In this document: in pieces, positions 1 through 64,000 of the stretch | Layout: each line of letters opens with the position of its first letter | Position numbering within the stretch: the stretch's first letter is position 1 | Assembly: GCA_016699915.1 (NCBI GenBank) | Contig: CP064990.1 | Location: 512,671-576,670, forward strand | DNA: 64,000 nt | DNA from: Neisseriales bacterium | Lineage (GTDB): Bacteria; Pseudomonadota; Gammaproteobacteria; Burkholderiales; Q3-R57-64 | Direction: 5' to 3' | Made by a program: the position numbers and the translations under genes | The notes under the pieces: generated by a model | The model's input: the letters and a program-made list of their open reading frames with translations, nothing else | Database searches by the model: none | What the model was told of the DNA's origin: nothing

Positions 1-641
1 TATACTTGTTTTACTGCCCTGATACCGTATATACCAGCGCCTGTTGGCCACCATCTATCCCCTGCTGGATCGAGCCATCGGCCATGTTGTACATAGGATG
101 AAAAAGGTAAGCGATAGAGCATAAAGCGACCCAGTTCAATTGTTAATCCGAGCAATTTCAGCCAATCTTTAAGATGACGCAAGCTAAAAAAAGCTCCGCA
201 CCAAGGCACTATCCCTGCCCTTTTATGTATGAAATGCCTCATCCCCCATAAAGATAGCGGATTAAATCCTGTCAAAACCATATGTCCACCAGGAATGAGT
301 AATTGTGATGCTTCGCGCAGCACGGCTAAAGGATCCGGACTAAAATCAAGTGTATGCGGCATGACGATCAAATCAATACTATGGTAAGGCAAAGGCAATA
401 AATCTATTTCTGAGCGAATATTAGCAAAGCGAGAAGTGTCTACTCGAGCATAATGCGTTAAACGACAATCCCGCAATAGCTGATGTGCTGATAAACCAAG
501 TTGGATAGCATAAAAACCAAACATATCAGCTGTTATACGACAAAAAAAATCTGTTTCTTGTCGTAAGACATAACGCCCTAGGGCATTTTTTTCAAGCCAT
601 CGAGCAAATTGATGGTACGAAGTACTACTTTTCGTTTTCAT
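1..641 (-). CDS. Class I SAM-dependent methyltransferase (YafS-like); C-terminus runs off the window start
   Basis: Absent from the ORF track because no stop lies inside the window. Manual reverse-strand translation from ATG (641-639) is open for 213 codons: MKTKSSTSYHQFARWLEKNALGRYVLRQETDFF...LPLPYHSIDLIVMPHTLDFSPDPLAVLREASQLLIPGGHMVLTGFNPLSLWG. The layout resembles E. coli YafS-type methyltransferases, and it is divergent from mltD as in enterics. Confidence 0.6.
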   Translation of the reverse strand, partial: MKTKSSTSYHQFARWLEKNALGRYVLRQETDFFCRITADMFGFYAIQLGLSAHQLLRDCRLTHYARVDTSRFANIRSEIDLLPLPYHSIDLIVMPHTLDFSPDPLAVLREASQLLIPGGHMVLTGFNPLSLWGMRHFIHKRAGIVPWCGAFFSLRHLKDWLKLLGLTIELGRFMLYRLPFSSYVQHGRWLDPAGDRWWPTGAGIYGIRAVKQV

Positions 642-777
642 GATTTACGCCACATCAATCAATCCATCGCGATATCTTGATACAAGATCGGCTTGCCATT
701 ATAATCGTAACCTGAGTATCTTAAGTTCAATGAAATGACATTTTCAGCACTTTCTTTTAATTTTTCGTCGTATACCT

Positions 778-2445
778 ATGCGTTCTTTTCAAGTAGCACA
801 ATTCATTAGTATTGCTTATATTGCATTGTTTTCGATCGCGCAAGCAGATGATACGGTTTTGTTGCCCACTCAATCTGATCCATTAACGCAATCAGCGATA
901 CAGCTTAACCATACCACGCTACATGATGACAACAACCTATGGCAAATCATTCGAGAAGGCGCAACGCTTGATGAAGTTAATACTGAACTGGTTCGGTTGC
1001 ACGAAACAGAATATGCCGCTCAAAAGGCCTATTTATTACGGGTATTTGATCGAAGTCGTCCGTTTTTATTCTTTATTACTAAAGAACTTAAAGAGCGCAA
1101 GATGCCAATGGACATTGCGCTCTTACCAATTGTGGAGAGCGCTTATCGTGCTCAAGCAACGTCGTCTAAAGGCGCGGCGGGTTTATGGCAATTTATGCCT
1201 GCTACTGGGCAAGACTATCAATTAAATCAAACTTGGGCTTTTGATGCTCGTCGAGACATCCTGCAATCTACACGAGCTGCTTTGGATTTATTGCAGAATC
1301 TCTATCGCCAATTTAAAAATTGGCCACTAGCCTTAGCAGCTTATAACTGGGGTCCTGGTAATGTTTCTCGTGCCATCAATAAAGCGCGACGTCATGGCAA
1401 ACAACCCACTTATGAAAACCTATCCATGCCTAACGAAACGCGGCATTATGTACCGAGACTTTTAGCGATACGCAATATTTTGCTTACTTCGCCTAAATAT
1501 GGTTTAAAGTTGGAAAAACTCCCCGCTCAACCGCAACTTGCCATTTTGCCGTTAGATCAAGATATAGATGTTACGGTTGCTGCACAATTAACGGATATGC
1601 CGCTTAGCGAATTTCAAGCTCTCAATGCAAGTTATCGATTGCCAGTATTAGTGGCTGATAAAAATAGAACTATCGTTGTTTTAGCCGATCGCTTAAATAC
1701 TTTTTGCAATAACTTGAATCATTGGGGCAATAAACCACTTACTAGTTGGAAGGTATACGTGCCAGAAAAGACGGTTGACGTGGCAACATTAGCAAAAAGC
1801 TTTGATATGCAACCGAGCGAATTGACTAAAATGAATCATTTAAAAGATGCTACTGTTATGGCTGGTAAACCTTTATTGGTCGCTAATGTACAGCAAAAAT
1901 CAATTGCACCAGAAGTGCCTGTTACGATTACAGCAGAGCAACGCTCCCAAGCACCCGTACTGGTTGAAGTTGCCAATACTGTATCGCAAGAAGAAGTTGC
2001 TGTGTCTTCACTAGATAGCCATGTTATGCCAGCAGTCAACACGGTTTATCAACAAACAGGATCAGCGCCCAAACAAAGCATGTCCTCGGTGCCCGTAACA
2101 CCCGCTTTACAAACCAAAGAACATGTCGTGGTCAAGGGCGACACTTTATCAAGCATTGCTCGCCACTATCGCTTATCGATAAACCATATTAAAGCTATTA
2201 ACCAACTTGTCACCAATACCATCAAAGCTGGCCAAATTTTGCGCATTTTCCCTATCACGTCAAACCTTGTTAGTGATGTCAAACAATCTTTCTCAAAAAC
2301 TTCTCACTATACAACATATACGGTTAAAAAGGGGGATACGCTTTACGGTATTGCTCACTTATTTGGGGTTGAAATGAAAGATATTAAAACACCACGCAAC
2401 ACCGAAAAACTCATGCCCGGTCAAAAGTTACAGATTATGCGTTAA
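778..2445 (+). CDS. mltD: Membrane-bound lytic murein transglycosylase D-like (SLT domain plus two C-terminal LysM domains)
   Basis: Signal peptide MRSFQVAQFISIAYIALFSIAQA. SLT catalytic motif ESAYRAQATSSKGAAGLWQFMPATG. Two LysM-like units (HVVVKGDTLSSIARHY..., YTVKKGDTLYGIAHLF...). Confidence 0.85.
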   Translation: MRSFQVAQFISIAYIALFSIAQADDTVLLPTQSDPLTQSAIQLNHTTLHDDNNLWQIIREGATLDEVNTELVRLHETEYAAQKAYLLRVFDRSRPFLFFITKELKERKMPMDIALLPIVESAYRAQATSSKGAAGLWQFMPATGQDYQLNQTWAFDARRDILQSTRAALDLLQNLYRQFKNWPLALAAYNWGPGNVSRAINKARRHGKQPTYENLSMPNETRHYVPRLLAIRNILLTSPKYGLKLEKLPAQPQLAILPLDQDIDVTVAAQLTDMPLSEFQALNASYRLPVLVADKNRTIVVLADRLNTFCNNLNHWGNKPLTSWKVYVPEKTVDVATLAKSFDMQPSELTKMNHLKDATVMAGKPLLVANVQQKSIAPEVPVTITAEQRSQAPVLVEVANTVSQEEVAVSSLDSHVMPAVNTVYQQTGSAPKQSMSSVPVTPALQTKEHVVVKGDTLSSIARHYRLSINHIKAINQLVTNTIKAGQILRIFPITSNLVSDVKQSFSKTSHYTTYTVKKGDTLYGIAHLFGVEMKDIKTPRNTEKLMPGQKLQIMR

Positions 2446-2460
2446 TTTTTATCGGCAATT

Positions 2461-2550
2461 GGAGAGGTGCCGGAGTGGTTAAACGGCCCTGACTCGAAAT
2501 CAGTGGAGGGATAAATCCCTACGTGGGTTCGAACCCCACCCTCTCCGCCA
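2461..2550 (+). tRNA. tRNA-Ser (anticodon CGA), long variable arm, encoded CCA
   Basis: GGAGAGGTGCCGGAGTGGTTAAACGG...anticodon loop CTCGAAA...GGTTCGAACCCCACCCTCTCCGCCA; 90 nt class II cloverleaf. Confidence 0.9.
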
Positions 2551-2638
2551 CTTGTATGAGTAACAAAAAAATTATTTTTTGCGCTAAAACTTTGAGTGCG
2601 TTCGCTAAAAGAAATCATCAAAAAAATTGACATACTAG

Positions 2639-3003
2639 TGGTGGAGGCGGCGGGAATTGAACCCGCGTCCGAAAGTCCTCTACAGTGAGTTCTACATACT
2701 TAGCCATTTCTTTTGTTTTTAACTTTCATTACGCCGAATTGGCAGGCTTAATGTTAGCGAGTTACCTTGCGTTTTACCTTTAATCAAGTAACCCGATTAA
2801 AGGCGAGCTGATGTGATATGACGCTACAGTGGTGTAACCCACCCGATCCACCAGCCTATCGTTGTAGCGTCTAGCGCGATTAAGCGGCTAGAGCGTAGTT
2901 TTCGTCGTTTGCGACTATAATTTTTCAGTGTTTTACGGGATAACTGAAATCCCGGTATGCACCCATCTGCTTTGCAACCCCCGTCGAAACCAAGGTCGCC
3001 CCC
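2639..3003 (-). ncRNA. ssrA: tmRNA (SsrA), tag reading frame ANDENYALAA*
   Basis: Reverse strand starts GGGGGCGACCTTGGTTTCGACGGGGGTTGC and ends GGGTTCAATTCCCGCCGCCTCCACCA. Internal resume frame GCA AAC GAC GAA AAC TAC GCT CTA GCC GCT TAA. Confidence 0.95.
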
Positions 3004-3055
3004 AGATTGATGAGATCATTGTAACATATCTATATATGACATAAATAAATACAAG

Positions 3056-6000
3056 TTATGCCCCTAATGCTTTCAAAACTTGTTTTGATTGATCAATGCG
3101 ATCAACGAGTCTTGGCATCGCTATTTTGATCTGCAATTTATCGGCACTAATCAGGCTTGCATGGGTTTGTGTTTGAAGCCAGGCTACCATTCTTGATGCA
3201 TCAATAGCTGGTTTTGCTGAAAACTGAATCGTTAAACGCTGTTCGGTTGCATCGAATTTGATAATACCCAAAGGTTTGGCCATTTGCCCAATTCGGCAGT
3301 TTTCAAGTAGCGCTTGAGCTGGTTCAGGAAGCAAACCAAACCGATCAATCAGTTCTTCATGGATGCTATTTATTGCTTTTTCTGATTCGCATGAGGCAAG
3401 ACGCTTATACAACACCAGTCGTTCATGAATGTCAGGGCAATAGGACTCGGGCAACAAGGCAGGATAATGTAAATTAACATCAATATGCGTGTGGAGCGGA
3501 TTATCTATATCCAATGTTTTGCCTTGTTTTAATAACGCAACGGCTCGTTTGAGCATGGCATGGTAAAGCGTATAACCGATTGCTTGCATATCACCGGATT
3601 GCTGTTCTCCTAAAACAGCTCCTGCACCCCGAATTTCTAAGTCTTGCATGGCTAAAGAAAATCCTGCTCCCAATTCATCTGATAATTGAATAGCTTCCAA
3701 ACGCTTTGCTGCATCTGCTGTGATTTCATCTGGCACCAATAAATAAGCGTAAGCTTGGTGATGGGAGCGCCCTACTCTACCGCGTAATTGATGAAGTTGC
3801 GCTAATCCAAAACGGTCAGCGCGATGGACGATAATAGTATTAGCATTGGGTACATCAATGCCCGTTTCGATAATCGTGGAACAAAGCAAAACGGCGTAGC
3901 GTTGTTGCACAAAGTCTCGCATCACGGTTTCTAATGATTTTTCATGCATCTGGCCATGCGCTATACCGATCTGTATGTTGGGTAGCCATCTTATGAGGTT
4001 TTCATACATGGCATTGATGCGTTGGACTTCGTTATATAAGAAAAAGACTTGCCCGCCACGCCTTACTTCACGTAACACAGCTTCTTGAATAATCCCTTGA
4101 CTCATGGGGGAGACAAAAGTTTTAACTGCTAAGCGCTGGTTTGGCGCTGTGGTGATCATCGAAAAATCACGCAATCCCTCAAGTGCCATGGAAAGTGTGC
4201 GCGGAATGGGTGTAGCGGTAAGGGTGAGTACATCGACATTGGCTCGCAAACGCTTTAAGGTTTCTTTTTGATGTACGCCAAATCGGTGCTCTTCATCAAT
4301 AATCACTAATCCTAAATTTTTAAAAACAACATCAGATTGCAGTAAGCGGTGCGTACCAATAGCTATATCTATTGTGCCATGAGCAAGATCCAATAAAGCT
4401 TGATGCGTTACTTTTTTGCTACGAAAACGGGACAACTCAGTAATACGGACAGGCCAAGCAGTAAAGCGATCGCAGAAAACTTGGTAATGTTGTTCTGCTA
4501 ATAATGTAGTCGGTACCAATACGCAAACTTGGTAACCATTCATCACCGCAATAAAAGTAGCACGTAAAGCGACTTCCGTTTTACCAAAACCAACATCGCC
4601 ACATATCAAGCGATCCATTGGTTTACTTGAACACATATCGTTTATAACCGCCTGAACAGCACTTAATTGATCGGGTGTTTCTTCAAAAGGAAACCCAGCA
4701 ATAAAAGCACGGTAATCTTTTTCTGATAACGTCAAGGTATGTCCTGTTCTTGCCATCCGCGCCGCATAAAGCGCCAAAAGTTCTGCTGCAGTATCGCGCA
4801 CCGCTTCTAGTGCTTTGGCTTTAGTTTTGGCCCAACCAGCATGGCCTAACTGATTTAATGCAACCTGGTTAGCGTCCTGACCCATATAGCGTGAAATAAA
4901 CTGTAACTGCGATACTGGTACATAAAGCTTGGCTGCATTGGCATACAGTATTTCCATCATCTCAGCTGTTGCTTCCCCAGCTTTGATCAACTTAAGGCCT
5001 TGATAACAACCAATACCATATTCTTCATGTACCACTTTATCGCCAACATGAATGGCCGATAGATCACGTGATGCAGGGTCGATGATGTTACGTGCTACTT
5101 TATCTGAATCACTGTGTTGCACATAATGTGCATAGTGTTGATAAAGAATAGCTTCTGTAATAACAGCAATGTTCTTATCAACAAAACTTTCAACAAGCGG
5201 CGTTTGGGCAATATATAACGCGTCATGGCCCGCGATAAAAGCAGACCAGCTATCGATATTCATGACTGCTAAAGTAGCTTCTTTAAGCAATTGTTTGAGC
5301 GTTTCTAGGCGCCCTACGCTCTTAGAAGTAATCAACACTTTGCCGGAGAATGTATCAAGAAACGTTTTCAATGTTGCCAAAGATGTTTTAGCATGCGAAG
5401 TGATCGCCATATCTGGGATAGCCGATGGCTTAACAGCGATTGACTGACAAGGATAGGATAAAAGATGCTGATCCCATTCATCTGGAGTGATATAGAGCCT
5501 ATCGGGTGGTAAAATAGGGCGATCCATATCACTTTGTGCAATATGATAAAAACGATTGATGTCATGCCACCAGGTTGTAACGGCTGAAAAAGCGTTTTCT
5601 AACGAAACAATGTGTGCTCTTTGTCCAATGTAGTCGAACAATGTTGCTGTTTTTTCAAAAAAAAGTGGCAGGTAATATTCAATCCCTGCCGGCCAAATCC
5701 CTTTAGCAACATTTTGATATAACCGGTCATTTTGATGGTGGGATCCCAAAGTAGCCAAATAACGCTCGCCAAAATAGTGAATGGCTAAGGCATCGGTTGG
5801 ATATTCTTTTGCTGGCAATAAATGCAATTTTTCAACATGTGTAATGGTTTTTTGCGTATCGGGATCAAAGGGACATAGCGTTTCGATTTGGTCATCGAAT
5901 AGATCAATGCGATAAGGTAAGTCTGCGCCGATAGGATAAAGATCAATGATACCACCCCGTTTGGCAAATTCACCGTGCGCTACAACTTGACTGACTTGAT

Positions 6001-6430
6001 GATAACCCGATGCTACTAAATCTTGACAGAGCCTCGACATGTGTAGCGTTTGACCAACTTCTAAAAAAAAGGTACGCCCCATCAAATAATCAAGTGGTAA
6101 AAGGCGCATTAAAGCCGTATTCACAGTTAATACAATAATTTTAATCAAACGTTGGCGCACTTGCCAAAGTGTCATTAAACGCGTCGAAATTAAATCAATA
6201 TGTGCTGAAAAATGGTCATAAGGTAAGGTTTCCCAGTCTGGAAAATAAGCAATCGGTATATCGGGTACAAAATAGGCGATTTCTTTAACCAAACGCTTGG
6301 CTGTTCGCGCGTTTTTGGTTAATACCACTAATAATTGGTCAGCGGATGCTAAGCGTGCAATAGTTAAGCTATCGCTTGCCACTTTCAGGATTTTTTGATG
6401 TTTTGAGCGACGAAAAGGTTGTTCCGACAT
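3056..6430 (-). CDS. mfd: Transcription-repair coupling factor
   Basis: 1124 aa. Superfamily-2 helicase motifs (GDVGFGKTEVALRA, DEEHRFGV, QLHQLRGRVGRS) and a CarD-like segment (VGDKVVHEEYGIG). Confidence 0.95.
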   Translation of the reverse strand: MSEQPFRRSKHQKILKVASDSLTIARLASADQLLVVLTKNARTAKRLVKEIAYFVPDIPIAYFPDWETLPYDHFSAHIDLISTRLMTLWQVRQRLIKIIVLTVNTALMRLLPLDYLMGRTFFLEVGQTLHMSRLCQDLVASGYHQVSQVVAHGEFAKRGGIIDLYPIGADLPYRIDLFDDQIETLCPFDPDTQKTITHVEKLHLLPAKEYPTDALAIHYFGERYLATLGSHHQNDRLYQNVAKGIWPAGIEYYLPLFFEKTATLFDYIGQRAHIVSLENAFSAVTTWWHDINRFYHIAQSDMDRPILPPDRLYITPDEWDQHLLSYPCQSIAVKPSAIPDMAITSHAKTSLATLKTFLDTFSGKVLITSKSVGRLETLKQLLKEATLAVMNIDSWSAFIAGHDALYIAQTPLVESFVDKNIAVITEAILYQHYAHYVQHSDSDKVARNIIDPASRDLSAIHVGDKVVHEEYGIGCYQGLKLIKAGEATAEMMEILYANAAKLYVPVSQLQFISRYMGQDANQVALNQLGHAGWAKTKAKALEAVRDTAAELLALYAARMARTGHTLTLSEKDYRAFIAGFPFEETPDQLSAVQAVINDMCSSKPMDRLICGDVGFGKTEVALRATFIAVMNGYQVCVLVPTTLLAEQHYQVFCDRFTAWPVRITELSRFRSKKVTHQALLDLAHGTIDIAIGTHRLLQSDVVFKNLGLVIIDEEHRFGVHQKETLKRLRANVDVLTLTATPIPRTLSMALEGLRDFSMITTAPNQRLAVKTFVSPMSQGIIQEAVLREVRRGGQVFFLYNEVQRINAMYENLIRWLPNIQIGIAHGQMHEKSLETVMRDFVQQRYAVLLCSTIIETGIDVPNANTIIVHRADRFGLAQLHQLRGRVGRSHHQAYAYLLVPDEITADAAKRLEAIQLSDELGAGFSLAMQDLEIRGAGAVLGEQQSGDMQAIGYTLYHAMLKRAVALLKQGKTLDIDNPLHTHIDVNLHYPALLPESYCPDIHERLVLYKRLASCESEKAINSIHEELIDRFGLLPEPAQALLENCRIGQMAKPLGIIKFDATEQRLTIQFSAKPAIDASRMVAWLQTQTHASLISADKLQIKIAMPRLVDRIDQSKQVLKALGA

Positions 6431-6563
6431 AGTCTAAGTTAAGAATGAATAATCCGTTTATATTGTAAGGGCTATACCAATTAAAACATCGTCAGTGCAG
6501 TAAAAATAGTGTAAGTTCTATTCGCTGACATCATGAATGAACCACCATTGAAAGGGATTTGAT

Positions 6564-7322
6564 TTGGACAATACGAAACTTATTTATGGTTTTCACGCAA
6601 TCAATTTACATTTGCAGCATCATCCCGATGACATCCAAATGTTGTGGATCAAAGAAAACCGTTGTGATAAGCGCGTTCAGCAGCTTTCAGATCGCGCTTT
6701 GCAATATAAAATAGCGATTCAGATCGCACCAACTGCAACATTAGATGCCCTAACCCATCATGCTCATCACCAAGGCGTGGTAGCAAAAGTATTGCATCGT
6801 CACTTAGCGTTGAGTTTGGATGAAATGTTATCTGATCTTCACGATGAAGCTTTACTAGTTGTTTTAGATGGCGTTACGGATCCACATAATCTCGGCGCTT
6901 GTCTACGTGTTGCCGACGCAATGGGCGTTGATGCCATTATTGCCCCAAAAGATCGTTCCGCCAAAATCACAGCTGCCGTGGCAAAAGTAGCTTGTGGTGC
7001 TGCCGAATCAGTACCTTACATTCTTGTAACGAATCTAGCGCGCACCTTGCAAGCTCTCAAAAAGCAAAACTTTAAAGTTGTTGGTTTATCAGAGGAAGGA
7101 TCTTTGCCTTTATTTCAATGCGATGCTCGTTCATCCATTGCATGGGTATTGGGTGCAGAAGGAACAGGACTGCGCCAATTAACCAAAAGATACTGCGACG
7201 AATTCGTTCGCTTACCCATGTTGGGTATTGTCGAGAGCCTGAATGTTTCAGTATGTGCAGGTATTGTATTGGCTGAATCACGCCGTCAGCGCGAATATAC
7301 CAAGCCAGTATCTAAAAAATAA
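6564..7322 (+). CDS. rlmB: 23S rRNA (guanosine-2'-O)-methyltransferase RlmB (SpoU/TrmH family)
   Basis: 252 aa. N-terminal IYGFHAI substrate-binding domain and SpoU motifs (LDGVTDPHNLGACLR, VLGAEGTGLR, ESLNVSVCAGI). TTG start in the track. Confidence 0.85.
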   Translation: MDNTKLIYGFHAINLHLQHHPDDIQMLWIKENRCDKRVQQLSDRALQYKIAIQIAPTATLDALTHHAHHQGVVAKVLHRHLALSLDEMLSDLHDEALLVVLDGVTDPHNLGACLRVADAMGVDAIIAPKDRSAKITAAVAKVACGAAESVPYILVTNLARTLQALKKQNFKVVGLSEEGSLPLFQCDARSSIAWVLGAEGTGLRQLTKRYCDEFVRLPMLGIVESLNVSVCAGIVLAESRRQREYTKPVSKK

Positions 7323-7487
7323 TGCATCCTAATTGCTAGGTCTATTGATAAGTAATTGAAGTAATAGGTAGTTTTTAATCAAAGTACCATATTGGCAGAA
7401 TCCGTATTTTGCTATAGAATTACCAGCCTGAAAGAACCTTGGCTCTTTTAACGCAGAAAAGAGCTAATTTAGCCAAAAGGAATCCTC

Positions 7488-7973
7488 ATGCGCTATTATG
7501 AAATCGTATTGATTGTTCATCCTGATCGGTCAGAACAAATCCCGAATATGCTCAAACGCTATCAAGGACTGATCACTGAAAAAAACGGCATCGTTCATCG
7601 CTTGGAAGACTGGGGGCGTCGTCCGCTTGCTTATCCAATCCGTAAAATACATAAGGGTCACTACATTCTGATGAACATCGCTTGTGTCGCTGATATCTTG
7701 TCAGAATTGGAACATACTTTTAAATTCAATGATGCCATTCTCAGACATCTGATTATTAAAACGAAGCAAGCTATTACCGAACCTTCGGTGATGTTTAATG
7801 GTTCTGAAAAAGTTAAAAACTTGCTCGCTCCGGAAGAGAAAATGGCGCATACGCAAACAACTGATGCGGTTGATGAAAACCTTGCTAAGGATGATGACGT
7901 ATCACTTCAAACCCCTCAATCTGAACACTTAACAGCAACTGAAGAAAACAATACTAAAGGGATTGATGCATAA
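7488..7973 (+). CDS. rpsF: 30S ribosomal protein S6 (with long acidic C-terminal extension)
   Basis: [17 protein letters not shown]...[12 protein letters not shown]; first gene of the rpsF-priB-rpsR-rplI operon. Confidence 0.95.
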
Positions 7974-8259
7974 TTTTTTACGATTATCGGGTAGCATTAC
8001 ACAAGAAGAACCATTGCGTTATACCCCAGCTGGTGTTGCAATTTTGCAAGTGTGGCTAACGCATCATTCTGAGCAGCAACAAGCAGGAGGAACAAGAAAA
8101 ACAGATTGCGTTATCCAAGCTGTTTTAACTGGGCAAGACGCTAAAAAATTTACAGGACAACTCATTGACAAGCAGATTGAGGCAGAAGGATTCTTAGCAA
8201 AACGCAGCTTTCTGAACCCAAGACTTGTTTTTCATATTCAACAATTTAAATTGATTTAG
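7966..8259 (+). CDS. priB: Primosomal replication protein N (PriB, SSB-fold)
   Basis: Position between rpsF and rps[32 protein letters not shown]...FHIQQFKLI parallels E. coli PriB. ATG at 7966 (track begins at TTG 7963); overlaps the rpsF stop. Confidence 0.8.
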
Positions 8260-8271
8260 GGTACTGATGAT

Positions 8272-8505
8272 ATGGCTCAACCACTATTCAAACGTAAACG
8301 GTTTTGTCGTTTTACAGCGGAAGGTATTAAATCGGTTGATTACAAAGCAATTGATCTTTTAAAAGATTTCATTGCAGAAAATGGCAAAATTATTCCATCT
8401 CGGATTACGGGCACTAAAGCATACTATCAACGTCAACTGTCGACCGCTATTAAAAGAGCGCGTTTTTTAGCGCTTTTGCCCTATACCGATCAACATAAAC
8501 AATAG
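8272..8505 (+). CDS. rpsR: 30S ribosomal protein S18
   Basis: [38 protein letters not shown]...[13 protein letters not shown]. Confidence 0.95.
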
Positions 8506-8515
8506 GGTCCATGTC

Positions 8516-8965
8516 ATGCAAATTATCTTAATGGAAGACATTGCTAGGCTCGGTCGTTTAGGAGATATTGTTAAAGTCAAAGATGGCTTTGCGCGAAACT
8601 TTTTGATCCCACAAAAAAAAGCGAAGCGTGTGACCGAAGCCAATCTTGCTGAATTTAAAGCGCGACGCGATGAACTTGAGAAACAACAAGCAGCCATATT
8701 GGAAGCAGCAAAAGTTCATTTTGAAAAACTCCATGGCGCCGTATTAAGTTTGCCTCAAAAAGCTGGCGTAGAGGGTAAATTATTCGGTTCTGTTACCGCC
8801 AGCGATATTGCTAAGGCGGTGAGCACTTATGGTGTACCCGTTTTAAAAGAGGCTGTCAAACTACCTCATGGTGCTATCAAAATGCTTGGGGAATATACAG
8901 CAAAAATTACGCTGCATCATGAGGTCATCGCCGATATTACCTTGCGTGTTATAGCCGAAAGCTAG
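8516..8965 (+). CDS. rplI: 50S ribosomal protein L9
   Basis: MQIILMEDIARLGRLGDIVKVKDGFARNFLIPQKKA. Confidence 0.95.
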   Translation: MQIILMEDIARLGRLGDIVKVKDGFARNFLIPQKKAKRVTEANLAEFKARRDELEKQQAAILEAAKVHFEKLHGAVLSLPQKAGVEGKLFGSVTASDIAKAVSTYGVPVLKEAVKLPHGAIKMLGEYTAKITLHHEVIADITLRVIAES

Positions 8966-8983
8966 CAAAATAAGTGACGTGCG

Positions 8984-9691
8984 CTAATCCCCTGCTTTGC
9001 ATAGCGACGAGTGGCGAAGTGTTAAGTGTCCTTTTTCTAATTGATAGATGCGCTGCATCCGCTTTGCTAACTGCTTATCATGCGTCGCCACAATAATGCT
9101 TGTATTGGTTCGCTCGTTTAACGATAACAGTAAATCAATGATGTGTCTTGCATTGTCGTAATCTAAATTACCCGTTGGTTCATCTGCTAATATGCAAAGT
9201 GGTTCGGTAACCATGGCTCGCGCAATCGCAACGCGTTGGCGCTCACCTCCTGATAGAGCGCTGGGTTTATGTTGTATTCGATGCTGTAAACCAACTTTTT
9301 CCAATATAGCATGGGCTCGTGTTTCGGCTTCTTGCCATGTTATTCTTCTAATTAATAATGGCATGGCTGTATTTTCTAAAGCTGTCAATTCAGGCAATAA
9401 GTGATGAAACTGATAAATGAATCCCAACATGCGATTACGTAAATAACCTATTGCTTTTTCTGAAAGCGTTGATAAAGCTGTCTGATCAACCCACACTTCC
9501 CCGCAGCTTGGCCGATCTAACCCACCTAATAAGTGCAATAATGTACTTTTTCCAGAGCCAGAAGGCCCTGTGATCGCTACACATTCACCCGATGCGACGG
9601 ATAATGCAACCTTGGCAAAAACTTCGACATAGGTGGCACCACGGCCATAATTTTTGCTAAGGTTACTGCAATGTAAAACGGTTTTATTCAT
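8984..9691 (-). CDS. lolD: Lipoprotein-releasing system ATP-binding protein LolD
   Basis: Walker [12 protein letters not shown], signature [14 protein letters not shown], Walker [12 protein letters not shown]. Start placed at ATG 9691 ([16 protein letters not shown]), overlapping the upstream permease stop in an ATGAATAA junction. The track ORF extends to 9727. Confidence 0.85.
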
Positions 9692-10934
9692 AACGTAAAG
9701 CTTCAGAAGGCTGAGTATGTGCTGCACTTAAACTCGGATAAAGTGTTGCCAAAAAGGTTAATGTTAGCGATAGCGTAAGAATCACGGCAATATCGCTTAA
9801 CTGAATTTGGCAAGGCAGATAATTTATTAAATAAATATCACCTTGGATAAGTTTGGTACCTGATATCCATTCAATCCATTGCCCAATTTTGCCAATATGC
9901 AATGCTGCCATTACTCCAAGCAATACACCTAATAGTGTACCCAATATCCCTGTTACCATACCTTGAATAATAAAGATATACATGATGCTACGTGGTGTAG
10001 CACCAAGTGTGCGCAAAATGGCAATATCTGAACGCTTATCATTTACCATCATATATAACGTTGAAACAAGCCCAAAGGCAGCAACTAGAATCATGATTGA
10101 TAAAACAATTAACATCATCCGTTTTTCGATTTGCACAGCACGAAAATAATGACTATGTTGTTCGGTCCAATCCGTTACTGATTTTAATTTTGACGACAGT
10201 GAGCTTTTCAGTAAATCGGTTTTGACTTGCGGTGCTTGCATAGGGTTAAGGAGTCGCAATCGAATGCCAGAAATGGAGCGACCCAAGTGATACAAGGTTT
10301 GCGCATCGGTTAAGTGAATAGCCACGACGGCACGGTCATATTCTACAACACGGGTACGAAAAAGAGAGACCACTTTAAATTGTTTAAAATGCGGTATCAC
10401 ACCAAATGGGGTCATGTTACCCGCTGGCACAACCACCATAACAAAATCTCCCACCTTCACTTTAAGTGTAGTGGCTAACGCTTTACTCAATGCCATGCCA
10501 AATTGACCAGATTGAAGTGCTTCAAAATTGCCTTGTGTTACTTGCCAGCCTTGATCTAATACCTTTTTTTCAAAAACCGGATCAATACCTCTGATCATGA
10601 CATGTTGTAGTGTGTCGCCTTGAGACAATAAGGCCTGGCCACTGACAAAAGGAGCAGCTGCTGCCACATTTGGTATTATTTTAAGTTGCTTGATCGTATC
10701 GGGCCAACGCGAACTTGCGTATTCACTTAGTTCAATATGTGAAGCTGTACTGAGCAGATATGACCTAATTTCTTTTTGAAACCCATTCATTACAGAAAGC
10801 ACGATAATCAGAGAAGCCACTCCTAAACAAATAGTTAGCGTCGTAATTGAAGCAATGACAGAAATGAAACCATAACGAAAGCGTGGACGCAAATAACGCA
10901 GCCCAATTTTCCACTCAAATGGTAGATTTATCAT
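9684..10934 (-). CDS. Lipoprotein-releasing system transmembrane protein (LolC/E family; single permease, LolF-like arrangement)
   Basis: 416 aa. N-terminus FEWKIGLRYLRPR, FtsX-type C-terminal TM bundle, directly coupled to lolD. Confidence 0.8.
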   Translation of the reverse strand: MINLPFEWKIGLRYLRPRFRYGFISVIASITTLTICLGVASLIIVLSVMNGFQKEIRSYLLSTASHIELSEYASSRWPDTIKQLKIIPNVAAAAPFVSGQALLSQGDTLQHVMIRGIDPVFEKKVLDQGWQVTQGNFEALQSGQFGMALSKALATTLKVKVGDFVMVVVPAGNMTPFGVIPHFKQFKVVSLFRTRVVEYDRAVVAIHLTDAQTLYHLGRSISGIRLRLLNPMQAPQVKTDLLKSSLSSKLKSVTDWTEQHSHYFRAVQIEKRMMLIVLSIMILVAAFGLVSTLYMMVNDKRSDIAILRTLGATPRSIMYIFIIQGMVTGILGTLLGVLLGVMAALHIGKIGQWIEWISGTKLIQGDIYLINYLPCQIQLSDIAVILTLSLTLTFLATLYPSLSAAHTQPSEALRYE

Positions 10935-11160
10935 GATTGCCAGTCGTAGGACGGTAGGGATTTTTTAAGTTGTGGATTCGGTCAAGTAAAAACTTGCGAA
11001 TTTGTGTTTCATCACAGCCCATGAGTAAAGCGTCCTCAAAAACATCTTGGGCGCTTTGAATCAGTTCTTCTAAGTTTTCACGCATGACCTTAATTTTCTC
11101 AATACATGATAAGGGTTGGCCGAGTGAGTCGTGCCATATAGGAAAAGTATTATCTGGCAT
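10915..11160 (-). CDS. Hypothetical 81 aa protein (no family recognised)
   Basis: ORF sits between NlpC/P60 (13 nt upstream gap) and the Lol permease (20 nt overlap), on the same strand. Predicted helical and acidic. Only positional support. Confidence 0.4.
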   Translation of the reverse strand: MPDNTFPIWHDSLGQPLSCIEKIKVMRENLEELIQSAQDVFEDALLMGCDETQIRKFLLDRIHNLKNPYRPTTGNHDKSTI

Positions 11161-11173
11161 TTATATTACCTTT

Positions 11174-11689
11174 TTATGATTCATTATTTTTGGTTTTGAC
11201 CACTCGCCTTGCACTGTTATAACGCTTCGCCCAATACGATGATTTGATATTGCTAATTTCAATATATTTACCTGTGCGCGGCGCGTGGACAAATTTATCA
11301 TCTCCTAGGTATAGCCCGACGTGCGAATTTCTACCACGCCTTGTATTAAAAAACACAAGATCACCTGGTTTTAATTCCTTTAACGTGACTAGTACGCCGA
11401 TACGCGCTTGCTCTGCTGCAGTACGGGGCATACTCAAATTCAGGGATTGCTTGAAAATATATTGAATAAATCCGCTACAATCTAAACCTCGAATTGGGTT
11501 AGAGCCACCAAATTTGTACGCGACACCAATTAGGGTCATGGCTTGCAACAAAAGCTCATCTACCGCTGTACTTTGTGCTAATTCAGATTCAGTGGCCGTA
11601 TCCGCACTCGCTGGGGAGGTAAACACTAGACCCATTACATTGCAAAAACTAGCCAAAATTATGATAAAAAAACGGCACTTTAAAATCAT
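11174..11689 (-). CDS. Secreted NlpC/P60 (C40) cell-wall peptidase
   Basis: Signal peptide ending SPASA. Catalytic Cys context GLDCSGFIQYIF and His context NSHVGLYLGDDKFVHAP. Confidence 0.85.
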   Translation of the reverse strand: MILKCRFFIIILASFCNVMGLVFTSPASADTATESELAQSTAVDELLLQAMTLIGVAYKFGGSNPIRGLDCSGFIQYIFKQSLNLSMPRTAAEQARIGVLVTLKELKPGDLVFFNTRRGRNSHVGLYLGDDKFVHAPRTGKYIEISNIKSSYWAKRYNSARRVVKTKNNES

Positions 11690-11704
11690 CAGACATACAC
11701 ACAG

Positions 11705-11736
11705 ATAAATAGGTTAGATGATAAATAGGTTAGATG
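11705..11736. repeat. Perfect tandem 2 x 16 bp repeat (ATAAATAGGTTAGATG) just upstream of the NlpC/P60 start; duplicated at 19121-19152
   Basis: Read directly: ataaataggttagatg ataaataggttagatg, followed by the degenerate atgaatag. Confidence 0.9.
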
Positions 11737-11783
11737 ATGAATAGTTCAGGGAAATTATATACCCAAAAATTCTAAAAACTGAC

Positions 11784-11802
11784 TAGCTAACTAGATTAGC
11801 TA
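11784..11802. promoter_or_regulatory. 19 bp perfect palindrome TAGCTAA-CTAGA-TTAGCTA in the divergent NlpC/P60-autotransporter control region (candidate operator); second copy 19199-19217
   Basis: Seen in sequence: 7 bp arms with a 5 bp centre. No known regulator motif assigned. Confidence 0.25.
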
Positions 11803-12112
11803 AGGATAAGCTTACGCAAAACCTCTAAAATTAAAGAAAAATAAAATCATACTGGCGGTACAATCTTTCTCATTTTGAAGCGCTCTGCTAATATATTTTA
11901 TGCCCTACCCTATAACAATGCTGTCTAATATAAACTATGTTAATCTGTTTCTAGGTGGCTTTAATACTGGATTCCATACGATCTTACAACTAGTAACGAT
12001 TAAGAATAATTAAGAAAGGAAGAAAAGATATTTTCAATATTTGAATAAAAATTATTGACAAATACGCACACTGAACAATTTTAGTGTATCGTGGCAACAT
12101 ATTTTTTCATAA

Positions 12113-14590
12113 ATGCTCAACATGCAGAAAATTTATTCTTTTGTTAAGCATCTTTTTTTGATATTTTTTGTTCTCCAATTACTCATTAATTTGGGCGGTT
12201 GCGCCTCTACTGGTGGCGGGGAGACAAAAAAAGGAAATTATACACCTCCTCCACCTACAGAAGAACCTGCACCTACAGAAGAACCTGCACCTCCTCCACC
12301 TACAGGACCTAATCAAACTGTTGATATGGATTTTGATGGTTTACAAGACAAGCTGGATCCCAAACCCAATGACACCGACAATGATGGCGCCACCAATGAT
12401 CAAGATGAAGATGATGACAATGATGGGATAGAAGATGACGATGAAAGCATCAACAAACAATATGACACGGACAATGATGGCATCAGAAATGATACGGATC
12501 CGGATGATGACAATGATGGTTTAAATGAAGCCGAAGGGGGATATCCTGATGCTCAAGGTGATCGGAAGCCCTATGACACCGACAATGATGGCAAAACCAA
12601 TGATCAAGATCCTGATGATGACGATGATGGGATAGTGGATGCTAATGATGGTGATCCGTTACATCCGCTCGAAAAAGGTCCAAAAGTGGATACGGATTTC
12701 GATGGTTTAGTAGATGACCAAGACACCATGGATAATGACACCGACAATGATGGCACCACCAATGATGAAGATGAAGATGATGACAATGATGGCTTTGAAG
12801 ACGAGGATGAGGGCGTGGATTGGTTTATCGAAGCCTTATCTGTTGAACAACAATATGCTTATACCTTTGACACGGACAATGATGGCATCAGAAATGATAC
12901 GGATCTAGATGATGATGCCGATGGTTTAAATGAAGCCCCAGGAGGTTTTCTTGATCCTCAAGGTGATCGGAAGCCCAATGACACCGACAATGATGGCGCC
13001 ACCAATGATCAAGATGAAGATGATGACAATGATGGGATAGAAGATGACGATGAAAGCATCAACAAACAATATGACACGGACAATGATGGCATCAGAAATG
13101 ATACGGATCCGGATGATGACAATGATGGTTTAAATGAAGCCGAAGGGGGATATCCTGATGCTCAAGGTGATCGGAAGCCCTATGACACCGACAATGATGG
13201 TATCAGAAATGATGAAGATGAAGATGATGACAATGATGGGATAGAAGATGACGATGAAAGCATCAACAAACAATATGACACGGACAATGATGGCATCAGA
13301 AATGATACGGATCTAGATGATGATGCCGATGGTTTAAATGAAGCCCCAGGAGGTTTTCTTGATCCTCAAGGTGATCCCAAACCCAATGACACCGACAATG
13401 ATGGCGCCACCAATGATCAAGATGAAGATGATGACAATGATGGGATAGAAGATGACGATGATGATCAACCATTAGATCCAAATAATCCTCATAAGTTAGC
13501 TTATCTTCTCGACAAGGACTTGCAATCGAATCAATCAGAAGCACCATTGACCGATACCGATGGTGATGGCCTTATGGATTCAAAAGATCCTTTACCAAAA
13601 ATTCATCAAGGGGTAGTGAAAGCAGCAACCTATTTAGCTCATCGAGAATTAACTCTCAAGGTTTTTAACTACGATGTCCAACAAGTTTTAACTCAAATAC
13701 CTGATAACAACAAACCTACTTGGGGAACTTGGATGCAAATCCAAAAATTGGGTGCAACGCAATCTATTCAAGCGACTCAAGAACAAGCGGATGCTGATAC
13801 ACAATACCATATTGTTTCAACCAATTATGGTGGCTGGATGACTCAATGGGGTATCAATACGATCCAACGCCAAGACACGACCCTCTACCATGTGGGTTTA
13901 ACAGCTGGCTTAATGCAAGCAACCCTTATTGCTGATGATCATCATCCAGCTTCGATCACCACAATAACCAAAGGTTTTGCTTTGGGTGGTTATGGTTTTT
14001 ATAAAGGTACCCAAGGTGAAATCGCTTTCAGTCTTCAAAAAGGTTGGTTTGATCATCAACAAGATGTAGCCTATCAAAGCAGTACCCTCATCAGTCATAT
14101 CAAAGCTACTTATGCTTTACACACTTGGGGCGCATTAACCTTCAGCCCAACTTTGGATATTACTTATCGCTTTAATACGGATAATCTGAATGAAACAACG
14201 ACAGAAAATCAATCCATGTATGAAGGGATATTGGGTCTTCGTGTATCCAGCGTTTGGGGTAGATTGGCTCCCTTCATAACGGTTGATTATAAATTGGGGG
14301 CATCGGATGATCTAAAGGTGACTCAAGATGATGCCAAACAAACTACTTTTACTCTCAAAACCCAACCAATACCTATTCATTTTGGCCTACAAGGTGGATT
14401 GACTTATACTCCCAATCATCAATGGAATCTACAAAGTCAATTAAGTTATCGAGACAAAACACTGAATGTAGACTGTCAATTAAACTATCAGCTTCATGAA
14501 GCGCTTAGTCTAAGTGCTAGCTTGCATGAAACCTTTTTGAAGACAGACGTTGATGTTAAAGGAGAAGTGGGATTAAGATGGGGGTGGTGA
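12113..14590 (+). CDS. Lipoprotein-type autotransporter with a thrombospondin-type-3-like Ca-binding repeat passenger (long allele, 825 aa)
   Basis: N-terminus MLNMQKIYSFVKHLFLIFFVLQLLINLGGC (h-region plus LGGC lipobox-like site), then Pro-rich linker PPPPTEEPAPTEEPAPPPPTG. About 400 aa of DxDxDGxxNDxD units follow (DTDNDGIRNDTDPDDDNDG...). The C-terminal ~285 aa has alternating beta-strand character and ends GEVGLRWGW (aromatic terminal motif of an OM beta-barrel). Confidence 0.7.
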   Translation: MLNMQKIYSFVKHLFLIFFVLQLLINLGGCASTGGGETKKGNYTPPPPTEEPAPTEEPAPPPPTGPNQTVDMDFDGLQDKLDPKPNDTDNDGATNDQDEDDDNDGIEDDDESINKQYDTDNDGIRNDTDPDDDNDGLNEAEGGYPDAQGDRKPYDTDNDGKTNDQDPDDDDDGIVDANDGDPLHPLEKGPKVDTDFDGLVDDQDTMDNDTDNDGTTNDEDEDDDNDGFEDEDEGVDWFIEALSVEQQYAYTFDTDNDGIRNDTDLDDDADGLNEAPGGFLDPQGDRKPNDTDNDGATNDQDEDDDNDGIEDDDESINKQYDTDNDGIRNDTDPDDDNDGLNEAEGGYPDAQGDRKPYDTDNDGIRNDEDEDDDNDGIEDDDESINKQYDTDNDGIRNDTDLDDDADGLNEAPGGFLDPQGDPKPNDTDNDGATNDQDEDDDNDGIEDDDDDQPLDPNNPHKLAYLLDKDLQSNQSEAPLTDTDGDGLMDSKDPLPKIHQGVVKAATYLAHRELTLKVFNYDVQQVLTQIPDNNKPTWGTWMQIQKLGATQSIQATQEQADADTQYHIVSTNYGGWMTQWGINTIQRQDTTLYHVGLTAGLMQATLIADDHHPASITTITKGFALGGYGFYKGTQGEIAFSLQKGWFDHQQDVAYQSSTLISHIKATYALHTWGALTFSPTLDITYRFNTDNLNETTTENQSMYEGILGLRVSSVWGRLAPFITVDYKLGASDDLKVTQDDAKQTTFTLKTQPIPIHFGLQGGLTYTPNHQWNLQSQLSYRDKTLNVDCQLNYQLHEALSLSASLHETFLKTDVDVKGEVGLRWGW
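12320..13590 (+). repeat. In-frame mosaic array of TSP3-like repeat codons with long perfect internal duplications
   Basis: 12365-12591 is identical to 12974-13200 (227 bp, offset 609 bp). The GATGAAGATGATGACAATGATGGGATAGAAGATGACGATGA block recurs at about 12404, 13013, 13216 and 13421. Confidence 0.9.
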
Positions 14591-14731
14591 TTATTGTTGG
14601 GGCGTGCAATAAGTTGGGTGGACTCACTAACTATTTTTGTACACATGCAACGTCGACTTAATCATAGCCTTCTCGTTGTACCTATCACTACAAACAGTGA
14701 CTTCCTTCAAAAGATAAAACTACTATTTGGA

Positions 14732-14805
14732 TGGTGCCGCTAACTAGAATCGAACTAGTGATTATTGATTACGAATCAACCGTTATACCACTTAACTATA
14801 GCGGC
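14732..14805 (-). tRNA. tRNA-Thr (anticodon CGT)
   Basis: Reverse strand GCCGCTATAGTTAAGTGGTATAACGGTTGATTCGTAATCAATAATCACTAGTTCGATTCTAGTTAGCGGCACCA; loop TTCGTAA. Confidence 0.9.
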
Positions 14806-14831
14806 TCTAAAGCACTTAATTTTATACCTCA

Positions 14832-14908
<77 letters not shown>

Positions 14909-15119
14909 TTGGCTTAGCCAAACCCAAGCGATTATCTATGAAAATAATAATGTGAGCAACTATTCGTGTCTGCCAAGTAATATACTGCTCAATCATCCAA
15001 TTGATTAGTTTATCTAAACAAAATAAGGTATATAAACTACAACAAAATAAATCAGATGATATGAATTCAGAATTATAATTATGCATCGCCTTTAATTTAT
15101 GTGAGGTTTGAGATACTCC

Positions 15120-15689
15120 GTGAGCATTAAATCAGACCAGTGGATACGTCGCATGGCCATCGAAAAAGATATGATTGCCCCTTTTGAATCAAAGCAAATC
15201 AAGATTGTTGATGGCAAAAGGATTATCTCATATGGCACATCTAGTTATGGTTATGATATCCGTTGTGCCGATGAATTTAAGGTATTCACTAATATCAATA
15301 ACTCTATTGTTGACCCTAAAAACTTTGATCCGCAATCATTTATTGAAATTTCGGGCAAAGGATACTGCCTGATCCCTCCCAATTCTTTTGCCTTAGCAAG
15401 GACATTAGAATATTTTAAGATCCCGCGCAATATTCTCACTATTTGTGTAGGTAAATCAACTTATGCTCGCTGCGGCATTATTGTCAACGTTACCCCATTT
15501 GAGCCAGAATGGGAAGGTTATGTTACGTTAGAATTTTCTAATACCACGCCCTTGCCTGCTAAAATCTACGCCAATGAAGGGGTAGCCCAAGTATTATTTT
15601 TTGAGTCCGACGAAATTTGCGATACTTCCTATAAAGATCGACAAGGAAAATATATGGGTCAGCAAGGGGTAACACTACCTAAAACTTAA
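15120..15689 (+). CDS. dcd: dCTP deaminase
   Basis: [12 protein letters not shown]...YGYDIRC...[26 protein letters not shown]. Start set at GTG 15120 by analogy to the MSIKSD N-termini of homologues. The track ORF begins at TTG 15108. Confidence 0.9.
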
Positions 15690-15730
15690 GTCCAAACTAT
15701 TATTATGTAGTCAGCTATACAATTTTAGGT

Positions 15731-16330
15731 TTAGGCAGCAATGTCACTTTTTCCTCTGGGCAACCACTTGACAACCTGTGGCGGATGATAGTGTTCTAAA
15801 GCCATCAATAGCTCTTCTGGTGTTGAATGGGAAATAAGTAAATCGCTATGTTTTTTGCGCATAAAGCCTGCTGCAATATTGGCTTGAAGCAAAGACAAAA
15901 GCGGATCAAAAAAACCGTTGACATTTAGCACGCCACAAGGCTTCTGATGCAGTCCAATCTGAGACCAAGATAATATTTCAAATAATTCTTCAAAAGTCCC
16001 TAATCCACCAGGTAATGCAATAAAGGCATCAGATAAAGCCATCATACGCGCTTTACGCTCATGCATGTTGGCAACAATTTCTAACTGAGATAGCTTAGGA
16101 TGCGCCTGTTCTTTATCAACCAATATATGAGGTATAACACCTGTTATGTGCCCGCTTAGCTCAATTACTGTATCCGCCATTACACCCATTAACCCAATTT
16201 TTCCACCACCATAAACTAGCTTACGTTGGCTTTGAACAAGTGTGCGAGCAAGCGCTTTAGCGGCCATTTCATAAGCAATATCCACCCCATGATTAGAACC
16301 ACAAAATACACAAATTGTTTGCAATTTCAT
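15731..16330 (-). CDS. LOG family protein (TIGR00730; cytokinin riboside 5'-monophosphate phosphoribohydrolase-like)
   Basis: VYGGGKIGLMG and the LPGGLGTFEELFE (PGGxGTxxE) motifs. Confidence 0.8.
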   Translation of the reverse strand: MKLQTICVFCGSNHGVDIAYEMAAKALARTLVQSQRKLVYGGGKIGLMGVMADTVIELSGHITGVIPHILVDKEQAHPKLSQLEIVANMHERKARMMALSDAFIALPGGLGTFEELFEILSWSQIGLHQKPCGVLNVNGFFDPLLSLLQANIAAGFMRKKHSDLLISHSTPEELLMALEHYHPPQVVKWLPRGKSDIAA

Positions 16331-16514
16331 ATGTTGTGATCACCTTAAAAAGAGGAGCACATTGTATTGCATTTTACGTGCTAACATGGCGATACTGACA
16401 AGATAGCTATGAGTTTTATTGAAAAGTAGGCCTTTCTAAACAAATTTGAGTTAAGAATCAAAAATAAAGTTATGCTAGAATAAACAAATTAAATTTAATT
16501 TGGGGAGTGTGCCC

Positions 16515-17039
16515 GTGCTAGCACCAGAAATGATCCAACGTTTAAATAACCAAATCAATTTGGAGTTTTATTCTTCTAATCTTTATTTGCAGATGAGTGC
16601 TTGGGTAGCTGATAGAGGGTTTACGGGATCCGCTTTCTTCTTGGGTAAGCATGCAGCGGAAGAATTAACACATATGCAACGCTTGTTTAGCTATGTGAGT
16701 GAAACGGGAGGTTTACCCATCATTGGTGCAATTGCAGCACCTCCTAGTCAATTTTCATCGCTTACCGAAGTATTTCAGCAAACGCTTGCACATGAAAAAA
16801 TGATCACCACTCAAATTAATGAATTAGTACACACTGCAATGGCGATGAAAGACTACTCTACCTTTAATTTTTTGCAGTGGTATGTTAGTGAACAGCATGA
16901 AGAAGAAAAACTCTTCCGGGGTATCTTAGATAAGATTGAAATGATCGGTCAAGACAATAAATCATTCTTTTTGGTGGATAAAGAAATCCAAAATATGGCA
17001 AGAATTGGTGTCGTAGCTAATGCTGCGCCCCATGGATGA
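16515..17039 (+). CDS. ftnA: Non-heme ferritin
   Basis: (M)[29 protein letters not shown] parallels E. coli FtnA [21 protein letters not shown]. GTG 16515 lies 7 nt after GGGGAG. The track begins at TTG 16500. Confidence 0.85.
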
Positions 17040-17056
17040 TTTACTAAACTTGATAT

Positions 17057-17133
17057 GGCGAATTAGCTCAGTTGGTTAGAGCGACGGAATCATAATCCGC
17101 AGGTCCGGGGTTCAAGTCCCTGATTCGCCACCA
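17057..17133 (+). tRNA. tRNA-Met (anticodon CAT, elongator type; tRNA-Ile2/lysidine not excluded)
   Basis: GGCGAATTAGCTCAGTTGGTTAGAGCGACGGAATCATAATCCGCAGGTCCGGGGTTCAAGTCCCTGATTCGCCACCA. The G1-C72 pair argues against an initiator. Confidence 0.85.
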
Positions 17134-17268
17134 TAGCGTAAATCTTCAATTTAATATTTTTTTAATTACAAAGTAACTTGATTGATGATGTACTGGTAGC
17201 TTAATGGACTGAAATCTAGACAAAATCAGTCACCTTAATTCTAACAAAATAGAGAGATTAGCATAGAC

Positions 17269-18651
17269 ATGAAAAAACAGTCTGTTCCCGCACAAGAATC
17301 TTCTTTACACAGAGGGCTTGCCAATCGACATGTCCAAATGATTGCAATTAGTGGCGTTATTGGCACAGGTTTATTCTTGGGTGCCGGCAAAACAATCAGT
17401 CTTGCTGGTCCATCTATTATCTTCGTTTATGCAATCATTGGTTTTATTTTATATTTTGTAATACGTGCTATGGGCGAAATACTTCTATCCAACTTACAGT
17501 ATAAGTCCTTCCTTGATTTTATTGATGATATTTTAGGTCCAATGTGGGGGTTTTTTGCAGGGTGGACCTACTTATTCAGCTGGACCGTAACAGTGATAGC
17601 TGAAATTATTGCTGTTGCTGGCTTTATGCAATTTTGGTTTCCAGAAACCCCTGCTTGGATTCCAGCGCTTACTTGTACTTTAGTGCTAATGGGGATGAAT
17701 TTGACCACCGTTAAACTATTCGGTGAAACAGGATTTTGGTTCGCTCTGATCAAAGTGGTTGCCATATGTGCTTTAATTGTGATTGGGTTAGGTTTTATTG
17801 TTACAAGCTTTGAATCATCTGCAGGTATAGCCTCATTTAGTCATATTTGGAATCATGGTGGATTTTTCCCAAAAGGGATATTTGGATTTCTTGCGGGATT
17901 CCAAATTGCGATATTTACATTTAACGGAATTGAGCTACTGGGTACAACTGCTGCCGAGACATCCGAACCGACCAAAACACTTCCAAACGCAATTAATACT
18001 GTGCTGTGGAAAATAGTCTTTTTATATATAGTTACACTAGCTGTCATTATGAGTGTAACACCTTGGAACATGATCTCATCTAGCAAGAGTCCGTTTGTAG
18101 GCATGTTTATGCTCATCGGTTTTCCTGCAGCCGCTGGTATCATCAATTTTGTCGTACTAACAGCCGCTGCCTCAGTGGGTAATAGCGGGATCTTTTCAGC
18201 TAGTCGAATGCTCTATGGTTTAGCGGAAAAAGGGGATACACCACAATTATTTAGAAAATTATCTCGTCGTGCAGTGCCAGCTAATAGCATTTATATCATG
18301 AGTATTTGTACGTTAGGTAGTGCTGTTTTAATGTTGTACTTTATCCCTAATGTGATGGAAGCTTTTACTGTGGCAACTTCTTTAACAGCCATCCTGATTA
18401 TGTGCGTCTGGTCTATTATTGCTTACACTTATATTGTTTACCGTAAGAAACGGCCAGAATTGCACGAACAATCTATTTATAAGATGCCGTGGGGCATTCC
18501 TATGTCTTGGATTGCAATTGGATTTTTTATTTGCATGGCTGTTTCATTGGCTTTTAAAGAAGACACACGTATTGCATTGGAATTTGTGCCATTCTGGTTT
18601 ATTTTCTTAGCCATCATCTGTAGCGTTCTTCAGAAAAATAAAACCAAATAA
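17269..18651 (+). CDS. Amino acid permease (APC superfamily, AAT family; CycA/AroP/ProY-like)
   Basis: 460 aa, about 12 TM. N-terminal signature LHRGLANRHVQMIAISGVIGTGLFLGAG. Confidence 0.85.
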   Translation: MKKQSVPAQESSLHRGLANRHVQMIAISGVIGTGLFLGAGKTISLAGPSIIFVYAIIGFILYFVIRAMGEILLSNLQYKSFLDFIDDILGPMWGFFAGWTYLFSWTVTVIAEIIAVAGFMQFWFPETPAWIPALTCTLVLMGMNLTTVKLFGETGFWFALIKVVAICALIVIGLGFIVTSFESSAGIASFSHIWNHGGFFPKGIFGFLAGFQIAIFTFNGIELLGTTAAETSEPTKTLPNAINTVLWKIVFLYIVTLAVIMSVTPWNMISSSKSPFVGMFMLIGFPAAAGIINFVVLTAAASVGNSGIFSASRMLYGLAEKGDTPQLFRKLSRRAVPANSIYIMSICTLGSAVLMLYFIPNVMEAFTVATSLTAILIMCVWSIIAYTYIVYRKKRPELHEQSIYKMPWGIPMSWIAIGFFICMAVSLAFKEDTRIALEFVPFWFIFLAIICSVLQKNKTK

Positions 18652-18669
18652 GTATTTTGGTATCCAAAA

Positions 18670-18705
18670 CAGCAAAAATCAGTTACTGGTTTTTGCTGTT
18701 TTTTT
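18670..18705 (+). terminator. Rho-independent terminator of the permease gene
   Basis: CAGCAAAAA-tcagttactgg-TTTTTGCTG followed by TTTTTTT. Confidence 0.75.
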
Positions 18706-18817
18706 ATGATGAATTGTTGTTTGATCTGGAAAATGTCATGTTAGTTTTTATGGACATATTCTCGGAGAACATAGATCTCAATCAATAAAGCATTTGCCGA
18801 ATTCTAGCGACTGATGG

Positions 18818-19105
18818 TCAATCAAAATCTGCTGCAGTACGGGGCATACTCAAATTCAGGGATTGCTTGAAAATATATTGAATAAATCCGCTACAATCTA
18901 AACCTCGAATTGGGTTAGAGCCACCAAATTTGTACGCGACACCAATTAGGGTCATGGCTTGCAACAAAAGCTCATCTACCGCTGTACTTTGTGCTAATTC
19001 AGATTCAGTGGCCGTATCCGCACTCGCTGGCGAGGTAAACACTAGACCCATTACATTGCAAAAACTAGCCAAAATTATGATAAAAAAACGGCACTTTAAA
19101 ATCAT
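18818..19105 (-). pseudogene. 5' fragment of the NlpC/P60 peptidase gene (duplicate; first 91 codons identical to 11174-11689 product, then DFD*)
   Basis: The ORF translation is identical through ...LNLSMPRTAA. It stops before the catalytic His and keeps the signal peptide and Cys motif. The duplication boundary is at 18828. Confidence 0.9.
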
Positions 19106-21007
19106 CAGACATACACACAGATAAATAGGTTAGATGATAAATAGGTTAGATGATGAATAGTTCAGGGAAATTATATACCCAAAAATTCTAAAACTGACTA
19201 GCTAACTAGATTAGCTAAGGATAAGCTTACGCAAAACCTCTAAAATTAAAGAAAAATAAAATCATACTGGCGGTATAATTTTTCTTATTTTGAAGCGTTC
19301 TGCTAATATATTTTATGTTTTATTTTATAACAATGCTGTCTAATATAAACTATGTTAATCTGTTTCTAGGTGGCTTTAATACTGGATTCCATACGATCTT
19401 ACAACTAGTAACGATTAAGAATAATTAAGAAAGGAAGAAAAGATATTTTCAATATTTGAATAAAAATTATTGACAAATACGCACACTGAACAATTTTAGT
19501 GTATCGTGGCAACATATTTTTTCATAAATGCTCAACATGCAGAAAATTTATTCTTTTGTTAAGCATCTTTTTTGATATTTTTTGTTCTCCAATTACTCAT
19601 TAATTTGGGCGGTTGCGCCTCTACTGGTGGCGGGGAGACAAAAAAAGGAAATTATACACCTCCTCCACCTACAGAAGAACCTGCACCTACAGAAGAACCT
19701 GCACCTCCTCCACCTACAGGACCTAATCAAACTGTTGATATGGATTTTGATGGTTTACAAGACAAGCTGGATCCCAAACCCAATGACACCGACAATGATG
19801 GCGCCACCAATGATCAAGATGAAGATGATGACAATGATGGGATAGAAGATGACGATGATGATCAACCATTAGATCCAAATAATCCTCATAAGTTAGCTTA
19901 TCTTCTCGACAAGGACTTGCAATCGAATCAATCAGAAGCACCATTGACCGATACCGATGGTGATGGCCTTATGGATTCAAAAGATCCTTTACCAAAAATT
20001 CATCAAGGGGTAGTGAAAGCAGCAACCTATTTAGCTCATCGAGAATTAACTCTCAAGGTTTTTAACTACGATGTCCAACAAGTTTTAACTCAAATACCTG
20101 ATAACAACAAACCTACTTGGGGAACTTGGATGCAAATCCAAAAATTGGGTGCAACGCAATCTATTCAAGCGACTCAAGAACAAGCGGATGCTGATACACA
20201 ATACCATATTGTTTCAACCAATTATGGTGGCTGGATGACTCAATGGGGTATCAATACGATCCAACGCCAAGACACGACCCTCTACCATGTGGGTTTAACA
20301 GCTGGCTTAATGCAAGCAACCCTTATTGCTGATGATCATCATCCAGCTTCGATCACCACAATAACCAAAGGTTTTGCTTTGGGTGGTTATGGTTTTTATA
20401 AAGGTACCCAAGGTGAAATCGCTTTCAGTCTTCAAAAAGGTTGGTTTGATCATCAACAAGATGTAGCCTATCAAAGCAGTACCCTCATCAGTCATATCAA
20501 AGCTACTTATGCTTTACACACTTGGGGCGCATTAACCTTCAGCCCAACTTTGGATATTACTTATCGCTTTAATACGGATAATCTGAATGAAACAACGACA
20601 GAAAATCAATCCATGTATGAAGGGATATTGGGTCTTCGTGTATCCAGCGTTTGGGGTAGATTGGCTCCCTTCATAACGGTTGATTATAAATTGGGGGCAT
20701 CGGATGATCTAAAGGTGACTCAAGATGATGCCAAACAAACTACTTTTACTCTCAAAACCCAACCAATACCTATTCATTTTGGCCTACAAGGTGGATTGAC
20801 TTATACTCCCAATCATCAATGGAATCTACAAAGTCAATTAAGTTATCGAGACAAAACACTGAATGTAGACTGTCAATTAAACTATCAGCTTCATGAAGCG
20901 CTTAGTCTAAGTGCTAGCTTGCATGAAACCTTTTTGAAGACAGACGTTGATGTTAAAGGAGAAGTGGGATTAAGATGGGGGTGGTGATTATTGTTGGGGC
21001 GTGCAAT
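18828..21007 (+). repeat. Copy B (2180 bp) of the segmental duplication (partner 11412-14610)
   Basis: See copy A. 3199 - 2180 = 1019 bp, which is the 1017 bp repeat-array indel plus two 1-nt homopolymer indels. Confidence 0.95.
19528..20987 (+). pseudogene. Second autotransporter allele (short repeat array), frameshifted at a T6 tract after codon 15; residual ORF 19572-20987 (471 aa) from TTG
   Basis: ATG 19528 reads MLNMQKIYSFVKHLF then TGA (19573-19575), because T6 (19568-19573) replaces T7 (12153-12159). Downstream protein is 100 percent identical to the long allele except for the 339 aa array difference. Confidence 0.75.
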
Positions 21008-21093
21008 TTGATAGTGTTTGTCAAGCTCTTATAATATATTCTGATTTAGATACTGATGGTATGGATAGTTAAAGGCTTTGCTTATGTGCCTAC

Positions 21094-21846
21094 TTACTTG
21101 CTAGCTTGATGCACAGTAAGACCAGCATAAGTTTGACAAATAGGCATCATTTGTAGGACATTGATATTGACATGTTTAGGTAGTGCGCAAACCCAATAAA
21201 CTGCCTCGGCAATATCTTCAGCAGTAAGCGGTTGCGTCTTATCATAAAGCGCTTTGGCTTTTGTCTTATCACCACGGAATCGAACAATAGAAAACTCTGT
21301 ATTTCCACTAAATCCAGGCTCAATATTCGTTACACGTATCGGAGTACCCAATAAATCAATGCGCAAATTATTACTCAATTGATGCACAAAAGCTTTACTG
21401 GCTCCGTACACATTACCGCCACGATAAGGCCACTCCCCAGCTACCGAACCAAGATTGATAATGTGGCCATTTGAGCGCTTTAGCATCCCTTGTAACACAA
21501 GGTATGTACAGTAAAGCAATCCCTTAATATTGGTGTTAACCATTACTTCCCATTCATCAAGTACACAATCTGCAAAGGTTTCCGTACCAATAGCAAGTCC
21601 AGCGTTATTAATTAAAACATCTATTTTTGAAAAGCGATCAGGTAAAGAAGATAGGGCATTTTCTGTAGCAATACGATCTGCTACGTCAAAATTTAGCGTA
21701 TAGCATGGCTTACCCAGCAATGATTGTAGATCATTCAATCTATTTTGGCGTCGACCTGTTGCAATAACAAAGTGCCCTTCTTTTACAAAGCGTTTAGCAA
21801 TCGCCTCCCCAAAACCAGAAGTAGCACCTGTTACCAAAACAATCAT
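21094..21846 (-). CDS. SDR family NADP-dependent oxidoreductase (YdfG-like 3-hydroxy acid dehydrogenase)
   Basis: MIVLVTGATSGFGEAIAKRF (TGxxxGxG), NNAG, YGASKAFV (YxxxK). Confidence 0.85.
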   Translation of the reverse strand: MIVLVTGATSGFGEAIAKRFVKEGHFVIATGRRQNRLNDLQSLLGKPCYTLNFDVADRIATENALSSLPDRFSKIDVLINNAGLAIGTETFADCVLDEWEVMVNTNIKGLLYCTYLVLQGMLKRSNGHIINLGSVAGEWPYRGGNVYGASKAFVHQLSNNLRIDLLGTPIRVTNIEPGFSGNTEFSIVRFRGDKTKAKALYDKTQPLTAEDIAEAVYWVCALPKHVNINVLQMMPICQTYAGLTVHQASK

Positions 21847-22063
21847 TTTGTTATCCAGTAAATTCTTAATGGCAAGTAAAATTAAGTGGTATGCACCTGT
21901 TTAAGTTTCGCCCTACTTGGCTTATTAACAGTTTGCCCTGTTTTTTTCTGATCACGTCGGCGTACTCCAGCGGGCAATGTCATCTCTGCTGGCTTTACCG
22001 CCAAAGAAGCTAAAGAAGTAGAGACCATAACGAATTGATTTTGAGTAGATTTCTTACTGCGTG

Positions 22064-24442
22064 TTATTTTTGCTCCACCTGATATCTGATGCTGTGTTGC
22101 AGTTTTTTAGTTGTTTTTTTATTAACATCTGGCTCCAAAAGTGCTTTGGCGACAACCACGGTATTTTCTTGAGCAACGGATAGATTTGTTTTTTTCGGAA
22201 GGGGCGTACGCGTTTTTTTTACCATTTTGGCTTCAAAAATGGGTACAGATTTTTCAGGTATTTGAACCGGCTCTTGAGGATCTAACAAGGCATCACTTGA
22301 AGTGGTTGGCTTAATCACTGCAGAGGTTGGGCGTTTAGCTTGTCTAGCTTGACGAGAATAATGACGTGGTTTGACAGTTTTATTATCTTCGTGGCTATTA
22401 ACAACGTTAATAGATGCGTCAATTTTTGGTACTGATATAGGTTGTATATTGTTTTCTGTGACGCTAATTGGACGATTCGTTAACTGATCTGAGTTTTGAT
22501 CTTGATGAGGCAGCAAATGCGTAACAACCTCTTTTTTTAGACGGTTTTCGCTGGCCACATATTTTTGTTGTGTTTGGTCAGCGGATTGTTTTAGAGCATG
22601 CTGTGTATCCGATGCATAGTTTTGTTCTTCCCTTCTTTGATGTCCAACACGCTGGTTTTTTCGACCTTTACGGTGATATACGGATTGCGATCTTAAAGCA
22701 CGATGATGGTTTTGAGCGATATGCACAGCTGGTTTCTTTTTAAAGAGAGATGAAAATGTACCGCTTAAGCTCTCTAAAAAGCGCGATGCGATACGAGCAA
22801 TCCACGTAGTAGTTAATTGAGCTGGTAGTTGCTCCCTTGTAATACCCTTAACGGCCGCTTCAAGTGGTTTGACATTGGCTAATTCATCATTTATACGACC
22901 TTCTGCTTGCGGCATTTCAACCATTTTATAGCTTGGGTTATCACCAATTTCGCTGTTCTCATCAATACGTGTTCTATCAATTTTATAATGAGGTGTTTCA
23001 AGATGAATATTGGGCACTAGAATAATATTAACTCCAAGGCGATCTTCTAAATTATGTAGTTCGGCGCGCTTTTCATTGAGTAGGAAAGTAGCCACTTCAA
23101 CAGGTACTTGTGCACGAACCATGTTAGTATGATCCTTTGCCGCTTCTTCTTGTAAGATACGTAAAATATGTAAAGCCGAAGACTCAATACCTCTAATAAA
23201 ACCGATGCCAAAACAACGCGGACAAGTAATATGATTGGTCTCACCTAAACTAGGTTTTAGTCGTTGTCGAGATAACTCTAGTAAACCAAAACGGGATAAT
23301 CGACCAAGCTGAATACGAGCACGATCTTGATGAATAGCGTCTTGTAATGCAGATTCAATCATCCTTTGATTCTTGATGTTTTCCATATCAATAAAATCAA
23401 TGATCACAAGCCCACCTAAATCACGTAACCGTAACTGGCGAGCAATCTCTTCCACTGCTTCGAGATTAGTTTTAAAGGCAGTCTCTTCAATATCAGCGCC
23501 TTTTGTAGAGCGCGCAGAATTAACATCAATTGATACTAAAGCCTCGGTATGGTCAATAACAATAGCTCCACCAGAAGGAAGTTGCACATTACGTGAGAAC
23601 GCTGTTTCGATTTGATGTTCAATTTGAAAACGAGAAAATAAAGGCACATCATCTTGGTACAGTTTGATGCGATTTTTATAATTAGGCATCACATATTCCA
23701 TGAATTGTTTAGCTTGATCATAAATTGCTTGTGTATCAATCAACAATTCACCGATATCTGGCTGAAAATAATCGCGAATCGCGCGAATAACAAGGCTACT
23801 TTCTAAAAAAATCAGAGCTGGCCCCTTTACTGCTTGAATTTTACTTTCGATTTGCTTGCTTTCTCCCCAAGCTGATTGATCAATTGCTGACCAAAGCTGT
23901 AGTAAATAACTCAAGTCCCATTTTAGCTCTTCTAGTGAACGACCAATACCTGCCGTTCTTGCAATAAGACTCATCCCTTTCGGGACGTCGAGTTTGAGCA
24001 TTAACTCTTTTAGAATCTGCCGACTTTCACCTTCGGCTCGGCGTGATACACCACCACCTCGTGGGTTGTTAGGCATCAGCACAATATAACGACCTGCTAA
24101 ACTAATATAAGTCGTTAAAGCCGCTCCTTTATGACCGCGCTCATCCTTATCAACCTGTACCAATACCTCCAAACCTTCATGGAGCGCTTCTTGAATACGT
24201 GCATGTGAATGATATCGCAAGGCAATTTCTTTGAAAGGCAAAAAACCGTGTCGATCACTACCATAGTCTACAAAACAAGCCTCTAAAGAAGGCTCAACAC
24301 GCGTAATAATACCTTTATAAATATTACCCTTTCGTTGCTCGCTACCCGCTGTTTCAATATCAAAATTAACTAGTTTTTGGCCATCCACTATAGCTACTCG
24401 CAGCTCTTCAACTTGTGTAGCATTAAACAGCATTCGTTTCAT
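22064..24442 (-). CDS. rne: Ribonuclease E
   Basis: MKRMLFNATQVEELRVAIVDGQKL, S1 domain, DNase I-like catalytic core (IDVNSARST, DFIDM), Zn-link CPRCxGxG, basic low-complexity C-terminal half. Confidence 0.95.
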   Translation of the reverse strand: MKRMLFNATQVEELRVAIVDGQKLVNFDIETAGSEQRKGNIYKGIITRVEPSLEACFVDYGSDRHGFLPFKEIALRYHSHARIQEALHEGLEVLVQVDKDERGHKGAALTTYISLAGRYIVLMPNNPRGGGVSRRAEGESRQILKELMLKLDVPKGMSLIARTAGIGRSLEELKWDLSYLLQLWSAIDQSAWGESKQIESKIQAVKGPALIFLESSLVIRAIRDYFQPDIGELLIDTQAIYDQAKQFMEYVMPNYKNRIKLYQDDVPLFSRFQIEHQIETAFSRNVQLPSGGAIVIDHTEALVSIDVNSARSTKGADIEETAFKTNLEAVEEIARQLRLRDLGGLVIIDFIDMENIKNQRMIESALQDAIHQDRARIQLGRLSRFGLLELSRQRLKPSLGETNHITCPRCFGIGFIRGIESSALHILRILQEEAAKDHTNMVRAQVPVEVATFLLNEKRAELHNLEDRLGVNIILVPNIHLETPHYKIDRTRIDENSEIGDNPSYKMVEMPQAEGRINDELANVKPLEAAVKGITREQLPAQLTTTWIARIASRFLESLSGTFSSLFKKKPAVHIAQNHHRALRSQSVYHRKGRKNQRVGHQRREEQNYASDTQHALKQSADQTQQKYVASENRLKKEVVTHLLPHQDQNSDQLTNRPISVTENNIQPISVPKIDASINVVNSHEDNKTVKPRHYSRQARQAKRPTSAVIKPTTSSDALLDPQEPVQIPEKSVPIFEAKMVKKTRTPLPKKTNLSVAQENTVVVAKALLEPDVNKKTTKKLQHSIRYQVEQK

Positions 24443-24828
24443 CTATTGTTCCTTAAAAATACGCACATTGTTTGTATCACATCCTTTGCATTTAGCAAGG
24501 TAAATAAAATCAATCAATTATCAAGATAAAGTAAGCTGTTATTTTCTCAAACCGCAAACTTTACTTGCGCTTTATCTTGTTTAAAAATTCCAATGCTATA
24601 TCGGTTATATTACGATTGAAATAGCCACATACGACCTTCCACAAAACTCTTGTTTTGCGTTATAAAATATCATTGGGTAAAACCTGCCCAAAGCACAGTA
24701 TAATTAGCAATCGCTTTGTTATTCTAAACAATCAAAATCCTGTCATTGTGTCAGATTTATGTCAACACAATGCTTCACTGAGCAAAATTCAGGTTGTACA
24801 AAATCTCCCTGTGAGAGTATAAAGCAAT
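24443..24828. promoter_or_regulatory. Divergent rne / rluC control region; likely long structured rne 5' UTR
   Basis: 386 bp non-coding spacer between the divergent rne and rluC starts. E. coli rne has a ~360 nt autoregulatory leader in the same arrangement. No structure was computed here. Confidence 0.35.
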
Positions 24829-25764
24829 ATGTCAAGTCAGCGCAAAACATCTGTCACTTATTCACTTATTCATGAGGAATATGCTGGTCAACGTATTGAC
24901 CATTTTTTACATTGTTTACTGAAAAATGCACCAAAAAGCCTCATCTATCGCTTTATTCGTACTGGTCAAGTACGTATCAATAAAAGGCGTACTACTCCAG
25001 ATTACCGACTAATGGCAGGCGATAATATTCGCATTCCACCTGTTGATGTAACACAATTTAAAGTATTACCCTGCGCTCCTAGAAGAAAAAATTTTAAAAT
25101 TGTGTACGAAGATGATGCATTGTTGGTCATTGATAAACCAGCCCATGTTGCTTCGCATGGCGGAAGTGGCATTGCTTTTGGTGTCATCGAGCAATTAAAG
25201 CAAGCAAGGCCTGATGCCAAGTATCTCCGGTTAGCCCATCGCTTAGATAAAGATACCTCTGGTTTACTCATGATCGCTAAAAAACATGCAGCATTAGTAC
25301 GATTACATGACATTTTGCGAAATGGTTTATCTGACAAGCATTATTATGCTTTACTTTTAGGGCATGTCTTAAACTATCAGGAAGATATCACGTTACCCCT
25401 ACACGAAGGTCGTACTTCAGAAGGAAAAAAATACGTTCAAGTCAATCAAAATGGTCGTTTTGCTCGTACAATACTAACCGTTGTAAAAAAATACCATGAC
25501 TATACCTTGGTTGATGCGTTGATTAAAACAGGGCGTACGCATCAAATACGTGTACATACGCAGTATCTTGGACATCCTGTTGCAGGAGATGCGTTATATG
25601 GTGATTTTAATCACAATAGAAGTTTAGCTAGATGGGGATTAAAACGTATGTTTTTACATGCTTATCGCATTACATTGCCCCACCCTATCAGTAATAAATC
25701 GCTGACTATGGAGTCGCCTTTACCCGTGGATTTACAAAAACTACTTGATCGGCTTGAGGTTTAA
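24829..25764 (+). CDS. rluC: 23S rRNA pseudouridine synthase RluC (RluA family, S4 domain)
   Basis: S4-like N-terminus, catalytic HRLDKDTSGLL, GRTHQIRVH. Confidence 0.9.
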   Translation: MSSQRKTSVTYSLIHEEYAGQRIDHFLHCLLKNAPKSLIYRFIRTGQVRINKRRTTPDYRLMAGDNIRIPPVDVTQFKVLPCAPRRKNFKIVYEDDALLVIDKPAHVASHGGSGIAFGVIEQLKQARPDAKYLRLAHRLDKDTSGLLMIAKKHAALVRLHDILRNGLSDKHYYALLLGHVLNYQEDITLPLHEGRTSEGKKYVQVNQNGRFARTILTVVKKYHDYTLVDALIKTGRTHQIRVHTQYLGHPVAGDALYGDFNHNRSLARWGLKRMFLHAYRITLPHPISNKSLTMESPLPVDLQKLLDRLEV

Positions 25765-25770
25765 GCGTTG

Positions 25771-26469
25771 ATGCCTATACAGAATCGTTTACCAAGTTTT
25801 TTACAACTGATCATCTTTGATTGGGATGGCACGCTAATAGACTCAACAGCTCATATTGTACGAACAATCAATGCGGCTTTTACCGAACATAACCTACCTA
25901 TACCCTCTCAGGAAGCGGCTAAACATATTATTGGTCTATCATTTTATCAAGCTATAACACAACTGACACCAACACTACCTGATACAAAAAGACACCAACT
26001 GATTGAAACCTATCGCCAGCTGTATGCAAATGGATTAGAGGAAGTTGTGCTGTTTGATCAAGTAAAAACAGGTTTATCTGCACTAAAAAATAAAGGGGTA
26101 TTGCTTGCTATTGCCACTGGCAAAAGCCGAAAGGGACTAGATGATAACCTTGCCATGACAGGAACCCAAAACCTATTTGCTACAACACGTACCGTTGATG
26201 AATGCCCTTCTAAACCAGATCCGGCTATGATTCATGCTATCTTAAGTGAGTTGAATATCACACCAAATCACGCCATCATGATAGGAGATACTTCTTATGA
26301 TCTGATGATGGCGCGCTATGCTGGCATCAACAGCGTTGGTGTAAATTATGGCGCTCATTCTGTTGATATGCTTCGTACTTGCTTGCCTGTTGCTATTTTT
26401 GATGAATTTGTATCACTGTATGAATGGCTTATTCAACAACTTGGATCACAACATGCTCGAATGGCTTGA
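25771..26469 (+). CDS. HAD-superfamily hydrolase (phosphoglycolate phosphatase-like)
   Basis: Motif I IIFDWDGTLIDS, motif III/IV GKSRKGLD...MIGDTSYDLMMA. ATG 25771 (track TTG 25768). Confidence 0.8.
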   Translation: MPIQNRLPSFLQLIIFDWDGTLIDSTAHIVRTINAAFTEHNLPIPSQEAAKHIIGLSFYQAITQLTPTLPDTKRHQLIETYRQLYANGLEEVVLFDQVKTGLSALKNKGVLLAIATGKSRKGLDDNLAMTGTQNLFATTRTVDECPSKPDPAMIHAILSELNITPNHAIMIGDTSYDLMMARYAGINSVGVNYGAHSVDMLRTCLPVAIFDEFVSLYEWLIQQLGSQHARMA

Positions 26470-27085
26470 AAATTTTGCCAGCTGTTATCGATACACTATT
26501 CAGCTTGTTGCTGCTACAGCTATGGCTGGTACATTAATATATACGCTATACATCACCTATCGCGATAAAGGTACCCTTAAAGCGCGCGTATTTGTGCGCG
26601 AATTAAGAAAAAATGAAAATATCAACCCGATCATTCTGGGGCAATATCACTTTACCATCAGCCTGTTGATGAAAAATACAACCAACCACAGCATTTATTT
26701 ATCTAAAAACTCCTTTGAATGGGGATTACCCCGATTTTTTGGTGCCTTATTTATAAGACCTAAGGGCACATTTAGTGGTTTTGAAAACACGATAATTCCC
26801 TCTCATGCTGAAGAGCGCATTGATTTAACTTATGATTTTGCGCAGCATAGACGTTACCTTAAGCATGCTTGTACGGTTGATGACGTACTGCATTTGCCAA
26901 CGTGCTTATCTATATTGAAAGGTAAACATTTGCCTTATTTAGCGCGACGCCTAGTTAAACTATATATTTATGCTGAAGACGGTATGGTATACAAAGCTAA
27001 ATTCTCAGCAAGTTATAAGAAAAGATTTTTTAGCAAAAAAAGCATAGGAAATTTACTTCATGCGACCTACAATAAATCCATTTGA
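26453..27085 (+). CDS. Hypothetical single-pass membrane protein (210 aa), no family recognised
   Basis: Start trimmed to ATG 26453 to avoid a 120 nt overlap with the HAD gene. One TM (YTIQLVAATAMAGTLIYTLYITY) followed by a ~160 aa soluble part. Confidence 0.45.
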   Translation: MLEWLENFASCYRYTIQLVAATAMAGTLIYTLYITYRDKGTLKARVFVRELRKNENINPIILGQYHFTISLLMKNTTNHSIYLSKNSFEWGLPRFFGALFIRPKGTFSGFENTIIPSHAEERIDLTYDFAQHRRYLKHACTVDDVLHLPTCLSILKGKHLPYLARRLVKLYIYAEDGMVYKAKFSASYKKRFFSKKSIGNLLHATYNKSI

Positions 27086-27150
27086 CATAAAAATGAGCGT
27101 ATATTATGAATTTTAGCTATTTTATTCGACTGCTTGGATGATATTAACTC

Positions 27151-28092
27151 ATGAAAACGCAACAACCTCGTTGGGAGCGCACTGTTCTTGAACAAATTGC
27201 CATGCAGGGATTGCTGGAACAACGCCGACTAAGACGTTGGAAGATTTTTTTTCGTTTAGCGTGGCTGAGTGTTCTTTTGGTTATCCTGTACCATATTTTT
27301 TACTACCACACTGCTTCAGCACTGCATAGCACAGCCCCCTTTACCGCAGTCATTGATCTGAAAGAGACTATTGATAGTGATCACGATACGGCCAATAAAC
27401 TTGTGGCAGGTATCGAAGCGGCTTTAGATAATCCCAATACACGTGGCGTTATTATTCATGCTAATAGTCCAGGCGGCTCTCCTGTACAGGCTGGCATTGC
27501 CTTTGATGGAATCAGAAAACTTAAGCAACAATATCCAAAAATACCTATTTATACTGTTGTAGAAGATATGTGCACTTCAGGTTGTTACTATATCGCTTGT
27601 GCTACAGATAAAATATATGTAGATAAAGCAAGCATAATTGGCTCAATTGGTGTCGTGTCTGATGGCTTCGGTTTTGTTGATATAATGAAAAAGCTTGGTA
27701 TTGAAAGGCGCCTGCAAACAGCTGGTGACAATAAAGTTATCAATGACCCATTTTCTCCTCAAAACCCTAAACATCAGGCAGTTATTAAAACGCTTTTGGA
27801 TCATATCCACCAACAATTTATTCAAGCTGTCAAAATTGGGCGTGGCAATCGCCTAAAAAAGGATCAGGCGCTTTTTTCTGGTCAAATCTACTTAGGAAAC
27901 AAAGGTTGCCAACTTGGACTTGCAGATGGTATGGGTAATATACGTAGTATTGCTGAAGACGTTATTAAAACTAAGCAGTTGAGGAACTTTACAGTCCAAG
28001 AACCACTTATGGATCGACTTGCTAAAACTTGGGGCGTGCAATCAGATACGCAATTATTTAATAAGCTATTACATACGCTATCAATACGTTAA
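27151..28092 (+). CDS. S49 family peptidase (signal peptide peptidase SppA 36K type / SohB-like)
   Basis: N-terminal TM. IHANSPGGSPVQAG and GSIGVV motifs typical of S49. Confidence 0.8.
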   Translation: MKTQQPRWERTVLEQIAMQGLLEQRRLRRWKIFFRLAWLSVLLVILYHIFYYHTASALHSTAPFTAVIDLKETIDSDHDTANKLVAGIEAALDNPNTRGVIIHANSPGGSPVQAGIAFDGIRKLKQQYPKIPIYTVVEDMCTSGCYYIACATDKIYVDKASIIGSIGVVSDGFGFVDIMKKLGIERRLQTAGDNKVINDPFSPQNPKHQAVIKTLLDHIHQQFIQAVKIGRGNRLKKDQALFSGQIYLGNKGCQLGLADGMGNIRSIAEDVIKTKQLRNFTVQEPLMDRLAKTWGVQSDTQLFNKLLHTLSIR

Positions 28093-28174
28093 CCATACAC
28101 AAAAATAGGTAATCAACTCCAGTAACGATATGTTTGGCTAACTACAGCATCATCACTGTCTAGTCTTAGGTATG

Positions 28175-30901
28175 TCAATACAGTTTTCCGTGGCAATGTT
28201 TATACTTCTTGCCGCTACCGCAAGGACACGATTCATTGCGACCAATACGTGGGTCTGTACGAACGATTGGGGAGTGTTTAGCAGGTTGCGTAGCTTCTGC
28301 CGGTTGTGCTACTTCTTCAAGCAGCGAATCACTTTCATCATGAACCAACTGTAAGGGTTGATTATGACTAGGTTGTATCGCTTTAATATCCTGCTCAGTA
28401 TTAAACTCTACCGACAGTAGTACACCGACAACATGGCTTTTAATGGAATCCAGCATAGTACCAAATAACTCGAACGCTTCGCGCTTGTATTCTTGTTTAG
28501 GATGTTTTTGTGCGTAGCCACGAAGATGAATACCACGCCTTAAGTGTTCTATCGTTGCAATATGTTCCCGCCAATGTGTATCCAATGTTTGTAACAATAA
28601 GTACCGCTCAAAACAATCCATAGCTTCTTGTCCAATCAGCTGTATTTTTTGTTGGTAGTGTTGCAATGCCATACTCAGCACTTTTTTAGTAATTTGTTCA
28701 GTGTCCAATTCAGGCGTTTCTTTCAACCATGTAGTTACTGGAGCAGATAAGCCATATTCCATCTGTAATGTTTTTTCAAGTAACGGCAAATTCCACTGTT
28801 CATCGATCACATCCGGTGACATATGGGTACGCACGACATCTGAAAGTACATCCTCTCGCATCTGAGCAGTGATTGACTGTATCCTATCCTCATTCAAAAT
28901 CGCTTTGCGCTGCTGATAAATCACTTTACGTTGATCATTAATAACATCATCATATTCAATCAATTGTTTACGAATATCAAAGTTTCTCCCTTCCACTTTT
29001 TTTTGTGCATTCTCTAAAGCACGTGTTACCCAAGGATGCTCAATTGCTTCGCCTTTTGGCATTTTTAAACTTTGCATAATTGTAGCAACGCGATCCGAAG
29101 CAAAAATCCGCAATAGCGGATCTTCTAAAGACAGATAAAACCGACTAGAGCCTGGATCGCCTTGTCTTCCAGACCGCCCACGTAATTGGTTATCAATGCG
29201 CCGTGATTCGTGGCGCTCGGTACCAATAATATGCAATCCACCCGCTGCTATGACGGCTTGATGCGCTACTTCCCATTTACTTTTAATTTGCGCAATACGT
29301 TCATCACGTTCACTTGCTGAAAGTACTGTATTTTGCTCAATGAGCTTAATATCAGCAGCAGGATTACCACCTAACACGATATCTGTACCACGGCCAGCCA
29401 TATTAGTTGCTACCGTAATCATTTGCAAACGTCCTGCTTGCGTAACAATTTCAGCCTCTCTTTCATGCTCTTTAGCATTTAAGATGTTGTGTTTTAAATT
29501 TGCCTGATTGAGTAGTTGTGAAATAAGTTCCGAATTTTCAATATTAGTGGTACCCACCAAAACTGGTTGACCTTTGTCATGGCAAATTTTAATTGCATCA
29601 ATAATAGCTTGATATTTTTCTTGAGCAGTGCGGTAAACTTGATCTTGAAAATCTTGACGAATCATTGGTTGATTGGTCGGTATGACCACCGTTTCTAAAC
29701 CATAAATCTGCTGAAATTCGTAAGCTTCTGTGTCTGCAGTACCCGTCATACCAGCAAGTTTATGGTAGAGTCTGAAATAGTTTTGGAAAGTAATAGAAGC
29801 CAATGTTTGGTTTTCGCGGTTAATGGTTACCCCTTCTTTGGCTTCAATTGCTTGATGCAGACCGTCCCCCCAACGCCGACCCGGCATGAGTCGACCTGTA
29901 AATTCGTCTACAATTACAATTTCATTATCCCGCTTGACATAATGCTGATCAACATGGAATAAACAATGTGCTTTTAATGCTAACATCACATGGTGCATCA
30001 GCCCCAAATTAGCGACAGAATAAAGACTACTACCTTTTCCAATCAAACCCATTTTAGATAAAATGGCTTCACAGCGCTCATGACCCGCTTCAGATAAAAG
30101 TACATTACGTGATTGCTCATCAACCCAGTAGTCTCCTTTATCATCTTCTGTTGCTTGGCGTTTTAGTTGACTCGGCAGCTTATTCATACGCTCGTAAAGT
30201 GCAATATTATCTTCAGAAGAACCAGAAATAATCAGTGGCGTTCTTGCTTCATCAATCAATATAGAATCAACTTCATCGACTACCGCAAATTCAAGCGGTC
30301 GTTGTACTTGATCGCTCGGCTTAAAAACCATATTGTCACGTAAATAATCAAAACCGAATTCGTTATTGGTACCGTATGTGATATCTGCTGTGTAAGCTAC
30401 TTTCTTTAAATGGTGTGGTATTTGTGATAAATTGACACCGACCGTCAATCCAAGAAAGTTATATAGTGGCTCCAGTGTAGCTGCATCGCGACTGGCTAGG
30501 TAATCGTTTACCGTGATGACATGTACTCCATTACCCGAGAGTGCATTAAGATACACCGCTAAAGTTGCTACTAGCGTTTTACCTTCCCCGGTTCGCATTT
30601 CAGCAATCTTGCCATCATGCAATGCTATGCCGCCAATAAGCTGTACATCAAAATGACGTAAACCCAATACACGTCGGGAAGCTTCACGACATACCGCAAA
30701 TGCTTCCGGTAAAATTGCATCCAGTGTTTTGCCATTTGCTAACGCTTCCCGCAAATCAGTTGTCTTGTGCGATAGCTCTTCGTCAGAAAGCTGTTGCATT
30801 CCGGATTCCATTGCATTGATTTGTGCAACCACGGCGTGATAGATTTTAAGTAATCGCTCGTTGCGACTACCAAATACCTTTTTAAGAAGCGTCAAAAACA
30901 T
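28175..30901 (-). CDS. secA: Preprotein translocase ATPase SecA
   Basis: 908 aa. [19 protein letters not shown], Walker [30 protein letters not shown]-terminal Zn finger [14 protein letters not shown]. Confidence 0.97.
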
Positions 30902-31086
30902 ATCGTGAACAACTTATCGTTTAAAGAATTAAAAAGAACTGGTGAATTCTAGCATAACCCACTAAACAAACATGACCTATAATTTGAGGTATTGACTATA
31001 TTGCTTGGGTACAAATTGAAAAAACAAGCATAATACAAATTTTGTTATATTGCTCGTTATAAAAATGACTTAATTAGAATATCCTT

Positions 31087-31428
31087 ATGCCTACTATAAC
31101 CGAACATCATTGTTTAGATTTTTGTCAGCAAAATACACAGCTTTCTAAGCTTATTCAGTCAGCAAAATTACAACTGCAGTGTGCACACATACTCAATACC
31201 TTATTACCCAACAATTTATCTACTCAATGTCAGGTTGTAAAAATCAATGATGATGGTGTTCTCTTAATTCTTGCTAAAACGGGCACTATTGCTAAAAAAT
31301 TACAGTGGTTATCGCTTAGTTGGCAAAGTGAATTTATGCGGCATGGGTTACCAGTAAAAACAATTAAAGTCAGTGTGCTGCCTTCGGTTACATCAGTTGC
31401 TAAACCTCAGCTTAATGCAAAAAAATAG
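31087..31428 (+). CDS. DUF721 / DciA-like small protein
   Basis: 113 aa, divergent from secA as in many proteobacteria. The central pattern CQVVKINDDGVLLILAKTGTIAKKLQWL...IKVSV fits the DUF721 'pointing to L.v.v.s..wa..L' core from memory. No HMM was run. Confidence 0.45.
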   Translation: MPTITEHHCLDFCQQNTQLSKLIQSAKLQLQCAHILNTLLPNNLSTQCQVVKINDDGVLLILAKTGTIAKKLQWLSLSWQSEFMRHGLPVKTIKVSVLPSVTSVAKPQLNAKK

Positions 31429-31459
31429 GGAATTATTTATTCTAATAAAGTTTTTTAAA

Positions 31460-31954
31460 TTAATAAGTGTTAGGCATCAGATCAATTAAATGGACAGAAA
31501 GTATCTGTAAAGCTTCTCGATACACTGCTTGCTTAAAATTCACTACTTCTTGAGTAGGTTTCCAATAGTCAAGCCAGCACCATTTATCAAATTCTGATGG
31601 CGCTGAAGCATCCAAAGTAATAAAACTGTCTTCTACGATCAGGCGCATCAGAAACCATATTTGCTGCTGTCCGCGATATAAAAAACGATATAAAGGTTTT
31701 AGTAGGTGCGCTGGTATATCATATCGTATCCAGTTTTGCGTTTGACCTAATACATTAACATGAGCTGGTAGTAACCCAGTTTCTTCAAATAGCTCACGAT
31801 ACATCGCCTCTTTCGGACTTTCTCCGTGTTGAATACCGCCTTGCGGAAATTGCCATACATTCTGCCCCGCTCTTTTTGCCCAAAACACCTGATTATGCTG
31901 ATTAACGATAATCATACCTACATTATGTCGGTATCGTGCCAATCGGATCATCAA
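31460..31954 (-). CDS. rppH: RNA pyrophosphohydrolase RppH (NudH)
   Basis: YRHNVGMIIVNQHNQVFWAKR parallels E. coli [21 protein letters not shown]. Nudix box GGIQHGESPKEAMYRELFEETGL. Confidence 0.9.
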   Translation of the reverse strand: MMIRLARYRHNVGMIIVNQHNQVFWAKRAGQNVWQFPQGGIQHGESPKEAMYRELFEETGLLPAHVNVLGQTQNWIRYDIPAHLLKPLYRFLYRGQQQIWFLMRLIVEDSFITLDASAPSEFDKWCWLDYWKPTQEVVNFKQAVYREALQILSVHLIDLMPNTY

Positions 31955-32055
31955 TAAATATCTCCCATTAAGCTTAAAATATAGTATTTAGTTATATAAT
32001 ACACAATACATTACTTCTTTCAAAACTTGCTAAACCACCACTTAACCCTTCTTCG

Positions 32056-33474
32056 ATGATCAACGATAAAAGCTTGGTAGTAGGTGATAATTTAGATGAA
32101 CTAAAAGTACCACCTCATGCTATTGAAGCTGAGCAATCTGTAATCGGTGCTTTATTGCTAGATAATCTAGCTTGGGATAAGATTGCCGACAAAATTAGTG
32201 AAGAGGATTTTTATCGGCAAGAACATCGCCTGATTTATCAGGAAATTAAACGCCTGGTCAATCAGTCGCATCCTGCTGATATTGTAACCGTTGCCGAGTC
32301 ATTAGAAAACAACCATTGTTTGACCGAAATCGGTGGATTGGTATACCTATCAGCGCTGGTCAACAATACCCCCTCTTCTGCCAATATATTACGTTACGTA
32401 GAAATTGTCAGAGAACGCTCTATTATGCGCCAGCTCATTGCAGCTAGTATAGAAATTGCAGAGACGGCTTATGTCCCTCAAGGTCGCGATATCAAAGAAA
32501 TTCTTGACGGAGCAGAAAACAAAATTTTTCAGATTGCCGAAAACACACATCGCAATCGACAAGGTTTTAACAAAATTTCTTTATTACTGACAAGGGCTAC
32601 CGAACGCATTGATCTGCTCTGCCAACGCGACAACCCGAATGAAGTAACGGGCGTTCCTACTGGCTTTATTGATCTAGATAAAAAAACATCTGGTTTACAA
32701 GATGGAGATCTAATTATCGTAGCAGGTCGCCCCTCCATGGGTAAAACAGCTTTTGCAATGAATATGGCAGAACACGCCGCTATCAATCACCACTTGCCAG
32801 TGATTATATTTTCGATGGAGACAAGTGGCGTACAGCTGGTCACAAGAATGTTGGGTTCTGTTGGTAGGATTGATCAACAAGTGCTACGAACAGGTCAATT
32901 AAAAAATGAGGATTGGCCTAAGCTTAGAGAAGCAATTTCGAATTTATCTGAAACCCACATTTACATAGACGAAACACCTGCTTTGACAGTGTTAGAGTTG
33001 CGAGCTAGAGCAAGGCGTATGGCTCGCCAATTTGATGGCAAAGTCGGGCTTATTATCGTTGACTATATTCAGTTGATGTCTGGAAACAATATTAAAAACG
33101 ACAATCGTTCAGTGGAATTGGGGGAAATATCGCGTGGCTTAAAAACACTTGCTAAAGAACTGAATGTTCCGGTCATAGCCTTATCACAGCTCTCAAGACT
33201 TGTTGAGCACCGTACAGATAAGCGACCCGTCATGTCAGATTTACGTGAATCAGGCGCCATTGAACAGGATGCTGATCTAATTATTTTTATGTATCGCGAT
33301 GAATACTATAATCCAGATTCACCTAACAAAGGTCTTGCTGAAGCAATTATTAGTAAACAACGTAACGGACCAACAGGTAAGATACATCTAGCCTTCTTAG
33401 GCAATCTCGTACGATTTGATAATGCGACGCAAGATTGGTCCAGTACAGGTCAATCATCTTACATGCCAGAATAA
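32056..33474 (+). CDS. dnaB: Replicative DNA helicase DnaB
   Basis: PPHAIEAEQSVIGALLL, Walker A GRPSMGKTAFA, IIVDYIQLM, QLSR, ISKQRNGPTG. Confidence 0.97.
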   Translation: MINDKSLVVGDNLDELKVPPHAIEAEQSVIGALLLDNLAWDKIADKISEEDFYRQEHRLIYQEIKRLVNQSHPADIVTVAESLENNHCLTEIGGLVYLSALVNNTPSSANILRYVEIVRERSIMRQLIAASIEIAETAYVPQGRDIKEILDGAENKIFQIAENTHRNRQGFNKISLLLTRATERIDLLCQRDNPNEVTGVPTGFIDLDKKTSGLQDGDLIIVAGRPSMGKTAFAMNMAEHAAINHHLPVIIFSMETSGVQLVTRMLGSVGRIDQQVLRTGQLKNEDWPKLREAISNLSETHIYIDETPALTVLELRARARRMARQFDGKVGLIIVDYIQLMSGNNIKNDNRSVELGEISRGLKTLAKELNVPVIALSQLSRLVEHRTDKRPVMSDLRESGAIEQDADLIIFMYRDEYYNPDSPNKGLAEAIISKQRNGPTGKIHLAFLGNLVRFDNATQDWSSTGQSSYMPE

Positions 33475-35120
33475 TTGGGGCCACTACCTCCTTCTGGTGT
33501 TGTCCAAATAATATTTTGGGTGGGATCTTTAATATCACAGGCCTTGCAATGTATACAGTTTTGTGCGTGAATTTGCAGGGTGGGTTGATCTATCCCTTTA
33601 TTAATTTCATACACCTGTGCTGGACAATAACGCACTTCAGGCGAGTCATATAGCGCTAAATTCTTGCTAATGGGTATTGTGGCATCCTTTAACTGAAGAT
33701 GCACTGGTTGGCCTTCACGATGCACTACATTAGCAAGAAATACGGAAGACGTTCGATCAAATGTCAAACAATGATCCGGTTTAGGATAGGTAATTGGCTT
33801 ACAGTGGTTAGCAATTCGCAAGCATGTATGATCCGGTTTACGGCTATGTAATGTCCAAGGCGCATGACCTTTGAGGATATACATATCTAAAGCAGAATAA
33901 ATAAGTCCCTCATATAATCCTCGCAAAAATGCTAACCGAATATTGCGTGCAGCCCATAATTCATCGTAAAGCCAACTTTGACGAAACAAATCATCATAGG
34001 TATTGGCTTCGACGCGTTGACTTATGAGTGCTTCATGCACAGCATGTGCTGCGAGCATGCCCGACTTCATGGCTGTATGAATTCCTTTGATACGCGGTAC
34101 GTTTAAAAAACCTGCCGCATCACCTACTATGACACCACCCGGAAAAGTTAGTTTTGGCAAAGCCTGTATACCACCTTCTGCTAAAGTTCGTGCGCCATAA
34201 GCAATACGTTGACCACCTTGTAGTATCTTTCTAATAATAGGATGCGTTTTAAAACGTTGGAATTCTTCAAAGGGCGAAAGGTAAGGATTGGCATAATCTA
34301 GGCTCGTCACAAAACCGACAGCTACTTTGCCATCAGTTAAGCAATATAAAAATCCACCACCATAAGCATTTTGACCGAGTGGCCAGCCAATGGTATGCAT
34401 TACTTGACCACCCCTTACCAAGGTTTGATCTATCTTCCATAATTCTTTGATACCTAATCCATAAAGTTGCGGATCACTGTTAGTAGCTAACGCAAAATGC
34501 TTAATAACTAACTGACTCAACGAACCACGGCAACCTTCGGCTAATATCGTTTGATGAGCCAACATCTCTATACCAGGTTCATAGCGTTCACTAGGTTTGC
34601 CCTCTGCATTAAGTCCCATTACACCTGTGAGCACCCCTCGTACTGCACCTTGATTATCATAAAGTATTTCCGAGGCAGCAAAATTAGGATAAATCTCTAC
34701 CCCTAATGCTTCGGCTTGCGATGCCAAAAAAGAGCAGAGTTCGCTAAGGCTGATAATATAGTCACCTTGGTGACGCATAGTGGGTGGAAGTGGCAAAGGA
34801 ATAGCATGATGGCGCATTAAGTATAAAAAACGACTACTGTGAACAGCTGTATGTATCGGAGCATGAAGTTGCGTCCAATTAGGTAATAGTTCATCTAAAG
34901 TACGTATATCGAATATAGCGCCAGATAAACTATGCGCGCCTATGGTTGAGGCTTTTTCTAAAACACAAACAGATAGCTGGCGACCTATTTTTGCGCTCAG
35001 TTGCTTGAGGCAAATAGCCGCTGATAGTCCAGAGGGACCTGCTCCAATGATTAATACGTCATAGAACATATTCTCACGCTGTGTGGCAGACTTATTCTGA
35101 GCAGTCATGACTTGATACAT
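33459..35120 (-). CDS. Electron transfer flavoprotein-ubiquinone oxidoreductase
   Basis: FAD motif DVLIIGAGPSGLSAA. C-terminal 4Fe-4S segment CPAQVYE...NCIHCKACDIKDP...PEGGSGPNY. Confidence 0.9.
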   Translation of the reverse strand: MYQVMTAQNKSATQRENMFYDVLIIGAGPSGLSAAICLKQLSAKIGRQLSVCVLEKASTIGAHSLSGAIFDIRTLDELLPNWTQLHAPIHTAVHSSRFLYLMRHHAIPLPLPPTMRHQGDYIISLSELCSFLASQAEALGVEIYPNFAASEILYDNQGAVRGVLTGVMGLNAEGKPSERYEPGIEMLAHQTILAEGCRGSLSQLVIKHFALATNSDPQLYGLGIKELWKIDQTLVRGGQVMHTIGWPLGQNAYGGGFLYCLTDGKVAVGFVTSLDYANPYLSPFEEFQRFKTHPIIRKILQGGQRIAYGARTLAEGGIQALPKLTFPGGVIVGDAAGFLNVPRIKGIHTAMKSGMLAAHAVHEALISQRVEANTYDDLFRQSWLYDELWAARNIRLAFLRGLYEGLIYSALDMYILKGHAPWTLHSRKPDHTCLRIANHCKPITYPKPDHCLTFDRTSSVFLANVVHREGQPVHLQLKDATIPISKNLALYDSPEVRYCPAQVYEINKGIDQPTLQIHAQNCIHCKACDIKDPTQNIIWTTPEGGSGPNYSGM

Positions 35121-35123
35121 ACC

Positions 35124-36296
35124 TTAAGTTTGTTGTTGGTAACACTCAAATTGGTGAGTTAACACAATCTTGATCATCCTACGGATGGGCTCCGCAGCAC
35201 CCCATAATAGCTGGTCACCTACAGTAAAAGCAGATAAATAATCATCACCCACTGTAAGTTTTCGTAAACGTCCAATGGGTACTACTAAACTACCTGATAC
35301 GGCAGCGGGTGTTAGTTGTTCTATGCTATCTTCTTTCTTATTGGGGATCACTTTTACCCAATCATTTGCCTGTGCAATACATGCTTCAATTGCATGCATA
35401 GACATTTTTTTGCGTAATTTAATTGTTAGGGCTTGGCTGTGACAACGCATAGCACCAATACGCACACAAAGACCGTCAATAGGAATTTGATGTTGCTTAC
35501 GCCCTAATATTTTGTTCGTCTCTGCGCTACCTTTCCATTCTTCTCTGGATTGACCATTACTTAAATCTTTATCAATCCAAGGGATTAAATTTCCAGCAAG
35601 CGGCACATCAAAATGCATTTTGGGGAATCCATCACTGGTTAAGCATTTAGTTATTTTGCGGTCAATATCAATGATAGGAGTATGAGAATTGATCAAATCG
35701 GATTGTGCGCTATGATAAATAGCACCCATACCTAAAATCAACTCTCGCATATGCTGAGCACCTGCGCCAGAGGCTGCCTGATAAGTCATTGTCGTTACCC
35801 ATTCAATCGCTTCTTCCTGAAATAAACCCGCCAAAGCAATAAGCATTAAACTTACCGTGCAATTAGCGCCAACATAAGTTCTAATACCCGATCGTAATGC
35901 TTTGTCAATTAAAGGACGATTGACAGGATCAAGTATAATAACCGCTTCTTCATCCATACGTAATGTACTGGCCGCATCAATCCAATAGCCACGCCAACCT
36001 CTTTGTTTTAGCGTAGGATATACAGCATTGGTATAGTCTCCACCCTGACAAGTCACAATGACAGGTAATGCACATAACGCATCGATATCATATGCTTGTT
36101 TGACCGGGTAGAGTTGTCCGTCACCTATATCTGGACCTCTATCAACTGTTTGTGAAGTACTAAAAAATATAGGCTGTATGGGTAAAGAAATAAAATCCGC
36201 CTCTTCTTTCATGCGTGTCATAAGTATCGATCCAACCATACCTCGCCAACCGATAAATCCGACAGGCAATCTATGAGCTTGGGTATGCATCATCAT
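35124..36296 (-). CDS. asd: Aspartate-semialdehyde dehydrogenase
   Basis: VGFIGWRGMVGSILMTRM parallels E. coli Asd. Active-site region GANCTVSLM. Confidence 0.93.
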   Translation of the reverse strand: MMMHTQAHRLPVGFIGWRGMVGSILMTRMKEEADFISLPIQPIFFSTSQTVDRGPDIGDGQLYPVKQAYDIDALCALPVIVTCQGGDYTNAVYPTLKQRGWRGYWIDAASTLRMDEEAVIILDPVNRPLIDKALRSGIRTYVGANCTVSLMLIALAGLFQEEAIEWVTTMTYQAASGAGAQHMRELILGMGAIYHSAQSDLINSHTPIIDIDRKITKCLTSDGFPKMHFDVPLAGNLIPWIDKDLSNGQSREEWKGSAETNKILGRKQHQIPIDGLCVRIGAMRCHSQALTIKLRKKMSMHAIEACIAQANDWVKVIPNKKEDSIEQLTPAAVSGSLVVPIGRLRKLTVGDDYLSAFTVGDQLLWGAAEPIRRMIKIVLTHQFECYQQQT

Positions 36297-36602
36297 GTTC
36301 CTAAGGCTATCAAGCAGTACATGGTTAAGGTGCCATGTGATCGAACTGTATCGTTCTGTTTATCCTGTAATACTTGTATGTGCTGGCGATATTCTGACCA
36401 TATCGGAATATAATCCAACTTAGCACAGATAGCGGACAATTCCACGCTACCTAAAAATACATTAGTATCCTGACCAAGAGGATTTGAAAAATTACGTGAA
36501 CCCATTTATTCCGTTTTAAACGCCTATTGAAAATAGTAAGTCATAAACATGATAAACTGCTCAAACTACACGATTGATCTTATTTCACAATGATTGTTGT
36601 CA

Positions 36603-36676
36603 TGGAGCGGGTGAAGGGAATCGAACCCTCGTCGTAAGCTTGGGAAGCTTCTGCTCTACCATTGCGCTACACCCGC
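36603..36676 (-). tRNA. tRNA-Gly (anticodon CCC)
   Basis: Reverse strand GCGGGTGTAGCGCAATGGTAGAGCAGAAGCTTCCCAAGCTTACGACGAGGGTTCGATTCCCTTCACCCGCTCCA; close to E. coli glyU. Confidence 0.9.
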
Positions 36677-36772
36677 ATTGATCACTTCTCAACCATTCTA
36701 GATAGATAAGGAGCGAAGTGTAGCGGTTTTTTGTGATTTTGGAAACCTGACTCTATTAGAGAGCACAATCAT

Positions 36773-37585
36773 ATGCACCCTATGCTCAATGTTGCAATTA
36801 AGGCCGCTAGGCGCGGCGCCAGTGTTATTCGGCATGCTGCTTCAAAGTTAGATGGCATCGCGATCGAAAAAAAGGATAATGATAGCATTGTCACCGAAGT
36901 GGATCGTACTGCAGAAGAAGCAATCATTGGCGTTATTCTAGAAGCTTACCCCACGCATACAGTATTGGCAGAAGAATCTGGTTTTCATCTCAACCAGGAT
37001 GCAACCTACCAATGGTTTATTGATCCCTTGGATGGCACCACAAATTTCATTCACGGACATCCTCAGTATGCTGTATCCATCGCATTGGCTCACGAAAATC
37101 AAATAGAGCAAGCTGTTGTTTATGATATTGAGCGCAATAACTTATTTACTGCAACACGTGGCGCAGGTGCTTATCTTAATGACCGACGCATCCATGTTGC
37201 TAAACATAGCCAATTAAATGCTGCGCTACTTGCTACAAGCATCCCAACATTTAATCCCAACTCGGTTCATTTATATTTCAACATATTGCGCGATATGGTT
37301 GCTTTACAAATTAGCACACGTAATGAGGGTTCTGCGGTTCTAGATTTATGTCATGTTGCCTGCGGACAAATTGATGGCTATTTTGCTTTGCATCTTAAAC
37401 CGTGGGATATGGCCGCTGGTGCATTAATTGTTCAAGAAGCAGGTGGGCTTATTACCGATCCCTATGGCGAAGATCACTGGCAAAAAACAGGGCATATTGT
37501 GGCATCTAATCCTAAGTTACTTGCTCAGCTTTTACATATCATTACACCGCATATGGTAAATCATATGTTGCCATTACCTTGCTAA
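36773..37585 (+). CDS. suhB: Inositol monophosphatase family protein SuhB
   Basis: WFIDPLDGTTNF, AEESG, KPWDMAAGALIVQEAGG. Confidence 0.9.
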   Translation: MHPMLNVAIKAARRGASVIRHAASKLDGIAIEKKDNDSIVTEVDRTAEEAIIGVILEAYPTHTVLAEESGFHLNQDATYQWFIDPLDGTTNFIHGHPQYAVSIALAHENQIEQAVVYDIERNNLFTATRGAGAYLNDRRIHVAKHSQLNAALLATSIPTFNPNSVHLYFNILRDMVALQISTRNEGSAVLDLCHVACGQIDGYFALHLKPWDMAAGALIVQEAGGLITDPYGEDHWQKTGHIVASNPKLLAQLLHIITPHMVNHMLPLPC

Positions 37586-37649
37586 GGAAGTTAGTTTTGA
37601 AATATTGGCTTGATAACAGCAAGCATGATTATCAGTATAATAGCGCATC

Positions 37650-40600
37650 ATGATAGATCCTGTCTTCGTTCACCTACGGCTACATACAGAATTTTCTATT
37701 TCAGATGGCATCGTTCGTATCCATGAAGCTGTTGCTCGGGCATCCGAATTAGCTATGCCAGCCCTCGGCATTGCTGATTTGATGAATCTATTTGGTGCTA
37801 TTAAATTCTATAAGACTTGCCAAGATGCCGGGATTAAACCCATCATTGCTTGTGATGTTTGGTTAACAAATCTCGCGCGCCGCCAACAACCTTATCGTTT
37901 GCTGTTGATTGTTAAAAACCATAATGGTTATAAACGACTCTGCGAATTACTAACCCGTACACATATTAAAAATCAATATCAGGGTCGTCCGGAAATTCAT
38001 CCTGATTGGTTTTTAGAGGGTGACAATGGCGGTCTAATCTGTTTATCGGGTATTCATAATACAGACATTGCAGCTTTTTTAAAAAATGGTGAATTGGAAG
38101 CAGCTAAACAGCAAACTCAGCATTGGGCAAAATTATTTCCACAATCTTTCTACTTAGAAATACAACGAATAAGAGATGATACGAAAGAATTAGAGCAAGG
38201 AATTTTATGGATTGCTAACCAAACAGGTCTTCCTGTTGTCGCAACACATCCAATACAATTTATGCAACCTGAAGACTTCAAAGCGCATGAAGCAAGGGTC
38301 TGTATTACAGAGGGTTGCAAACTTAATGATAAACGTCGCCAACAATATTTTGAGACCAATCAGTACTTTTTATCAACCGAAGCGATGCAAAAGCGCTTTG
38401 ATGATCTAGAAGTTGCGCTATATAACTCGGTAGAAATTGCTAAACGCTGTAATCTTACTCTGCCGCTTGGCAAACATCACTTACCCAATTTTGATATGCC
38501 ATCGGGCATCACGTTAGACAATTATTTTATTCAACAAACACAGGAAGGACTAATAAAACGCTTAACTGAGCTTTTTCCAGATAGCACGGTAAGACAAACC
38601 CAACAAGCCGTATTTAAGGAGCGTTTACAGTTCGAAATAAATACTATTATTGACATGGGCTTTTCTGGTTATTTCTTAATTGTTGCTGATCTTATTAACT
38701 GGGCAAAAAATAACCAATGTCCAGTCGGACCTGGTCGAGGTTCTGGTGTTGGTTGTTTGGTATCGTTTTGTTTAGGTATTACAGAAATTAACCCCCTAGC
38801 CTACGGATTGCTCTTTGAGCGCTTCTTAAATCCAGAACGGATGACAACGCCAGACTTAGATATTGATTTTTGCCAAGAAAATCGATATCGCGTTATCGAA
38901 TACGTCAAAGAACGTTATGGTGAAAAGGCGGTAAGCCAAATCGCTACTTTTGGTAAATTAGCTTCAAAGGCTGTTATTCGTGATGTCGGGCGCGTGATGT
39001 CACTTCCTTATACTTTTTGTGATCAATTATCAAAGTTAATTCCTTATACCGCTAATAAGCAATATACGCTTGATGAAGCAGTTGAAAATGAGCCACTTTT
39101 AAAAGAGCGGCTAGATAATGAAGAAGAAACATCAGAACTATGGGATTTGGCTAAAAAATTAGAAGGGTTGACTCGAAACGTGAGCATGCATGCAGGAGGC
39201 GTGCTGATTGCACCTAGCCAACTGACAGATTTTTGTCCCTTATATCAAGGCTCTAGTCATGATGCAGTGCCTGTTTCCATGTATGACAAAAATGATATTG
39301 AGCAAATTGGACTTGTAAAATTTGATTTTTTGGGTCTGCGAAACTTAACTATTATCGATCTTACGATACGTTATATCCAATCTTTTGATCCTGCTTTTAA
39401 TGTTGACCTTAATAAACTACCTTTTACTGATCCGGCAACCTATAAAACCTTCCAAAGAGCCAATACGACCGCTGTATTTCAAGTCGAATCGGAGGGCATG
39501 AAACGCCTTTTAGAAAAACTAAAACCGGATCGATTCGAAGACATCATTGCTGTACTTGCATTGCATCGACCAGGGCCACTAGGATCGGGCATGATTGATG
39601 ACTTTATTTTGCGAAAAAAAGGTAAGCAGCGTATTAATTATTTCCACGATGACCTTAAAAGCTGTTTAGAGCCGACTTATGGCGTAATTCTTTATCAAGA
39701 ACAAGTTATGCAAATTTCACAAATTATCGGAGGTTATACCCTAGAAGGCGCTGACATTCTCTGTCGCATTATGAGTAAGAAAAAACAAGAAGCGATGGAT
39801 AAGCATCGCATCACTTTTATTGAAGGCGCTAAACAAAAAAATTACTCTATCAAACTTACTGAACAATTATTTGACCTGATGGCTAAATTCGCTGAATATG
39901 GTTTTAATAAATCGCACAGTGCCGCTTATGCCGTAATCGCCTATCAAACAGCTTGGCTTAAAACACACTACTGTGCAGCCTTCATGGCTGCTACCATGTC
40001 TTTAGAATCTCACAATACAGACCAATTAAAAATATTGTACGATGATGCGCGTCGCAATCGTCTTGATTTTTTACCATTGGATATTAATGAATCAGTTTAC
40101 TATTTTGTTCCGATCAACGATACACAGATCCGTTATGGATTCAGTGCAGTAAAAGGAGTTGGTAGGACTGCTGCTGAAAAAATCATATCGGAGAGAAAAA
40201 AGCATGGCGCTTTTACCAGTTTACTTGATTTTTGCAAAAAAGTTGATCGGCAGCACCTTAATAAAGGAGCTATCGAAGCGCTCATCTGTGCGGGTGCTTT
40301 TGATGCAATTGAAAAAAATCGAGCGTTACTATTTCGGAATATTGAATTGGCGATGAATTTTGGTGAACATGAACGGATCAATATACAGCAAGGTAAATTA
40401 TTTAGCGATATGCATGCGACACAAGCAACTATTAAAATGATTACCTATCCTGATTGGTCGGATAAAGAAAAATTGGTACGGGAAAAAAATGCATTAGGTT
40501 TTTATTACTCAGGTCATCCTTTCACAGCATATATTACGGATATTTGCCATTTCACGGATAGTAAATTAAGTCAAATTACGCCACAAAATGAAACAAAATG

Positions 40601-41096
40601 GCTAAGCGGGTTAGTGACAAATTTTCACACAAAAATGAGTGGTAGAGGCAAAATGGCCTTCATTCAATTGGAAGATTTAAGCGCAAAAATAGAAGTCATT
40701 GTTTATACTGAACTGTGGAATCAATGTCAAAATAAGGTTTTAGAAGACGAGCCATTGGTTATACGAGCCAAAATTAGTCAAGATGAATTCTCAAGTAATG
40801 TCAAGGTGATTGCTGAGGAATTGCTCAGCATCAGTGAAGCAAGGTGCCGTTTTGCGCATTATTTGAAACTAGATATTGGAAAACCGATAGATATGGCAAT
40901 ACTAAAAAATAACTTGTCAACATTTGTTGACCCACAAAATGGCAGTATCATTCATATTACTTTTTCTAACGATAGTGCTATGGGTGAGTATTATCTTAGT
41001 TCCAATTGGCGTGTCCGTTTAGAGGATAAGCTACTTGAATCGTTGTCTATCCTATTGGGCAAGCAAGCGGTACATATTATTTGGAAAACACAGTAA
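37650..41096 (+). CDS. dnaE: DNA polymerase III alpha subunit
   Basis: 1148 aa. PHP domain FVHLRLHTEFSISDG, GPGRGSGVGCLV, PDLDIDF, FNKSHSAAYA. Confidence 0.97.
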   Translation: MIDPVFVHLRLHTEFSISDGIVRIHEAVARASELAMPALGIADLMNLFGAIKFYKTCQDAGIKPIIACDVWLTNLARRQQPYRLLLIVKNHNGYKRLCELLTRTHIKNQYQGRPEIHPDWFLEGDNGGLICLSGIHNTDIAAFLKNGELEAAKQQTQHWAKLFPQSFYLEIQRIRDDTKELEQGILWIANQTGLPVVATHPIQFMQPEDFKAHEARVCITEGCKLNDKRRQQYFETNQYFLSTEAMQKRFDDLEVALYNSVEIAKRCNLTLPLGKHHLPNFDMPSGITLDNYFIQQTQEGLIKRLTELFPDSTVRQTQQAVFKERLQFEINTIIDMGFSGYFLIVADLINWAKNNQCPVGPGRGSGVGCLVSFCLGITEINPLAYGLLFERFLNPERMTTPDLDIDFCQENRYRVIEYVKERYGEKAVSQIATFGKLASKAVIRDVGRVMSLPYTFCDQLSKLIPYTANKQYTLDEAVENEPLLKERLDNEEETSELWDLAKKLEGLTRNVSMHAGGVLIAPSQLTDFCPLYQGSSHDAVPVSMYDKNDIEQIGLVKFDFLGLRNLTIIDLTIRYIQSFDPAFNVDLNKLPFTDPATYKTFQRANTTAVFQVESEGMKRLLEKLKPDRFEDIIAVLALHRPGPLGSGMIDDFILRKKGKQRINYFHDDLKSCLEPTYGVILYQEQVMQISQIIGGYTLEGADILCRIMSKKKQEAMDKHRITFIEGAKQKNYSIKLTEQLFDLMAKFAEYGFNKSHSAAYAVIAYQTAWLKTHYCAAFMAATMSLESHNTDQLKILYDDARRNRLDFLPLDINESVYYFVPINDTQIRYGFSAVKGVGRTAAEKIISERKKHGAFTSLLDFCKKVDRQHLNKGAIEALICAGAFDAIEKNRALLFRNIELAMNFGEHERINIQQGKLFSDMHATQATIKMITYPDWSDKEKLVREKNALGFYYSGHPFTAYITDICHFTDSKLSQITPQNETKWLSGLVTNFHTKMSGRGKMAFIQLEDLSAKIEVIVYTELWNQCQNKVLEDEPLVIRAKISQDEFSSNVKVIAEELLSISEARCRFAHYLKLDIGKPIDMAILKNNLSTFVDPQNGSIIHITFSNDSAMGEYYLSSNWRVRLEDKLLESLSILLGKQAVHIIWKTQ

Positions 41097-41202
41097 GTCA
41101 ACAGTAAAACACATAGTGTCCGCTTCAAAATTAGTCATAATGTAGCAAAATAAATTAAAGATTTGAAGGTAAATATTCATCAATTTATGGGATAAATTAC
41201 TC

Positions 41203-41712
41203 TTGAAAAGAGCGGTATATGCGGGTAGTTTTGATCCGCCAACTAATGGTCACCTGTGGATGATCCAAGCTTCCGCTGAACTCTTTGATGAAGTCATTGT
41301 AGCAGTTGGCGATAATCCAGAAAAACAAAGCACTTTTAGTCAGCAAGAGCGTGTGATGATGCTCAAAACAGCTATTTTTGGCATGGATAAAGTCCGCGTT
41401 GAAACTTTTTTGCATACATTTTTAGTAGATTATGCTAAAGCAATATCGGCAAATTATATTTTGCGCGGCGTTCGCAGTGCAGCAGACTACGAATATGAAC
41501 GTATCATGCGTTATATCAATGCCGATTTATACCCAACTATCACAACTGTATTTTTAATACCACCACGCGAATATGCTGAAATTTCCTCCACCATGGTTAA
41601 AAATTTAATCGGCCCAAAGGGTTGGGAGGCAATTGTGCGTCAATATTTACCCAAGACAGTGTACCAAGCCATACTGCAATACTATAAAAATAGATCAAGC
41701 GTCGTAAAATGA
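41203..41712 (+). CDS. coaD: Phosphopantetheine adenylyltransferase
   Basis: (TTG) KRAVYAGSFDPPTNGHLWMI, ISSTMVKNL. Confidence 0.85.
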   Translation: MKRAVYAGSFDPPTNGHLWMIQASAELFDEVIVAVGDNPEKQSTFSQQERVMMLKTAIFGMDKVRVETFLHTFLVDYAKAISANYILRGVRSAADYEYERIMRYINADLYPTITTVFLIPPREYAEISSTMVKNLIGPKGWEAIVRQYLPKTVYQAILQYYKNRSSVVK

Positions 41713-41735
41713 GTATATATATCTAGGGAGGAGCT

Positions 41736-42023
41736 ATGGATCTTAAACTAATTGGACCGCATCTTGAAATCACGCCAGCACTACAGGAATATGCGAACAC
41801 TAAATTTCAGCGCATTGCCCGCCATACCGAGTCAGCGATCTCGATAACGGTTACCTTATCTACTGATAAAACGGTTCATCAGGCTTACGCAGATTTACAT
41901 GTTGCTGGCAAATCCATACATGGGGAAGCATCGCATAAAGATATGTATGCTGCTATTGATTTATTGGTCGATAAACTGATTCGCTTATTCATTAAAAATA
42001 AAGAAAAAAGTTGCACGCTATAA
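41736..42023 (+). CDS. hpf: Ribosome hibernation promoting factor (short HPF/RaiA family)
   Basis: 95 aa. LEITPALQEYANTKFQRIARH...DMYAAIDLLVDKL; precedes rapZ as in the rpoN operon. Confidence 0.85.
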   Translation: MDLKLIGPHLEITPALQEYANTKFQRIARHTESAISITVTLSTDKTVHQAYADLHVAGKSIHGEASHKDMYAAIDLLVDKLIRLFIKNKEKSCTL

Positions 42024-42105
42024 GTCACCTCATCATTTTTCTTAAGCAAAATAAACAACAAGGTTGCGCGCTATATTTAAGCGATATATTGATTGGATGT
42101 GACTC

Positions 42106-42960
42106 ATGAAACTAGTATTGGTCAGTGGTTTATCAGGCTCCGGTAAATCTGTTGCTTTACATACTTTAGAAGATATTGGCTATAGTTGTGTTGATAATTT
42201 ACCCGTCATTATGCTGGCAGATTTCGTCGCTTTATATCAAAAATTATCGTATCAGCAAGTTGCTATTGGCATTGACACGCGCTCTTTACCCAATGTTTCA
42301 GAGCTATCTGATAGCATCCATAAACTTACTATGTCAAACATTGAAACTTATCTTATTTTTTTAGAAGCAAGGGATGATATTTTGATACAACGTTTTGCTG
42401 AAACCAGGCGTAGCCACCCTTTTTCCCGCCATGAACGCACTATTGAAGAGGCTATTCAGTATGAAAGAGCCTTATTGGCGGATATGAGTGCGTTAAGCCA
42501 CCAAATTGATACGAGCTTATTGTCTATTTATGCTCTGCAACAACTAATTTTGCAGTGTATTACATATACCGCTTCGCCTATTGGGCTATTATTTGAGTCA
42601 TTTGGTTTTAAATATGGTATGCCATTGGATGCCGATTTTATTTTTGATGTACGCTGTTTACCGAGCCCGCACCATATCAAAGCCTTACAAGATTATACGG
42701 GATTGGAATCGCCTATTATTGATTATTTTTCAGATGAAGCGCTTGCTAACACAATGGTTGATGATATTGCGCACCATATTCAAAAATGGTTACCACACTT
42801 TATTCAAAGTACGCGTAGTTACCTTAATATTGCCATCGGTTGTACAGGTGGCAAACACCGTTCCGTTTATGTTGCCGAAGCATTAGCAAAACAGTTTGCG
42901 CACTACTTGCCACTTGTCAGACATAGACAATTGTTACTTCATCAACCCTGTGCATTGTAG
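42106..42960 (+). CDS. rapZ: RNase adapter protein RapZ (YhbJ)
   Basis: MKLVLVSGLSGSGKSVALHTLEDIGYSCVDNLP, IGCTGGKHRSV. Confidence 0.9.
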   Translation: MKLVLVSGLSGSGKSVALHTLEDIGYSCVDNLPVIMLADFVALYQKLSYQQVAIGIDTRSLPNVSELSDSIHKLTMSNIETYLIFLEARDDILIQRFAETRRSHPFSRHERTIEEAIQYERALLADMSALSHQIDTSLLSIYALQQLILQCITYTASPIGLLFESFGFKYGMPLDADFIFDVRCLPSPHHIKALQDYTGLESPIIDYFSDEALANTMVDDIAHHIQKWLPHFIQSTRSYLNIAIGCTGGKHRSVYVAEALAKQFAHYLPLVRHRQLLLHQPCAL

Positions 42961-42972
42961 CAATGCTAATTC

Positions 42973-43914
42973 ATGTTACCTTCCATTGGCTGCATTATCG
43001 GACCTACTGCAAGCGGCAAAAGTCAATTAGCGCTACATCTTGCAGCATGCTACGACGCTGAAATTATTAGTGTTGATTCAGCGTTAATTTATCGACATAT
43101 GAATATCGGGTCTGCTAAACCTTCTCTAGAAGAACGCCAACAAATCCCGCACCATTTAATTGACATTATTAATCCAACTGACCGCTATTCTGCTGCAAAC
43201 TTTTGTACTGATGCCACAAAACACATCACTCGTATCATGGCCAAAGGTAAAATGCCATTATTGGTCGGTGGTACTATGCTTTACATTTACGCACTTGAAG
43301 TTGGGCTGTCACACTTACCTTGCGCTGATTTAACTTTACGCGCTCAATTGGATGAGGAAGCACAATTAAAAGGTTGGCCTGCCCTACATAAGCAACTTCA
43401 AGCCATTGATCCAATTGCAGCGTCACGCATTGCACCATACGATAAACAACGTATCCAAAGGGCTTTGGAGATATTTTTGCTCTCTGGTCATCCACTTACC
43501 ACTTTACTTAAAAAAAAATCCACGCCATCTTCTTTTAAATTACTCAAAATGGCGCTTGTTCCTGCTGAACGTGCTTGGTTGCGCGATCGCATTACGCATC
43601 GTTTCCGACATATGCTTAACATGGGTCTCGTTGAAGAAGTCAAAACATTACGCACCCGTTTCCCAAACTTAACCCCAGCATTACCTGCCATCAGAACAGT
43701 GGGTTATCGGCAAGCATGGCAATATCTTGACAATCAAATTAATTACGATACCTTTGTTACGCAGGCAATCACTGCTACGCACCAATTAGCTAAACGACAA
43801 TTAACTTGGTTAAATAAGCTTCAAAACCTAACTTTATTGAACTGCCAAGATAAAAATCAGTTACCAGCACTGGCTGAAAAATGGTTTAGGCAGCATATCC
43901 TGCCTATATCTTAG
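42973..43914 (+). CDS. miaA: tRNA dimethylallyltransferase
   Basis: GPTASGKSQLALHLA, ISVDSALIYRHMNIGSAKP, HHLIDI, VGGTMLY. Confidence 0.93.
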   Translation: MLPSIGCIIGPTASGKSQLALHLAACYDAEIISVDSALIYRHMNIGSAKPSLEERQQIPHHLIDIINPTDRYSAANFCTDATKHITRIMAKGKMPLLVGGTMLYIYALEVGLSHLPCADLTLRAQLDEEAQLKGWPALHKQLQAIDPIAASRIAPYDKQRIQRALEIFLLSGHPLTTLLKKKSTPSSFKLLKMALVPAERAWLRDRITHRFRHMLNMGLVEEVKTLRTRFPNLTPALPAIRTVGYRQAWQYLDNQINYDTFVTQAITATHQLAKRQLTWLNKLQNLTLLNCQDKNQLPALAEKWFRQHILPIS

Positions 43915-43998
43915 ACGGTATAAACGTTTTGTTGCATTATATTAAATACTAGGTTCGTTTATAATCAATATTATTGAATTGACTTGGTGAATCATTTT

Positions 43999-44595
43999 AT
44001 GAAACCCATTGCCTCACTGGATCGGTTGGTTCATGCCTTAAAAATATTACCCAGTGTTGGGTCCAAATCAGCGCAACGTATGGCTTTTCATTTGTTGCAG
44101 CATGATAAGTTGGGCGCTCAAAAACTAGCGCTTGCTATCCATGAAGCACTTGATAAAGTCAAGCACTGTGAAGCTTGCAATACGTTTAGCGAACAAACAC
44201 TCTGTCCAATTTGTATTGATGACACAAGGCAAAAAGATATATTAATGGTGGTTGAGATGCCAACCAACCTTGCTTACATTGAGCAAACTGGTTGCTACAA
44301 CGGATTATATTTTGTATTGATGGGTAGACTATCTCCCTTGGAAGGCATTGGGTTACATGATATTGCTCTGACTAAATTAGTAGAGCGCGCCTCAAAGCAA
44401 TCCTTCAAAGAAATTATTATCGCAACAAATTTTACAGCTGAAGGTGAAGCCACCGCTCATATCATTTCAACATTACTCAAACCACATAAACTATCCCTAA
44501 GTCGCATTGCGAGAGGTATTCCGGTAGGCGGAGAAATTGAATATATTGATCAAGGCACTCTCGCTCAAGCAATCCATGAAAGACGATTGCTATAA
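43999..44595 (+). CDS. recR: Recombination protein RecR
   Basis: LPSVGSKSAQRMAFHLL (HhH), C4 zinc finger CEACNTFSEQTLCPIC, Toprim. ATG 43999 (track TTG 43984). Confidence 0.93.
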   Translation: MKPIASLDRLVHALKILPSVGSKSAQRMAFHLLQHDKLGAQKLALAIHEALDKVKHCEACNTFSEQTLCPICIDDTRQKDILMVVEMPTNLAYIEQTGCYNGLYFVLMGRLSPLEGIGLHDIALTKLVERASKQSFKEIIIATNFTAEGEATAHIISTLLKPHKLSLSRIARGIPVGGEIEYIDQGTLAQAIHERRLL

Positions 44596-44606
44596 ACTAG
44601 ATCACT

Positions 44607-45386
44607 TTATGATGCTTTGATGCTTGGCTTACCGAGTGCAATAAAGGCTTTATTGGGTGGCTTGGCATTATCAATTAACTGTGCAAGCGATGTATCATAT
44701 AGCGCTTCGAGCTTTTTAAGATGCATTACCTCAGCAGTATGCCCTAATACATGTAATGTTGAGTGTGCCATAAGACCTACTTTGTCAGCATGACGTAATG
44801 CCAAATTCAGGTCATGCAATACAACCAATACGGCGATATCAAACTGACGAACAATATCTCTTATCAAGGTTAAAACAGCGTCAGCCACGCCAATATCTAA
44901 CGAAGCGGTTGGTTCGTCCAGTAAAAGATAACGCTCTTCAGTGGCTTGGGTAAGCAATTGAACTAATGCGCGAGCTAGCAAAACACGCTGTATTTCACCA
45001 CCTGAAAGCGTTTCACTATTTCTAGACATTAAATCTTGGATGCGAATCAATGATACTGCTTGATCAATAGCGTCTTTTTCACCATGCCGATAAGCGCCCA
45101 TCTCAACAATAGCGCTAACTTTAAAACCAGAGGGCAATACAGGACGCTGCTCAAGCACCGCACGCCTTTTAGCAAGCTGCTTTGCTGAAAAATAAGACAG
45201 CGGTTCACCATCTAGCAGTGCTTCACCGACATCAGGTTTTTCAAGACCAGATAAAAGGGACAGTACACTACTTTTACCTGCTCCATTCGGCCCTAACAAT
45301 ACTACCAGTTCATTTTTCTGAAGTGATAAAGTCACATTTTTGACGCGATTTTTGAGCGAAACATTAGTCAGCGAGAGCATTAACAT
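44607..45386 (-). CDS. ABC transporter ATP-binding protein (iron-chelate/heme/B12 FecE-HmuV-BtuD type)
   Basis: GPNGAGKSSVL, LSGGEIQRVLLARAL, LLLDEPTASLD. Start at ATG 45386, overlapping the permease stop. Confidence 0.8.
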   Translation of the reverse strand: MLMLSLTNVSLKNRVKNVTLSLQKNELVVLLGPNGAGKSSVLSLLSGLEKPDVGEALLDGEPLSYFSAKQLAKRRAVLEQRPVLPSGFKVSAIVEMGAYRHGEKDAIDQAVSLIRIQDLMSRNSETLSGGEIQRVLLARALVQLLTQATEERYLLLDEPTASLDIGVADAVLTLIRDIVRQFDIAVLVVLHDLNLALRHADKVGLMAHSTLHVLGHTAEVMHLKKLEALYDTSLAQLIDNAKPPNKAFIALGKPSIKAS

Positions 45387-46320
45387 TCCTACGCTGTATA
45401 CGAAGCATGTGCCATAAAAAAAATGGCACACCAGTTAAGCTAGTGATCACACCAACTGGTAGCTCAACAGGATAAATAGCTAAACGCGCAATGAGATCAG
45501 CACTACCAGTAAGCAGTGCACCAATCAGCGGGGATACAAATAAAATACGTTTTGCGTCGCCACCAATCGCAATACGACATAAATGGGGAGCCATCAGACC
45601 AATAAAGCCGATTATGCCACATTGCGATACAACAAGTGCTGTGGATAACGTCGCCAAAACCAGTGCACTAAAACGCCATTTTAGTAGAGCATAGCCCGAA
45701 TAAAATACTGCATGCTCACCCAATTGCAATAAGTTTAAATAACGCCAATGCTGCCATAAAAAAAACCAAATCACAGGTAAGGCAAGCAATAGTGATAAAG
45801 CGGTGGACCAATTACTGGCTGAAAAACTACCCATCAGCCAAAACGTCACACTTTGCAAAGGACCATTAGGTAATATGGTCATCAATAGCATTAAAAAACT
45901 ACCCGTTAATGCGTTCACCGCAACACCAGCCAAAATCAAGTGTGTGGACTGATACGCTGCACCAGCTAGAAACCACACCATTAATAGTGCAACAGCTGCA
46001 CCAGTAAACGAAATTATCGACACCATAAACGGTAAGGCGCCAAGATGTAATGCTAAGGCCGCAAATAAAGCAGCGCCACCCGAAACACCAATTAATCCAG
46101 GTTCCGCCAGAGTATTACGAAACTGGTATTGTACTGTTGCGCCAGCACAGGCCAGTAAGCCGCCAGAAGCAAAAGCGGCAATCGTTCGCGGTAAACGAAG
46201 TTGCATAATAATCTGTGGGGTATCCCAATATAGCCAACCCTCTACGCCATCTAGAAAAATGCTCGCCACAAATACAACCAGTAAGGCAACGCCAATAAAT
46301 ACTAAGCGATAAATAGACAT
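45364..46320 (-). CDS. FecCD/BtuC-family ABC permease
   Basis: 318 aa polytopic protein. LRLPRTIAAFASGGLLACAGATVQ and PVGVITSLTGVPFFLW motifs. Confidence 0.8.
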   Translation of the reverse strand: MSIYRLVFIGVALLVVFVASIFLDGVEGWLYWDTPQIIMQLRLPRTIAAFASGGLLACAGATVQYQFRNTLAEPGLIGVSGGAALFAALALHLGALPFMVSIISFTGAAVALLMVWFLAGAAYQSTHLILAGVAVNALTGSFLMLLMTILPNGPLQSVTFWLMGSFSASNWSTALSLLLALPVIWFFLWQHWRYLNLLQLGEHAVFYSGYALLKWRFSALVLATLSTALVVSQCGIIGFIGLMAPHLCRIAIGGDAKRILFVSPLIGALLTGSADLIARLAIYPVELPVGVITSLTGVPFFLWHMLRIQRRNVNALAD

Positions 46321-46329
46321 AGGGTTACA

Positions 46330-47127
46330 TTAATCAATCACATCTTGCATGCTATATAGACCAACTGGATGATTAGCTATCCAGCACGCAGCGCGTAGCG
46401 CGCCCTTTACCAAGGCTTGGCGGTTATGTGCTTTATGGATTATTTCAATCCGTTCAGCTTCTCCTACAAACCATACAGCGTGCTCACCGATAATATCACC
46501 TGCCCTGATAGAAGAAAAAGCAATGGCTTGAGGATCACGCTCCCGATGCAAGGATTGTTGATCATACACCGCACACTGATCTAAATCACGTCCTAAAGCC
46601 TCTGCAATCACTTTACCCATTTCTAAGGCAGTTCCAGATGGCGCATCAATCTTATGTTGATGGTGAGCTTCAATAATTTCCACTGCATAGTCATCTTTTA
46701 ACATGTGAGCTGATGCAGCCAACAGTTTTAGCATAACGTTAACGCCAATACTAAAGTTAGGCGAATAAACCATACCAATTTGTTGAGCAGCTTGCAATAA
46801 AGCCTGTTTTTCTAATGGAGTTAATCCCGTCGTTCCAATCACCATCGGCACCTTTAACTGCTCGCATACTTTGACATATTGAATTGTTGCAGCGGGCGAT
46901 GTAAAGTCAATCAACACATCCGTATGGGTCAGAGCTTTATCTATGTCATCAGAAATAGTCAACTTGCTTGAAGTATTCAATAGCTTTGACAATGGTTGAC
47001 CAATAAGGGAACTTTCCGATTTTTCCAGCGCAGCACAGAGTACTAAATCAGTCGTTGACAAGATAGCCGCTGTTAAAGCACGCCCCATACGACCACCTGC
47101 ACCTGTTACCGCTAATCGTAAGGCCAT
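46330..47127 (-). CDS. dapB: 4-hydroxy-tetrahydrodipicolinate reductase
   Basis: LAVTGAGGRMG, EAHHQHKIDAPSGTA. Confidence 0.93.
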   Translation of the reverse strand: MALRLAVTGAGGRMGRALTAAILSTTDLVLCAALEKSESSLIGQPLSKLLNTSSKLTISDDIDKALTHTDVLIDFTSPAATIQYVKVCEQLKVPMVIGTTGLTPLEKQALLQAAQQIGMVYSPNFSIGVNVMLKLLAASAHMLKDDYAVEIIEAHHQHKIDAPSGTALEMGKVIAEALGRDLDQCAVYDQQSLHRERDPQAIAFSSIRAGDIIGEHAVWFVGEAERIEIIHKAHNRQALVKGALRAACWIANHPVGLYSMQDVID

Positions 47128-47179
47128 ACTTTACACTCCATTAACCATAAATAATTCATGAATATCCAAATATATCAAC

Positions 47180-47542
47180 CTATTTGGGCAGTAAAATTTT
47201 CGTTTTAAACGGTATGGATACAGAATGTTCAACACTTTTTAGCGCATTATCCGCAAAATAAATAACCATGCACCACTGCTCAGCAATTTTGCCGCCTTGC
47301 GCTACTGTATATTGGTAAATCCAGCGATCAGCATGTAACGCATCCGCCAACATGGGTGTTCCCAATAAATTACGCACCTGTTCAGATGTCATCCCTACTT
47401 TCAGCTGATCCAGTTGTGCCGGGGTAATAACATGTCCCTGTAAGACGACAGGTCTATAATAAATAGAAGCTCGAACATCGTAACTAAACGATGTGCAAAC
47501 ACTTAACATCCCCATCATAAATAAAAGCAATATACGTGCCAT
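47180..47542 (-). CDS. bamE: Outer membrane protein assembly factor BamE (SmpA/OmlA lipoprotein)
   Basis: MARILLLFMMGMLSVC lipobox. ITPAQLDQLKVGMTSEQVRNLLGTP motif. Start trimmed to ATG 47542. Confidence 0.8.
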   Translation of the reverse strand: MARILLLFMMGMLSVCTSFSYDVRASIYYRPVVLQGHVITPAQLDQLKVGMTSEQVRNLLGTPMLADALHADRWIYQYTVAQGGKIAEQWCMVIYFADNALKSVEHSVSIPFKTKILLPK

Positions 47543-47610
47543 TTTTATCAATCCCCAACCCATCATTGACAGAGTCATTCATTATACACGCACCAATATA
47601 AGTGTTACGG

Positions 47611-48066
47611 TTAGTCTCTTTGCTTCATTTTCTCAATTGTTTCGGTAAATTCATCCACATCTTGAAAACTTTTATATACTGACGCAAAGCGCACATAGGC
47701 TACTTTATCAAGCTTGGTTAACTCTCTCATAACCATCTCTCCTAATTGACGAGAAGGCACTTCGCGCTCGCCCAATTGCAGTAGAATATTGCGAATCGCA
47801 ACGACTGCATGGTCAACTGCCTCAATAGGTACAGGACGTTTATGCAAAGCTCGAAAAAAACTGGTTCTGAGCTTTTCAACATTAAAAGCTGAACGACGCC
47901 CATCATTTTTAATGATATGGGGCATATGTAATTCAGCAGCCTCAAAAGTGGTAAAACGTTTCTTACAAGCTAAGCAACGGCGGCGGCGGCGGATCTGGTA
48001 GCCATTCTCACTCATGCGCGAGTCCGTCACTTGTGTATCGCTATGACCGCAAAAGGAACATCTCAT
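47611..48066 (-). CDS. nrdR: Transcriptional repressor NrdR
   Basis: [17 protein letters not shown]...[12 protein letters not shown] zinc ribbon plus ATP-cone. Confidence 0.95.
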
Positions 48067-48138
48067 CTTTATTCCTTTTCAAGTAAACTAGGTATTCAAT
48101 ATAGCTCACAGGTTAATAAGGCTTAGAGTCTATCTTAC

Positions 48139-49683
48139 CTAAAATAAACAAAACAACCCAATTGTAGACAAAATTAAAATCGTTACGATCAACAATCGAT
48201 TCTGTTTTTGCGTCTCACGCAGCGTATGCTGTAAAAATAGTTGCGTTTGCATTGCTTGATCATTGCGTGAAAGCCATTCATACATTTTCTTTGGCATAGC
48301 AGGTAATATATTGACCCAGTCAGGCATTTCTTTATGTAACCTCTTTAAAAATCCACGCCAACCAACTTGCTCTTTCATCCATTGCGCAAGAAAAGGTTGC
48401 GCAATTGCCCATATATTGAGCATGGGATCCAATTCTCGCCCCAAACTTTCAACATACATAAGAGTTTTTTGTAGAAGAATCAGTTGGGGTTGAATATTAA
48501 TTTTAAAGGTTCGACTTACTTCAAATAATTGCATAAGTAAGTCGCCAAACGAGATACGTGATAATGGTTTTTGGAAAATCGGTTCACATACTGACCGAAT
48601 GGCTGATTCGAAAGCATTAATATGACCATCATCTGGCATCCAACCGCATTCTATATGCGCCGTTGCAACACGATGGTAATCACGGTTAAATAGCGCAAGA
48701 AAGTTCAGCGCTAAATAGTATTTATCATGCTCACTCAGCGTACCAATAATGCCACAATCTAGCACAATATATTGTCCTTGATCGTTAACCAATAAATTAC
48801 CCGGATGCATATCGGCATGGAAAAAACCATGCTTGAACACTTGTGTAAAAAAAATGGTGACCGCAACATGTGCTAGCGCTACTGGATCGATATGTTTTTT
48901 GCGTAGAACAGTTTTATCTAATATGGGCATACCTTGCATCCACTGCATGGTCAGCACTGTTTTACTGCAATAATCAAAATAAACTTCAGGTACCAGTAGT
49001 AGCGGGTCTTCATTGGAGAAATTATGTTTCAATTGGCTGGTATTGGCAGCCTCTTGCATCAAATTCAATTCGCTATGTAATGATTGATCAAATTCCACTA
49101 TAATTTCGCGTATATGCAAGCGCGAAGCGTGTGGTAAAATACGATTGAGTATTTTAGCCAGCCAATAAAATAACGCTAAGTCTTGTTCGATAATCGTTTG
49201 AATATTTGGACGCAATATTTTAACGGCTACTTCTTGGCCACGTTGTCCGTTAGCATTACGTAACCAAGCATGGTGTACCTGCGCAACAGAGGCGCTGGCA
49301 ATTGGAATTGGGTCAAAATCCATATAAAGGGCTTTGATTTCGCGCTTGAACGCCTCTTGAATCTGCCGATAAACTAATTGCTCGGAAAATGGTAAGACCT
49401 GATCTTGTAATAACTTAAGTGACTGAATATATTCATAAGGTAGTAAATCGGGACGGATAGAAAGTAATTGGCCAAATTTCACAAAAATTGGCCCCAAACA
49501 TTCTAGAGCCAGCCTCACCCTCTCCCATAAAGGTTTATTCGATAATTGCCCAGGGAGATAGCGCATCCATTTTAATAGCTTAGACTTGGGTCTCCAAAAA
49601 CTAAGTAGATCCAATAAACCAAATCGATAACCCGTCCAAAAAATTTGCCCAAGGCGAAATAACCGACTTTGGTTCAATCGCAT
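48139..49683 (-). CDS. ubiB: Ubiquinone biosynthesis protein kinase UbiB (AarF/ABC1 family)
   Basis: LGPIFVKFGQLLSIRPDLLP, ASASVAQVHHA, HADMHPGNLLV; C-terminal TM. Confidence 0.9.
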   Translation of the reverse strand: MRLNQSRLFRLGQIFWTGYRFGLLDLLSFWRPKSKLLKWMRYLPGQLSNKPLWERVRLALECLGPIFVKFGQLLSIRPDLLPYEYIQSLKLLQDQVLPFSEQLVYRQIQEAFKREIKALYMDFDPIPIASASVAQVHHAWLRNANGQRGQEVAVKILRPNIQTIIEQDLALFYWLAKILNRILPHASRLHIREIIVEFDQSLHSELNLMQEAANTSQLKHNFSNEDPLLLVPEVYFDYCSKTVLTMQWMQGMPILDKTVLRKKHIDPVALAHVAVTIFFTQVFKHGFFHADMHPGNLLVNDQGQYIVLDCGIIGTLSEHDKYYLALNFLALFNRDYHRVATAHIECGWMPDDGHINAFESAIRSVCEPIFQKPLSRISFGDLLMQLFEVSRTFKINIQPQLILLQKTLMYVESLGRELDPMLNIWAIAQPFLAQWMKEQVGWRGFLKRLHKEMPDWVNILPAMPKKMYEWLSRNDQAMQTQLFLQHTLRETQKQNRLLIVTILILSTIGLFCLF

Positions 49684-50417
49684 CGCTTAAACCCTTTATG
49701 TAAAGCAACAATACCAGCACTTAAATTAAAATAACTAACTTGGCAAAATCCTGCTTGAATCATCATCTCTTTAATCATATTTTGATCAGGATGAACCGAA
49801 ATAGATTCTCCTAAATAACGATAACTGGCCTGATCATTTGCAATCCACTTGCCCAATAATGGTAAGGCTTTTAAGGTATAAAATTGATATAGTTTAAAAA
49901 AAGATCGGTGTACTTTAGAAAATTCTAAGATAATAAGTCGCCCTTTTGGTTTGAGCACGCGATACATTTCTTTTAAAGCTTGATCTTGTCTTGTCATATT
50001 GCGTAAACCAAAAGCGATAACAATACAGTCAAAATAGTTATTTTGAAAAGGTACTGCCTCAGCATCAGCATTAACAAGCGGAACAATTAAGCCTTTGTTT
50101 AACAGGCGATTACGACCAATATGTAGCATAGAGCAATTAATGTCTGCACACCACAACTCCCCTTTTTTTGAAAGTTTTTTTGAAAGATGAATCGCTAAAT
50201 CACCGGTGCCGCTTGCCATATCTAAAATACGGTCTTCTGGCCGAATCATGGCAATTGTTACAGTAAACCGTTTCCATAATCGATGCAGCCCACCTGACAT
50301 TACATCATTCATCAGATCATATTTTGCAGATACTTGATGAAATACCTTCGCGACTTGTTCATTTTTGTCGCACTCATCAATTTGCTGAAAGCCAAAATGA
50401 GTTTTTTTGTATGCCAT
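49674..50417 (-). CDS. ubiE: Ubiquinone/menaquinone C-methyltransferase UbiE
   Basis: THFGFQQI...VFHQVSAKYDLMNDVMSGGLHRLWK, DMASGTGDLA. ATG 50417 is preferred over the track TTG 50444. The stop overlaps the ubiB start by 10 nt. Confidence 0.9.
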   Translation of the reverse strand: MAYKKTHFGFQQIDECDKNEQVAKVFHQVSAKYDLMNDVMSGGLHRLWKRFTVTIAMIRPEDRILDMASGTGDLAIHLSKKLSKKGELWCADINCSMLHIGRNRLLNKGLIVPLVNADAEAVPFQNNYFDCIVIAFGLRNMTRQDQALKEMYRVLKPKGRLIILEFSKVHRSFFKLYQFYTLKALPLLGKWIANDQASYRYLGESISVHPDQNMIKEMMIQAGFCQVSYFNLSAGIVALHKGFKRCD

Positions 50418-50644
50418 GCTAGACTTATATATCGCGTTATCCAAAAGACATCATGCCAAACAAATGACATATCAGCAAGATGGCTCATTATAAATAACTC
50501 AATTGTGCCTGACATACTATCTTTTTCTTTTGCTGTTAGTAGACAATCGTTCCATCTTATGCAAAAATCACGCTTCAACAACATTGTGCTGCAATCCTTT
50601 CTTTTGCAACTAATTCCCTTCTTTTATTAAAGAGTCTTTTTACG

Positions 50645-51115
50645 ATGGATCTACGAAAGCTAAAAACATTAATTGATTTGGTAGAAACTGCTAATATCTC
50701 AGAACTAGAGATAACTGAGGGAGAAGAAAAAGTCCGCATTACGCGCGGTGCCTTGGCGTTTCCTTTGCCACAAAAGGTGGTTGTTGCAGATCAACTTCGT
50801 TCTACTTCACAAGAAGCTGTATTGGAAAGCGTAAACATTGACCCTGTTGTTAACGGCCAACCCGAACAAACTGCTGCTAGTGGCAACACAATTAAATCTC
50901 CCATGGTTGGTGTCTTTTATCGATCCGCTTCTCCGAATGTTCCTGCGTTTGCTGAAATTGGTCAATCAGTCAAAGTGGGTGATACCCTGTGTATTATTGA
51001 GGCCATGAAATTGATGAATGAAATTAAATCGGACTATGCTGGTGTCATCAAAGCCATTCTTGTGGAAGATGGCGAGCCTGTCGAATACGGAGAGCTTTTA
51101 TTTGTCATTGAATAG
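50645..51115 (+). CDS. accB: Acetyl-CoA carboxylase biotin carboxyl carrier protein
   Basis: Biotinylation motif [12 protein letters not shown]. Confidence 0.95.
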
Positions 51116-51182
51116 TCATTTAAATAGCATTAACATCAAAGCATTGTGTTTACAGCGCAACTCAACCTTTTAGGTAATCGTT

Positions 51183-52553
51183 ATGTTTGAAAAAATACTC
51201 ATTGCTAATCGGGGAGAAATTGCCTTACGTATTCAGCGTGCCTGCAGAGAAATGGATATCAAAACTGTGGTTGTCTATTCCGAGGCAGACATTAACGCGA
51301 AATATGTCAAGCTTGCCGACGAAGCAGTCTGTATTGGTCCTGCATCGCCTGCGAAAAGTTATCTGAATATTCCCGCTATTATCGCTGCTGCTGAAGTCAC
51401 CCATGCACAAGCCATCCATCCTGGTTTTGGTTTTTTATCTGAGAATAGTTCTTTTGCGGAACGTGTAATTGAATCGGGATTTACTTTTATTGGACCTCGC
51501 CCTGAAACGATTCGCCAAATGGGCGATAAAATCACTGCTAAAAAAGCAATGAATGAGTCCAATGTACCCACTGTACCTGGTTCAGAAGGCGCTTTACCAG
51601 ATAATGAACAGATTATTCTTGATATAGCTAAAAAAATCGGCTATCCCGTCATGATTAAAGCAGCTGGTGGTGGTGGCGGTCGTGGCATGCGCATTGTAAA
51701 GCAGGAAGCAGATTTAACAGCTGCGATTAACTTAACACGTAGTGAAGCAGGTGCCGCTTTCGGTAATCCGACGCTTTATATAGAAAAATGCTTGGAACAC
51801 CCTCGACATATTGAAGTACAGGTATTGGCTGACCAATTTGGTAATGTTATATGTTTAGGAGATAGGGATTGCTCAATGCAACGCCGCCATCAAAAGATCA
51901 TTGAAGAGGCCCCTGCCCCTCAAGTCAGCGACAAACAGCGAGAAAAAATTTATAAAGCCTGTATCAAAGCCTGTAAACGTGTTAAGTATCTTGGCGCTGG
52001 TACTTTTGAATTTTTATATGAAGCTGGTCACTTTTATTTTATAGAAATGAATACTAGGTTACAGGTTGAGCACACCGTCACCGAAATGATTACGGGCATT
52101 GACATTGTGCAAGAGCAAATCCGCATCGCGGCAGGTGAAAAACTCCGATACAAAGCCAAAGACGTGCAATTAACTGGTCATGCTATCGAATGCCGTATTA
52201 ACGCAGAAGACCCTTTTACCTTCGCACCCAGCCCGGGTAAAATCAAAAGTTATCATCCTGCAGGTGGATTAGGTGTTCGGATTGATTCGCATATTTATCA
52301 CGGCTATTCAATTCCACCACACTATGATGCCATGATTGGTAAACTAATTACGCATGGCAGTAATCGAGAACAGGCCATTGCGCGTATGCGTATTGCCTTG
52401 TCTGAAATGGTTATCATTGGGATTAAAACGAATATCCCCCTACATCAGTTTTTGCTCAACGATCCAGCATTTATAGCGGGTGGCGTTGATAACCATTACC
52501 TAGAAAGTTGGCTTGCTGAATTTCAAATACCGCAAAATACCGTATCGTCGTAA
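51183..52553 (+). CDS. accC: Acetyl-CoA carboxylase biotin carboxylase
   Basis: [20 protein letters not shown]-grasp [22 protein letters not shown]. Confidence 0.97.
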
Positions 52554-52585
52554 GCTACTTGTCAACAGAGTTACTTCAGACACAT

Positions 52586-52662
52586 TGGTCGGGATGAGAA
52601 GATTTGAACTTCCGACCCTCTGCACCCCATGCAGATGCGCTACCAGGCTGCGCTACATCCCG
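52586..52662 (-). tRNA. tRNA-Pro (anticodon GGG)
   Basis: Reverse strand CGGGATGTAGCGCAGCCTGGTAGCGCATCTGCATGGGGTGCAGAGGGTCGGAAGTTCAAATCTTCTCATCCCGACCA; loop ATGGGGT. Confidence 0.9.
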
Positions 52663-52681
52663 ACAACTTCATATTGCCCTG

Positions 52682-52993
52682 CTACTTACCCATTGTAGTT
52701 GGTTTACCAACGGTTTGTTCAAAAAATCGCTTGATATAGTCGCTTGCTTGAAAAGTGACGACACGTCTTGCGCACACGACATGGATCTGACCTGTTTTTG
52801 GATTACGACCAGGTCTTGCCATCTTGTCACGCAACTTAAAACTGCCAAATCCAGATAACCTGACTACTTCACCTGAAGCAAGCGCCAACTTCATTTCATC
52901 AAAAAATAGATCGACTATTGTTTTAGCCTCCAGTTTGGTTAATGCCATTTTATCCAATAGCAAACGCGTTAATGTCGCTTTTGTGACAGTCAT
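52682..52993 (-). CDS. ihfA: Integration host factor alpha subunit
   Basis: LSGFGSFKLRDKMARPGRNPKTGQ; downstream of pheST as in enterics. Confidence 0.93.
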   Translation of the reverse strand: MTVTKATLTRLLLDKMALTKLEAKTIVDLFFDEMKLALASGEVVRLSGFGSFKLRDKMARPGRNPKTGQIHVVCARRVVTFQASDYIKRFFEQTVGKPTTMGK

Positions 52994-53013
52994 CTATATA
53001 ATCTATCTGTAAT

Positions 53014-55035
53014 CTACGTTCGTAACGTTGCACCAATTGTACTGACCGCATCAAGTAACTGATCCATTGCGGCATTAATTTCGTCATCAACGAGCGTTTT
53101 ATCCATAGCTTGCAACAAGACATGGTAGGCCATACTTTTCTTGCCTAGCGGGATTCCAGAACCACTATAGACATCAAATAACTCAATGGATTTGACAATA
53201 TGTGGTGCATGGCAATACAAAGCATCATATAACTGCTTGGCCGAACAAGTTTTATCAACAATCAGCGCCAAATCACGCTTGACCATGGGAAACTTAGACG
53301 TGGTACGATAACTTGCTAAACATTGTTCGTATAATACTTCGATACTGAACTCACTTAAAATGGGTGCGCTAAGTAAATGATATTGCTGGGTAAGCTGGGG
53401 CGACAATTCTCCAATAACACCAATAACTTGCCGATCAAGTAAGATATTTGCAGCACGGCCTTGATGTAAGGCTAGATGTTCGATAGGCTCAAACTCGGCC
53501 TTACGCGGTGCAAACAAGGCTTCAATGTCAGCTTTAACATCATAAAAATCAACGCGTGATTCAGCATAACCCCATTGCTCAGGATAGCGCGCTCCCCAAG
53601 CTAATAAACCTATATAAGCCTTCTGCTCAGCTTGCTGATTGATCCCGCTAAAGATATTGGCTATCTCAAAACATCGCACACGCGTATGCTGGCGATCCAT
53701 ATAATAGATCAAACGCTCCACTAAAGTTCCTAACAGGGTGGAGCGCATCATGGTCGCTTGACTATCAATAGGGTTTAGAAGTCGCACTAAAGACGTTTGA
53801 AATGAAAAATTTTTCTCTAACGCCTCTGATACAAAAGGATAGTGAATGACTTCTTGATAGCCTCTTGCGACTAATACCTGGCGTAGGAAGCGAGATTGCA
53901 CTACAGCTTTAGGTTGCAAAACCACATGCAAGGGCGCAGATGGGCTAAGCGCTGGAATATTGTCGTAACCATACAGTCTTGCAATTTCCTCAACCAAATC
54001 TTCCTCAATCATTAAATCGTTGCGAAAGCTTGGCTTGCTAACTGTAAAATGACCCGTTTGCCGTGTAAAATTAAGCATTAAACGCGCTAATATCGTAGCG
54101 ATTTTCTCATCAGGAATATGGATACCAAGTAATTGCTCAACGCGTTTTGTGTGTAGATCAATAAACTGATCGCATAAACTATCGCCTTGTTTCTGAACAA
54201 TCGATCCGACTTGTCCACCAAAACTTTCTACAATCAACTGGGTTACCCGTTCAAGCGCTTCTTGTTGCGCTGTACTATCAATACCCCTTTCGAACCGATA
54301 GGCCGCTTCAGAAACAATGCCCAAGCTACGTGCTTTATTAGCCACCACATTAGGTTGAAAATAGGCCGACTCTAAAAATAGATCTTGTGTCGTAGATGTC
54401 AGAGCACTTTCCATACTACCCATTATGCCCGCAAGAGACAAAGGCTTTTTGTCATCCGCAATGACTAACATCGTCGCATCCAATGTGATGAGTTGATCAT
54501 TTAAGCAATGTAATACCTCGCCCATTTTTGCCATTCTAACTTGTATAGCCCCATCAATTTTTTTAGCATCAAAAATATGGAGAGGCTGTCCTAGTTCTAG
54601 CATCACATAGTTGGCTATATCAACAACTGTTGAAGTAGGTACCAATCCACTAGCTACGAGGCGATCAGTGATCAACTGTGGTACGCACCCATTGATTAAA
54701 TCAATGTGTCGAATTAACCGACCAGTATAGAAACAACAGGCGCTTGGCTCATGAATATGTACAGCGGGCGCTCGGTGATACGTAATAGTAGCTGGAATAA
54801 CACAGGATGGATGCCAAGGCGTGTTCGTTAAAGCGGATACTTCCCTTGCTAAACCCTTAATAGATAGGCAATCTCCACGATTAGGCGTAATTTTAAAGAG
54901 AAAAATATGATCTGTCTTACCACTTGGATATATAGCCTCAACCTCAATACCCGACACGGTTAATAATTCTGCAAGATCTTCAATTGATAGCGGAGGATCT
55001 ACCCAATGGCGTAACCAGCTTTCTAGAATTTGCAT
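53014..55035 (-). CDS. pheT: Phenylalanine--tRNA ligase beta subunit (673 aa, lacks the N-terminal OB-fold tRNA-binding insert)
   Basis: MQILESWLRHWVDPPLSIEDLAELLTVSGIEVEAIYPSGKTDHIFLFKITPNRGDCLSIKGLAREV aligns to E. coli PheT residues 1-40 and then directly to ~150 onward (TIEISVTPNRADCLG). Confidence 0.9.
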   Translation of the reverse strand: MQILESWLRHWVDPPLSIEDLAELLTVSGIEVEAIYPSGKTDHIFLFKITPNRGDCLSIKGLAREVSALTNTPWHPSCVIPATITYHRAPAVHIHEPSACCFYTGRLIRHIDLINGCVPQLITDRLVASGLVPTSTVVDIANYVMLELGQPLHIFDAKKIDGAIQVRMAKMGEVLHCLNDQLITLDATMLVIADDKKPLSLAGIMGSMESALTSTTQDLFLESAYFQPNVVANKARSLGIVSEAAYRFERGIDSTAQQEALERVTQLIVESFGGQVGSIVQKQGDSLCDQFIDLHTKRVEQLLGIHIPDEKIATILARLMLNFTRQTGHFTVSKPSFRNDLMIEEDLVEEIARLYGYDNIPALSPSAPLHVVLQPKAVVQSRFLRQVLVARGYQEVIHYPFVSEALEKNFSFQTSLVRLLNPIDSQATMMRSTLLGTLVERLIYYMDRQHTRVRCFEIANIFSGINQQAEQKAYIGLLAWGARYPEQWGYAESRVDFYDVKADIEALFAPRKAEFEPIEHLALHQGRAANILLDRQVIGVIGELSPQLTQQYHLLSAPILSEFSIEVLYEQCLASYRTTSKFPMVKRDLALIVDKTCSAKQLYDALYCHAPHIVKSIELFDVYSGSGIPLGKKSMAYHVLLQAMDKTLVDDEINAAMDQLLDAVSTIGATLRT

Positions 55036-55048
55036 CGCAGTTTATGGC

Positions 55049-56038
55049 TCAACAGAATTGTGCGAGAAAATCAAGATCATTTTCAAAAAACAAACGTAGA
55101 TCATTCACGCCATAGCGTAGCATAGCAAACCGGTCAAGACCTATACCAAAAGCCCAACCTTGATATTGAGTAGGATCAATCCCAACATTTTGTAATACGT
55201 TAGGATGCACCATACCACAGCCAGCAACCTCTAACCAACCCTTTTCGCCCCATACATCAATTTCAGCAGAGGGTTCTGTAAAAGCAAAAAAGGAAGCACG
55301 AAAACGCACCTTAAGGTCTTCACGATCAAAAAAGCGCCGCAAAAAATCAATCATGATCGCTTTGAGTTCCGCAAAGTTTGCGCATTGATCAATCCATAAT
55401 CCCTCTACTTGATGAAACATCGGGGAATGTGTTGCATCAGAATCCACGCGATAGACCCGTCCTGGTGCAATAATCTTAATCGGCGGTTGATGTGAGCGCA
55501 TGTAGCGCACTTGCACAGATGAGGTATGGGTACGCAACAATTTTTCATCGGTAATATAAAATGTGTCATGCATAGCACGTGCTGGATGATTAGGTGGGAT
55601 ATTTAATGCTTGAAAATTATGAAAATCATCTTCAATTTCAGGACCATCAGCCACTATAAATCCAACCGATGAAAATAAATCAATAATACGCTCCAAGGTA
55701 AGCGTAATGGGATGCAATCCTCCACTTGCTTGACCGCGACCCGGCAACGTCACATCCCATGGTTCTGTTAACGATTGAGATTGCACAAGTTGCATCGTCA
55801 ATTGATTTTTACAGGAGTGGTAACTTGCTAAGAACTGTTGTTTAGCAAGATTGACCGCAGTACCATAAGCTTGTCGATCTGAGATAGGCAACTGCCCAAT
55901 ACGTTTTAGCGCTGTGGTAAGCAGGCCGTTCTTGCCCAAATAATTGACTTTGACTTGTTCAAGTGCATACAAGTTACTCGCTTCCTGTAGCGCAGAAATA
56001 CCGGACAAAATAATCTCATCCATCTGCTGCATAGTCAC
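55049..56038 (-). CDS. pheS: Phenylalanine--tRNA ligase alpha subunit
   Basis: HPARAMHDTFY, class II motifs FRASFFAFTEPSAEIDV and GWAFGIGLDRFAMLRYG. GTG start 56038 (ATG 56032 is an alternative). Confidence 0.95.
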   Translation of the reverse strand: MTMQQMDEIILSGISALQEASNLYALEQVKVNYLGKNGLLTTALKRIGQLPISDRQAYGTAVNLAKQQFLASYHSCKNQLTMQLVQSQSLTEPWDVTLPGRGQASGGLHPITLTLERIIDLFSSVGFIVADGPEIEDDFHNFQALNIPPNHPARAMHDTFYITDEKLLRTHTSSVQVRYMRSHQPPIKIIAPGRVYRVDSDATHSPMFHQVEGLWIDQCANFAELKAIMIDFLRRFFDREDLKVRFRASFFAFTEPSAEIDVWGEKGWLEVAGCGMVHPNVLQNVGIDPTQYQGWAFGIGLDRFAMLRYGVNDLRLFFENDLDFLAQFC

Positions 56039-56137
56039 GTTAACCCAAAAAGATAATCATGATGACTTAACAACGTATAAACTTGCTGTCGTTTTGTATT
56101 GGCCGCTAGCACTGATCAATGCTTATTTTGCGCCATC

Positions 56138-56497
56138 TTACATAGCAAGACTTGCTTTGGCTTGTTCGGCAATTTTAGCAAAAGCTGGTTTGTCAAAGAC
56201 AGCCATATCCGCTAACATTTTGCGGTCAATACCGATTGCTGCTTTTTTAAGACCATCCATGAATTTGCTATAATTTAAACCACACTCATTAGCTGCTGCA
56301 TTAATACGCACAATCCAAAGTCGACGAAAAAGGCGTTTTTTTTGACGCCGATCGCGATAGGCGTATTGGCCCGCCTTCATGACTGCTTGTTTGGCAACAC
56401 GATATACATTTTTGCGGCGACCACGAAAGCCTTTAGCCAATGTAAGGACTTTTTTATGACGTGCATGAGCTACAACACCGCGTTTAACGCGTGGCAT
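56138..56497 (-). CDS. rplT: 50S ribosomal protein L20
   Basis: [39 protein letters not shown]. Confidence 0.97.
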
Positions 56498-56510
56498 AAT
56501 CCCTCCTTAT

Positions 56511-56708
56511 TTAAGCGTATGGCAACATCTTGGCCACGGACATCGCATCGCTCTTATGTACCATTATCATGCCACGTAGCTGACGTTTTGCTTTAGTTGT
56601 TTTTTTAGTCAAAATATGGCGCTTGAAAGCAAAAGAACGTTTAACGGAACCATTTCCCAAGATTTTCAAGCGCTTTTTTGCGCTTGATTTTGTTTTCATT
56701 TTCGGCAT
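56511..56708 (-). CDS. rpmI: 50S ribosomal protein L35
   Basis: [33 protein letters not shown]. Confidence 0.95.
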
Positions 56709-57038
56709 ACGAATTTCCTGTGTTGAACCCGCTTTTTTGCAACAGATAACCTATCGTCTATCTTAACAATTTTTTCAGAGGTTGATTATACCTGATTATT
56801 TTACCATTTGGATAGCTTAAGCCGAAATGATTAGCACTCTAAACAGCGTACAATTAATTAAACAATTACCTAACCAAAGCAGCAATCTATGTAACTTAGG
56901 CATAACGAAAAAGAATAACGGCAGAATTGATGGAGCAAATTCCATCACATTTACCTAACGAGTTAATTCAACCTTTCGCTGGTGTGCAAATAGTCAACAA
57001 CCACTAAACAGATTGAATCTGCCTCAACATAAGATTTT

Positions 57039-57557
57039 TTATTTTTTCTTTGGCACTACTACCATGATCATTTGGCGCCCTTCCATTTTGGGGAAATACT
57101 CAATCACCCCTTTTTCTAATAAGTCCTGCTCAATTTTTTTGAGTAGAGCCAATCCAAACTCTTGATGTGCCATTTCACGCCCTCGAAATCGTAAAGTAAT
57201 TTTTACTTTATTCCCTTCTTCCAAAAAACGCGCCAGATTACGTAATTTTATCTGGTAGTCGCCTTCATCAGTACTGGGGCGAAACTTCACTTCTTTAATT
57301 TGTATTTGCTTTTGTTGTAGTTTTGCTTTGTGCTTTTTTTTAGATTGCTGGTATTTATATTTACCATAATCCATAAGCCGACATACAGGTGGTATTGCAG
57401 TCGGAGAAATTTCCACCAAATCTATCTCACGCTCCGCTGCAATACGCAATGCCTCTTGTACAGCCACAACACCAAATTGTTCACCCGCATCCCCAACTAA
57501 TCGAATTTCCGGTACATTAATCTCGTGATTAATGCGTGCGTCACGTTCTTGAGCGAT
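57039..57557 (-). CDS. infC: Translation initiation factor IF-3, non-AUG (AUC) start
   Basis: The track ORF (from Met at 57467) lacks the IF3 N-domain start. The same frame stays open upstream: (ATC)[39 protein letters not shown], preceded by AAGGAG. Two in-frame ATC codons (57560, 57557) lie 3 and 6 nt after the SD. E. coli infC uses AUU. Confidence 0.8.
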
Positions 57558-57576
57558 GATTAACTCCTTAATCTAT

Positions 57577-59493
57577 TTAGTTTGATGATAGTTTCACCCT
57601 CGTTTGTTTGCTAAGTAACTCCAATAAACTTTCCATGGTCATCTGCCCCAAATCCTCCCCACGCTGACGCACAGCTACTTGCTTACTTTGAACTTCCTTA
57701 TCCCCAACAATAATTTGAAAGGGTCGTTTTTGCAAGCTATGCTGGCGAAGTTTATAGCCAATTTTTTCATTTCTCACATCCAATTCACAACGAAAACCAG
57801 CTTGCTTGAGCTGCTCAAAAACACTTCCTGCGTAAGCAACTTGTTTATCTGTAATCGTTATCACTACTAATTGAATAGGAACCAACCAAAAAGGGAAATT
57901 TCCTGCATAGTGCTCAATTAGAATACCCAAAAAACGCTCTAAAGAACCTAAAAAAGCAGTGTGTAGCATCACTGGGCAACATTTAGTGTTATCTTCTGCA
58001 ATATAACTGATATTGAAGCGCTCCGGTAAATTCATATCCATTTGTAAAGTGCCGCATTGCCAATCTCGACCAATCGCATCGCGAATAACAAATTCGATCT
58101 TGGGTCCGTAAAAAGCTCCTTCCTTGGGGAAAATTTGATAAGGCAACTGCATCCTGTTTAAAGCGTTGGAAAGTGCTTGCTCCAGTTTATCCCATATCGC
58201 TTCAGAACCAATTCGGTTATCGGGTCTTGTGGATAATTTAATCAATACTTGGTCAAATCCAAAATCTTTATAGATGTCTAAAATCAGCCCGATCACACCG
58301 CAACATTCCTCAGTAACCTGTGCTTCTGTACAATAGATATGAGCATCATCTTGCGTGAAATGACGCACACGCAATAGGCCGTGTAATCCGCCGGAAGCTT
58401 CATAGCGATGGACTTTTCCAAATTCTGCCATGCGAATAGGTAAATCGCGATAACTCTTAATCCCCTGCGAAAACATAGATACGGAACCCGGACAGTTCAT
58501 TGGCTTGAGAGCAAAAATACGCCCATCTTCAGTTGATGTCACAAACATGTTTTCCCGGTAGTTAAACCAGTGGCCAGAAATCTCCCAAAGCGCTTTATCC
58601 ATTACATCTGGTGTATTAACTTCAACATAACCTGCCTTTTCTTGGCGATGACGCATATAGCGAATAATCGTTTGAAATAAACGCCACCCTTTAGGGTGCC
58701 AAAATACTGAACCGGGCGCTTCTTCCTGCAGGTGGAATAAATCAAGCGTTTGACCCAGCTTACGATGATCACGCTTTTCAGCTTCTGTTAACCGATTTAG
58801 GTAGGCAGCTAAATCGGCTTGATTAGCCCAAGCTGTGCCATAAATACGTTGCAACATCTCATTTTTGCTATCCCCTCGCCAATAAGCGCCTGCTAATTTG
58901 GTCAATTTAAAGGCAACCAGCTTACCCGTTGAAAGAACATGCGGACCGCGACAAAGATCTGTAAATTGCCCATCACTGTATAATGTGATGGCCTCATGTT
59001 GCGGAATCCCTGCTATCAACTCACACTTGTAGTGTTCGCCCTTATGCTTGAAGTAATCTATCGCTTCATTGTGCGCCATCGTTTGGCAGTCAATCGGTAG
59101 ATTTTGTTGAGCAAGCGCCCGCATTTTTTCTTCAATGATATCCAGATCTGCCGGTGTAAAGGCACGCGAAAAAGCAAAATCGTAATAAAATCCATTCTCA
59201 ATAACGGGTCCAATCGCTACTTGTGCTTCAGGAAATAAAGATTTAACCGCATGGGCTAGTAAATGCGCTGTGGAGTGACGAATAATTGCTAAACCCGCTT
59301 CATCTTGATCCGTTATAACAGAAAGCGTAGCGTTATGGTCAATCATAAAACGCAGATCAACTTGTTTATCATCAACCAATCCAGCAATAACCCGCTCAAA
59401 AATCACAGGATCAATTGATTGGATGGCAGATAACACGGTAATCGGATGGTCAAAGGTATGTCGTGTACCATCTGAATATTGAATATCAATCAT
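57577..59493 (-). CDS. thrS: Threonine--tRNA ligase
   Basis: 638 aa. TGS domain, editing-domain [10 protein letters not shown], class II motifs (FRHEASG-like [23 protein letters not shown]). Confidence 0.97.
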
Positions 59494-59540
59494 AGTGAAA
59501 ACAAATTGGTTAACCTATCCTTAACTAAATAAACAACTCA

Positions 59541-59711
59541 ACAACCCATTTAGGTTATTTAGTCGTGACCAAACCAGCCATGAACCAATAAGTTGACCCA
59601 TGGATCAATTGGTAGGCGCGACTGGATTCGAACCAACGACCCCCACCATGTCAAGGTGGTGCTCTAGACCAACTGAGCTACGCGCCTAATAATCTACAAC
59701 CCATTTAGGTT
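59541..59711. repeat. Pair of 16 bp direct repeats (ACAACCCATTTAGGTT at 59541-59556 and 59696-59711) bracketing tRNA-Val
   Basis: Read directly on the + strand; spacing 155 bp. Confidence 0.9.
59610..59686 (-). tRNA. tRNA-Val (anticodon GAC)
   Basis: Reverse strand GGCGCGTAGCTCAGTTGGTCTAGAGCACCACCTTGACATGGTGGGGGTCGTTGGTTCGAATCCAGTCGCGCCTACCA; loop TTGACAT. Confidence 0.9.
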
Positions 59712-59774
59712 GGCTAGATTATACCCACCAAGTGGCTACTTTCACAAGAACGCCTAACCTCGGCATTTGAAGCT

Positions 59775-61136
59775 TTAATGCAAGGTATCTTTCGTCTTAC
59801 CTGATACCATCACATCCTCTTCAGCAACTGCTTGACTGCGCAAGCCATTAAATAAAATATTCAGCAGCACTGCAGACAACGTTGCTAACAAAATACCGCT
59901 TTTTAATAACGGCGCAAGTACTGGCGGAAGTTGTACAAAAAATTGTGGGGCAACCACCGGTATCATACCCACTCCAACGCTCACTGCGATGATATATTGA
60001 TTTGCCCGATTTGCAAATAAATCGGCACGCGATAAAATGCGAATACCTGTCGCTGTTACCATACCAAACATCACAATACCAGCTCCTCCTAGGACAAAAA
60101 CAGGCACAGAAGCAACAATATGAGCGATTTTGGGAAATAGACCTAGCAATAATAAAATAACGCCACCAACCGCACAAACCCACCTGCTACGAACACCTGT
60201 TACCGCAACCAACCCGACATTTTGCGAAAAAGAAGTGTAAGGAAAAGTATTAAATACGCCACCAATCAACGTTCCCAATCCATCCACTCTAAGCCCTCTT
60301 ATCAGAGCTTGCGTATTCACAGGTCTGCCTACAATATCACCAACCGCCAAGAACATACCGCTTGACTCAATGAAGGTAACGAGCGTCACCATAATCATGG
60401 TCACAATCGCCCAAAAATTAAAAGTTGGTAATCCAAAATGGAAAGGCAGAATGAGCCCTATGGACGCTACTTGTGTTAAATCTGGAAAGGTGATTTTTCC
60501 ACACAACCAAGTAACCACAAACCCGAAAATGATACCAAGAAGCACCGAAATATCAACCCAAAAGCCCTTACCAAATTTATTGAGCGCCAAAATGAACAAC
60601 AGAACAAGTGTTGATATCAATAAATAAAAAGGATGTCCATAATGCGGATTTCCAAGCCCACCAGCGGCCCAATGAATACCAACCCCCATTAACGAAATCC
60701 CAATAACCATAATAACGGTACCTGTTACCACAGGTGGAAAAAAACGAAAGAGTTTCCCGACTAAAGGCGCGATAAATATGCCGACAATACCCGCTATAAT
60801 CACAGCACCGTAAATACCCAATAAACCGAGATTGGGATCACTACCAATCGCAATCATGGGAGGCACCGATGCAAAAGTAACACCCATCATAATCGGGAGT
60901 CGAATGCCAAATGGACCCATACCGATCGTTTGTAGAAGTGTCGCAATGCCGCAAGCAAAAAGATCGGCATTGATCAAAAAAGTAATTTGATCCTTCGGTA
61001 AGTGCATGGCACTACCTACAATCAAAGGAACCACAACAGCGCCAGCGTACATCACTAAAACATGTTGCAAACCCAAAGCCATCAGACGAGAAGTTGGCAA
61101 TATCTCATCAACAGCATGCACTTGATTAGAGGTCAT
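59775..61136 (-). CDS. Nucleobase:cation symporter-2 (xanthine/uracil permease family)
   Basis: 453 aa polytopic protein. LGLQHVLVMYAGAVVVPLIVG and FSQNVGLVAVTGV NCS2 signature regions. Confidence 0.85.
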   Translation of the reverse strand: MTSNQVHAVDEILPTSRLMALGLQHVLVMYAGAVVVPLIVGSAMHLPKDQITFLINADLFACGIATLLQTIGMGPFGIRLPIMMGVTFASVPPMIAIGSDPNLGLLGIYGAVIIAGIVGIFIAPLVGKLFRFFPPVVTGTVIMVIGISLMGVGIHWAAGGLGNPHYGHPFYLLISTLVLLFILALNKFGKGFWVDISVLLGIIFGFVVTWLCGKITFPDLTQVASIGLILPFHFGLPTFNFWAIVTMIMVTLVTFIESSGMFLAVGDIVGRPVNTQALIRGLRVDGLGTLIGGVFNTFPYTSFSQNVGLVAVTGVRSRWVCAVGGVILLLLGLFPKIAHIVASVPVFVLGGAGIVMFGMVTATGIRILSRADLFANRANQYIIAVSVGVGMIPVVAPQFFVQLPPVLAPLLKSGILLATLSAVLLNILFNGLRSQAVAEEDVMVSGKTKDTLH

Positions 61137-61271
61137 CTTGATGTTTTTTTTCAGTAAAATTAATAACCTGACAAAGCCACTCTTTAAAGATAAAGACGGG
61201 CAACTTTACATCAAATATTGAGTGCTAAAGTTAACCATTCTAATATTCCTTGATAAAAAACCAATAAACGA

Positions 61272-62330
61272 TTATTCAAAGTGAAGATGGACAGATCCTG
61301 ATTGCAACACACCAATTGCGGCAGCGTGCATAAATCCAGCTTGATGAAAGCATCGTAAAACTTGCTGTACTTGATCGGGTACTACGGCGACCATTAACCC
61401 ACCGCTTGTTTGTGGATCAAACAGGAGGTTTTGCTGCCATTTTTTTAGCAATGGCGCAAAAGAAAGGTGGGATCTAAAACTTTGATCATTGCGTGCTGTA
61501 GCGCCCGGTGTAATACCCTGCTGAGCATAGGATAGCGCTTCGGGCAAAATAGGTAATTTGGTAAAATGGACTTGAGCGCCCAGTTGTGAAGCGTGACAAA
61601 GCTCAAAAAGATGACCTGCTAATCCAAAACCCGTAATATCTGTCATGGCATGCACACTAGATAAAGTACCCAACACTTCCCCTACACTATTTAATTGTGT
61701 AGTCGTTGCAATGAGTGCTTGATAGGCTGATGTCGTTAACACACCCTGCTTCATGGCATGAGCAAGAACACCAATGCCTAAAGGCTTACCGATGATCAAT
61801 ACATCGCCGGCTCGCGCGTCACTGTTGCGCTTTATTTTTTTTGGATGGACAAGCCCTAATACAACAAGACCATAGATCGGCTCGAGTGCGTCAACAGAAT
61901 GCCCGCCAGCAATGGGTATATTGGCTTGTCGACAAATAGCTTCCCCACCTTCTAAAATGCGCTTTATGACAGCAACAGATAGCTTATCAAGCGGCATACC
62001 AACCACTGCAAGAGCCATGATGGGTTTGCCGCCCATTGCATAGATATCTGATAAAGCATTAGCTGCCGCAACACGCCCAAAATCAAAAGGATCATCAACA
62101 ATCGGCATAAAAAAATCAACGGTAGCAACCAATGCCTGCTCAGCGCTAAGTTGATAAACAGCGGCATCGTCAACCGTATGATTGCCTACTAACAATGCTG
62201 GGAACGCAGCAAACTGATCAGATGCTGAAGCAATCAACTGATTAAGTAGTACTGGGGCAATTTTGCAGCCACACCCCCCACCATGCGATAATTGAGTCAG
62301 TCTAATCGGACTCAATTGAGGGTTATCCAT
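61272..62330 (-). CDS. selD: Selenide, water dikinase SelD (Cys-type)
   Basis: Start at ATG 62330: MDNPQLSPIRLTQLSHGGGCGCKIAP parallels E. coli IRLTQYSHGAGCGCKISP. AIR-synthase-like fold motifs DDAAVY and DITGFGLAGH. The track ORF extends to 62396. Confidence 0.9.
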   Translation of the reverse strand: MDNPQLSPIRLTQLSHGGGCGCKIAPVLLNQLIASASDQFAAFPALLVGNHTVDDAAVYQLSAEQALVATVDFFMPIVDDPFDFGRVAAANALSDIYAMGGKPIMALAVVGMPLDKLSVAVIKRILEGGEAICRQANIPIAGGHSVDALEPIYGLVVLGLVHPKKIKRNSDARAGDVLIIGKPLGIGVLAHAMKQGVLTTSAYQALIATTTQLNSVGEVLGTLSSVHAMTDITGFGLAGHLFELCHASQLGAQVHFTKLPILPEALSYAQQGITPGATARNDQSFRSHLSFAPLLKKWQQNLLFDPQTSGGLMVAVVPDQVQQVLRCFHQAGFMHAAAIGVLQSGSVHLHFE

Positions 62331-62331
62331 C

Positions 62332-63390
62332 TTGCGCACTTCTCGTTTTGTTAGATCGGCCAATATAGCACAACTTAATGAGTTTACTGAGATCATTGAT
62401 GTTCGTACGCCATCTGAGTTTGCTGCTGATCATATTCCCGGAGCACGTAACTGTCCTATTTTGAGTGATGAAGAGCGCTCAATCATTGGAGAGCTTCACC
62501 AAACCCAGCCTTTTGCGGCTCGCAAACTTGGTGGTGTTTACATTGCTCGACGTATCAGCCAATGGATTGAACAGGATTTCATTCATGCCGATCGCCATTG
62601 GAAGCCACTTTTATACTGCTGGCGCGGCGGGATGCGTAGTCGGGCTTTAGCAATTGTTTTAAACCAAATAGGTTGGCAAGCATGCCAACTTATTCAAGGA
62701 TATAAAGCTTATCGCAAGCATGTACTTACAACACTTAACAGATTACCCGAACAGTTATCTCTTCATGTTGTTTGTGGATCCACGGGTACGGGCAAAAGCC
62801 AACTACTTCATGCGTTAGCTCAATATGGAGCACAAATTATTGATTTAGAAATGCTAGCACAGCACAAAGGCTCGGTTCTTGGGTTATGCTGCGATAAAAT
62901 ACAACCGACACAGCGAATGTTTGATTCCATGCTGTGGCAGACATTGCGTTGTTTAGATCCAAATCGTCCTATTTTTATCGAAGCAGAAAGTCGCCATATC
63001 GGCAACATTGGTTTGCCTGATGCTTTATATCAGCGCATGCATCAAAGCCATTGCATTCTTCTAGAAGCACCGATCGATCAGCGCGTACTATTCCTCTTAA
63101 AAGAATACCAATGTTTTGTGAACCAACCCGATCAGTTAATACAACAATTGACCTGCTTAATCCCTGTTAAAGGTCGCGTAATAATTGAGGAGTGGCAAAA
63201 GCTTGTTCGGCAAGGTCATTTTGCTCATTTGGTTCAGAAACTCCTTCAGCAACACTACGACCCCTTGTACTGGCGTGCTTTGCATAAAAATTACCACTAT
63301 ATTGGTCAAGCAAGGCTGATCACACTTCCGGATTTAGAGCAAGCAACTATCCAGCAATCTGCTTTAACATTAATCCATGCGCTAACTTAA
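62332..63390 (+). CDS. selU: tRNA 2-selenouridine synthase (SelU/MnmH)
   Basis: Rhodanese domain IIDVRTPSEFAADHIPGARNCP...LLYCWRGGMRSR plus P-loop VCGSTGTGKSQLL. The only in-frame start candidate is TTG 62332. Confidence 0.8.
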   Translation: MRTSRFVRSANIAQLNEFTEIIDVRTPSEFAADHIPGARNCPILSDEERSIIGELHQTQPFAARKLGGVYIARRISQWIEQDFIHADRHWKPLLYCWRGGMRSRALAIVLNQIGWQACQLIQGYKAYRKHVLTTLNRLPEQLSLHVVCGSTGTGKSQLLHALAQYGAQIIDLEMLAQHKGSVLGLCCDKIQPTQRMFDSMLWQTLRCLDPNRPIFIEAESRHIGNIGLPDALYQRMHQSHCILLEAPIDQRVLFLLKEYQCFVNQPDQLIQQLTCLIPVKGRVIIEEWQKLVRQGHFAHLVQKLLQQHYDPLYWRALHKNYHYIGQARLITLPDLEQATIQQSALTLIHALT

Positions 63391-63516
63391 TTAAGGGTCA
63401 TGGGGTAGTATACCTTCCTATATACCTTGAGCAACAAATAGTTCGGGCATCCTACTGGTTGTTAGAATCTCTTATAATACATAGCATCATAAGATAACTA
63501 GAGTTTATCAACGATC

Positions 63517-64000
63517 ATGGTTGCTTTATCCGTAACACCCGTTTTGCTACTGATTCTTGATGGTTTTGGTCACCGAATGCAAGGTGAAGACAATGCCATA
63601 TACAAAGCGCATACACCCTTTCTTGATGCGCTACGCGCCCAATATGCCTATGGAACGATTGCTACCTCCGGTCAAGTGGTAGGTTTACCGAGTGGACAGT
63701 TTGGCAATTCTGAAGTCGGACATATCAATATTGGTGCCGGACGGGTTGTGCTACAGGATATCAGTCGCATTGATGAAGCTATCCAAAATAACACTTTCAC
63801 TCATCATCCCGTTTTTGTACAAGCTTTCCAAGCAGCTCAACACCATACCTTACATATTTTAGGCTTGTTATCAGATGGCGGGGTACACAGTCACGAAAAA
63901 CATATCCATACACTGATTCATGCTGCACAAGCGTATGGTGTCAACCATATCTGTCTACACGCTTTTTTAGATGGTCGGGATGTGCCGCCTAGAAGCGCTT
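63517..64000 (+). CDS. gpmI: 2,3-bisphosphoglycerate-independent phosphoglycerate mutase (5' part; runs off the window end)
   Basis: Manual translation from ATG 63517: MVALSVTPVLLLILDGFGHR...GLPSGQFGNSEVGHINIGAGRVV...LLSDGGVHSH. Confidence 0.9.
   Translation, partial: MVALSVTPVLLLILDGFGHRMQGEDNAIYKAHTPFLDALRAQYAYGTIATSGQVVGLPSGQFGNSEVGHINIGAGRVVLQDISRIDEAIQNNTFTHHPVFVQAFQAAQHHTLHILGLLSDGGVHSHEKHIHTLIHAAQAYGVNHICLHAFLDGRDVPPRSA

Follow-up and report, generated by a model that had tools for sequence, protein, structure and literature searches.

A probable recent segmental duplication of a repeat-protein gene around a conserved chromosomal block in an uncultured Neisseriales bacterium

In a metagenome-assembled genome of an uncultured Neisseriales bacterium, two long and nearly identical direct repeats (A and B) flank a single 4.2-kb unit (U) of tRNA, dcd, LOG, ferritin and permease genes. 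The layout raises the question of whether the bracketed unit is a mobile element or whether one of the repeats is the newcomer. We addressed it in a 64,000-nucleotide stretch of DNA that contains the locus (the window), using repeat and family searches, comparison with relatives, and structure prediction.

Anatomy of the repeat pair

Repeat search and global alignment revealed direct repeats in the order A-U-B and reproduced to the base the near-identity, with its few exceptions, described in the initial annotation (Table 1). Block 11412-11773 corresponds to 18828-19189 with one mismatch, a G/C change at 11615/19031 that is synonymous in nlpC (Ser25, TCC versus TCG). Block 11775-12152 corresponds to 19190-19567 with 10 mismatches, while 12154-12355 (19568-19769 in B) and 13373-14610 (19770-21007 in B) have none. 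The remaining differences are single-base gaps in an A5/A4 run (11774-11778) and a T7/T6 run, and an in-frame indel of 1017 bp present in A. No third copy of the repeat was found within the 64-kb window.

As described earlier, the left edge of A lies inside the NlpC/P60 gene, so that B carries a 5' nlpC fragment, and the right edge lies 20 bp past the stop codon (14588-14590) of the repeat-protein gene. The duplicated part of nlpC is its 5' 278 bp (11412-11689). Leaving aside a cluster of C/T differences, one base in the 2130 aligned distinguishes A from B; between the window and the only other strain sampled, that of sequencing run DRR274965, 2 of 4203 bases differ. In line with the initial annotation, this low divergence points to a recent event.

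Table 1. Features of the locus, with positions counted from the first nucleotide of the window
Feature	Position	Strand	Remarks and basis
nlpC, NlpC/P60 peptidoglycan endopeptidase	11174-11689	-	171 aa, intact; PF00877, E 2e-31; collinear with nlpC of L084
Repeat copy A	11412-14610	+	3199 bp; putative source copy, at the ancestral nlpC site; repeat search, global alignment
Divergent intergenic/promoter region	11690-12112		423 bp; B counterpart 19106-19527; A has the A5 run and the C-rich version of the cluster
C/T cluster	11861-11910	+	50 bp; 19276-19325 in B; alignment
Copy-A gene	12113-14590	+	825 aa; translation, motif count, predicted fold
T7 run	12153-12159	+	signal-peptide codons; in frame in A; T6 in B (19568-19573)
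TSP3 array segment, A only	12356-13372	+	1017 bp, 339 codons; repeat search, alignment
Unit U, ancestral backbone	14611-18827	mixed	4.2 kb; gene order as in L084
tRNA-Thr(cgt)	14732-14805	-	tRNA search
tRNA-Pro(cgg)	14832-14908	-	tRNA search
dcd	15120-15689		gene call on contig L001; longest ORF 15108-15689; family search
LOG	15731-16330	-	family search
Ferritin	16500-17039		family search
tRNA-Met	17057-17133		tRNA search
CycA-like amino-acid permease	17269-18651		family search
Truncated nlpC' ORF	18818-19105	-	92 nlpC codons and 3 new codons
Repeat copy B	18828-21007	+	2180 bp; putative derived insertion in the permease-ydfG spacer; repeat search, global alignment, synteny
Copy-B gene start	19528-19575	+	from ATG, stop after 15 codons (MLNMQKIYSFVKHLF, then stop), due to T6
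Rest of copy-B frame	19572-20987	+	471 aa from an internal TTG; 4 DxDxDG motifs and the full C-terminal barrel
ydfG-like short-chain dehydrogenase	21094-21846	-	ancestral right-hand neighbor of the permease; family searches, synteny

The bracketed unit and the insertion site

Family and tRNA searches confirmed the dcd, LOG, ferritin and permease genes and the three tRNA genes of U, including the two reported at its left edge, tRNA-Thr and tRNA-Pro. The synteny comparison proposed in the initial annotation was run against the relatives L084/L085 and L087. The first of these shows approximately 67-77% nucleotide identity to the window in protein-coding stretches and 90% over the tRNA pair. Its gene order is mfd-spoU-rpsF-priB-rpsR-rplI-lolD-lolE-small ORF-nlpC-(a methyltransferase)-tRNA-Thr-tRNA-Pro-dcd-LOG-ferritin-tRNA-Met-permease-ydfG, collinear with the window. 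The relative L084/L085 is without the repeats, yet it has the three tRNA genes and four protein genes of U and their outer neighbors in identical order. In both L084 and L087 the permease gene lies directly beside ydfG, with a terminator spacer of 63-73 bp between them. Because U is collinear in L084/L085 and the permease gene adjoins ydfG in L084 and L087, we conclude that U is ancestral and that B is the insertion. Furthermore, B has a truncated piece of nlpC, a gene that is ancestral only at the A site, and the direction was therefore from A to B.

Novel junctions occur at 18827/18828 and at 21007/21008, two in all, and the window has a single U. Neither homology nor microhomology was found at either junction of B, and a 9-bp flank repeat at the insertion was not significant, being matched by 10% of shuffles. 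The annotated ORFs of the window are all housekeeping genes, with no recombinase, integrase, IS or other mobile-element gene among them, and the search gave no plasmid or phage similarity. Next to B, approximately 121 bp on the left and 86 bp on the right are without counterpart in the 63- to 73-bp spacer of the relatives; a larger piece may have been inserted, or its source may have been another strain instead of the resident A.

A short-read contig from a separate run (Logan DRR274965, L001) also spans the U/B junction; it matches the window at 99.95% identity over 14862-19064 and, at 19031, reads C as in B. This outside support concerns one of the two novel junctions, and the run may share the source study of the window. 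In the DRR274965 strain, copy B has a deletion of approximately 305 bp that removed the nlpC' start and the upstream region but kept 158 bp adjoining the repeat-protein ATG.

The repeat protein and its second copy

The copy-A protein has a hydrophobic N-terminus with a lipobox-like signal (LINLGGC), a Pro-rich linker, 23 DxDxDG motifs like those of thrombospondin type 3 (TSP3) repeats, and a C-terminal predicted beta-barrel of approximately 300 aa. It ends in ...GLRWGW, an aromatic end typical of outer-membrane barrel proteins. The translation thus combines a Sec signal with a C-terminal aromatic residue, as looked for in autotransporters, the label given in the initial annotation. However, Pfam and NCBIfam gave no match to the repeat protein even at E<=10, Autotransporter PF03797 included, and phmmer and profile searches against PDB sequences gave no relevant match. 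What speaks for the label is the architecture, together with a modest fold match of medium confidence.

The AlphaFold model of the barrel, built from a five-sequence alignment (pLDDT 63, pTM 0.57), has one helix (residues 28-49 of the domain) followed by approximately 13-16 strand segments. A classical type Va autotransporter has a 12-stranded beta-barrel, with an alpha-helical linker ahead of the barrel filling its pore. The best Foldseek matches were the translocators of EspP, AIDA-I, BrkA, Hbp and NalP (E 1e-5 to 3e-4, TM 0.3-0.5), and the OmpG, FadL and TonB-dependent receptor barrels scored similarly. With medium confidence, the modeled C-terminal barrel appears to resemble autotransporter translocators. 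Only 6 relatives of the barrel were found among 1.84 billion representatives. The passenger retrieved 870 proteins at E<=1e-5 (down to 3e-65), with a coverage of at most 52% of the query; among the 120 best, most carry PF02412 or PF18884. The copy-A product is probably a TSP3-repeat, beta-barrel outer-membrane protein, as part of the overall explanation given below. The family itself appears to be rare and unannotated, joining an outer-membrane barrel to TSP3 calcium-binding repeats.

Perfect direct repeats of 89 bp delimit the 1017-bp segment (12356-12444 and 13373-13461), and the crossover position of the indel falls within this repeat. Accordingly shortened, copy B has 4 DxDxDG motifs versus 23 in copy A. 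The length of the T run toggles the frame: T7 is in frame, and T6 leads to a stop at codon 16, for which reason the copy-B gene is probably silent (switched off) or decaying. Because T7 falls short of the tract lengths normally regarded as phase-variable, an off switch and a pseudogene are inseparable here. Assembly error is an unlikely source of the homopolymer differences, since the window has 422 runs of at least 5 nt and no split-gene halves were seen among the neighboring ORFs checked.

Within the C/T cluster, 10 of the 14 C's of A are T in B, and none of the 5 G's changed. The pattern is strand-coordinated; its direction from C to T, like the direction of the A5/A4 change, is provisional for want of an outgroup. 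As a long shot, the pattern could reflect a burst of cytosine deamination, enzymatic or single-strand specific, tied to the duplication event. Such a burst might have struck a single strand that was resected or displaced while the segment was being inserted illegitimately, or might have been the work of a bacterial DNA deaminase. If true, it would be a bacterial counterpart of kataegis or repeat-induced point mutation, on a duplicated promoter. In a weaker version, the two sampled strains could have independently destroyed the same upstream stretch of copy B, one by a hypermutated patch (the window) and the other by the deletion (DRR274965), the truncated nlpC' fragment being harmful when expressed.

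Origin of the duplication and comparison with known systems

The locus probably arose by segmental duplication of the dispersed, copy-and-paste type, recently and within the core chromosome, after which copy B was mostly disabled. The copied segment would run from within nlpC (its first 278 bp) through the 423-bp divergent promoter region to a point 20 bp beyond the stop of the repeat-protein gene, which it would include whole. From its source beside nlpC it would have been copied 4.2 kb downstream, into the short spacer with a terminator that separates permease and ydfG. Since the junctions are without homology or microhomology and no recombinase or IS is nearby, we infer that insertion was illegitimate, either through end-joining of a fragment or through template switching during replication. 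Homologous recombination within the 89-bp repeat would then have removed the TSP3 array from copy B, contraction of T7 by one base in the signal-peptide codons would have ended its translation at codon 16, and its upstream region would have undergone the A5/A4 change and, in a burst confined to one strand sense, ten changes from C to T. Copy A would be the expressed allele and copy B a silent or decaying one, which might be reactivated by a +1 slip of the T run or exchange sequence with A by recombination. Such long direct repeats are substrates for RecA-dependent deletion or amplification. Recombination between A and B would remove U with its three tRNA genes, dcd, LOG, ferritin and permease; selection probably acts against this deletion and would thereby stabilize the arrangement.

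An unlikely but serious alternative, itself compatible with the same duplication origin, is that both copies are under selection as a two-allele contingency system, in which slippage of the 5' T run acts as an on/off switch for each copy, and recombination, both between the copies and inside the repeat array, alters passenger length. Such a system would be akin to phase-variable neisserial autotransporters and to multi-copy opa genes. According to PMC3723659, NalP and MspA of N. meningitidis phase-vary through homopolymeric tracts in the coding sequence. Here, the T7/T6 difference sits exactly in the signal-peptide codons, where it toggles the frame, and the repeat number differs between the copies via in-register recombination. 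Furthermore, the sole homologue found with genomic context (L089, from the same metagenome as L085) is out of frame at a 5' homopolymer, an A8 run after the signal peptide; A7 would restore the frame. However, a second frameshift in L089 is not at a homopolymer and looks like decay, essentially the whole passenger is gone from copy B, and a run of 7 T's is generally below the length needed for appreciable switching.

The duplication could also have been made in another way. Tandem duplication of the 7416-bp unit A+U, one of two origins suggested in the initial annotation, would create exactly the junction between the end of U and the start of A seen at 18827/18828. It would give one novel junction, but two are present; a second event would have to delete the second U with its right end exactly at the original boundary between U and its right-hand flank, and the ends of A and U have no homology to drive it. 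This route is improbable, and a single insertion at one target site accounts for both junctions. The other suggested origin, Campbell-type integration of a circle carrying U and a copy of A, perhaps targeted to a tRNA gene, would fit the A-U-B layout and the tRNA genes at one edge of U. It has next to no probability: U lies at the same site between nlpC and ydfG, with the same order and outer neighbors, in a relative of approximately 75% identity that is without the repeats, and neither an integrase nor plasmid or phage similarity was found. By the same synteny, the tRNA genes are ancestral neighbors rather than an attachment site. The event would be a gene duplication of the ordinary kind, with no mobile circle integrated. 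That two strain variants of a single-copy gene were placed at two sites during assembly is very unlikely. The source is a metagenome-assembled genome, and the copies differ as strain alleles do, in repeat number, homopolymer length and a promoter patch. Nevertheless, the fusion of nlpC' to the permease spacer occurs independently in the DRR274965 contig, the flanking genes checked are intact in a contig reported as 912 kb, and a misjoin would not give a clean break in nlpC followed by 2.2 kb of collinear sequence.

Dispersed duplication thus corrects a tempting misreading: the tRNA-dcd-LOG-ferritin-permease block is conserved backbone bracketed by a young gene duplicate, and not a mobile or integrated unit. 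The locus would offer a cleanly dated case of a surface-protein gene duplicating without a mobile element, and of the early divergence or death of the new copy by repeat collapse, homopolymer frameshift and promoter change. It also revealed the rare barrel-TSP3 family and a deamination-like mutation cluster, although little in it should surprise specialists greatly.

Among known systems, the copy-A protein is like the phase-variable type Va autotransporters of Neisseria (NalP/AspA, MspA, AutA/AutB) in having a signal peptide followed by a passenger and, at the C-terminus, an outer-membrane barrel. NalP, too, is a lipoprotein. The passenger, in contrast, is a TSP3 calcium-binding array instead of a protease or beta-helix, and neither the Autotransporter Pfam family nor any solved structure matches the protein in sequence. 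As in those autotransporters, a 5' coding homopolymer sets the reading frame (PMC3723659), but here the run is only T7 and any phase switching is hypothetical. With bacterial thrombospondin type 3 proteins (PF02412 TSP_3/PF18884) copy A shares the motif DxDxDGxxDxxD, present 23 times, whereas Pfam reports no TSP_3 match on the protein itself. In their precomputed Pfam domains, the 120 best passenger matches listed have mainly TSP3 domains and other modules; a few have OmpA-type outer-membrane barrels, none has an autotransporter domain, and none covers the C-terminal half of copy A.

Like opa loci and pilE/pilS cassettes, the pair consists of near-identical dispersed outer-membrane gene copies with scope for exchange, one in frame and the other out of frame through a repeat in the signal-peptide codons. 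Unlike them, only two copies are seen, and copy B keeps its own promoter and start codon rather than being a promoterless cassette; the pair shows no evidence of conversion tracts. Finally, the 2.2-kb near-perfect direct repeats bracketing 4.2 kb have the geometry for unequal crossing-over of RecA-amplifiable segments between IS or rrn copies, and no state with a different copy number was observed. Here, however, the repeats are a gene duplicate and the bracketed DNA is conserved housekeeping backbone, so its loss is likely to be costly.

Structure of the repeat and gene order in relatives

Repeat search and global alignment reproduced exactly the two direct repeats of the initial annotation, A (11412-14610) and B (18828-21007), together with its full list of differences between them (see the table). 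As described there, the left edge of the repeat lies within nlpC and the right edge 20 bp past the stop codon of the repeat-protein gene, which in A encodes 825 aa with TSP3-like repeats and a predicted beta-barrel. Outside a cluster of ten substitutions, only 1 of 2,130 aligned bases differed between the copies, and there was no third copy within the 64-kb window. The three tRNAs, dcd, LOG, ferritin and permease genes of the intervening DNA (U, 14611-18827) were also confirmed. The remaining window (GC content, ~40%) carries core housekeeping genes (mfd, ribosomal protein genes, lolDE, rne, secA, dnaB, dnaE, pheST, thrS and others). Its RNase E and PheT appear short beside typical proteobacterial versions, which may reflect a streamlined genome.

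Coordinates of features in the window and of the homologous locus in a metagenome
Feature	Coordinates	Source	Description
G/C substitution	11615/19031	window	synonymous, Ser25 of nlpC
A5/A4 run	11774-11778	window	A5 in A, A4 in B
Ten substitutions	11861-11910 (19276-19325 in B)	window	every one C in A, T in B
T7/T6 run	12153-12159	window	T7 in A, T6 in B
1017-bp indel	12356-13372	window	in A only
89-bp perfect repeats	12356-12444 and 13373-13461	window	flanks of the 1017-bp indel
16-bp tandem unit	11704-11750	window	~2.5 copies of GATAAATAGGTTAGAT, just upstream of nlpC; same in both copies
tmRNA gene	2639-3003	window	tag peptide ANDENYALAA; adjoins tRNA-Ser(cga)
RNase E	22064-24442	window	792 aa
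PheT	53014-55035	window	673 aa
L089 homologue	8226-10891	JGI 3300027970, contig Ga0247837_1000674	TSP3 repeats and the same barrel, 37% identity

The initial annotation had called for a comparison of synteny to decide which layout is ancestral. The nearest relatives found have a permease 72 to 74% identical to that of the window. One of them, contig L084/L085, has the order mfd, spoU, rpsF, priB, rpsR, rplI, lolD, lolE, a small ORF and nlpC, followed by a TRAM/U5-methyltransferase gene, tRNA-Thr(cgt), tRNA-Pro(cgg), dcd, LOG, ferritin, tRNA-Met, permease and ydfG. This contig is collinear with window positions 5910-11572, 14731-18703 and 21089-21846, at a nucleotide identity of 67 to 77% in protein-coding stretches and 90% across the tRNA pair. 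Furthermore, in L084 and in a second relative (L087) the permease abuts ydfG, the gap of 63 to 73 bp being a terminator hairpin alone. Thus, U has kept its ancestral position and flanking genes on both sides, and B is an insertion in the permease-ydfG spacer. The template for B was the A arrangement, since B contains part of nlpC, a gene that is ancestral at the left site only.

The interval from nlpC to tRNA-Thr (window 11690-14731; L084 5930-7384) is occupied by the repeat-protein gene in the window and by the TRAM/tRNA-U5-methyltransferase (RlmD/TrmA-like) gene in L084; no remnant of the latter was detected in the window. A search of genome contigs with LOG returned, among the matches listed, distant species only (≤56% identity).

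Reliability of the assembly and origin of copy B

The window comes from a metagenome-assembled genome (MAG). It contains 422 homopolymers of at least 5 nt, and no split-gene halves were found among the neighboring ORFs that were checked. This argues that the assembly is accurate at homopolymers and, therefore, that the A5/A4 and T7/T6 run-length differences are probably genuine. Outside support came from L001, a short-read contig of run DRR274965 with 99.95% identity to window positions 14862-19064, which spans the U/B junction and carries the B-type C at 19031. The fusion of the truncated nlpC piece (nlpC') to the permease spacer is therefore not peculiar to the window assembly, although DRR274965 possibly stems from the MAG's own study. 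Exact-protein searches gave no match for NlpC, ferritin, YdfG, LolE, the NlpC' fragment or P0001 (a relative of the barrel domain), and L001 only for dcd, leaving the A/U junction and that between B and the ydfG side without independent support. Scanning metagenomes for one exact 28-mer of the repeat-protein gene, taken from its 5' end, gave no match, and no literature was found for the run accessions.

Two novel junctions, 18827/18828 and 21007/21008, lie at one target site, and the segment ends were found to share no homology or microhomology with the target. The simplest account is one illegitimate insertion of a copied fragment. The initial annotation had instead proposed, from the A-U-B layout, a 7,416-bp tandem duplication or the integration of a circle, and had noted two tRNA genes at the left edge of U. 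The tandem duplication fits the two novel junctions poorly and would require a further deletion whose end coincides exactly with the old boundary between U and the ydfG side. Circle integration and tRNA involvement are contradicted by synteny, which shows U and its tRNAs to be ancestral; as ancestral neighbors in L084/L085, the tRNAs were also rejected as an attachment site. No insertion sequence, integrase or other mobile gene was present in the window, and the duplicated segment had no similarity to plasmids or phages. The outer flanks of B share a 9-bp direct repeat, ACTGATGGT, which was considered as a target-site duplication and rejected, since 10% of shuffles had an equal one. Despite the NCBI label "Neisseriales," no known dialect of the neisserial DNA uptake sequences (DUS) occurs in the 64-kb window, which gives no link to DUS-mediated transformation.

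Flanking B, ~207 bp (~121 bp on the left, 18707-18827, and 86 bp on the right, 21008-21093) lack a counterpart in the relatives' short spacer; nor did they match any other part of the window or the other loci compared. The inserted piece may thus have been somewhat larger than B or may derive from another strain.

Age and fate of the duplicate

The U/B junction is already present in the DRR274965 strain, in which 2 of 4,203 bases differ from the window. With the similarly low A/B divergence, this places the duplication at roughly the time when the only two strains sampled diverged. Of the two explanations first offered for this near identity, a recent event is supported, and ongoing gene conversion is not needed. 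We conclude that the locus is a genuine, recent segmental duplication, of the ordinary kind, of a rare surface-protein gene. The predicted recombination between A and B is plausible; selection probably acts against the loss of U.

Given its perfect flanking repeats, the 1,017-bp indel is an in-register homologous deletion that removed the whole array of 204-bp period, and B retains 4 DxDxDG motifs versus 23 in A. The T6 run in B reads MLNMQKIYSFVKHLF-stop, and the sole downstream start is a TTG, from which the resulting signal peptide would lack a charged N-region. As sequenced, copy B thus reads as off. Could A and B be a maintained contingency pair? A metagenome scan with a barrel-domain profile detected one locus, L089, in the metagenome of the relative L085 but at a different place, downstream of a PBP1A gene and near the contig end. 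The L089 homologue, which has an ordinary signal peptide (AFA/ES) without a lipobox, likewise has its reading frame broken at a 5' homopolymer, an A8 run that directly follows the signal peptide and that would be in frame as A7. This hints at phase variation among the homologues. However, a second L089 frameshift lies inside the repeats, away from homopolymers, and the T7 tract is short for a switch. We therefore rank a silent or decaying duplicate above a contingency pair.

In the cluster, 10 of the 14 plus-strand C's were changed but none of the five G's; both CCC runs were fully converted, and the sequence contexts were mixed. Ordinary divergence would not put ten same-strand changes of a single type into a 50-bp patch. 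The natural reading would be a burst of single-strand cytosine deamination or, in A, a burst of A-to-G changes on the opposite strand. Measured from the ATG codons, the cluster lies 200 to 250 bp upstream for the repeat-protein gene and 170 to 220 bp upstream for nlpC, and it overlaps a weak promoter-like site only. Intergenic promoter and terminator scans did no better than on shuffled sequences, and folding of the region gave no hairpin able to expose the mutated C's. In copy B of the DRR274965 strain, a deletion of ~305 bp (L001 4150-4235; window 19065 to ~19369) takes out the start codon of nlpC', the region upstream and the site of the cluster, leaving 158 bp adjoining the repeat-protein ATG. 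Separately, the 16-bp tandem unit could be a regulator-binding site.

The repeat protein

The 825-aa product has a hydrophobic signal in which LINLGGC resembles a lipobox, then a Pro-rich linker, the DxDxDG repeats and a C-terminal region of ~300 aa ending in RWGW. Its passenger region matches hundreds of proteins; most of the best 120 carry TSP_3 or TSP3_bac domains, and none of these 120 matches extends over more than 52% of the query. The C-terminal region is rare: an exhaustive search of 1.84 billion representatives gave six relatives only, a word-index homologue search with the barrel domain gave nothing, and no relative was found in genome contigs. One of the six, P0001, was left out of the analysis, since single-base deletions in A5 runs relative to the window suggested an error-prone assembly.

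The initial label "autotransporter" was not supported as family membership: neither Pfam nor NCBIfam matched the 825-aa product, even at an E value of ≤10, nor did PDB sequences match the C-terminal region. Using a five-sequence alignment, AlphaFold predicted one helix followed by a beta-barrel with medium confidence (pLDDT, 63), for which the leading Foldseek matches included translocators of autotransporters (EspP, AIDA-I, BrkA, Hbp and NalP), other barrels scoring similarly. By its architecture and predicted fold, the repeat protein may fairly be called autotransporter-like.

Follow-up and report, generated by a model that had tools for sequence, protein, structure and literature searches.

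A divergent candidate autotransporter with a predicted Ca2+-loop array of recombining length in a Neisseriales bacterium

The locus and its two gene copies

The window analysed here is the whole of a 64,000-nucleotide stretch from the genome of a Neisseriales bacterium (GenBank assembly GCA_016699915.1, contig CP064990.1), and all coordinates are positions within it. At 12113-14590 on the forward strand lies an open reading frame for a protein of 825 aa, and the initial annotation was right both about this reading frame and about the four-part anatomy of its product, which the domain map bears out. With a predicted linker helix set apart, we divide the product into five parts, namely a signal peptide, a Pro-rich spacer, a D-rich array, the linker helix and a C-terminal beta-strand domain; the last of these, originally put at ~285 aa, comes to ~330 aa (residues 497-825) when the linker is counted. 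The passenger contains no recognised enzymatic domain, head domain, beta-helix or autochaperone segment, and the only cysteines of the protein are at positions 30 and 788, none of them within the repeats. Elsewhere in the window, the dCTP deaminase shares no more than 85% identity with Betaproteobacteria, LolC and LolD are 45-56% identical to Burkholderiales loci, and the tmRNA tag reads ANDENYALAA. The features of the locus are as follows.

11412-14610 (no strand assigned): copy 1 of a segmental duplication, running from the 5′ portion of nlpC/P60 across the intergenic region to include the whole gene (window self-BLAST)
12113-14590 (+): full-length gene, 825 aa (ORF list, domain map)
12113-12202 (+): signal peptide MLNMQKIYSFVKHLFLIFFVLQLLINLGG, residues 1-29, then Cys30 (L-G-G-C, with Ala at +2) (sequence reading)
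12153-12159 (+): T7 homopolymer within the signal-peptide codons; copy 2 has T6 and hence a shifted frame (two-copy alignment, tract scan)
12242-12307 (+): Pro-rich spacer TPPPPTEEPAPTEEPAPPPPTG, residues 44-65, an 18 bp tandem repeat in 2.5 copies
12323-13477 (+): D-rich array, residues 71-455 (~385 aa), with 22 DxDxDG loops
12356-12444 (+): 89 bp perfect repeat, left copy, bounding the 1017 bp segment absent from copy 2
13373-13461 (+): 89 bp perfect repeat, right copy
13553-13600 (+): conserved last predicted Ca loop DTDGDGLMDSKDPLPK, residues 481-496, at the passenger/linker junction; the 23rd loop (alignment)
13601-13705 (+): predicted alpha-helical linker IHQGVVKAATYLAHRELTLKVFNYDVQQVLTQIPD (low-confidence AF2 model; stretch conserved in homologues)
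13706-14587 (+): C-terminal domain of beta-strands, interpreted as a divergent outer membrane barrel of autotransporter type, ending VGLRWGW
18818-19105 (-): truncated duplicate of the 5′ portion of nlpC/P60, coding for 95 aa, where the gene at 11174-11689 is intact and codes for 171 aa
18828-21007 (no strand assigned): copy 2 of the segmental duplication, with an array 1017 bp shorter (window self-BLAST)
19528-20987 (+): short paralogue, its ATG frame (from 19528) broken at T6 (19568-19573)

The gene is part of a 3.2 kb segment that is present twice, the second copy lying 7.4 kb from the first between unique flanks (an amino-acid permease and an SDR gene) and with sharp boundaries at 18828 and 21007. 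Outside the deletion its coding sequence is 100% identical to that of copy 1, the T7/T6 tract being among very few differences, and private to copy 2 are ten clustered C-to-T changes, one G-to-C change and two indels. The loss of one T from the signal-peptide codons stops the ATG frame of copy 2 after 15 codons, so that this copy is probably silent or a pseudogene and not a functional short allele. What had been called a second allele (19572-20987) is instead a paralogue within the segmental duplication, recorded there as an ORF of 471 aa that opens with TTG and has only four predicted Ca loops followed by a barrel identical to that of copy 1.

The account first given of the array itself fared better. 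The 227 bp duplication reported at 12365-12591 and 12974-13200 is indeed perfect, the difference of 1017 bp between the copies is exact, and the junction in copy 2 falls inside the perfect 89 bp repeat found at the borders of the missing segment, which supports the proposal that the difference in array length was generated by homologous recombination. The TGGGATAGAAGATGACGATGA blocks between which the deletion had been placed were found at 12424 and 13441, and they occur in addition at 13033, 13237 and 19838.

The predicted Ca-loop array and the signal peptide

Loops of the form D.[DN].[DN]G number 23 in the protein, far above the 2.2 ± 1.5 (maximum 8) of 2000 composition-preserving shuffles, and the full 12-residue loop pattern DxDxDGxxDxxD is fitted by 19 of the 23. 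The spacing between loops alternates, being 13 and then 18-24 residues, a rhythm that we take to resemble the thrombospondin type 3 (TSP3) repeats of eukaryotic structures; the modules of the array measure 31, 37 and 44 aa, with a super-repeat of 204 bp (68 aa). Asp makes up 30% of the passenger, the net charge of which is -145. A reading of this region as meaningless low complexity was rejected on the grounds that its module types, GxxWF...Y[ST][FL] included, are kept in homologues that are only 35-38% identical in the barrel domain.

The description of these units as TSP3 repeats was sound with regard to the tandem DxDxDG loops, but the search with TSP_3 (PF02412) stayed below threshold. Single modules match only TSP3_bac or TSP_3 in Pfam, at 7-17 bits where the gathering cut-off is 25 (best scores 16.8 bits for TSP3_bac and 15.8 bits for TSP_3), the matches are confined to the 9-14 residue core of the loop, and the junction loop DTDGDGLMDSKDPLPK reaches E 0.037 against TSP_3. 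The whole array had no match in Pfam, possibly as a result of composition filtering, and a search of PDB sequences with the array and with a 91 aa fragment of it returned nothing relevant. We therefore call the repeats TSP3-like, with membership of TSP_3 or TSP3_bac unproven. Like TSP3 repeats (PF02412, PF18884) they consist of tandem DxDxDGxx[DN]xxD loops, predicted here to bind Ca2+, and their loop pairs of 13 plus 18-24 residues give modules of 31-37 aa, the Pfam TSP_3 model having 36 positions. They differ from them in scoring below the gathering threshold throughout and in having no cysteine within the repeats, whereas Dai et al. 2017 (a reference of PMC12045341) speak in their title of disulfide-dependent Ca2+ binding in an OmpA TSP3. 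Where TSP3 repeats have been described beside a barrel in bacteria, TraB and OmpA-like proteins being examples, they form a linker in the periplasm (PMC12045341). The array here lies on the N-terminal side of the barrel instead of connecting a barrel with an OmpA domain, and with 23 loops is far longer.

At the N-terminus, a charged n-region (K6, K12) and a hydrophobic h-region lead to the L-G-G-C site, with Ala following the cysteine. Lipoproteins with Ala at +2 after the lipidated cysteine are sorted by the Lol pathway to the outer membrane. Measured against the lipobox consensus [LVI][ASTVI][GAS]C (PMC8151025), the G at -2 is off consensus. The sole homologue with an N-terminus, L083, which is joined to its gene only by repair of a frameshift at an A8 tract, has a Cys-less signal peptide of the SPase-I type (MTKIAFYKRHILKLLILASLTGYAFA/ESS); the lipobox cysteine is thus not conserved in the one N-terminus available for comparison. 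The designation as a lipoprotein accordingly keeps its lipobox-like site at the end of the signal peptide and loses the support of consensus and conservation, and we regard lipidation of the 825 aa protein as putative. A lipidated autotransporter as such is not new: NalP, SphB1, AlpA and CapA are described classical autotransporters of this kind (PMC9289746, PMC8151025). The possible lipobox is a point of likeness to NalP and SphB1, while its departure from the consensus and its lack of conservation in the family set the protein apart from all four.

The C-terminal domain and its relatives

The C-terminal domain defines a genuine conserved family, and a very small one. An exhaustive HMMER search yielded six cluster representatives among 1.84 billion (E 2.5e-58 to 2.9e-05), and a second search found four proteins among 5.8 billion, one of which had been named “outer membrane autotransporter protein” by JGI. 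No relative was detected in the GTDB species genomes scanned with the family alignment, and word-indexed protein searches with the short paralogue and with the C-terminal domain gave no homologues, acidic words having probably saturated the candidate list in the search with the short paralogue. The combination of repeats and barrel recurs in two metagenomic homologues, L083 and L001, in which, at 35-38% identity, modules of the DTDNDG type occur together with the junction loop, linker and barrel. A full-text search of the literature found no description of an architecture in which a Ca-loop array is joined to an autotransporter-type barrel, and the sequence space around the protein is almost empty, in agreement with the original impression that the architecture was an unrecognised one.

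The proposal of an autotransporter-type barrel drew both support and contradiction. Searches of the 825 aa protein and of C-terminal fragments against Pfam and NCBIfam, covering PF03797 (Autotransporter), TIGR01414 and any outer membrane barrel model, produced no match even with E values as large as 10 admitted. Two homologues, however, pass the TIGR01414 (autotrans_barl) cut-off of 16, P0003 with 26.0 bits (E 4.3e-06) and P0002 with 17.9 bits (E 0.0012), and these match the C-terminal domain of the window protein at E 6.9e-31 and 1.4e-40, respectively. When the family profile was compared by hhalign with the barrels of E. coli flu, yfaL, ycgV and ypjA, it aligned over 198 colinear columns with a score of 37.2 (P 3.3e-4) and a probability of just 38%. 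Against this score, reversed alignments gave 13.9-17.4, 30 block-permuted alignments at most 24.8, and an OmpF/OmpC/PhoE profile 18.3. Leave-one-out autotransporter profiles scored 27.7-30.1 against the family in registers that were colinear and broadly overlapping, and the window protein alone reached 21.6 (P 0.046) against the autotransporter profile. Comparisons with single sequences were not discriminating, autotransporter and non-autotransporter barrels alike scoring 14-21, and a search of PDB sequences with the C-terminal domain and the family profile brought up no autotransporter. Taken through intermediate sequences and profiles, this evidence argues with moderate strength that the C-terminal domain is remotely homologous to autotransporter barrels.

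Structure prediction is less decisive. An AF2 model built from four sequences (pLDDT 46, pTM 0.41) has an N-terminal helix (model residues 17-30) and long antiparallel strands, but its ~14-15 strand segments, at this low confidence, do not resolve a clean 12-stranded barrel; a single-sequence prediction (pLDDT 30) was unusable. The helix is predicted at IHQGVVKAATYLAH, a stretch conserved in homologues, where the pLDDT of the model is below 50. Foldseek placed this low-confidence model closest in the PDB to the beta domain of the BrkA autotransporter (3qq2, E 1e-4) and also listed EspP, AaaA and EstA, in a mixture of outer membrane barrel kinds at TM-scores of 0.3-0.45. The terminus V-G-L-R-W-G-W, with hydrophobic residues at alternate positions and an aromatic residue last, fits a C-terminal beta-signal, and homologues, with the termini NWTW, IWHW, IWNW and RWGW, show the same alternation with Trp at the end.

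In comparison with type Va autotransporters, the predicted order of parts is alike (signal peptide, passenger, helical linker and C-terminal beta domain with an aromatic end), as are the passage of homologues through TIGR01414 and the alignment of the family profile with E. coli barrels. The protein is unlike them in that its barrel is too divergent for curated models and that its passenger is without a beta-helix, a protease or lipase domain, or a recognisable autochaperone segment.

A candidate surface polymer and its alternatives

We suggest, with a probability of roughly 0.6, that the gene encodes a very divergent outer membrane protein resembling classical (type Va) autotransporters, which displays a passenger of predicted Ca loops and the array length of which is set by recombination. 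The analysis establishes the anatomy of the protein, the segmental duplication with its recombination junction and its frameshift, how rare the family is, and a remote homology to autotransporter barrels; for the 825 aa protein we infer surface exposure, Ca2+ binding, possible lipidation and a function along the following lines. The Sec signal peptide would direct the protein to the periplasm, possibly with lipoprotein processing, and the C-terminal domain would then insert into the outer membrane as a beta-barrel by means of its aromatic C-terminal signal, with the helical linker threading the pore and the N-terminal passenger displayed at the cell surface. That passenger would consist of the Pro-rich spacer and a polyanionic chain with 23 predicted Ca2+-binding DxDxDG loops, disordered and strongly charged without Ca2+ and compacting outside the cell to a Ca2+-loaded rod, which would provide the surface with a layer that binds cations or serves adhesion. 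The length of the array is set by unequal homologous recombination among its nearly identical super-repeats of 204 bp; a recent 3.2 kb segmental duplication gave rise to the second copy, which has lost 1017 bp of array through the 89 bp repeat and, minus one T of its T7 tract, is probably switched off or decaying.

A further possibility, which would add to this explanation rather than replace it, is that the locus is a contingency locus in which slippage in a 5′ homopolymer acts as an ON/OFF switch and repeat recombination adjusts length, copy 2 being phase-OFF or a reserve. Phase-variable surface proteins under homopolymer slippage include neisserial autotransporters, and as in such proteins a 5′ coding homopolymer differs between the copies here and breaks the frame, in coding sequences that are otherwise identical. 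Homologues carry frameshifts at tracts as well, L083 at A8 just past the signal peptide and L001 at C6 upstream of the junction loop, and the other large genes scanned in the window (Mfd, SecA, DnaE and others) are intact, which argues that the assembly is not generally error-prone. Unlike those of established phase-variable proteins, however, the tracts are only 6-8 nt, short for efficient slipped-strand switching; the second frameshift of L083 lies away from long homopolymers and looks more like decay or sequencing error, and the indel between the copies at 11774 (A5 to A4) is likewise in a homopolymer, as from long-read error. Switching is therefore putative, and we offer this addition tentatively.

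The barrel could alternatively be no more than an outer membrane anchor, with the Ca-loop array serving in the periplasm as an elastic or cation-buffering linker as in OmpA-like and TraB-type proteins. Described bacterial TSP3 repeats do run from an outer membrane barrel to an OmpA domain in the periplasm (TraB, PMC12045341; also Dai et al. 2017, cited there), the window protein has no direct match to an autotransporter model, the strand count of the model is not 12, and the Ala at +2 after Cys30 would, if the cysteine is lipidated, send the protein to the outer membrane through the Lol pathway. The TIGR01414 matches of homologues nevertheless weigh against a periplasmic array, as do the specificity of the profile match to autotransporter barrels over porin and permuted controls, the conserved helix-forming linker immediately before the barrel and the absence of a peptidoglycan-binding domain; since L083 has no lipobox, a two-point tether to the outer membrane would also not be conserved. 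We consider this arrangement unlikely. That copy 2 is no second locus but an alternative haplotype put in the wrong place, or a repeat that collapsed in assembly, a suspicion prompted by perfect coding identity outside the deletion in an array that is hard to assemble, was rejected as very improbable in view of its unique flanks and sharp boundaries, its truncated nlpC fragment and its private mutations.

If the protein is a true autotransporter, its passenger bears on a wider question. What moves the passengers of autotransporters across the outer membrane in the absence of ATP is still debated, the main contending forces being vectorial folding of a beta-helix and electrostatic or other effects. 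The EspP pathway efficiently secreted an engineered RTX segment that is acidic, disordered and Ca-binding, and for this its acidic residues proved critical (work of Kang'ethe and Bernstein 2013, summarised in PMC4174580). The predicted protein resembles these chimeras of EspP with RTX repeats of the CyaA receptor domain in combining an acidic passenger of predicted Ca2+-binding repeats, disordered when Ca2+-free, with an autotransporter beta domain, and charge was needed for secretion there according to the same summary; it is unlike them in being natural and in having DxDxDG loops, with secretion putative, where the chimeras are artificial and carry RTX nonapeptide repeats. Speculatively, it may be a natural autotransporter whose entire passenger is a disordered polyanion that folds only with Ca2+, exported by charge and Ca2+ compaction instead of beta-helix folding, with an array length tuned by recombination and an ON/OFF state tuned by slippage as contingencies, the paralogues then being long-ON and short-OFF.

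Should it prove a true autotransporter, it would represent a natural case of the EspP-RTX principle, lacking a beta-helix and carrying a net charge of -145 along with 23 predicted Ca2+ loops. Its two natural length variants, one with 23 loops and the other with 4 but both with the same barrel, would provide a ready-made test system. Bacterial TSP3-like loops, known as periplasmic linkers in OmpA-like proteins, would gain a further context in what is probably a polymer at the cell surface, and the barrel that carries it belongs to a lineage too divergent and rare for curated models to recognise.

Domain organisation and the acidic repeat array

The open reading frame at 12113-14590 (+) encodes 825 aa, and the signal peptide, Pro-rich spacer, repeats and C-terminal beta domain described in the initial annotation map as claimed; its interpretation of them as a lipidated autotransporter with a thrombospondin type 3 passenger is partly supported.

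Features of the 825-aa product (residue numbers)
1-29: signal peptide, MLNMQKIYSFVKHLFLIFFVLQLLINLGG, then Cys30
44-65: Pro-rich spacer, TPPPPTEEPAPTEEPAPPPPTG
71-455: Asp-rich array
456-480: non-repeat stretch
481-496: last loop, DTDGDGLMDSKDPLPK
497-531: helix-prone linker
after the linker, to the terminal ...VGLRWGW: beta-strand-rich domain

The passenger (residues 31-496) has a net charge of -145 and is 30% Asp, and Cys occurs in the protein solely at positions 30 and 788. The array is distinct from generic low complexity, with 23 D.[DN].[DN]G loops where 2000 shuffles of equal composition gave 2.2 ± 1.5 (maximum 8), and 19 of these 23 match the full 12-residue Ca-loop pattern. Spacings of 13 residues alternate with spacings of 18-24 residues, resulting in modules of 31 aa (DTDNDGATNDQDEDDDNDGIEDDDESINKQY), 37 aa (DTDNDGIRNDTDPDDDNDGLNEAEGGYPDAQGDRKPY) and 44 aa (including GVDWFIEALSVEQQYAYTF), and the array DNA contains a 204 bp super-repeat.

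Eukaryotic type 3 repeats are built from N-type and C-type motifs, as seen in thrombospondin structures, and the pairing of a 13-residue loop with a longer one resembles this rhythm; the module length of 31-37 aa is likewise close to the 36 positions of the Pfam TSP_3 model. Pfam/NCBIfam and PDB sequence searches with the whole array gave no matches, plausibly owing to composition filters, while single modules matched TSP3_bac or TSP_3, at best with 16.8 and 15.8 bits respectively, and otherwise one stray EF-hand and one stray DUF. Every single-module match is under the 25-bit Pfam cut-off and spans the 9-14-residue loop core alone; one longer match (18 residues), in the junction fragment of a homologue on metagenomic contig L001, is also below 25 bits. 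The array has no intra-repeat Cys, in contrast to bacterial OmpA TSP3, for which the title of Dai et al. 2017 (cited in PMC12045341) gives Ca2+ binding as dependent on an intra-repeat disulfide. A defensible name is “TSP3-like DxDxDG Ca2+ loops”, with Ca2+ binding predicted.

As for the proposed lipobox, Cys30 does complete an L-G-G-C site, but position -2 is off the consensus [LVI][ASTVI][GAS]C (quoted in PMC8151025), and the full-length homologue on metagenomic contig L083 has the N-terminus MTKIAFYKRHILKLLILASLTGYAFA/ESS, a signal peptide from which the Cys is absent, so that a possible lipobox is not conserved.

A probable divergent autotransporter-type barrel in a very small family

Taking all lines together, we predict with moderate confidence that the C-terminal domain is a highly divergent autotransporter-type barrel, strand number and helix position aside. 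Neither Autotransporter nor any other Pfam or NCBIfam barrel model matched the window protein itself, and PDB sequence searches with the domain gave nothing relevant; it is two homologous family members that exceed the curated 16-bit cut-off of the autotransporter barrel model TIGR01414 (autotrans_barl), namely P0003 (26.0 bits, E 4.3e-06, model positions 179-417 of 432) and P0002 (17.9 bits). The family profile (A5), aligned against one built from the C-terminal 340 aa of E. coli K-12 Ag43, YfaL, YcgV and YpjA (A6), scored 37.2 (P 3.3e-4, 198 colinear columns, probability 38%), above reversed alignments (13.9-17.4), 30 block-permuted alignments (at most 24.8) and an OmpF/OmpC/PhoE profile (18.3). 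Leave-one-out autotransporter profiles scored 27.7-30.1 with colinear and broadly overlapping registers, and for the window sequence by itself the score was 21.6 (P 0.046).

Structure prediction lends the barrel limited support. The AF2 model, built from a 4-sequence alignment, is of low confidence (pLDDT 46, pTM 0.41) and has a helix at its N-terminus followed by ∼14-15 long strand segments; its best Foldseek PDB match is the beta domain of the BrkA autotransporter (E 1e-4), with EspP, AaaA and EstA also listed amid porins and TonB-dependent receptors (TM-scores 0.3-0.45). At the C-terminus of the protein, hydrophobic residues alternate towards a terminal Trp, a pattern repeated in homologues.

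Sequence searches indicate that the domain represents a real, very small family. HMMER, run exhaustively, recovered 6 cluster representatives in 1.84 billion; profile searching across 5.8 billion proteins recovered 4 members, all on ∼1 kb contigs and one labelled “outer membrane autotransporter protein” by JGI; and a pattern scan covering 185,579 GTDB species genomes gave no member. JGI metagenome contigs yielded one full-length homologue, L083, whose barrel is 35% identical to that of the window and is preceded by at least 13 DTDNDG-type modules (GWF...YSL type included), a junction loop and a PEIHKDIVKVATY linker. The L001 homologue has the same arrangement of modules, junction loop and linker, and since both share the layout of the window protein, repeats plus barrel are a family trait. 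The G+C content of contigs with homologues (38-41%) is similar to that of the window. The 73 kb L083 contig ends 73 bp past the homologue stop codon (L083:11071-11144), and the other members lie on contigs of 1.1-1.3 kb broken in or near repeats; duplication of the locus, or difficulty in assembling it, may extend to these organisms.

Segmental duplication, array length and reading frame

The gene lies in a core-chromosome window (G+C ∼40%) with lolCD-type genes, mfd, secA, dnaE, pheT, thrS, rne and tmRNA (tag ANDENYALAA), among others. The dcd product shares at most 85% identity with its betaproteobacterial counterparts, and LolC and LolD share 45-56% with Burkholderiales loci. Adjoining lolC is an 81 aa ORF without a Pfam match (10915-11160, -), whose homologues (45-53% identical) directly follow dcd in Gallionellaceae-type and other proteobacterial loci. 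PheT normally has an N-terminal tRNA-binding region of ∼100 aa; this seems to be absent from the window homologue (53014-55035, -), which has just 673 aa with the B3_4 domain from residue 99. The ORF directly upstream (55049-56038) is presumably pheS, so the short PheT does not look like a frameshift.

The shorter second copy (copy 2, ∼19528-20987), initially termed a second allele, is a paralogue of the full-length gene (copy 1) within a segmental duplication: 11412-12444 and 18828-19858 are 98.7% identical, and 13367-14610 and 19763-21007 are 99.8% identical. Two tRNA genes, dcd, a LOG-family gene, a ferritin gene, tRNA-Met and an amino-acid permease gene lie between the copies.

Features associated with the duplication
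11174-11689: nlpC/P60 at copy 1, intact (Pfam NLPC_P60 E 2e-31)
14732-14908 (-): tRNA-Thr(CGT) and tRNA-Pro(CGG), ∼120 bp downstream of the copy 1 duplication end
17057-17133 (+): tRNA-Met, within the 4.2 kb segment separating the copies
18818-19105 (-): nlpC/P60 duplicate at copy 2, truncated to the first 95 codons (95 aa) and a product of the duplication

The boundaries (11412/18828 and 14610/21007) are sharp, with no obvious microhomology there and no mobile-element gene nearby; no third copy was found in the window. The 3.2 kb duplicate shows near identity except for a cluster of 10 C-to-T changes in 50 bp of the nlpC-autotransporter intergenic region (11861-11910 vs 19276-19325). All are C in copy 1 and T in copy 2 (+ strand), with no G-to-A change, affecting ∼10 of 16 cytosines and in one case converting TACAAT to TATAAT; this strand-specific cluster is reminiscent of deamination or of a short conversion tract.

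The repeat-DNA claims all survived re-checking of the sequence: the perfect 227 bp duplication (12365-12591 = 12974-13200), the 21-mer TGGGATAGAAGATGACGATGA (12424, 13033, 13237, 13441 and 19838) and a copy 2 array shorter by exactly 1017 bp. In its coding sequence, copy 2 equals copy 1 without mismatch over 12154-12444 and 13373-14590; these blocks share 89 nt of copy 2, corresponding to an 89 bp perfect repeat in copy 1 (12356-12444 = 13373-13461). Hence recombination inside this repeat either removed 1017 bp from copy 2 or added it to copy 1, and copy 2 retains 4 loops. Length variation through homologous recombination, as originally proposed, is thus shown structurally. The repeats of L083 are 60-85% identical as DNA, whereas the perfect duplications of the window array span 89-227 bp, so the latter was remodelled recently.

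The initial annotation overlooked a frameshift in copy 2: the T7 tract of copy 1 (12153-12159) is T6 in copy 2, where the ATG frame (19528) reads MLNMQKIYSFVKHLF and then stops. The surviving ORF has a TTG start (19572) and a signal peptide without a charged n-region, and copy 2 has probably been silenced or is decaying. ON/OFF variation in addition to length variation is only suggested. T7/T6 is among very few differences between the copies, and the homologues are frameshifted at an A8 tract just past the signal peptide (L083:8605-8612) and at a C6 tract ahead of the junction loop (L001:685-690); general assembly error is unlikely since the scanned large housekeeping genes of the window are intact. 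However, the tracts are short, L083 requires a second repair (∼8925-8945) away from any long homopolymer, and a further inter-copy difference, A5 to A4 at 11774, is again a homopolymer indel of the kind that sequencing error would give. Phase variation, pseudogenisation and assembly error are all candidate causes of the L083 and L001 frameshifts.

Proposed export and surface display

The best-supported reading is that the protein would be exported by Sec, possibly with lipidation, that its barrel would insert into the outer membrane, and that the unfolded, highly acidic passenger would be translocated, loading Ca2+ and then compacting outside the cell. As a direct experimental precedent, the EspP pathway efficiently secretes an acidic, disordered Ca-binding RTX segment whose acidic residues are critical (Kang'ethe and Bernstein 2013, as summarised in PMC4174580). 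The main rival would keep the repeats in the periplasm, where PMC12045341 places those of TraB and OmpA-type proteins; the autotransporter homology of the C-terminal domain and the conserved linker ahead of the barrel argue against this location. Since the passenger lacks a head domain, function would have to reside in the array itself, and may comprise cation binding, Ca2+-bridged adhesion or biofilm formation, or surface shielding.

The initial annotation did not recognise the architecture as a described one, and full-text literature searches gave no paper on an autotransporter with a TSP3-type passenger. Lipidation has precedents among classical autotransporters (NalP, SphB1, AlpA and CapA; PMC9289746, PMC8151025). 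The parts are all of known kinds, namely a type Va barrel, DxDxDG/TSP3-like loops, a possible lipobox and repeat recombination. What is unusual is their combination, with a passenger made of predicted Ca loops only and a barrel lineage that is extremely rare and divergent.

Follow-up and report, generated by a model that had tools for sequence, protein, structure and literature searches.

A one-base difference in a short thymine run puts the derived copy of a duplicated, putative autotransporter-like gene out of frame

The closest described counterparts of the locus reported here are NalP (and MspA/AusI) of Neisseria meningitidis, phase-variable and lipidated classical autotransporters, and the tract of the nalP gene is a run of 9–13 cytosines (C9-13). 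Variation in size through tandem repeats is known from other surface proteins, namely the alpha C protein of group B streptococci and the Vlp proteins of mycoplasma. Surveys of phase-variable genes define the tract lengths that are taken into account: the cut-off for poly-A/T was at least 10 bases in Campylobacter (PMC6321876) and that for T at least 11 bases in Neisseria (PMC5953494), and the published cut-offs used in the present work were at least 7–9 bases for poly-G/C and at least 10–11 bases for poly-A/T (PMC6321876, PMC5953494). The locus lies in a stretch of 64,000 nucleotides, analysed as a whole and called the window hereafter, which contains two copies, A and B, of a gene for a putative autotransporter-like protein, both of them inside one 3.2-kb segmental duplication. 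Among 185,579 species representatives, the best identity found for LolE was 54% (Aquitalea, Chromobacterium and unclassified Neisseriaceae), and the host is apparently a Neisseriales-like betaproteobacterium without a close relative among these representatives. The G+C content of the window is about 40%. None of the window proteins that were looked up is on record in public collections, and the same holds for exact-sequence look-ups of copy A, of ribosomal protein L9 and of a protein fragment described below (P0001). A Shine-Dalgarno-like motif was found upstream of a plausible start in 13 of the 37 long ORFs, a share that is low for a betaproteobacterium. The window further includes a tmRNA gene (2639–3003, minus strand) and a pheT gene (53014–55035, minus strand) whose product is 673 aa long, against roughly 790 aa usual for PheT, and shows no tRNA-binding domain at its N-terminus in the Pfam scan.

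Comparison of the coding sequences of copies A and B reveals two differences only, an indel in a T run close to the 5' end and a deletion within a repeat array (Table 1). The run is embedded in CATC-T7-GATA in copy A, where an 825-codon ORF is read from the first ATG to the end of the gene, and in CATC-T6-GATA in copy B, where one T fewer ends translation after 15 codons whichever of the two ATG codons is used. Tract length sets the reading frame, T7 being in frame and T6 out of frame, and the sequence downstream of it is identical apart from the array deletion. Since a TAA codon at 19560–19562 closes the long frame of copy B on its upstream side, TTG 19572 is the only possible start of this frame; initiation there yields MIFFVLQLLINLGGC, in which the basic n-region is missing and no basic residue at all precedes the h-region. 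The one-base difference cuts the body of the copy B protein off from the n-region of its signal peptide. The preliminary description of this DNA had already reported that the shorter tract puts ATG 19528 out of frame and that the long ORF can start from TTG 19572 only, without a basic n-region, and the sequence, its translation and the upstream TAA codon bear out both observations. For annotation purposes copy B should be flagged as frameshifted instead of being called from the TTG codon.

Table 1. Features of the duplicated locus, in window coordinates.
Feature	Coordinates	Strand	Basis or remark
Duplicated segment, ancestral copy A	11412–14610		Comparison of the copies and flanking genes
Duplicated segment, derived copy B	18828–21007		Comparison of the copies and flanking genes
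Full NlpC/P60 gene, 171 aa, locus A	11174–11689	-	Pfam and synteny
Truncated NlpC/P60 stump, 95 codons (92 duplicated residues and 3 new ones), locus B	18818–19105	-	Pfam
Copy A, intact gene (825 aa)	12113–14590	+	ORF, motif counts, fold prediction
Probable signal peptide of copy A, MQKIYSFVKHLFLIFFVLQLLINLGGC, read from the second ATG	12122–12202	+	Inspection
T7 tract of copy A, in frame	12153–12159	+	Codons CTT TTT TTG (L-F-L), start of the h-region
Part of the repeat array absent from copy B, 1017 nt	12445–13461	+	One of several equivalent registers
C-terminal translocator-like domain, copy A residues 492–825	13586–14587	+	Fold prediction; 19983–20984 in copy B
5' remnant of copy B, 15 codons, MLNMQKIYSFVKHLF, then TGA (19573–19575)	19528–19575	+	Translation
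T6 tract of copy B	19568–19573	+	Sequence and alignment of the copies
Long ORF of copy B, 471 codons from TTG	19572–20987	+	Equals copy A minus 339 codons

Relatives of the encoded protein are scarce. A word-indexed search of 5.8 billion clusters with full-length copy B, the C-terminal domain and the N-terminus yielded no homologue; an exhaustive HMMER search of 1.84 billion representatives yielded six proteins, leading to six contigs (L081 to L086), and the clusters of these six matches added two members of 719 and 520 aa. Pattern scans of genome and metagenome contigs with the C-terminal domain gave no match, a scan of contigs with the family alignment recovered the L085 contig only, tblastn against a plasmid collection gave no match, and one alignment (A2) was set aside as too divergent. 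One member of the family carries the JGI label 'outer membrane autotransporter protein'. The contigs that contain relatives of the gene have a G+C content of 37–45%. The full-length members, i.e. the window protein and the homologues from L085 and L086, share the same architecture, with a signal peptide, Asp-rich repeats, a segment of the type PxIH...helix and a C-terminal domain of about 300 residues whose last residue is W; partial contigs show the parts that they cover, which in the case of L083 are the repeats and the helix segment. The family is very rare, with about seven metagenomic relatives known and no Pfam model, and according to the predicted fold it would join a passenger of calcium-binding-like Asp-rich repeats to a divergent autotransporter-like barrel. 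In three of the four contigs L083 to L086 the homologue is not intact. That of L085 (JGI 3300027970, Ga0247837_1000674; positions 9495–12160) falls into three ORFs through two frameshifts, the first at an A8 run right after the signal peptide (9694–9701), where A7 would be in frame, and the second at a C4 run (about 10040–10050); its neighbouring genes are intact and the contig stops 73 nt past the gene. The homologue of L083 (ENA ERZ19030593) has a frameshift at a C6 run (about 684–692) located between the Asp-rich repeats and the linker helix, where C7 would restore the frame. In L084 (ENA ERZ18643531) nothing of the gene is found upstream of the linker helix and unrelated sequence (1–80) abuts the conserved segment DFALNIFNYD, so this is either a 5'-truncated copy or a chimeric contig. 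The L086 homologue is the sole intact one. Members of this small family are therefore often degenerate, and in more ways than through one switchable tract.

The predicted order of domains in the copy A protein is a signal peptide, a Pro-rich spacer, Asp-rich repeats, a linker helix and a C-terminal β-barrel. The number of DxDxDG motifs is 23 in copy A and 4 in copy B. These repeats matched nothing in Pfam, NCBIfam or the sequences of the PDB, and their resemblance to thrombospondin type 3 repeats is one that we assume from motif counting. As judged by inspection, the probable signal peptide has the basic n-region and the h-region of an N-terminal Sec signal; this layout is common to the L085 and L086 homologues, similarity at the level of residues is not. 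Copy A contains a lipobox-like LGGC, imperfect in having N at position -4, and the signal peptides of the L085 and L086 homologues are of type I; lipidation of the copy A product is uncertain. At the other end, the protein terminates in GLRWGW and its homologues in NWTW or IWNW, in line with the C-terminal aromatic residue of a β-signal. Searches against Pfam and NCBIfam with E-values up to 10 gave no match either for the window protein or for its homologues, the autotransporter family PF03797 included, and a profile built from seven family members found no match among PDB sequences. With AlphaFold2, the C-terminal domain reached a pLDDT of 30 from its single sequence and a pLDDT of 66.7 with a pTM of 0.59 from an alignment of seven sequences. 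The type Va fold is defined by a linker α-helix followed by a 12-stranded barrel; the model shows a helix at residues 5–27 followed by an all-β barrel, and a Foldseek search of the PDB ranked autotransporter translocators (AIDA-I, BrkA, AaaA, EstA, EspP and NalP) as its best matches, with E-values of 4e-5 to 1e-3 and TM-scores of 0.36 to 0.55. The label of autotransporter given to the gene at the outset thus finds backing in the predicted fold, with its matches to translocators, but none in a sequence-family match, and as a working description an autotransporter-like protein of the outer membrane is a plausible product of the gene.

Segment A of the duplication consists of the 5' part of an NlpC/P60 gene, an intergenic region of 423 nt, the autotransporter-like gene and 20 nt past it. 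Segment B is flanked by the terminator of an amino-acid permease gene on one side and by the 3' end of an SDR gene on the other. The left boundary falls within the NlpC/P60 gene, which is transcribed divergently. At locus A this gene is complete and adjoins lolE, as it does in Chromobacteriaceae and Neisseriaceae genomes, and a truncated piece is present at locus B; locus A is therefore ancestral and locus B derived, the truncated NlpC/P60 gene being a by-product of the duplication. The repeat units of copy A are 64–94% identical among themselves, from which it follows that its array is not a recent expansion of the single unit in copy B. What copy B lacks is 1017 nt (339 codons) of the array, deleted in frame, and the junction lies within a stretch of 89 nt that is identical in the first and the last repeat unit (19770–19858 in B), as expected for recombination between repeats. 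A second homopolymer indel is found upstream of the gene, where A5 (11774–11778) in one copy faces A4 (19190–19193) in the other, and there is one isolated substitution (11615/19031). Over the shared coding sequence of about 1.5 kb the copies show no substitution at all, so that either the duplication is very recent or the copies are kept uniform by gene conversion.

Some further features of the duplicated segments and their surroundings may be mentioned here. Within 50 nt of the intergenic region (11861–11910 vs. 19276–19325) there are ten differences, each of which pairs a plus-strand C of copy A with a T of copy B; they affect 10 of the 14 C's of this interval, which shows no G/A differences, and the remainder of about 2.1 kb contains one substitution. 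This cluster looks like a single strand-specific deamination event on single-stranded DNA and not like gradual divergence, or, if B were the ancestral copy, like A-to-G changes on the other strand. It turns the TACAAT of copy A into TATAAT in copy B (19274–19279); a scan for promoters and terminators returned no more than chance level. A tandem repeat of 16 nt, GATAAATAGGTTAGAT, in 2.6 copies, directly precedes the start of the NlpC/P60 gene (11704–11744 and 19120–19160), is found in both duplicates and may represent a candidate regulatory site. Two tRNA genes on the minus strand (14735–14805 and 14835–14908) lie about 125 nt past the right end of segment A, and another one on the plus strand (17057–17130) is situated between the two copies.

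The T6 of copy B probably reflects the true loss of one base from a short, unremarkable run, by which a redundant, recent paralogue is inactivated. According to this explanation, a 3.2-kb piece comprising the 5' end of the NlpC/P60 gene, the intergenic region and the lineage-specific autotransporter-like gene would have been copied recently to a place 7.4 kb away, and mutations of the slippage and recombination types would afterwards have altered the derived copy: recombination between identical repeat units would have removed 339 codons from its Asp-rich array, one A would have dropped out of the upstream A5 run, and the null mutation would have been the loss of one T from the T7 run within the codons of the signal peptide. 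The rest of the protein could then start only at the TTG codon, which would leave a hydrophobic stretch without a basic n-region. On account of the stop after 15 codons and this TTG-only start, copy B is most likely not exported. It would represent a redundant paralogue that has only begun to decay, in which T7 might in principle be restored by replication slippage, at a rate as low as in any other short run. The layout of the locus, the frameshift, the direction of the duplication and the ordinary character of the tract are shown by the sequence; we infer both that expression or export of copy B is lost and that T6 is a true mutation and not a base-calling error.

One alternative is true slipped-strand phase variation, in which changes between T6 and T7 would switch copy B, and potentially copy A, OFF and ON often enough for mixed populations to arise, whose cells could show the long form or the short one, the two together or none. 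The position of the tract in the codons of the signal peptide of a predicted outer-membrane protein, the sequence downstream of it in copy B, which is intact and identical to that of copy A, and the gene class (a surface-exposed autotransporter in a Neisseriales-like host) all match known phase-variable genes, nalP being a phase-variable autotransporter of Neisseria itself. Two relatives are also out of frame at homopolymers, A8 in L085 and C6 in L083, which could be taken as switching throughout the family, and short A/T runs can switch in species deficient in mismatch repair. The length of the tract, however, speaks against such a switch, as T7/T6 falls 3–4 bases short of the poly-A/T cut-offs. 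Nor does it stand out from the background of the 64-kb window, in which A/T runs of this kind amount to 18 T7, 25 A7, 14 A8 or T8, seven of these being T8, and one A9; leaving the tract itself aside, there are 58 runs of at least 7, and 41 of these comparable or longer runs lie inside intact long ORFs. With the codon usage of the window, L-F-L is expected to be written as T7 about 8% of the time, and among the remaining 36 long ORFs 14 T runs of seven or more were counted on the sense strand, so that the tract is accounted for by codon usage alone. Moreover, the second frameshift of the L085 homologue, located at a C4 run, points to a pseudogene rather than to a switch, and copy B arose from an in-frame ancestor very recently, too recently for selection to have formed a contingency locus. 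The claim that the T7/T6 difference is the classic signature of ON/OFF phase variation finds no support in a tract that lies below the published cut-offs and is ordinary in its window; its role as a specialised, selected switch is not supported, and phase variation is on the whole an unlikely explanation. Somewhat less to be expected is a two-allele system in a family whose members are switched by homopolymers as short as the T7/T6 of the window and the A8 and C6 of the relatives, in which long forms with 23 motifs and short forms with 4 motifs could be displayed alternately; such a system would need weak mismatch repair in the host. Should sequencing reads show switching at this seven-base T run, it would constitute simple-sequence-repeat phase variation below the usual tract lengths.

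It is rather improbable that T6 is a base-calling or polishing error at a homopolymer in a repeated region, in which case copy B would truly be in frame with T7. Some weight is given to this explanation by P0001, a protein fragment of 115 aa from a Logan assembly that corresponds to about 13740–14045 of the window: its in-frame core of about 100 residues (8–107) shares 99% identity with the window gene, and the frame is lost at both ends of the fragment, precisely at two places where an A5 of the window would read A4, which suggests that an error-prone read set of the window organism exists. It is also true that at both indels a homopolymer of copy B is one base shorter than that of copy A, and errors of long reads typically go in this direction. 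A general problem with the assembly is nevertheless ruled out. None of the 20 housekeeping ORFs that were tested (including those of Mfd, SecA, DnaE, DnaB, PheS/T and ThrRS) looks split, those with Pfam matches have full-length domain coverage (three small ORFs have no match), and not one of the 126 homopolymers inside long ORFs breaks the frame; the assembly is of good quality. As to the tract itself, systematic errors depend on context, and in copy A a T7 was called although its surroundings are identical over 240 nt on the upstream and 290 nt on the downstream side; polishing of repeats, for its part, tends to make copies alike and not different.

Residual expression of copy B in spite of T6 is very improbable. 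Three routes can be envisaged: a -1 slip of tRNA-Phe on UUU ahead of UGA, transcriptional slippage on the T run, and initiation at TTG 19572 with a signal peptide devoid of its n-region. For the first of these it may be said that in CUU UUU UGA the P-site tRNA-Phe re-pairs perfectly one base back, the next codon then being UUG in the long frame, and that a stem-loop (z = -2.5) starts a few bases downstream; yet the canonical X XXY YYZ heptamer is absent, and copy A has the same downstream sequence without any need of recoding. Because copy A uses this sequence in frame, it has not been selected for recoding, and programmed -1 frameshifting as an evolved feature is thereby ruled out. For the second route, a T6 run is short for transcriptional slippage. 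As regards the third, the missing Shine-Dalgarno motif ahead of the TTG codon is not decisive, given that such motifs precede only 13 of the 37 long ORFs of the window, but it is atypical for a signal peptide to have no basic residues, and the L085 and L086 homologues, the two whose 5' end could be retrieved, both have a basic n-region. Finally, the proposal that the pair forms an expressed locus plus a silent cassette of the pilE/pilS type is ruled out, as copy B keeps 700 nt of upstream sequence together with the 5' coding end and, having no coding substitutions with respect to copy A, offers no diversity; silent copies of that type have neither promoter nor 5' end and bring variant sequence for gene conversion.

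Set against the systems described before, the locus resembles Neisseria pilE/pilS in having one intact copy and one that is predicted to be without normal expression, but it differs from it in that copy B possesses the complete upstream region and 5' coding end, has no variant sequence to donate to copy A, and is the only other copy in a set of two. With the alpha C protein and Vlp it shares an in-frame change of an array, recombination between repeats having taken away 339 codons and left a long and a short allele; here, however, the two sizes are found at two loci of one genome instead of being variants of one locus in a population. The likeness to NalP goes further and includes the order of the parts, in which a signal peptide bearing a lipobox-like cysteine is followed by a passenger, a linker helix and, in the present case as a prediction, a barrel at the C-terminus, a predicted fold that matches the NalP translocator (1uyn, TM-scores of 0.47/0.55), a homopolymer in the 5' coding region that decides the frame, and a Neisseriales-like betaproteobacterium as host. 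Unlike nalP, the tract is T7/T6 and not C9-13, there is no sequence similarity to the autotransporter models of Pfam, the passenger is an Asp-rich DxDxDG array and not a subtilisin-type protease, and the two states of the tract are known from a single sequence, switching itself having been seen in nalP. Ordinary pseudogenisation, from whose pattern nothing observed here departs, is matched in the sole coding lesion, a single-base deletion in a short run, in the redundant and derived nature of copy B, which carries the dead fragment of a neighbouring gene, and in the further frameshifts and the truncation found among the relatives. On present evidence the case is a routine one, in which a duplicated gene was probably disabled through a one-base homopolymer deletion.

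Follow-up and report, generated by a model that had tools for sequence, protein, structure and literature searches.

In kataegis, described in yeast and human, AID/APOBEC enzymes act on the ssDNA of R-loops, of break repair and of break-induced replication, leaving sharp-edged clusters of C changes on one strand, with a TpC, WRC or CC preference and few hits over kilobases; clusters with C-to-T and no C-to-G changes are seen only where uracil excision is missing. In APOBEC3 hypermutation, a host–virus system, the nascent ssDNA of retroviruses and HBV is edited very densely on one strand during a transiently single-stranded state, with dinucleotide preferences and over whole genomes. To our knowledge, bacteria carry no AID/APOBEC genes. 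RIP, known from fungi only, introduces C-to-T transitions into duplicated DNA along its full length, usually in both copies and with a CpA preference, and diversity-generating retroelements (DGRs) give two repeat copies differing at one base type, any base being put at the adenines of a coding variable repeat with a reverse transcriptase nearby. Among the bacterial C-to-T mutagens, DddA (BaDTF1) needs 5′-TC and acts on both strands of dsDNA. SsdA (BaDTF2) deaminates C in ssDNA whichever of the four bases precedes it, and cells that survive exposure to deaminase toxins acquire mutations, spread genome-wide in the published work (PMC7901873, PMC12494967).

The locus presented here lies in a window of 64 kb (the whole stretch of DNA that was analysed) from an uncultured Neisseriales bacterium, in which a chromosomal segment of ~2.3 kb occurs as two near-identical copies, A and B, and ten positions packed into 50 bp read C in copy A and T in copy B. 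This patch shares with kataegis the one-strand C changes, the tight clustering and the sharp edges, and it adjoins a rearrangement, namely the duplication together with a deletion in a sister strain; it differs in being denser and shorter (71% of the C in 50 nt), in showing no TpC, WRC or CC preference and in consisting entirely of C-to-T changes. The density on one strand recalls APOBEC3 editing, but extends over only 50 nt. Unlike RIP, the changes cover 50 of ~2300 bp in one copy, and only 2/10 changed sites are CpA. Membership of the DGRs was rejected, as the differences are C/T only, the patch is intergenic and no reverse transcriptase was found among the window ORFs of at least 120 aa. 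The requirements of DddA do not fit either, since only 2/10 changed C follow T and no G was changed. The pattern agrees best with the ssDNA-specific, context-independent C-to-T activity of SsdA, although a single dense 50-nt patch is found here instead of genome-wide mutations (PMC7901873, PMC12494967); this link is one of resemblance, with no toxin, immunity gene or exposure identified at this locus.

The duplicated segment and its flanking genes

All coordinates refer to the assembly consensus of a single metagenome-assembled genome (MAG). Copy A spans positions 11412–14610, and copy B (18828–21007) lies between an amino-acid permease gene and an SDR gene. Since locus A is syntenic with the relative L083 (lolD-lolE-80 aa ORF-nlpC-intergenic-acidic lipoprotein), whose NlpC shows 84% identity, copy A is the ancestral locus and copy B a derived partial duplicate. 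The alignment comprised 2268 gap-free positions with 11 substitutions, of which only one was outside the patch (11615 G in A, 19031 C in B); a preliminary description of this DNA had also counted a single outside substitution, over a shorter length of ~2130 bp. Moreover, the copies differed by two homopolymer indels, A5 at 11774–11778 in copy A versus A4 in copy B, and T7 at 12153–12159 versus T6 at 19568–19573, and ~922 bp of tandem repeats (12445–13366 of copy A) were missing from copy B. The duplication is real, as an independent sample, represented by the Logan contig L001 from DRR274965, contains both the left junction of copy B and the B-specific C at 19031. In the copy B of that strain, the contig jumps from 19064 to ~19371, a deletion of ~306 bp (19065–19370) that includes the patch.

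Upstream of the 423-bp intergenic region, locus A harbours a full-length NlpC/P60 (C40) peptidase gene on the minus strand (11174–11689; 171 aa, QQS16319.1), whose family label, already given in the preliminary description, was supported by a PF00877 match at residues 55–162 (E 2e−31). Its counterpart in copy B is a truncated remnant, also on the minus strand (18818–19105; 95 aa, QQS16325.1 in the source MAG), whose first 93 aa match those of A exactly. Downstream, on the plus strand, copy A encodes an 825-aa lipoprotein (12113–14590); it carries an LGGC lipobox and tandem repeats of 204 nt that code for the acidic motifs DTDNDG/DDDNDG, and its C-terminal domain, a rare one, ends in GLRWGW. 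This gene had been labelled an autotransporter, a label that failed every family test: neither the whole protein, nor the 296 aa of its C-terminus (E≤10), nor the three longest of its relatives gave a Pfam match, the autotransporter beta-domain (PF03797) included, and no PDB relative was found. The single-sequence AlphaFold model of the C-terminus was unusable (pLDDT 32), and homologue searches with the whole protein and the N-terminus returned nothing, the former search probably being swamped by low-complexity acidic words. The copy-B paralogue (19528–20987, plus strand) is frameshifted at its 5′ end because of the T6 tract, so that the ATG at 19528 meets a TGA after 15 codons and the ORF restarts at the TTG at 19572 (471 aa). 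A 37-aa ORF overlapping the patch (11900–12013 in A, 19315–19428 in B), in which the changes turn MPYP into MFYF, was discarded as not conserved, given that the frame of the relative stops after 8 codons. In addition, dcd, the gene for dCTP deaminase, is located between copies A and B; as this enzyme acts on nucleotides and not on DNA, it was rejected as an agent and its position was treated as a coincidence.

Base, strand and context of the changes

The T-variant patch occupies 19276–19325 of copy B and its C-variant counterpart 11861–11910 of copy A, both on the plus strand. Reading and aligning both loci bore out the ten plus-strand C (A) to T (B) differences of the preliminary description, located at 19276, 19280, 19286, 19298, 19318–19320 and 19323–19325 in copy B. 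In copy A they correspond to 11861, 11865, 11871, 11883, 11903–11905 and 11908–11910, the positions given earlier having been 10 too high; likewise, the 60-mer quoted at 11866–11925 is found at 11856–11915. The two haplotypes can be told apart by specific 31-mers, for example those spanning ATGTTTTATTTTATAAC and ATGCCCTACCCTATAAC. The counterpart in copy A contains 14 C, 5 G, 11 A and 20 T, of which 10 C (71%), no G and none of the 31 A/T were changed. Four C were left unchanged inside the patch, at 19284, 19296, 19300 and 19303 (11869, 11881, 11885 and 11888 in A), and the nearest unaltered C on either side are at 11856 and 11916, which limits the affected tract to at most 59 nt. Thus, 10/14 C were changed in the patch versus 0/438 in the rest of the alignment (Fisher P = 1e−17), and were the 11 substitutions placed uniformly, 10 of them would share one 50-bp span with a probability of approximately 1e−13. 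As in a deamination cluster, all the changes are at C on one strand and their local density is far above the background.

No target motif emerged around the changed C when the 10 changed and the 4 unchanged C of the patch were compared. The base 5′ of the changed C was A in two cases, T in two, G in two and C in four, and that of the unchanged C was T in two and G in two, with 2/4 TC sites remaining unchanged. The TpC/CpC/WRC context of AID/APOBEC mutagenesis is therefore not present, and deamination at a methyltransferase motif was discarded as the changed C share none. A UV signature was also rejected, given that dipyrimidines accounted for 9/10 changed but also for 3/4 unchanged C and that the other strand was untouched. 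Regarding structure, the RNA and DNA folds of both strands and both copies did not differ significantly from shuffled sequences (z-scores from −1.35 to +1.46), and no Rfam match was found at E≤1, so a structured RNA with G-C to G-U compensation was dismissed. The outer stem of the minimum-energy fold, which is not significant, pairs the unchanged C at 11885 and 11888 and leaves those at 11869 and 11881 unaccounted for. A short-range template switch or quasi-palindrome correction was also rejected, as nearby B-specific matches were AT-rich and no longer than 10 nt, and the non-C mismatches of the quasi-palindrome AAAATCATAC/GTAYAATYTT stay uncorrected.

A selected, stepwise remodelling of the copy-B promoter or operator was also considered. 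One change turns TACAAT (11859–11864 in A) into the consensus −10 hexamer TATAAT (19274–19279 in B), and CCCTACCC is lost in B, both as previously described. Such remodelling would also fit the removal of the CCCTA-CCCTA site, a tandem pentamer showing parallel variation (B, TTTTA-TTTTA; L083, TCTTA-TCTAA), and the location of the six tract changes in the spacer of a candidate minus-strand promoter (TTGTTA-17-TATATT). However, the number of promoter-like sites, 3 per copy, equals that expected from shuffles (3.0–3.1), and the new TATAAT has neither a usable −35 element nor a TG extension. Furthermore, selection explains neither the restriction to C nor the accumulation of ten changes when the background shows one substitution per ~2200 bp, and it would have acted on a region whose two flanking genes are damaged in copy B and which another strain has deleted. 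Selection of this kind, one of the three explanations offered unranked in the preliminary description, is accordingly considered very improbable.

Polarity and independent sequences

The relative L083 was used to polarise the changes, as had been proposed, with a partial outcome. Nine of the ten sites were alignable and one was not; L083 has C at five of them (11865, 11871, 11883 and the central position of both CCC tracts) and, like copy B, T at the other four, all within the six tract positions, reading TCT/TCT where A reads CCC/CCC and B reads TTT/TTT. With C in L083 at 5/9 alignable sites, a C-to-T direction in copy B is the more parsimonious polarity, although not a proven one, L083 carrying the T of copy B at the four tract positions; we infer this direction for all ten sites. 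The opposite polarity would imply ten T-to-C gains in copy A (A-to-G on the minus strand), produced by adenine deamination or by a DGR-like adenine-directed process, and the T of L083 at the four tract positions would agree with it. On the other hand, it is opposed by the C of L083 at the other five sites, and only a third of the T (10 of 30) would have been converted, every one of them to C. No reverse transcriptase was found among the window ORFs of at least 120 aa, and the site is intergenic, with no variable repeat in a gene. Very little credence is thus given to gains in copy A.

Sequences spanning the patch were also sought in independent data. The SRA runs DRR274965 and SRR11524796 contain the same species. 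In an exact-protein look-up, only the permease yielded contigs, all of which end short of the patch or delete it, and look-ups with NlpC (171 and 95 aa), LolE, the SDR and the two 37-aa ORFs overlapping the patch returned nothing. When genome contigs were scanned with NlpC, the best hits were Neisseriaceae MAGs at 62–64% identity and none was a close relative, and two pattern scans of JGI metagenome contigs, one degenerate for both haplotypes and one for the conserved nlpC start, gave 0 matches. Looking for a third copy with the T variant had also been proposed; within the 64-kb window, none was found at up to 14 mismatches in 50.

These results bear on a short gene conversion or transformation import in which another strain or a third copy supplied the T haplotype. 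Neisseriales are, as a rule, competent for natural transformation, the near-identity of A and B elsewhere is compatible with ongoing conversion, and the T found in L083 at 4/10 sites indicates that T is tolerated there. However, the donor would have to equal copy A at the other 40 patch positions, including the four unchanged C, and to differ by one-strand C-to-T changes only, so that import would merely move the burst of deamination to another copy. Ordinary divergence leaves a mixed spectrum, and even if this class made up 30% of substitutions, ten consecutive cases would be expected with a probability of ~6e−6. Considering also that no third copy was found in the window and no match among the JGI metagenome contigs, an import is regarded as improbable.

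The origin of the sequence from a MAG gives more weight to the artefact caveat already listed in the preliminary description, whether the 2-kb repeat was mis-polished, several strains were mixed in the consensus or bases were systematically miscalled on locally modified DNA. The contig of 912,463 bp suggests a long-read assembly, the only A/B indels are homopolymer lengths (A5/A4 and T7/T6), typical of residual long-read errors where short reads cannot polish uniquely, and no independent contig spanning the patch was retrieved by the protein look-ups or by the genome and metagenome scans. In contrast, no known long-read error gives ten mixed-context C-to-T changes per 50 bp in one copy with flanks identical for hundreds of bases, and errors linked to modification follow motifs and would strike both copies. 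If a diverged strain or species had contributed reads, other substitution types would have come with them, as L083 differs from this genome at many non-C positions within the patch stretch. Moreover, the genes are intact across the 64-kb window, from which the assembly was judged to be well polished. An artefact is held to be unlikely, but less so than the other rival explanations.

A proposed single-strand cytosine deamination in the derived copy

Among the three explanations of the preliminary description, ssDNA deamination fits best, because only C were changed, on one strand, at a density of 71%, with sharp edges and without a motif. Our favoured reading, held tentatively and at somewhat less than even confidence, is that the patch arose when at most 59 nt of the plus strand, single-stranded in the decaying duplicate B, underwent a single burst of cytosine deamination independent of context. 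According to this reading, the segment would have been duplicated first, and the tract of the derived copy would have turned single-stranded afterwards, possibly during gap repair, in a D-loop or in recombination. An agent with no sequence-context preference would then have deaminated 10 of the 14 tract cytosines to uracil, and the uracils would have been copied as T before uracil excision could make abasic sites, fixing ten one-strand C-to-T changes; we infer a single event on single-stranded DNA. A lack of ung would account for an outcome made up of C-to-T alone. The result would not have been selected against, as copy B shows signs of decay: its damage (the truncated nlpC, the frameshift and the fewer repeats) and the deletion of 19065–19370 in the sister strain argue against purifying selection there.

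A difficulty for this reading is that spontaneous deamination proceeds much too slowly to have converted 71% of the C, so that some enzyme or chemical must be assumed. The closest described activity would be that of toxins of the SsdA/BaDTF2 type, which deaminate ssDNA cytosines regardless of context; no deaminase was found among the window ORFs (64 kb inspected of at least 912 kb). Against deamination, it should be noted that four C of the patch escaped, that the hairpin possibly protecting two of them lacks statistical support and that the patch is one locus in one MAG. The further proposal that the patch is a natural footprint, left on a bacterial chromosome in the wild by an ssDNA cytosine deaminase indifferent to context, either a survived interbacterial toxin or an endogenous activity on recombination or duplication intermediates, is advanced with low confidence and is considered quite unlikely.

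From laboratory experiments, deaminase toxins and damage to ssDNA are expected to generate genetic diversity in natural bacterial populations. Clear footprints of either in wild genomes are scarce, and none was described in the literature searched. In this respect, a duplicate serves as an internal control, given that both copies began identical and a dense one-strand C-to-T patch can thus be recognised without the genome of an ancestor. If the patch were an artefact, it would show one way in which the polishing of repeats fails in metagenome assemblies, in itself worth documenting. If it is real, scanning paralogous copies in long-read genomes could measure the frequency and the contexts of such mutagenesis in nature, and, should it prove to be a natural deaminase footprint, it would be a bacterial counterpart of kataegis, caught in an environmental genome.

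Duplicated segments and the differences between them

The dispersed duplication was delimited by blastn and a repeat finder, copy A lying at 11412-14610 and copy B at 18828-21007. The array of 204-nt tandem repeats inside copy A is shorter in copy B, which lacks ~922 bp of it (12445-13366). A total of 11 substitutions were found in 2268 gap-free aligned positions. One of them lay outside the patch (G at 11615 in copy A vs. C at 19031 in copy B), and the other ten were all C in copy A and T in copy B on the + strand, at positions 11861, 11865, 11871, 11883, 11903-11905 and 11908-11910 of copy A, and 19276, 19280, 19286, 19298, 19318-19320 and 19323-19325 of copy B. The alignment of the copies reproduced the copy-B coordinates of these sites in the preliminary description, while its copy-A coordinates were 10 too high; its inventory held for the ten C/T sites and overlooked two single-base homopolymer indels, namely A5 at 11774-11778 in copy A vs. 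A4 in copy B, and T7 at 12153-12159 in copy A vs. T6 at 19568-19573 in copy B.

The 50-bp patch comprised 14 C, 5 G, 11 A and 20 T in copy A, and 10 of the 14 C and no other base were changed, compared to none of the 438 C elsewhere in the alignment (Fisher p = 1e-17). The approximate scan probability of 10 out of 11 uniformly placed substitutions falling inside one 50-bp span was ~1e-13. Moreover, the first unaltered C on either side of the patch were 11856 and 11916, which limits the affected tract to 50-59 nt with sharp edges. The base 5′ of the changed C was A (two), T (two), G (two) or C (four), and the four unchanged C (11869, 11881, 11885 and 11888) were preceded by T or G (two each); when all 14 were compared, no TpC, CpC, WRC, CpG or methylase-type motif distinguished the changed ones. 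The ten-difference pattern is real in the assembly and strongly non-random. As a separate observation, a tandem pentamer read CCCTA-CCCTA in copy A (11903-11912), TTTTA-TTTTA in copy B (19318-19327) and TCTTA-TCTAA in L083, a Logan contig of a related species (minus-strand reading, ~1041-1032); this parallel variation within each sequence may have arisen by chance, or the positions may be constrained to pyrimidines.

The 171-aa and 95-aa NlpC products are identical to QQS16319.1 and QQS16325.1, respectively, both annotated as "MAG: Neisseriales bacterium", so the window belongs to a metagenome-assembled genome. An assembly artefact in such a repeat is a real concern, and the two homopolymer indels may be errors of this kind. 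However, the flanks are identical and the ten C-to-T calls fall in mixed contexts in one of the two copies, a pattern for which we know of no error mode, and an artefact was judged unlikely.

Direction of the changes and a second strain

L083, whose NlpC was 84% identical, was taken as the outgroup. Its gene order (lolD, lolE, an 80-aa ORF, nlpC, intergenic region and acidic lipoprotein) is that of locus A, so locus A is ancestral and copy B is derived. Signs of decay in copy B were an nlpC truncated to 95 aa, of which only the first 93 match A, fewer repeats, and the T6 tract, which brings the reading frame begun at ATG 19528 to a stop after 15 codons. The T7/T6 difference falls in codons 14-16 of the lipoprotein gene, the copy-B ORF restarting at TTG 19572. 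It may reflect slippage resembling phase variation, in a gene for a surface protein, or else a consensus error left by long reads in a repeat.

Polarising the sites with a relative, as had been proposed, gave a divided answer. In the alignment, L083 carried C at 11865, 11871 and 11883, and TCT/TCT where copy A had CCC/CCC and copy B TTT/TTT, while site 11861 was unalignable; thus, five sites indicated B as derived and four matched B. With a divergence of about 25-35% in this spacer, the outgroup has a long branch of its own, on which the four matching states could equally well have arisen. Reversed polarity, with the T state of copy B as the older one, would agree with those four sites and conflict with the other five, and is a weakly supported, very improbable reading. 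The alignment is read most parsimoniously as a single event in which B changed from C to T at every one of the ten sites, although this is not proven.

L001, a Logan contig of the same species (sample DRR274965), matched 14862-19064 with 99.95% identity over 4.2 kb, covering the left junction of copy B at 18828 and its specific C at 19031; therefore, the duplication is real and older than the split of the two sampled strains. After 19064, L001 jumped to ~19371, so that ~306 bp were gone from copy B of that strain. The missing segment (window 19065-19370; L001 4204-4235) spans the start of the nlpC remnant, half of the intergenic region and the patch, which implies that this part of B is dispensable and was hit by a separate lesion elsewhere. 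The overlap with the patch could be chance, as the deletion represents ~14% of B. The T haplotype (the patch sequence of copy B) was thus represented by one assembly. No close relative of this uncultured Neisseriales bacterium was found in the species-representative genome collection (best NlpC identity of 62-64%) or among JGI metagenome contigs, the only related sequences coming from a few runs assembled by Logan (DRR274965, SRR11524796, ERR15459718 and SRR17933183).

Flanking genes and regulatory features

The patch falls between two divergently oriented genes, in an intergenic region of 423 bp; the NlpC/P60 peptidase gene starts 172 nt away from it and the 825-aa gene 203 nt away. The former (11174-11689 in copy A, minus strand) matched PF00877 (E 2e-31), in agreement with its initial label. 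In the sequence directly preceding the nlpC start codon, 2.5 copies of a 16-nt direct repeat, GATAAATAGGTTAGAT, were present (11704-11744 and 19120-19160), compared to a single copy in L083; the repeat may bind a regulator. The 825-aa product (12113-14590; copy-B counterpart 19572-20987) carried the lipobox LGGC of a lipoprotein, repeats with the acidic motifs DTDNDG/DDDNDG and, at its C-terminus, a domain whose last residues are GLRWGW. The acidic motifs, calcium-binding-like, are encoded by the 204-nt tandem repeats, whose number is unequal between copies. No Pfam match was found for this protein, its C-terminal 296 aa having none even at E<=10, nor any PDB relative. Only six relatives were found among 1.84 billion representative proteins, the three longest showing no autotransporter domain, and a single-sequence structure model was unusable (pLDDT 32). 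The "autotransporter" label given to this gene is therefore unsupported; the product is an almost orphan surface lipoprotein with a ~350-aa C-terminal domain matching nothing in Pfam or PDB.

Regarding regulation, selection for a different promoter or operator state had been put forward. The TATAAT gained at 19274-19279 lacks a TG extension and is accompanied by gaaaaa at -35, and three promoter-like sites were counted in each copy vs. 3.0-3.1 expected from shuffles; selection is weakly supported and was given very little probability. DNA and RNA folds of both strands and both copies were no better than shuffles (z-scores from -1.35 to +1.46), and no Rfam match was obtained at E<=1. A 37-aa ORF starting in the patch (MPYP changed to MFYF) was discarded, showing no conservation in L083.

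The remaining window is housekeeping chromosome, including Mfd, RlmB, ribosomal proteins, LolCDE, Dcd, ferritin, RNase E, SecA, DnaB, DnaE, RecR, PheST and ThrS, among others, with genes intact across the 64 kb. Among the window ORFs of at least 120 aa, none encoded a reverse transcriptase, a nucleic-acid deaminase or a mobile element. The dCTP deaminase gene dcd (15108-15689) lies between the copies, a position treated as coincidental because the enzyme acts on nucleotides, not DNA. On the other hand, the PheT homologue (53014-55035, minus strand) is only 673 aa long with its B3/4 domain from residue 99, which suggests that the tRNA-binding domain present at the N-terminus of typical bacterial PheT is missing, and may be a sign of genome reduction.

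Origin of the patch

A third copy was searched for as a possible donor, and none was found in the window when up to 14 mismatches to either 50-mer were allowed, nor in JGI metagenome contigs using a pattern degenerate for both haplotypes or one on the conserved nlpC start. Import of the patch, whether from a third copy, as suggested initially, or from another strain, would only relocate the burst, since a donor would have to be identical to A at the remaining 40 positions, and it was considered improbable, more so than an assembly artefact. As for template switching, B-specific k-mers over at least two changed sites matched at most 10 AT-rich bases of nearby sequence. A local quasi-palindrome (AAAATCATAC ... 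GTAYAATYTT) gained complementarity only at C positions, other mismatches remaining; template switching was rejected, since a templated event would copy every position.

Single-strand cytosine deamination, the first candidate of the preliminary description, is the best supported explanation, albeit from a single unverified locus: only C was affected, on one strand, at ten sites in 50 bp. Such a pattern needs a cytosine-only, one-strand, highly efficient action over a few tens of nt, which argues for deamination of transiently single-stranded DNA. The + strand tract of copy B would have been exposed in this way and its cytosines deaminated. Spontaneous deamination is slower by orders of magnitude than would be needed to change 71% of C in one episode, so an enzyme or a strong chemical agent must be assumed. 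The closest described activity is the context-independent, ssDNA-specific C-to-T change caused by the interbacterial toxins SsdA and BaDTF2, which act only on ssDNA, on C after any base, and mutagenise surviving cells (PMC7901873, PMC12494967); this likeness is a resemblance, with no link demonstrated. In contrast, neither DddA, which needs 5′-TC and duplex DNA and acts on both strands, nor the AID/APOBEC enzymes, which have dinucleotide preferences, match the pattern.

All ten sites changed from C to T, with zero C-to-G and zero C-to-A, which by analogy with yeast work suggests that the uracils were copied directly, not processed into abasic sites; such copying would fit weak or absent uracil excision. 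As an event, the patch would belong to a mutational process already described, not to a new system. Should reads confirm it, a bacterial chromosome would here show a kataegis-like scar of deamination that is rare in nature, made visible by the paralogue acting as an internal reference.
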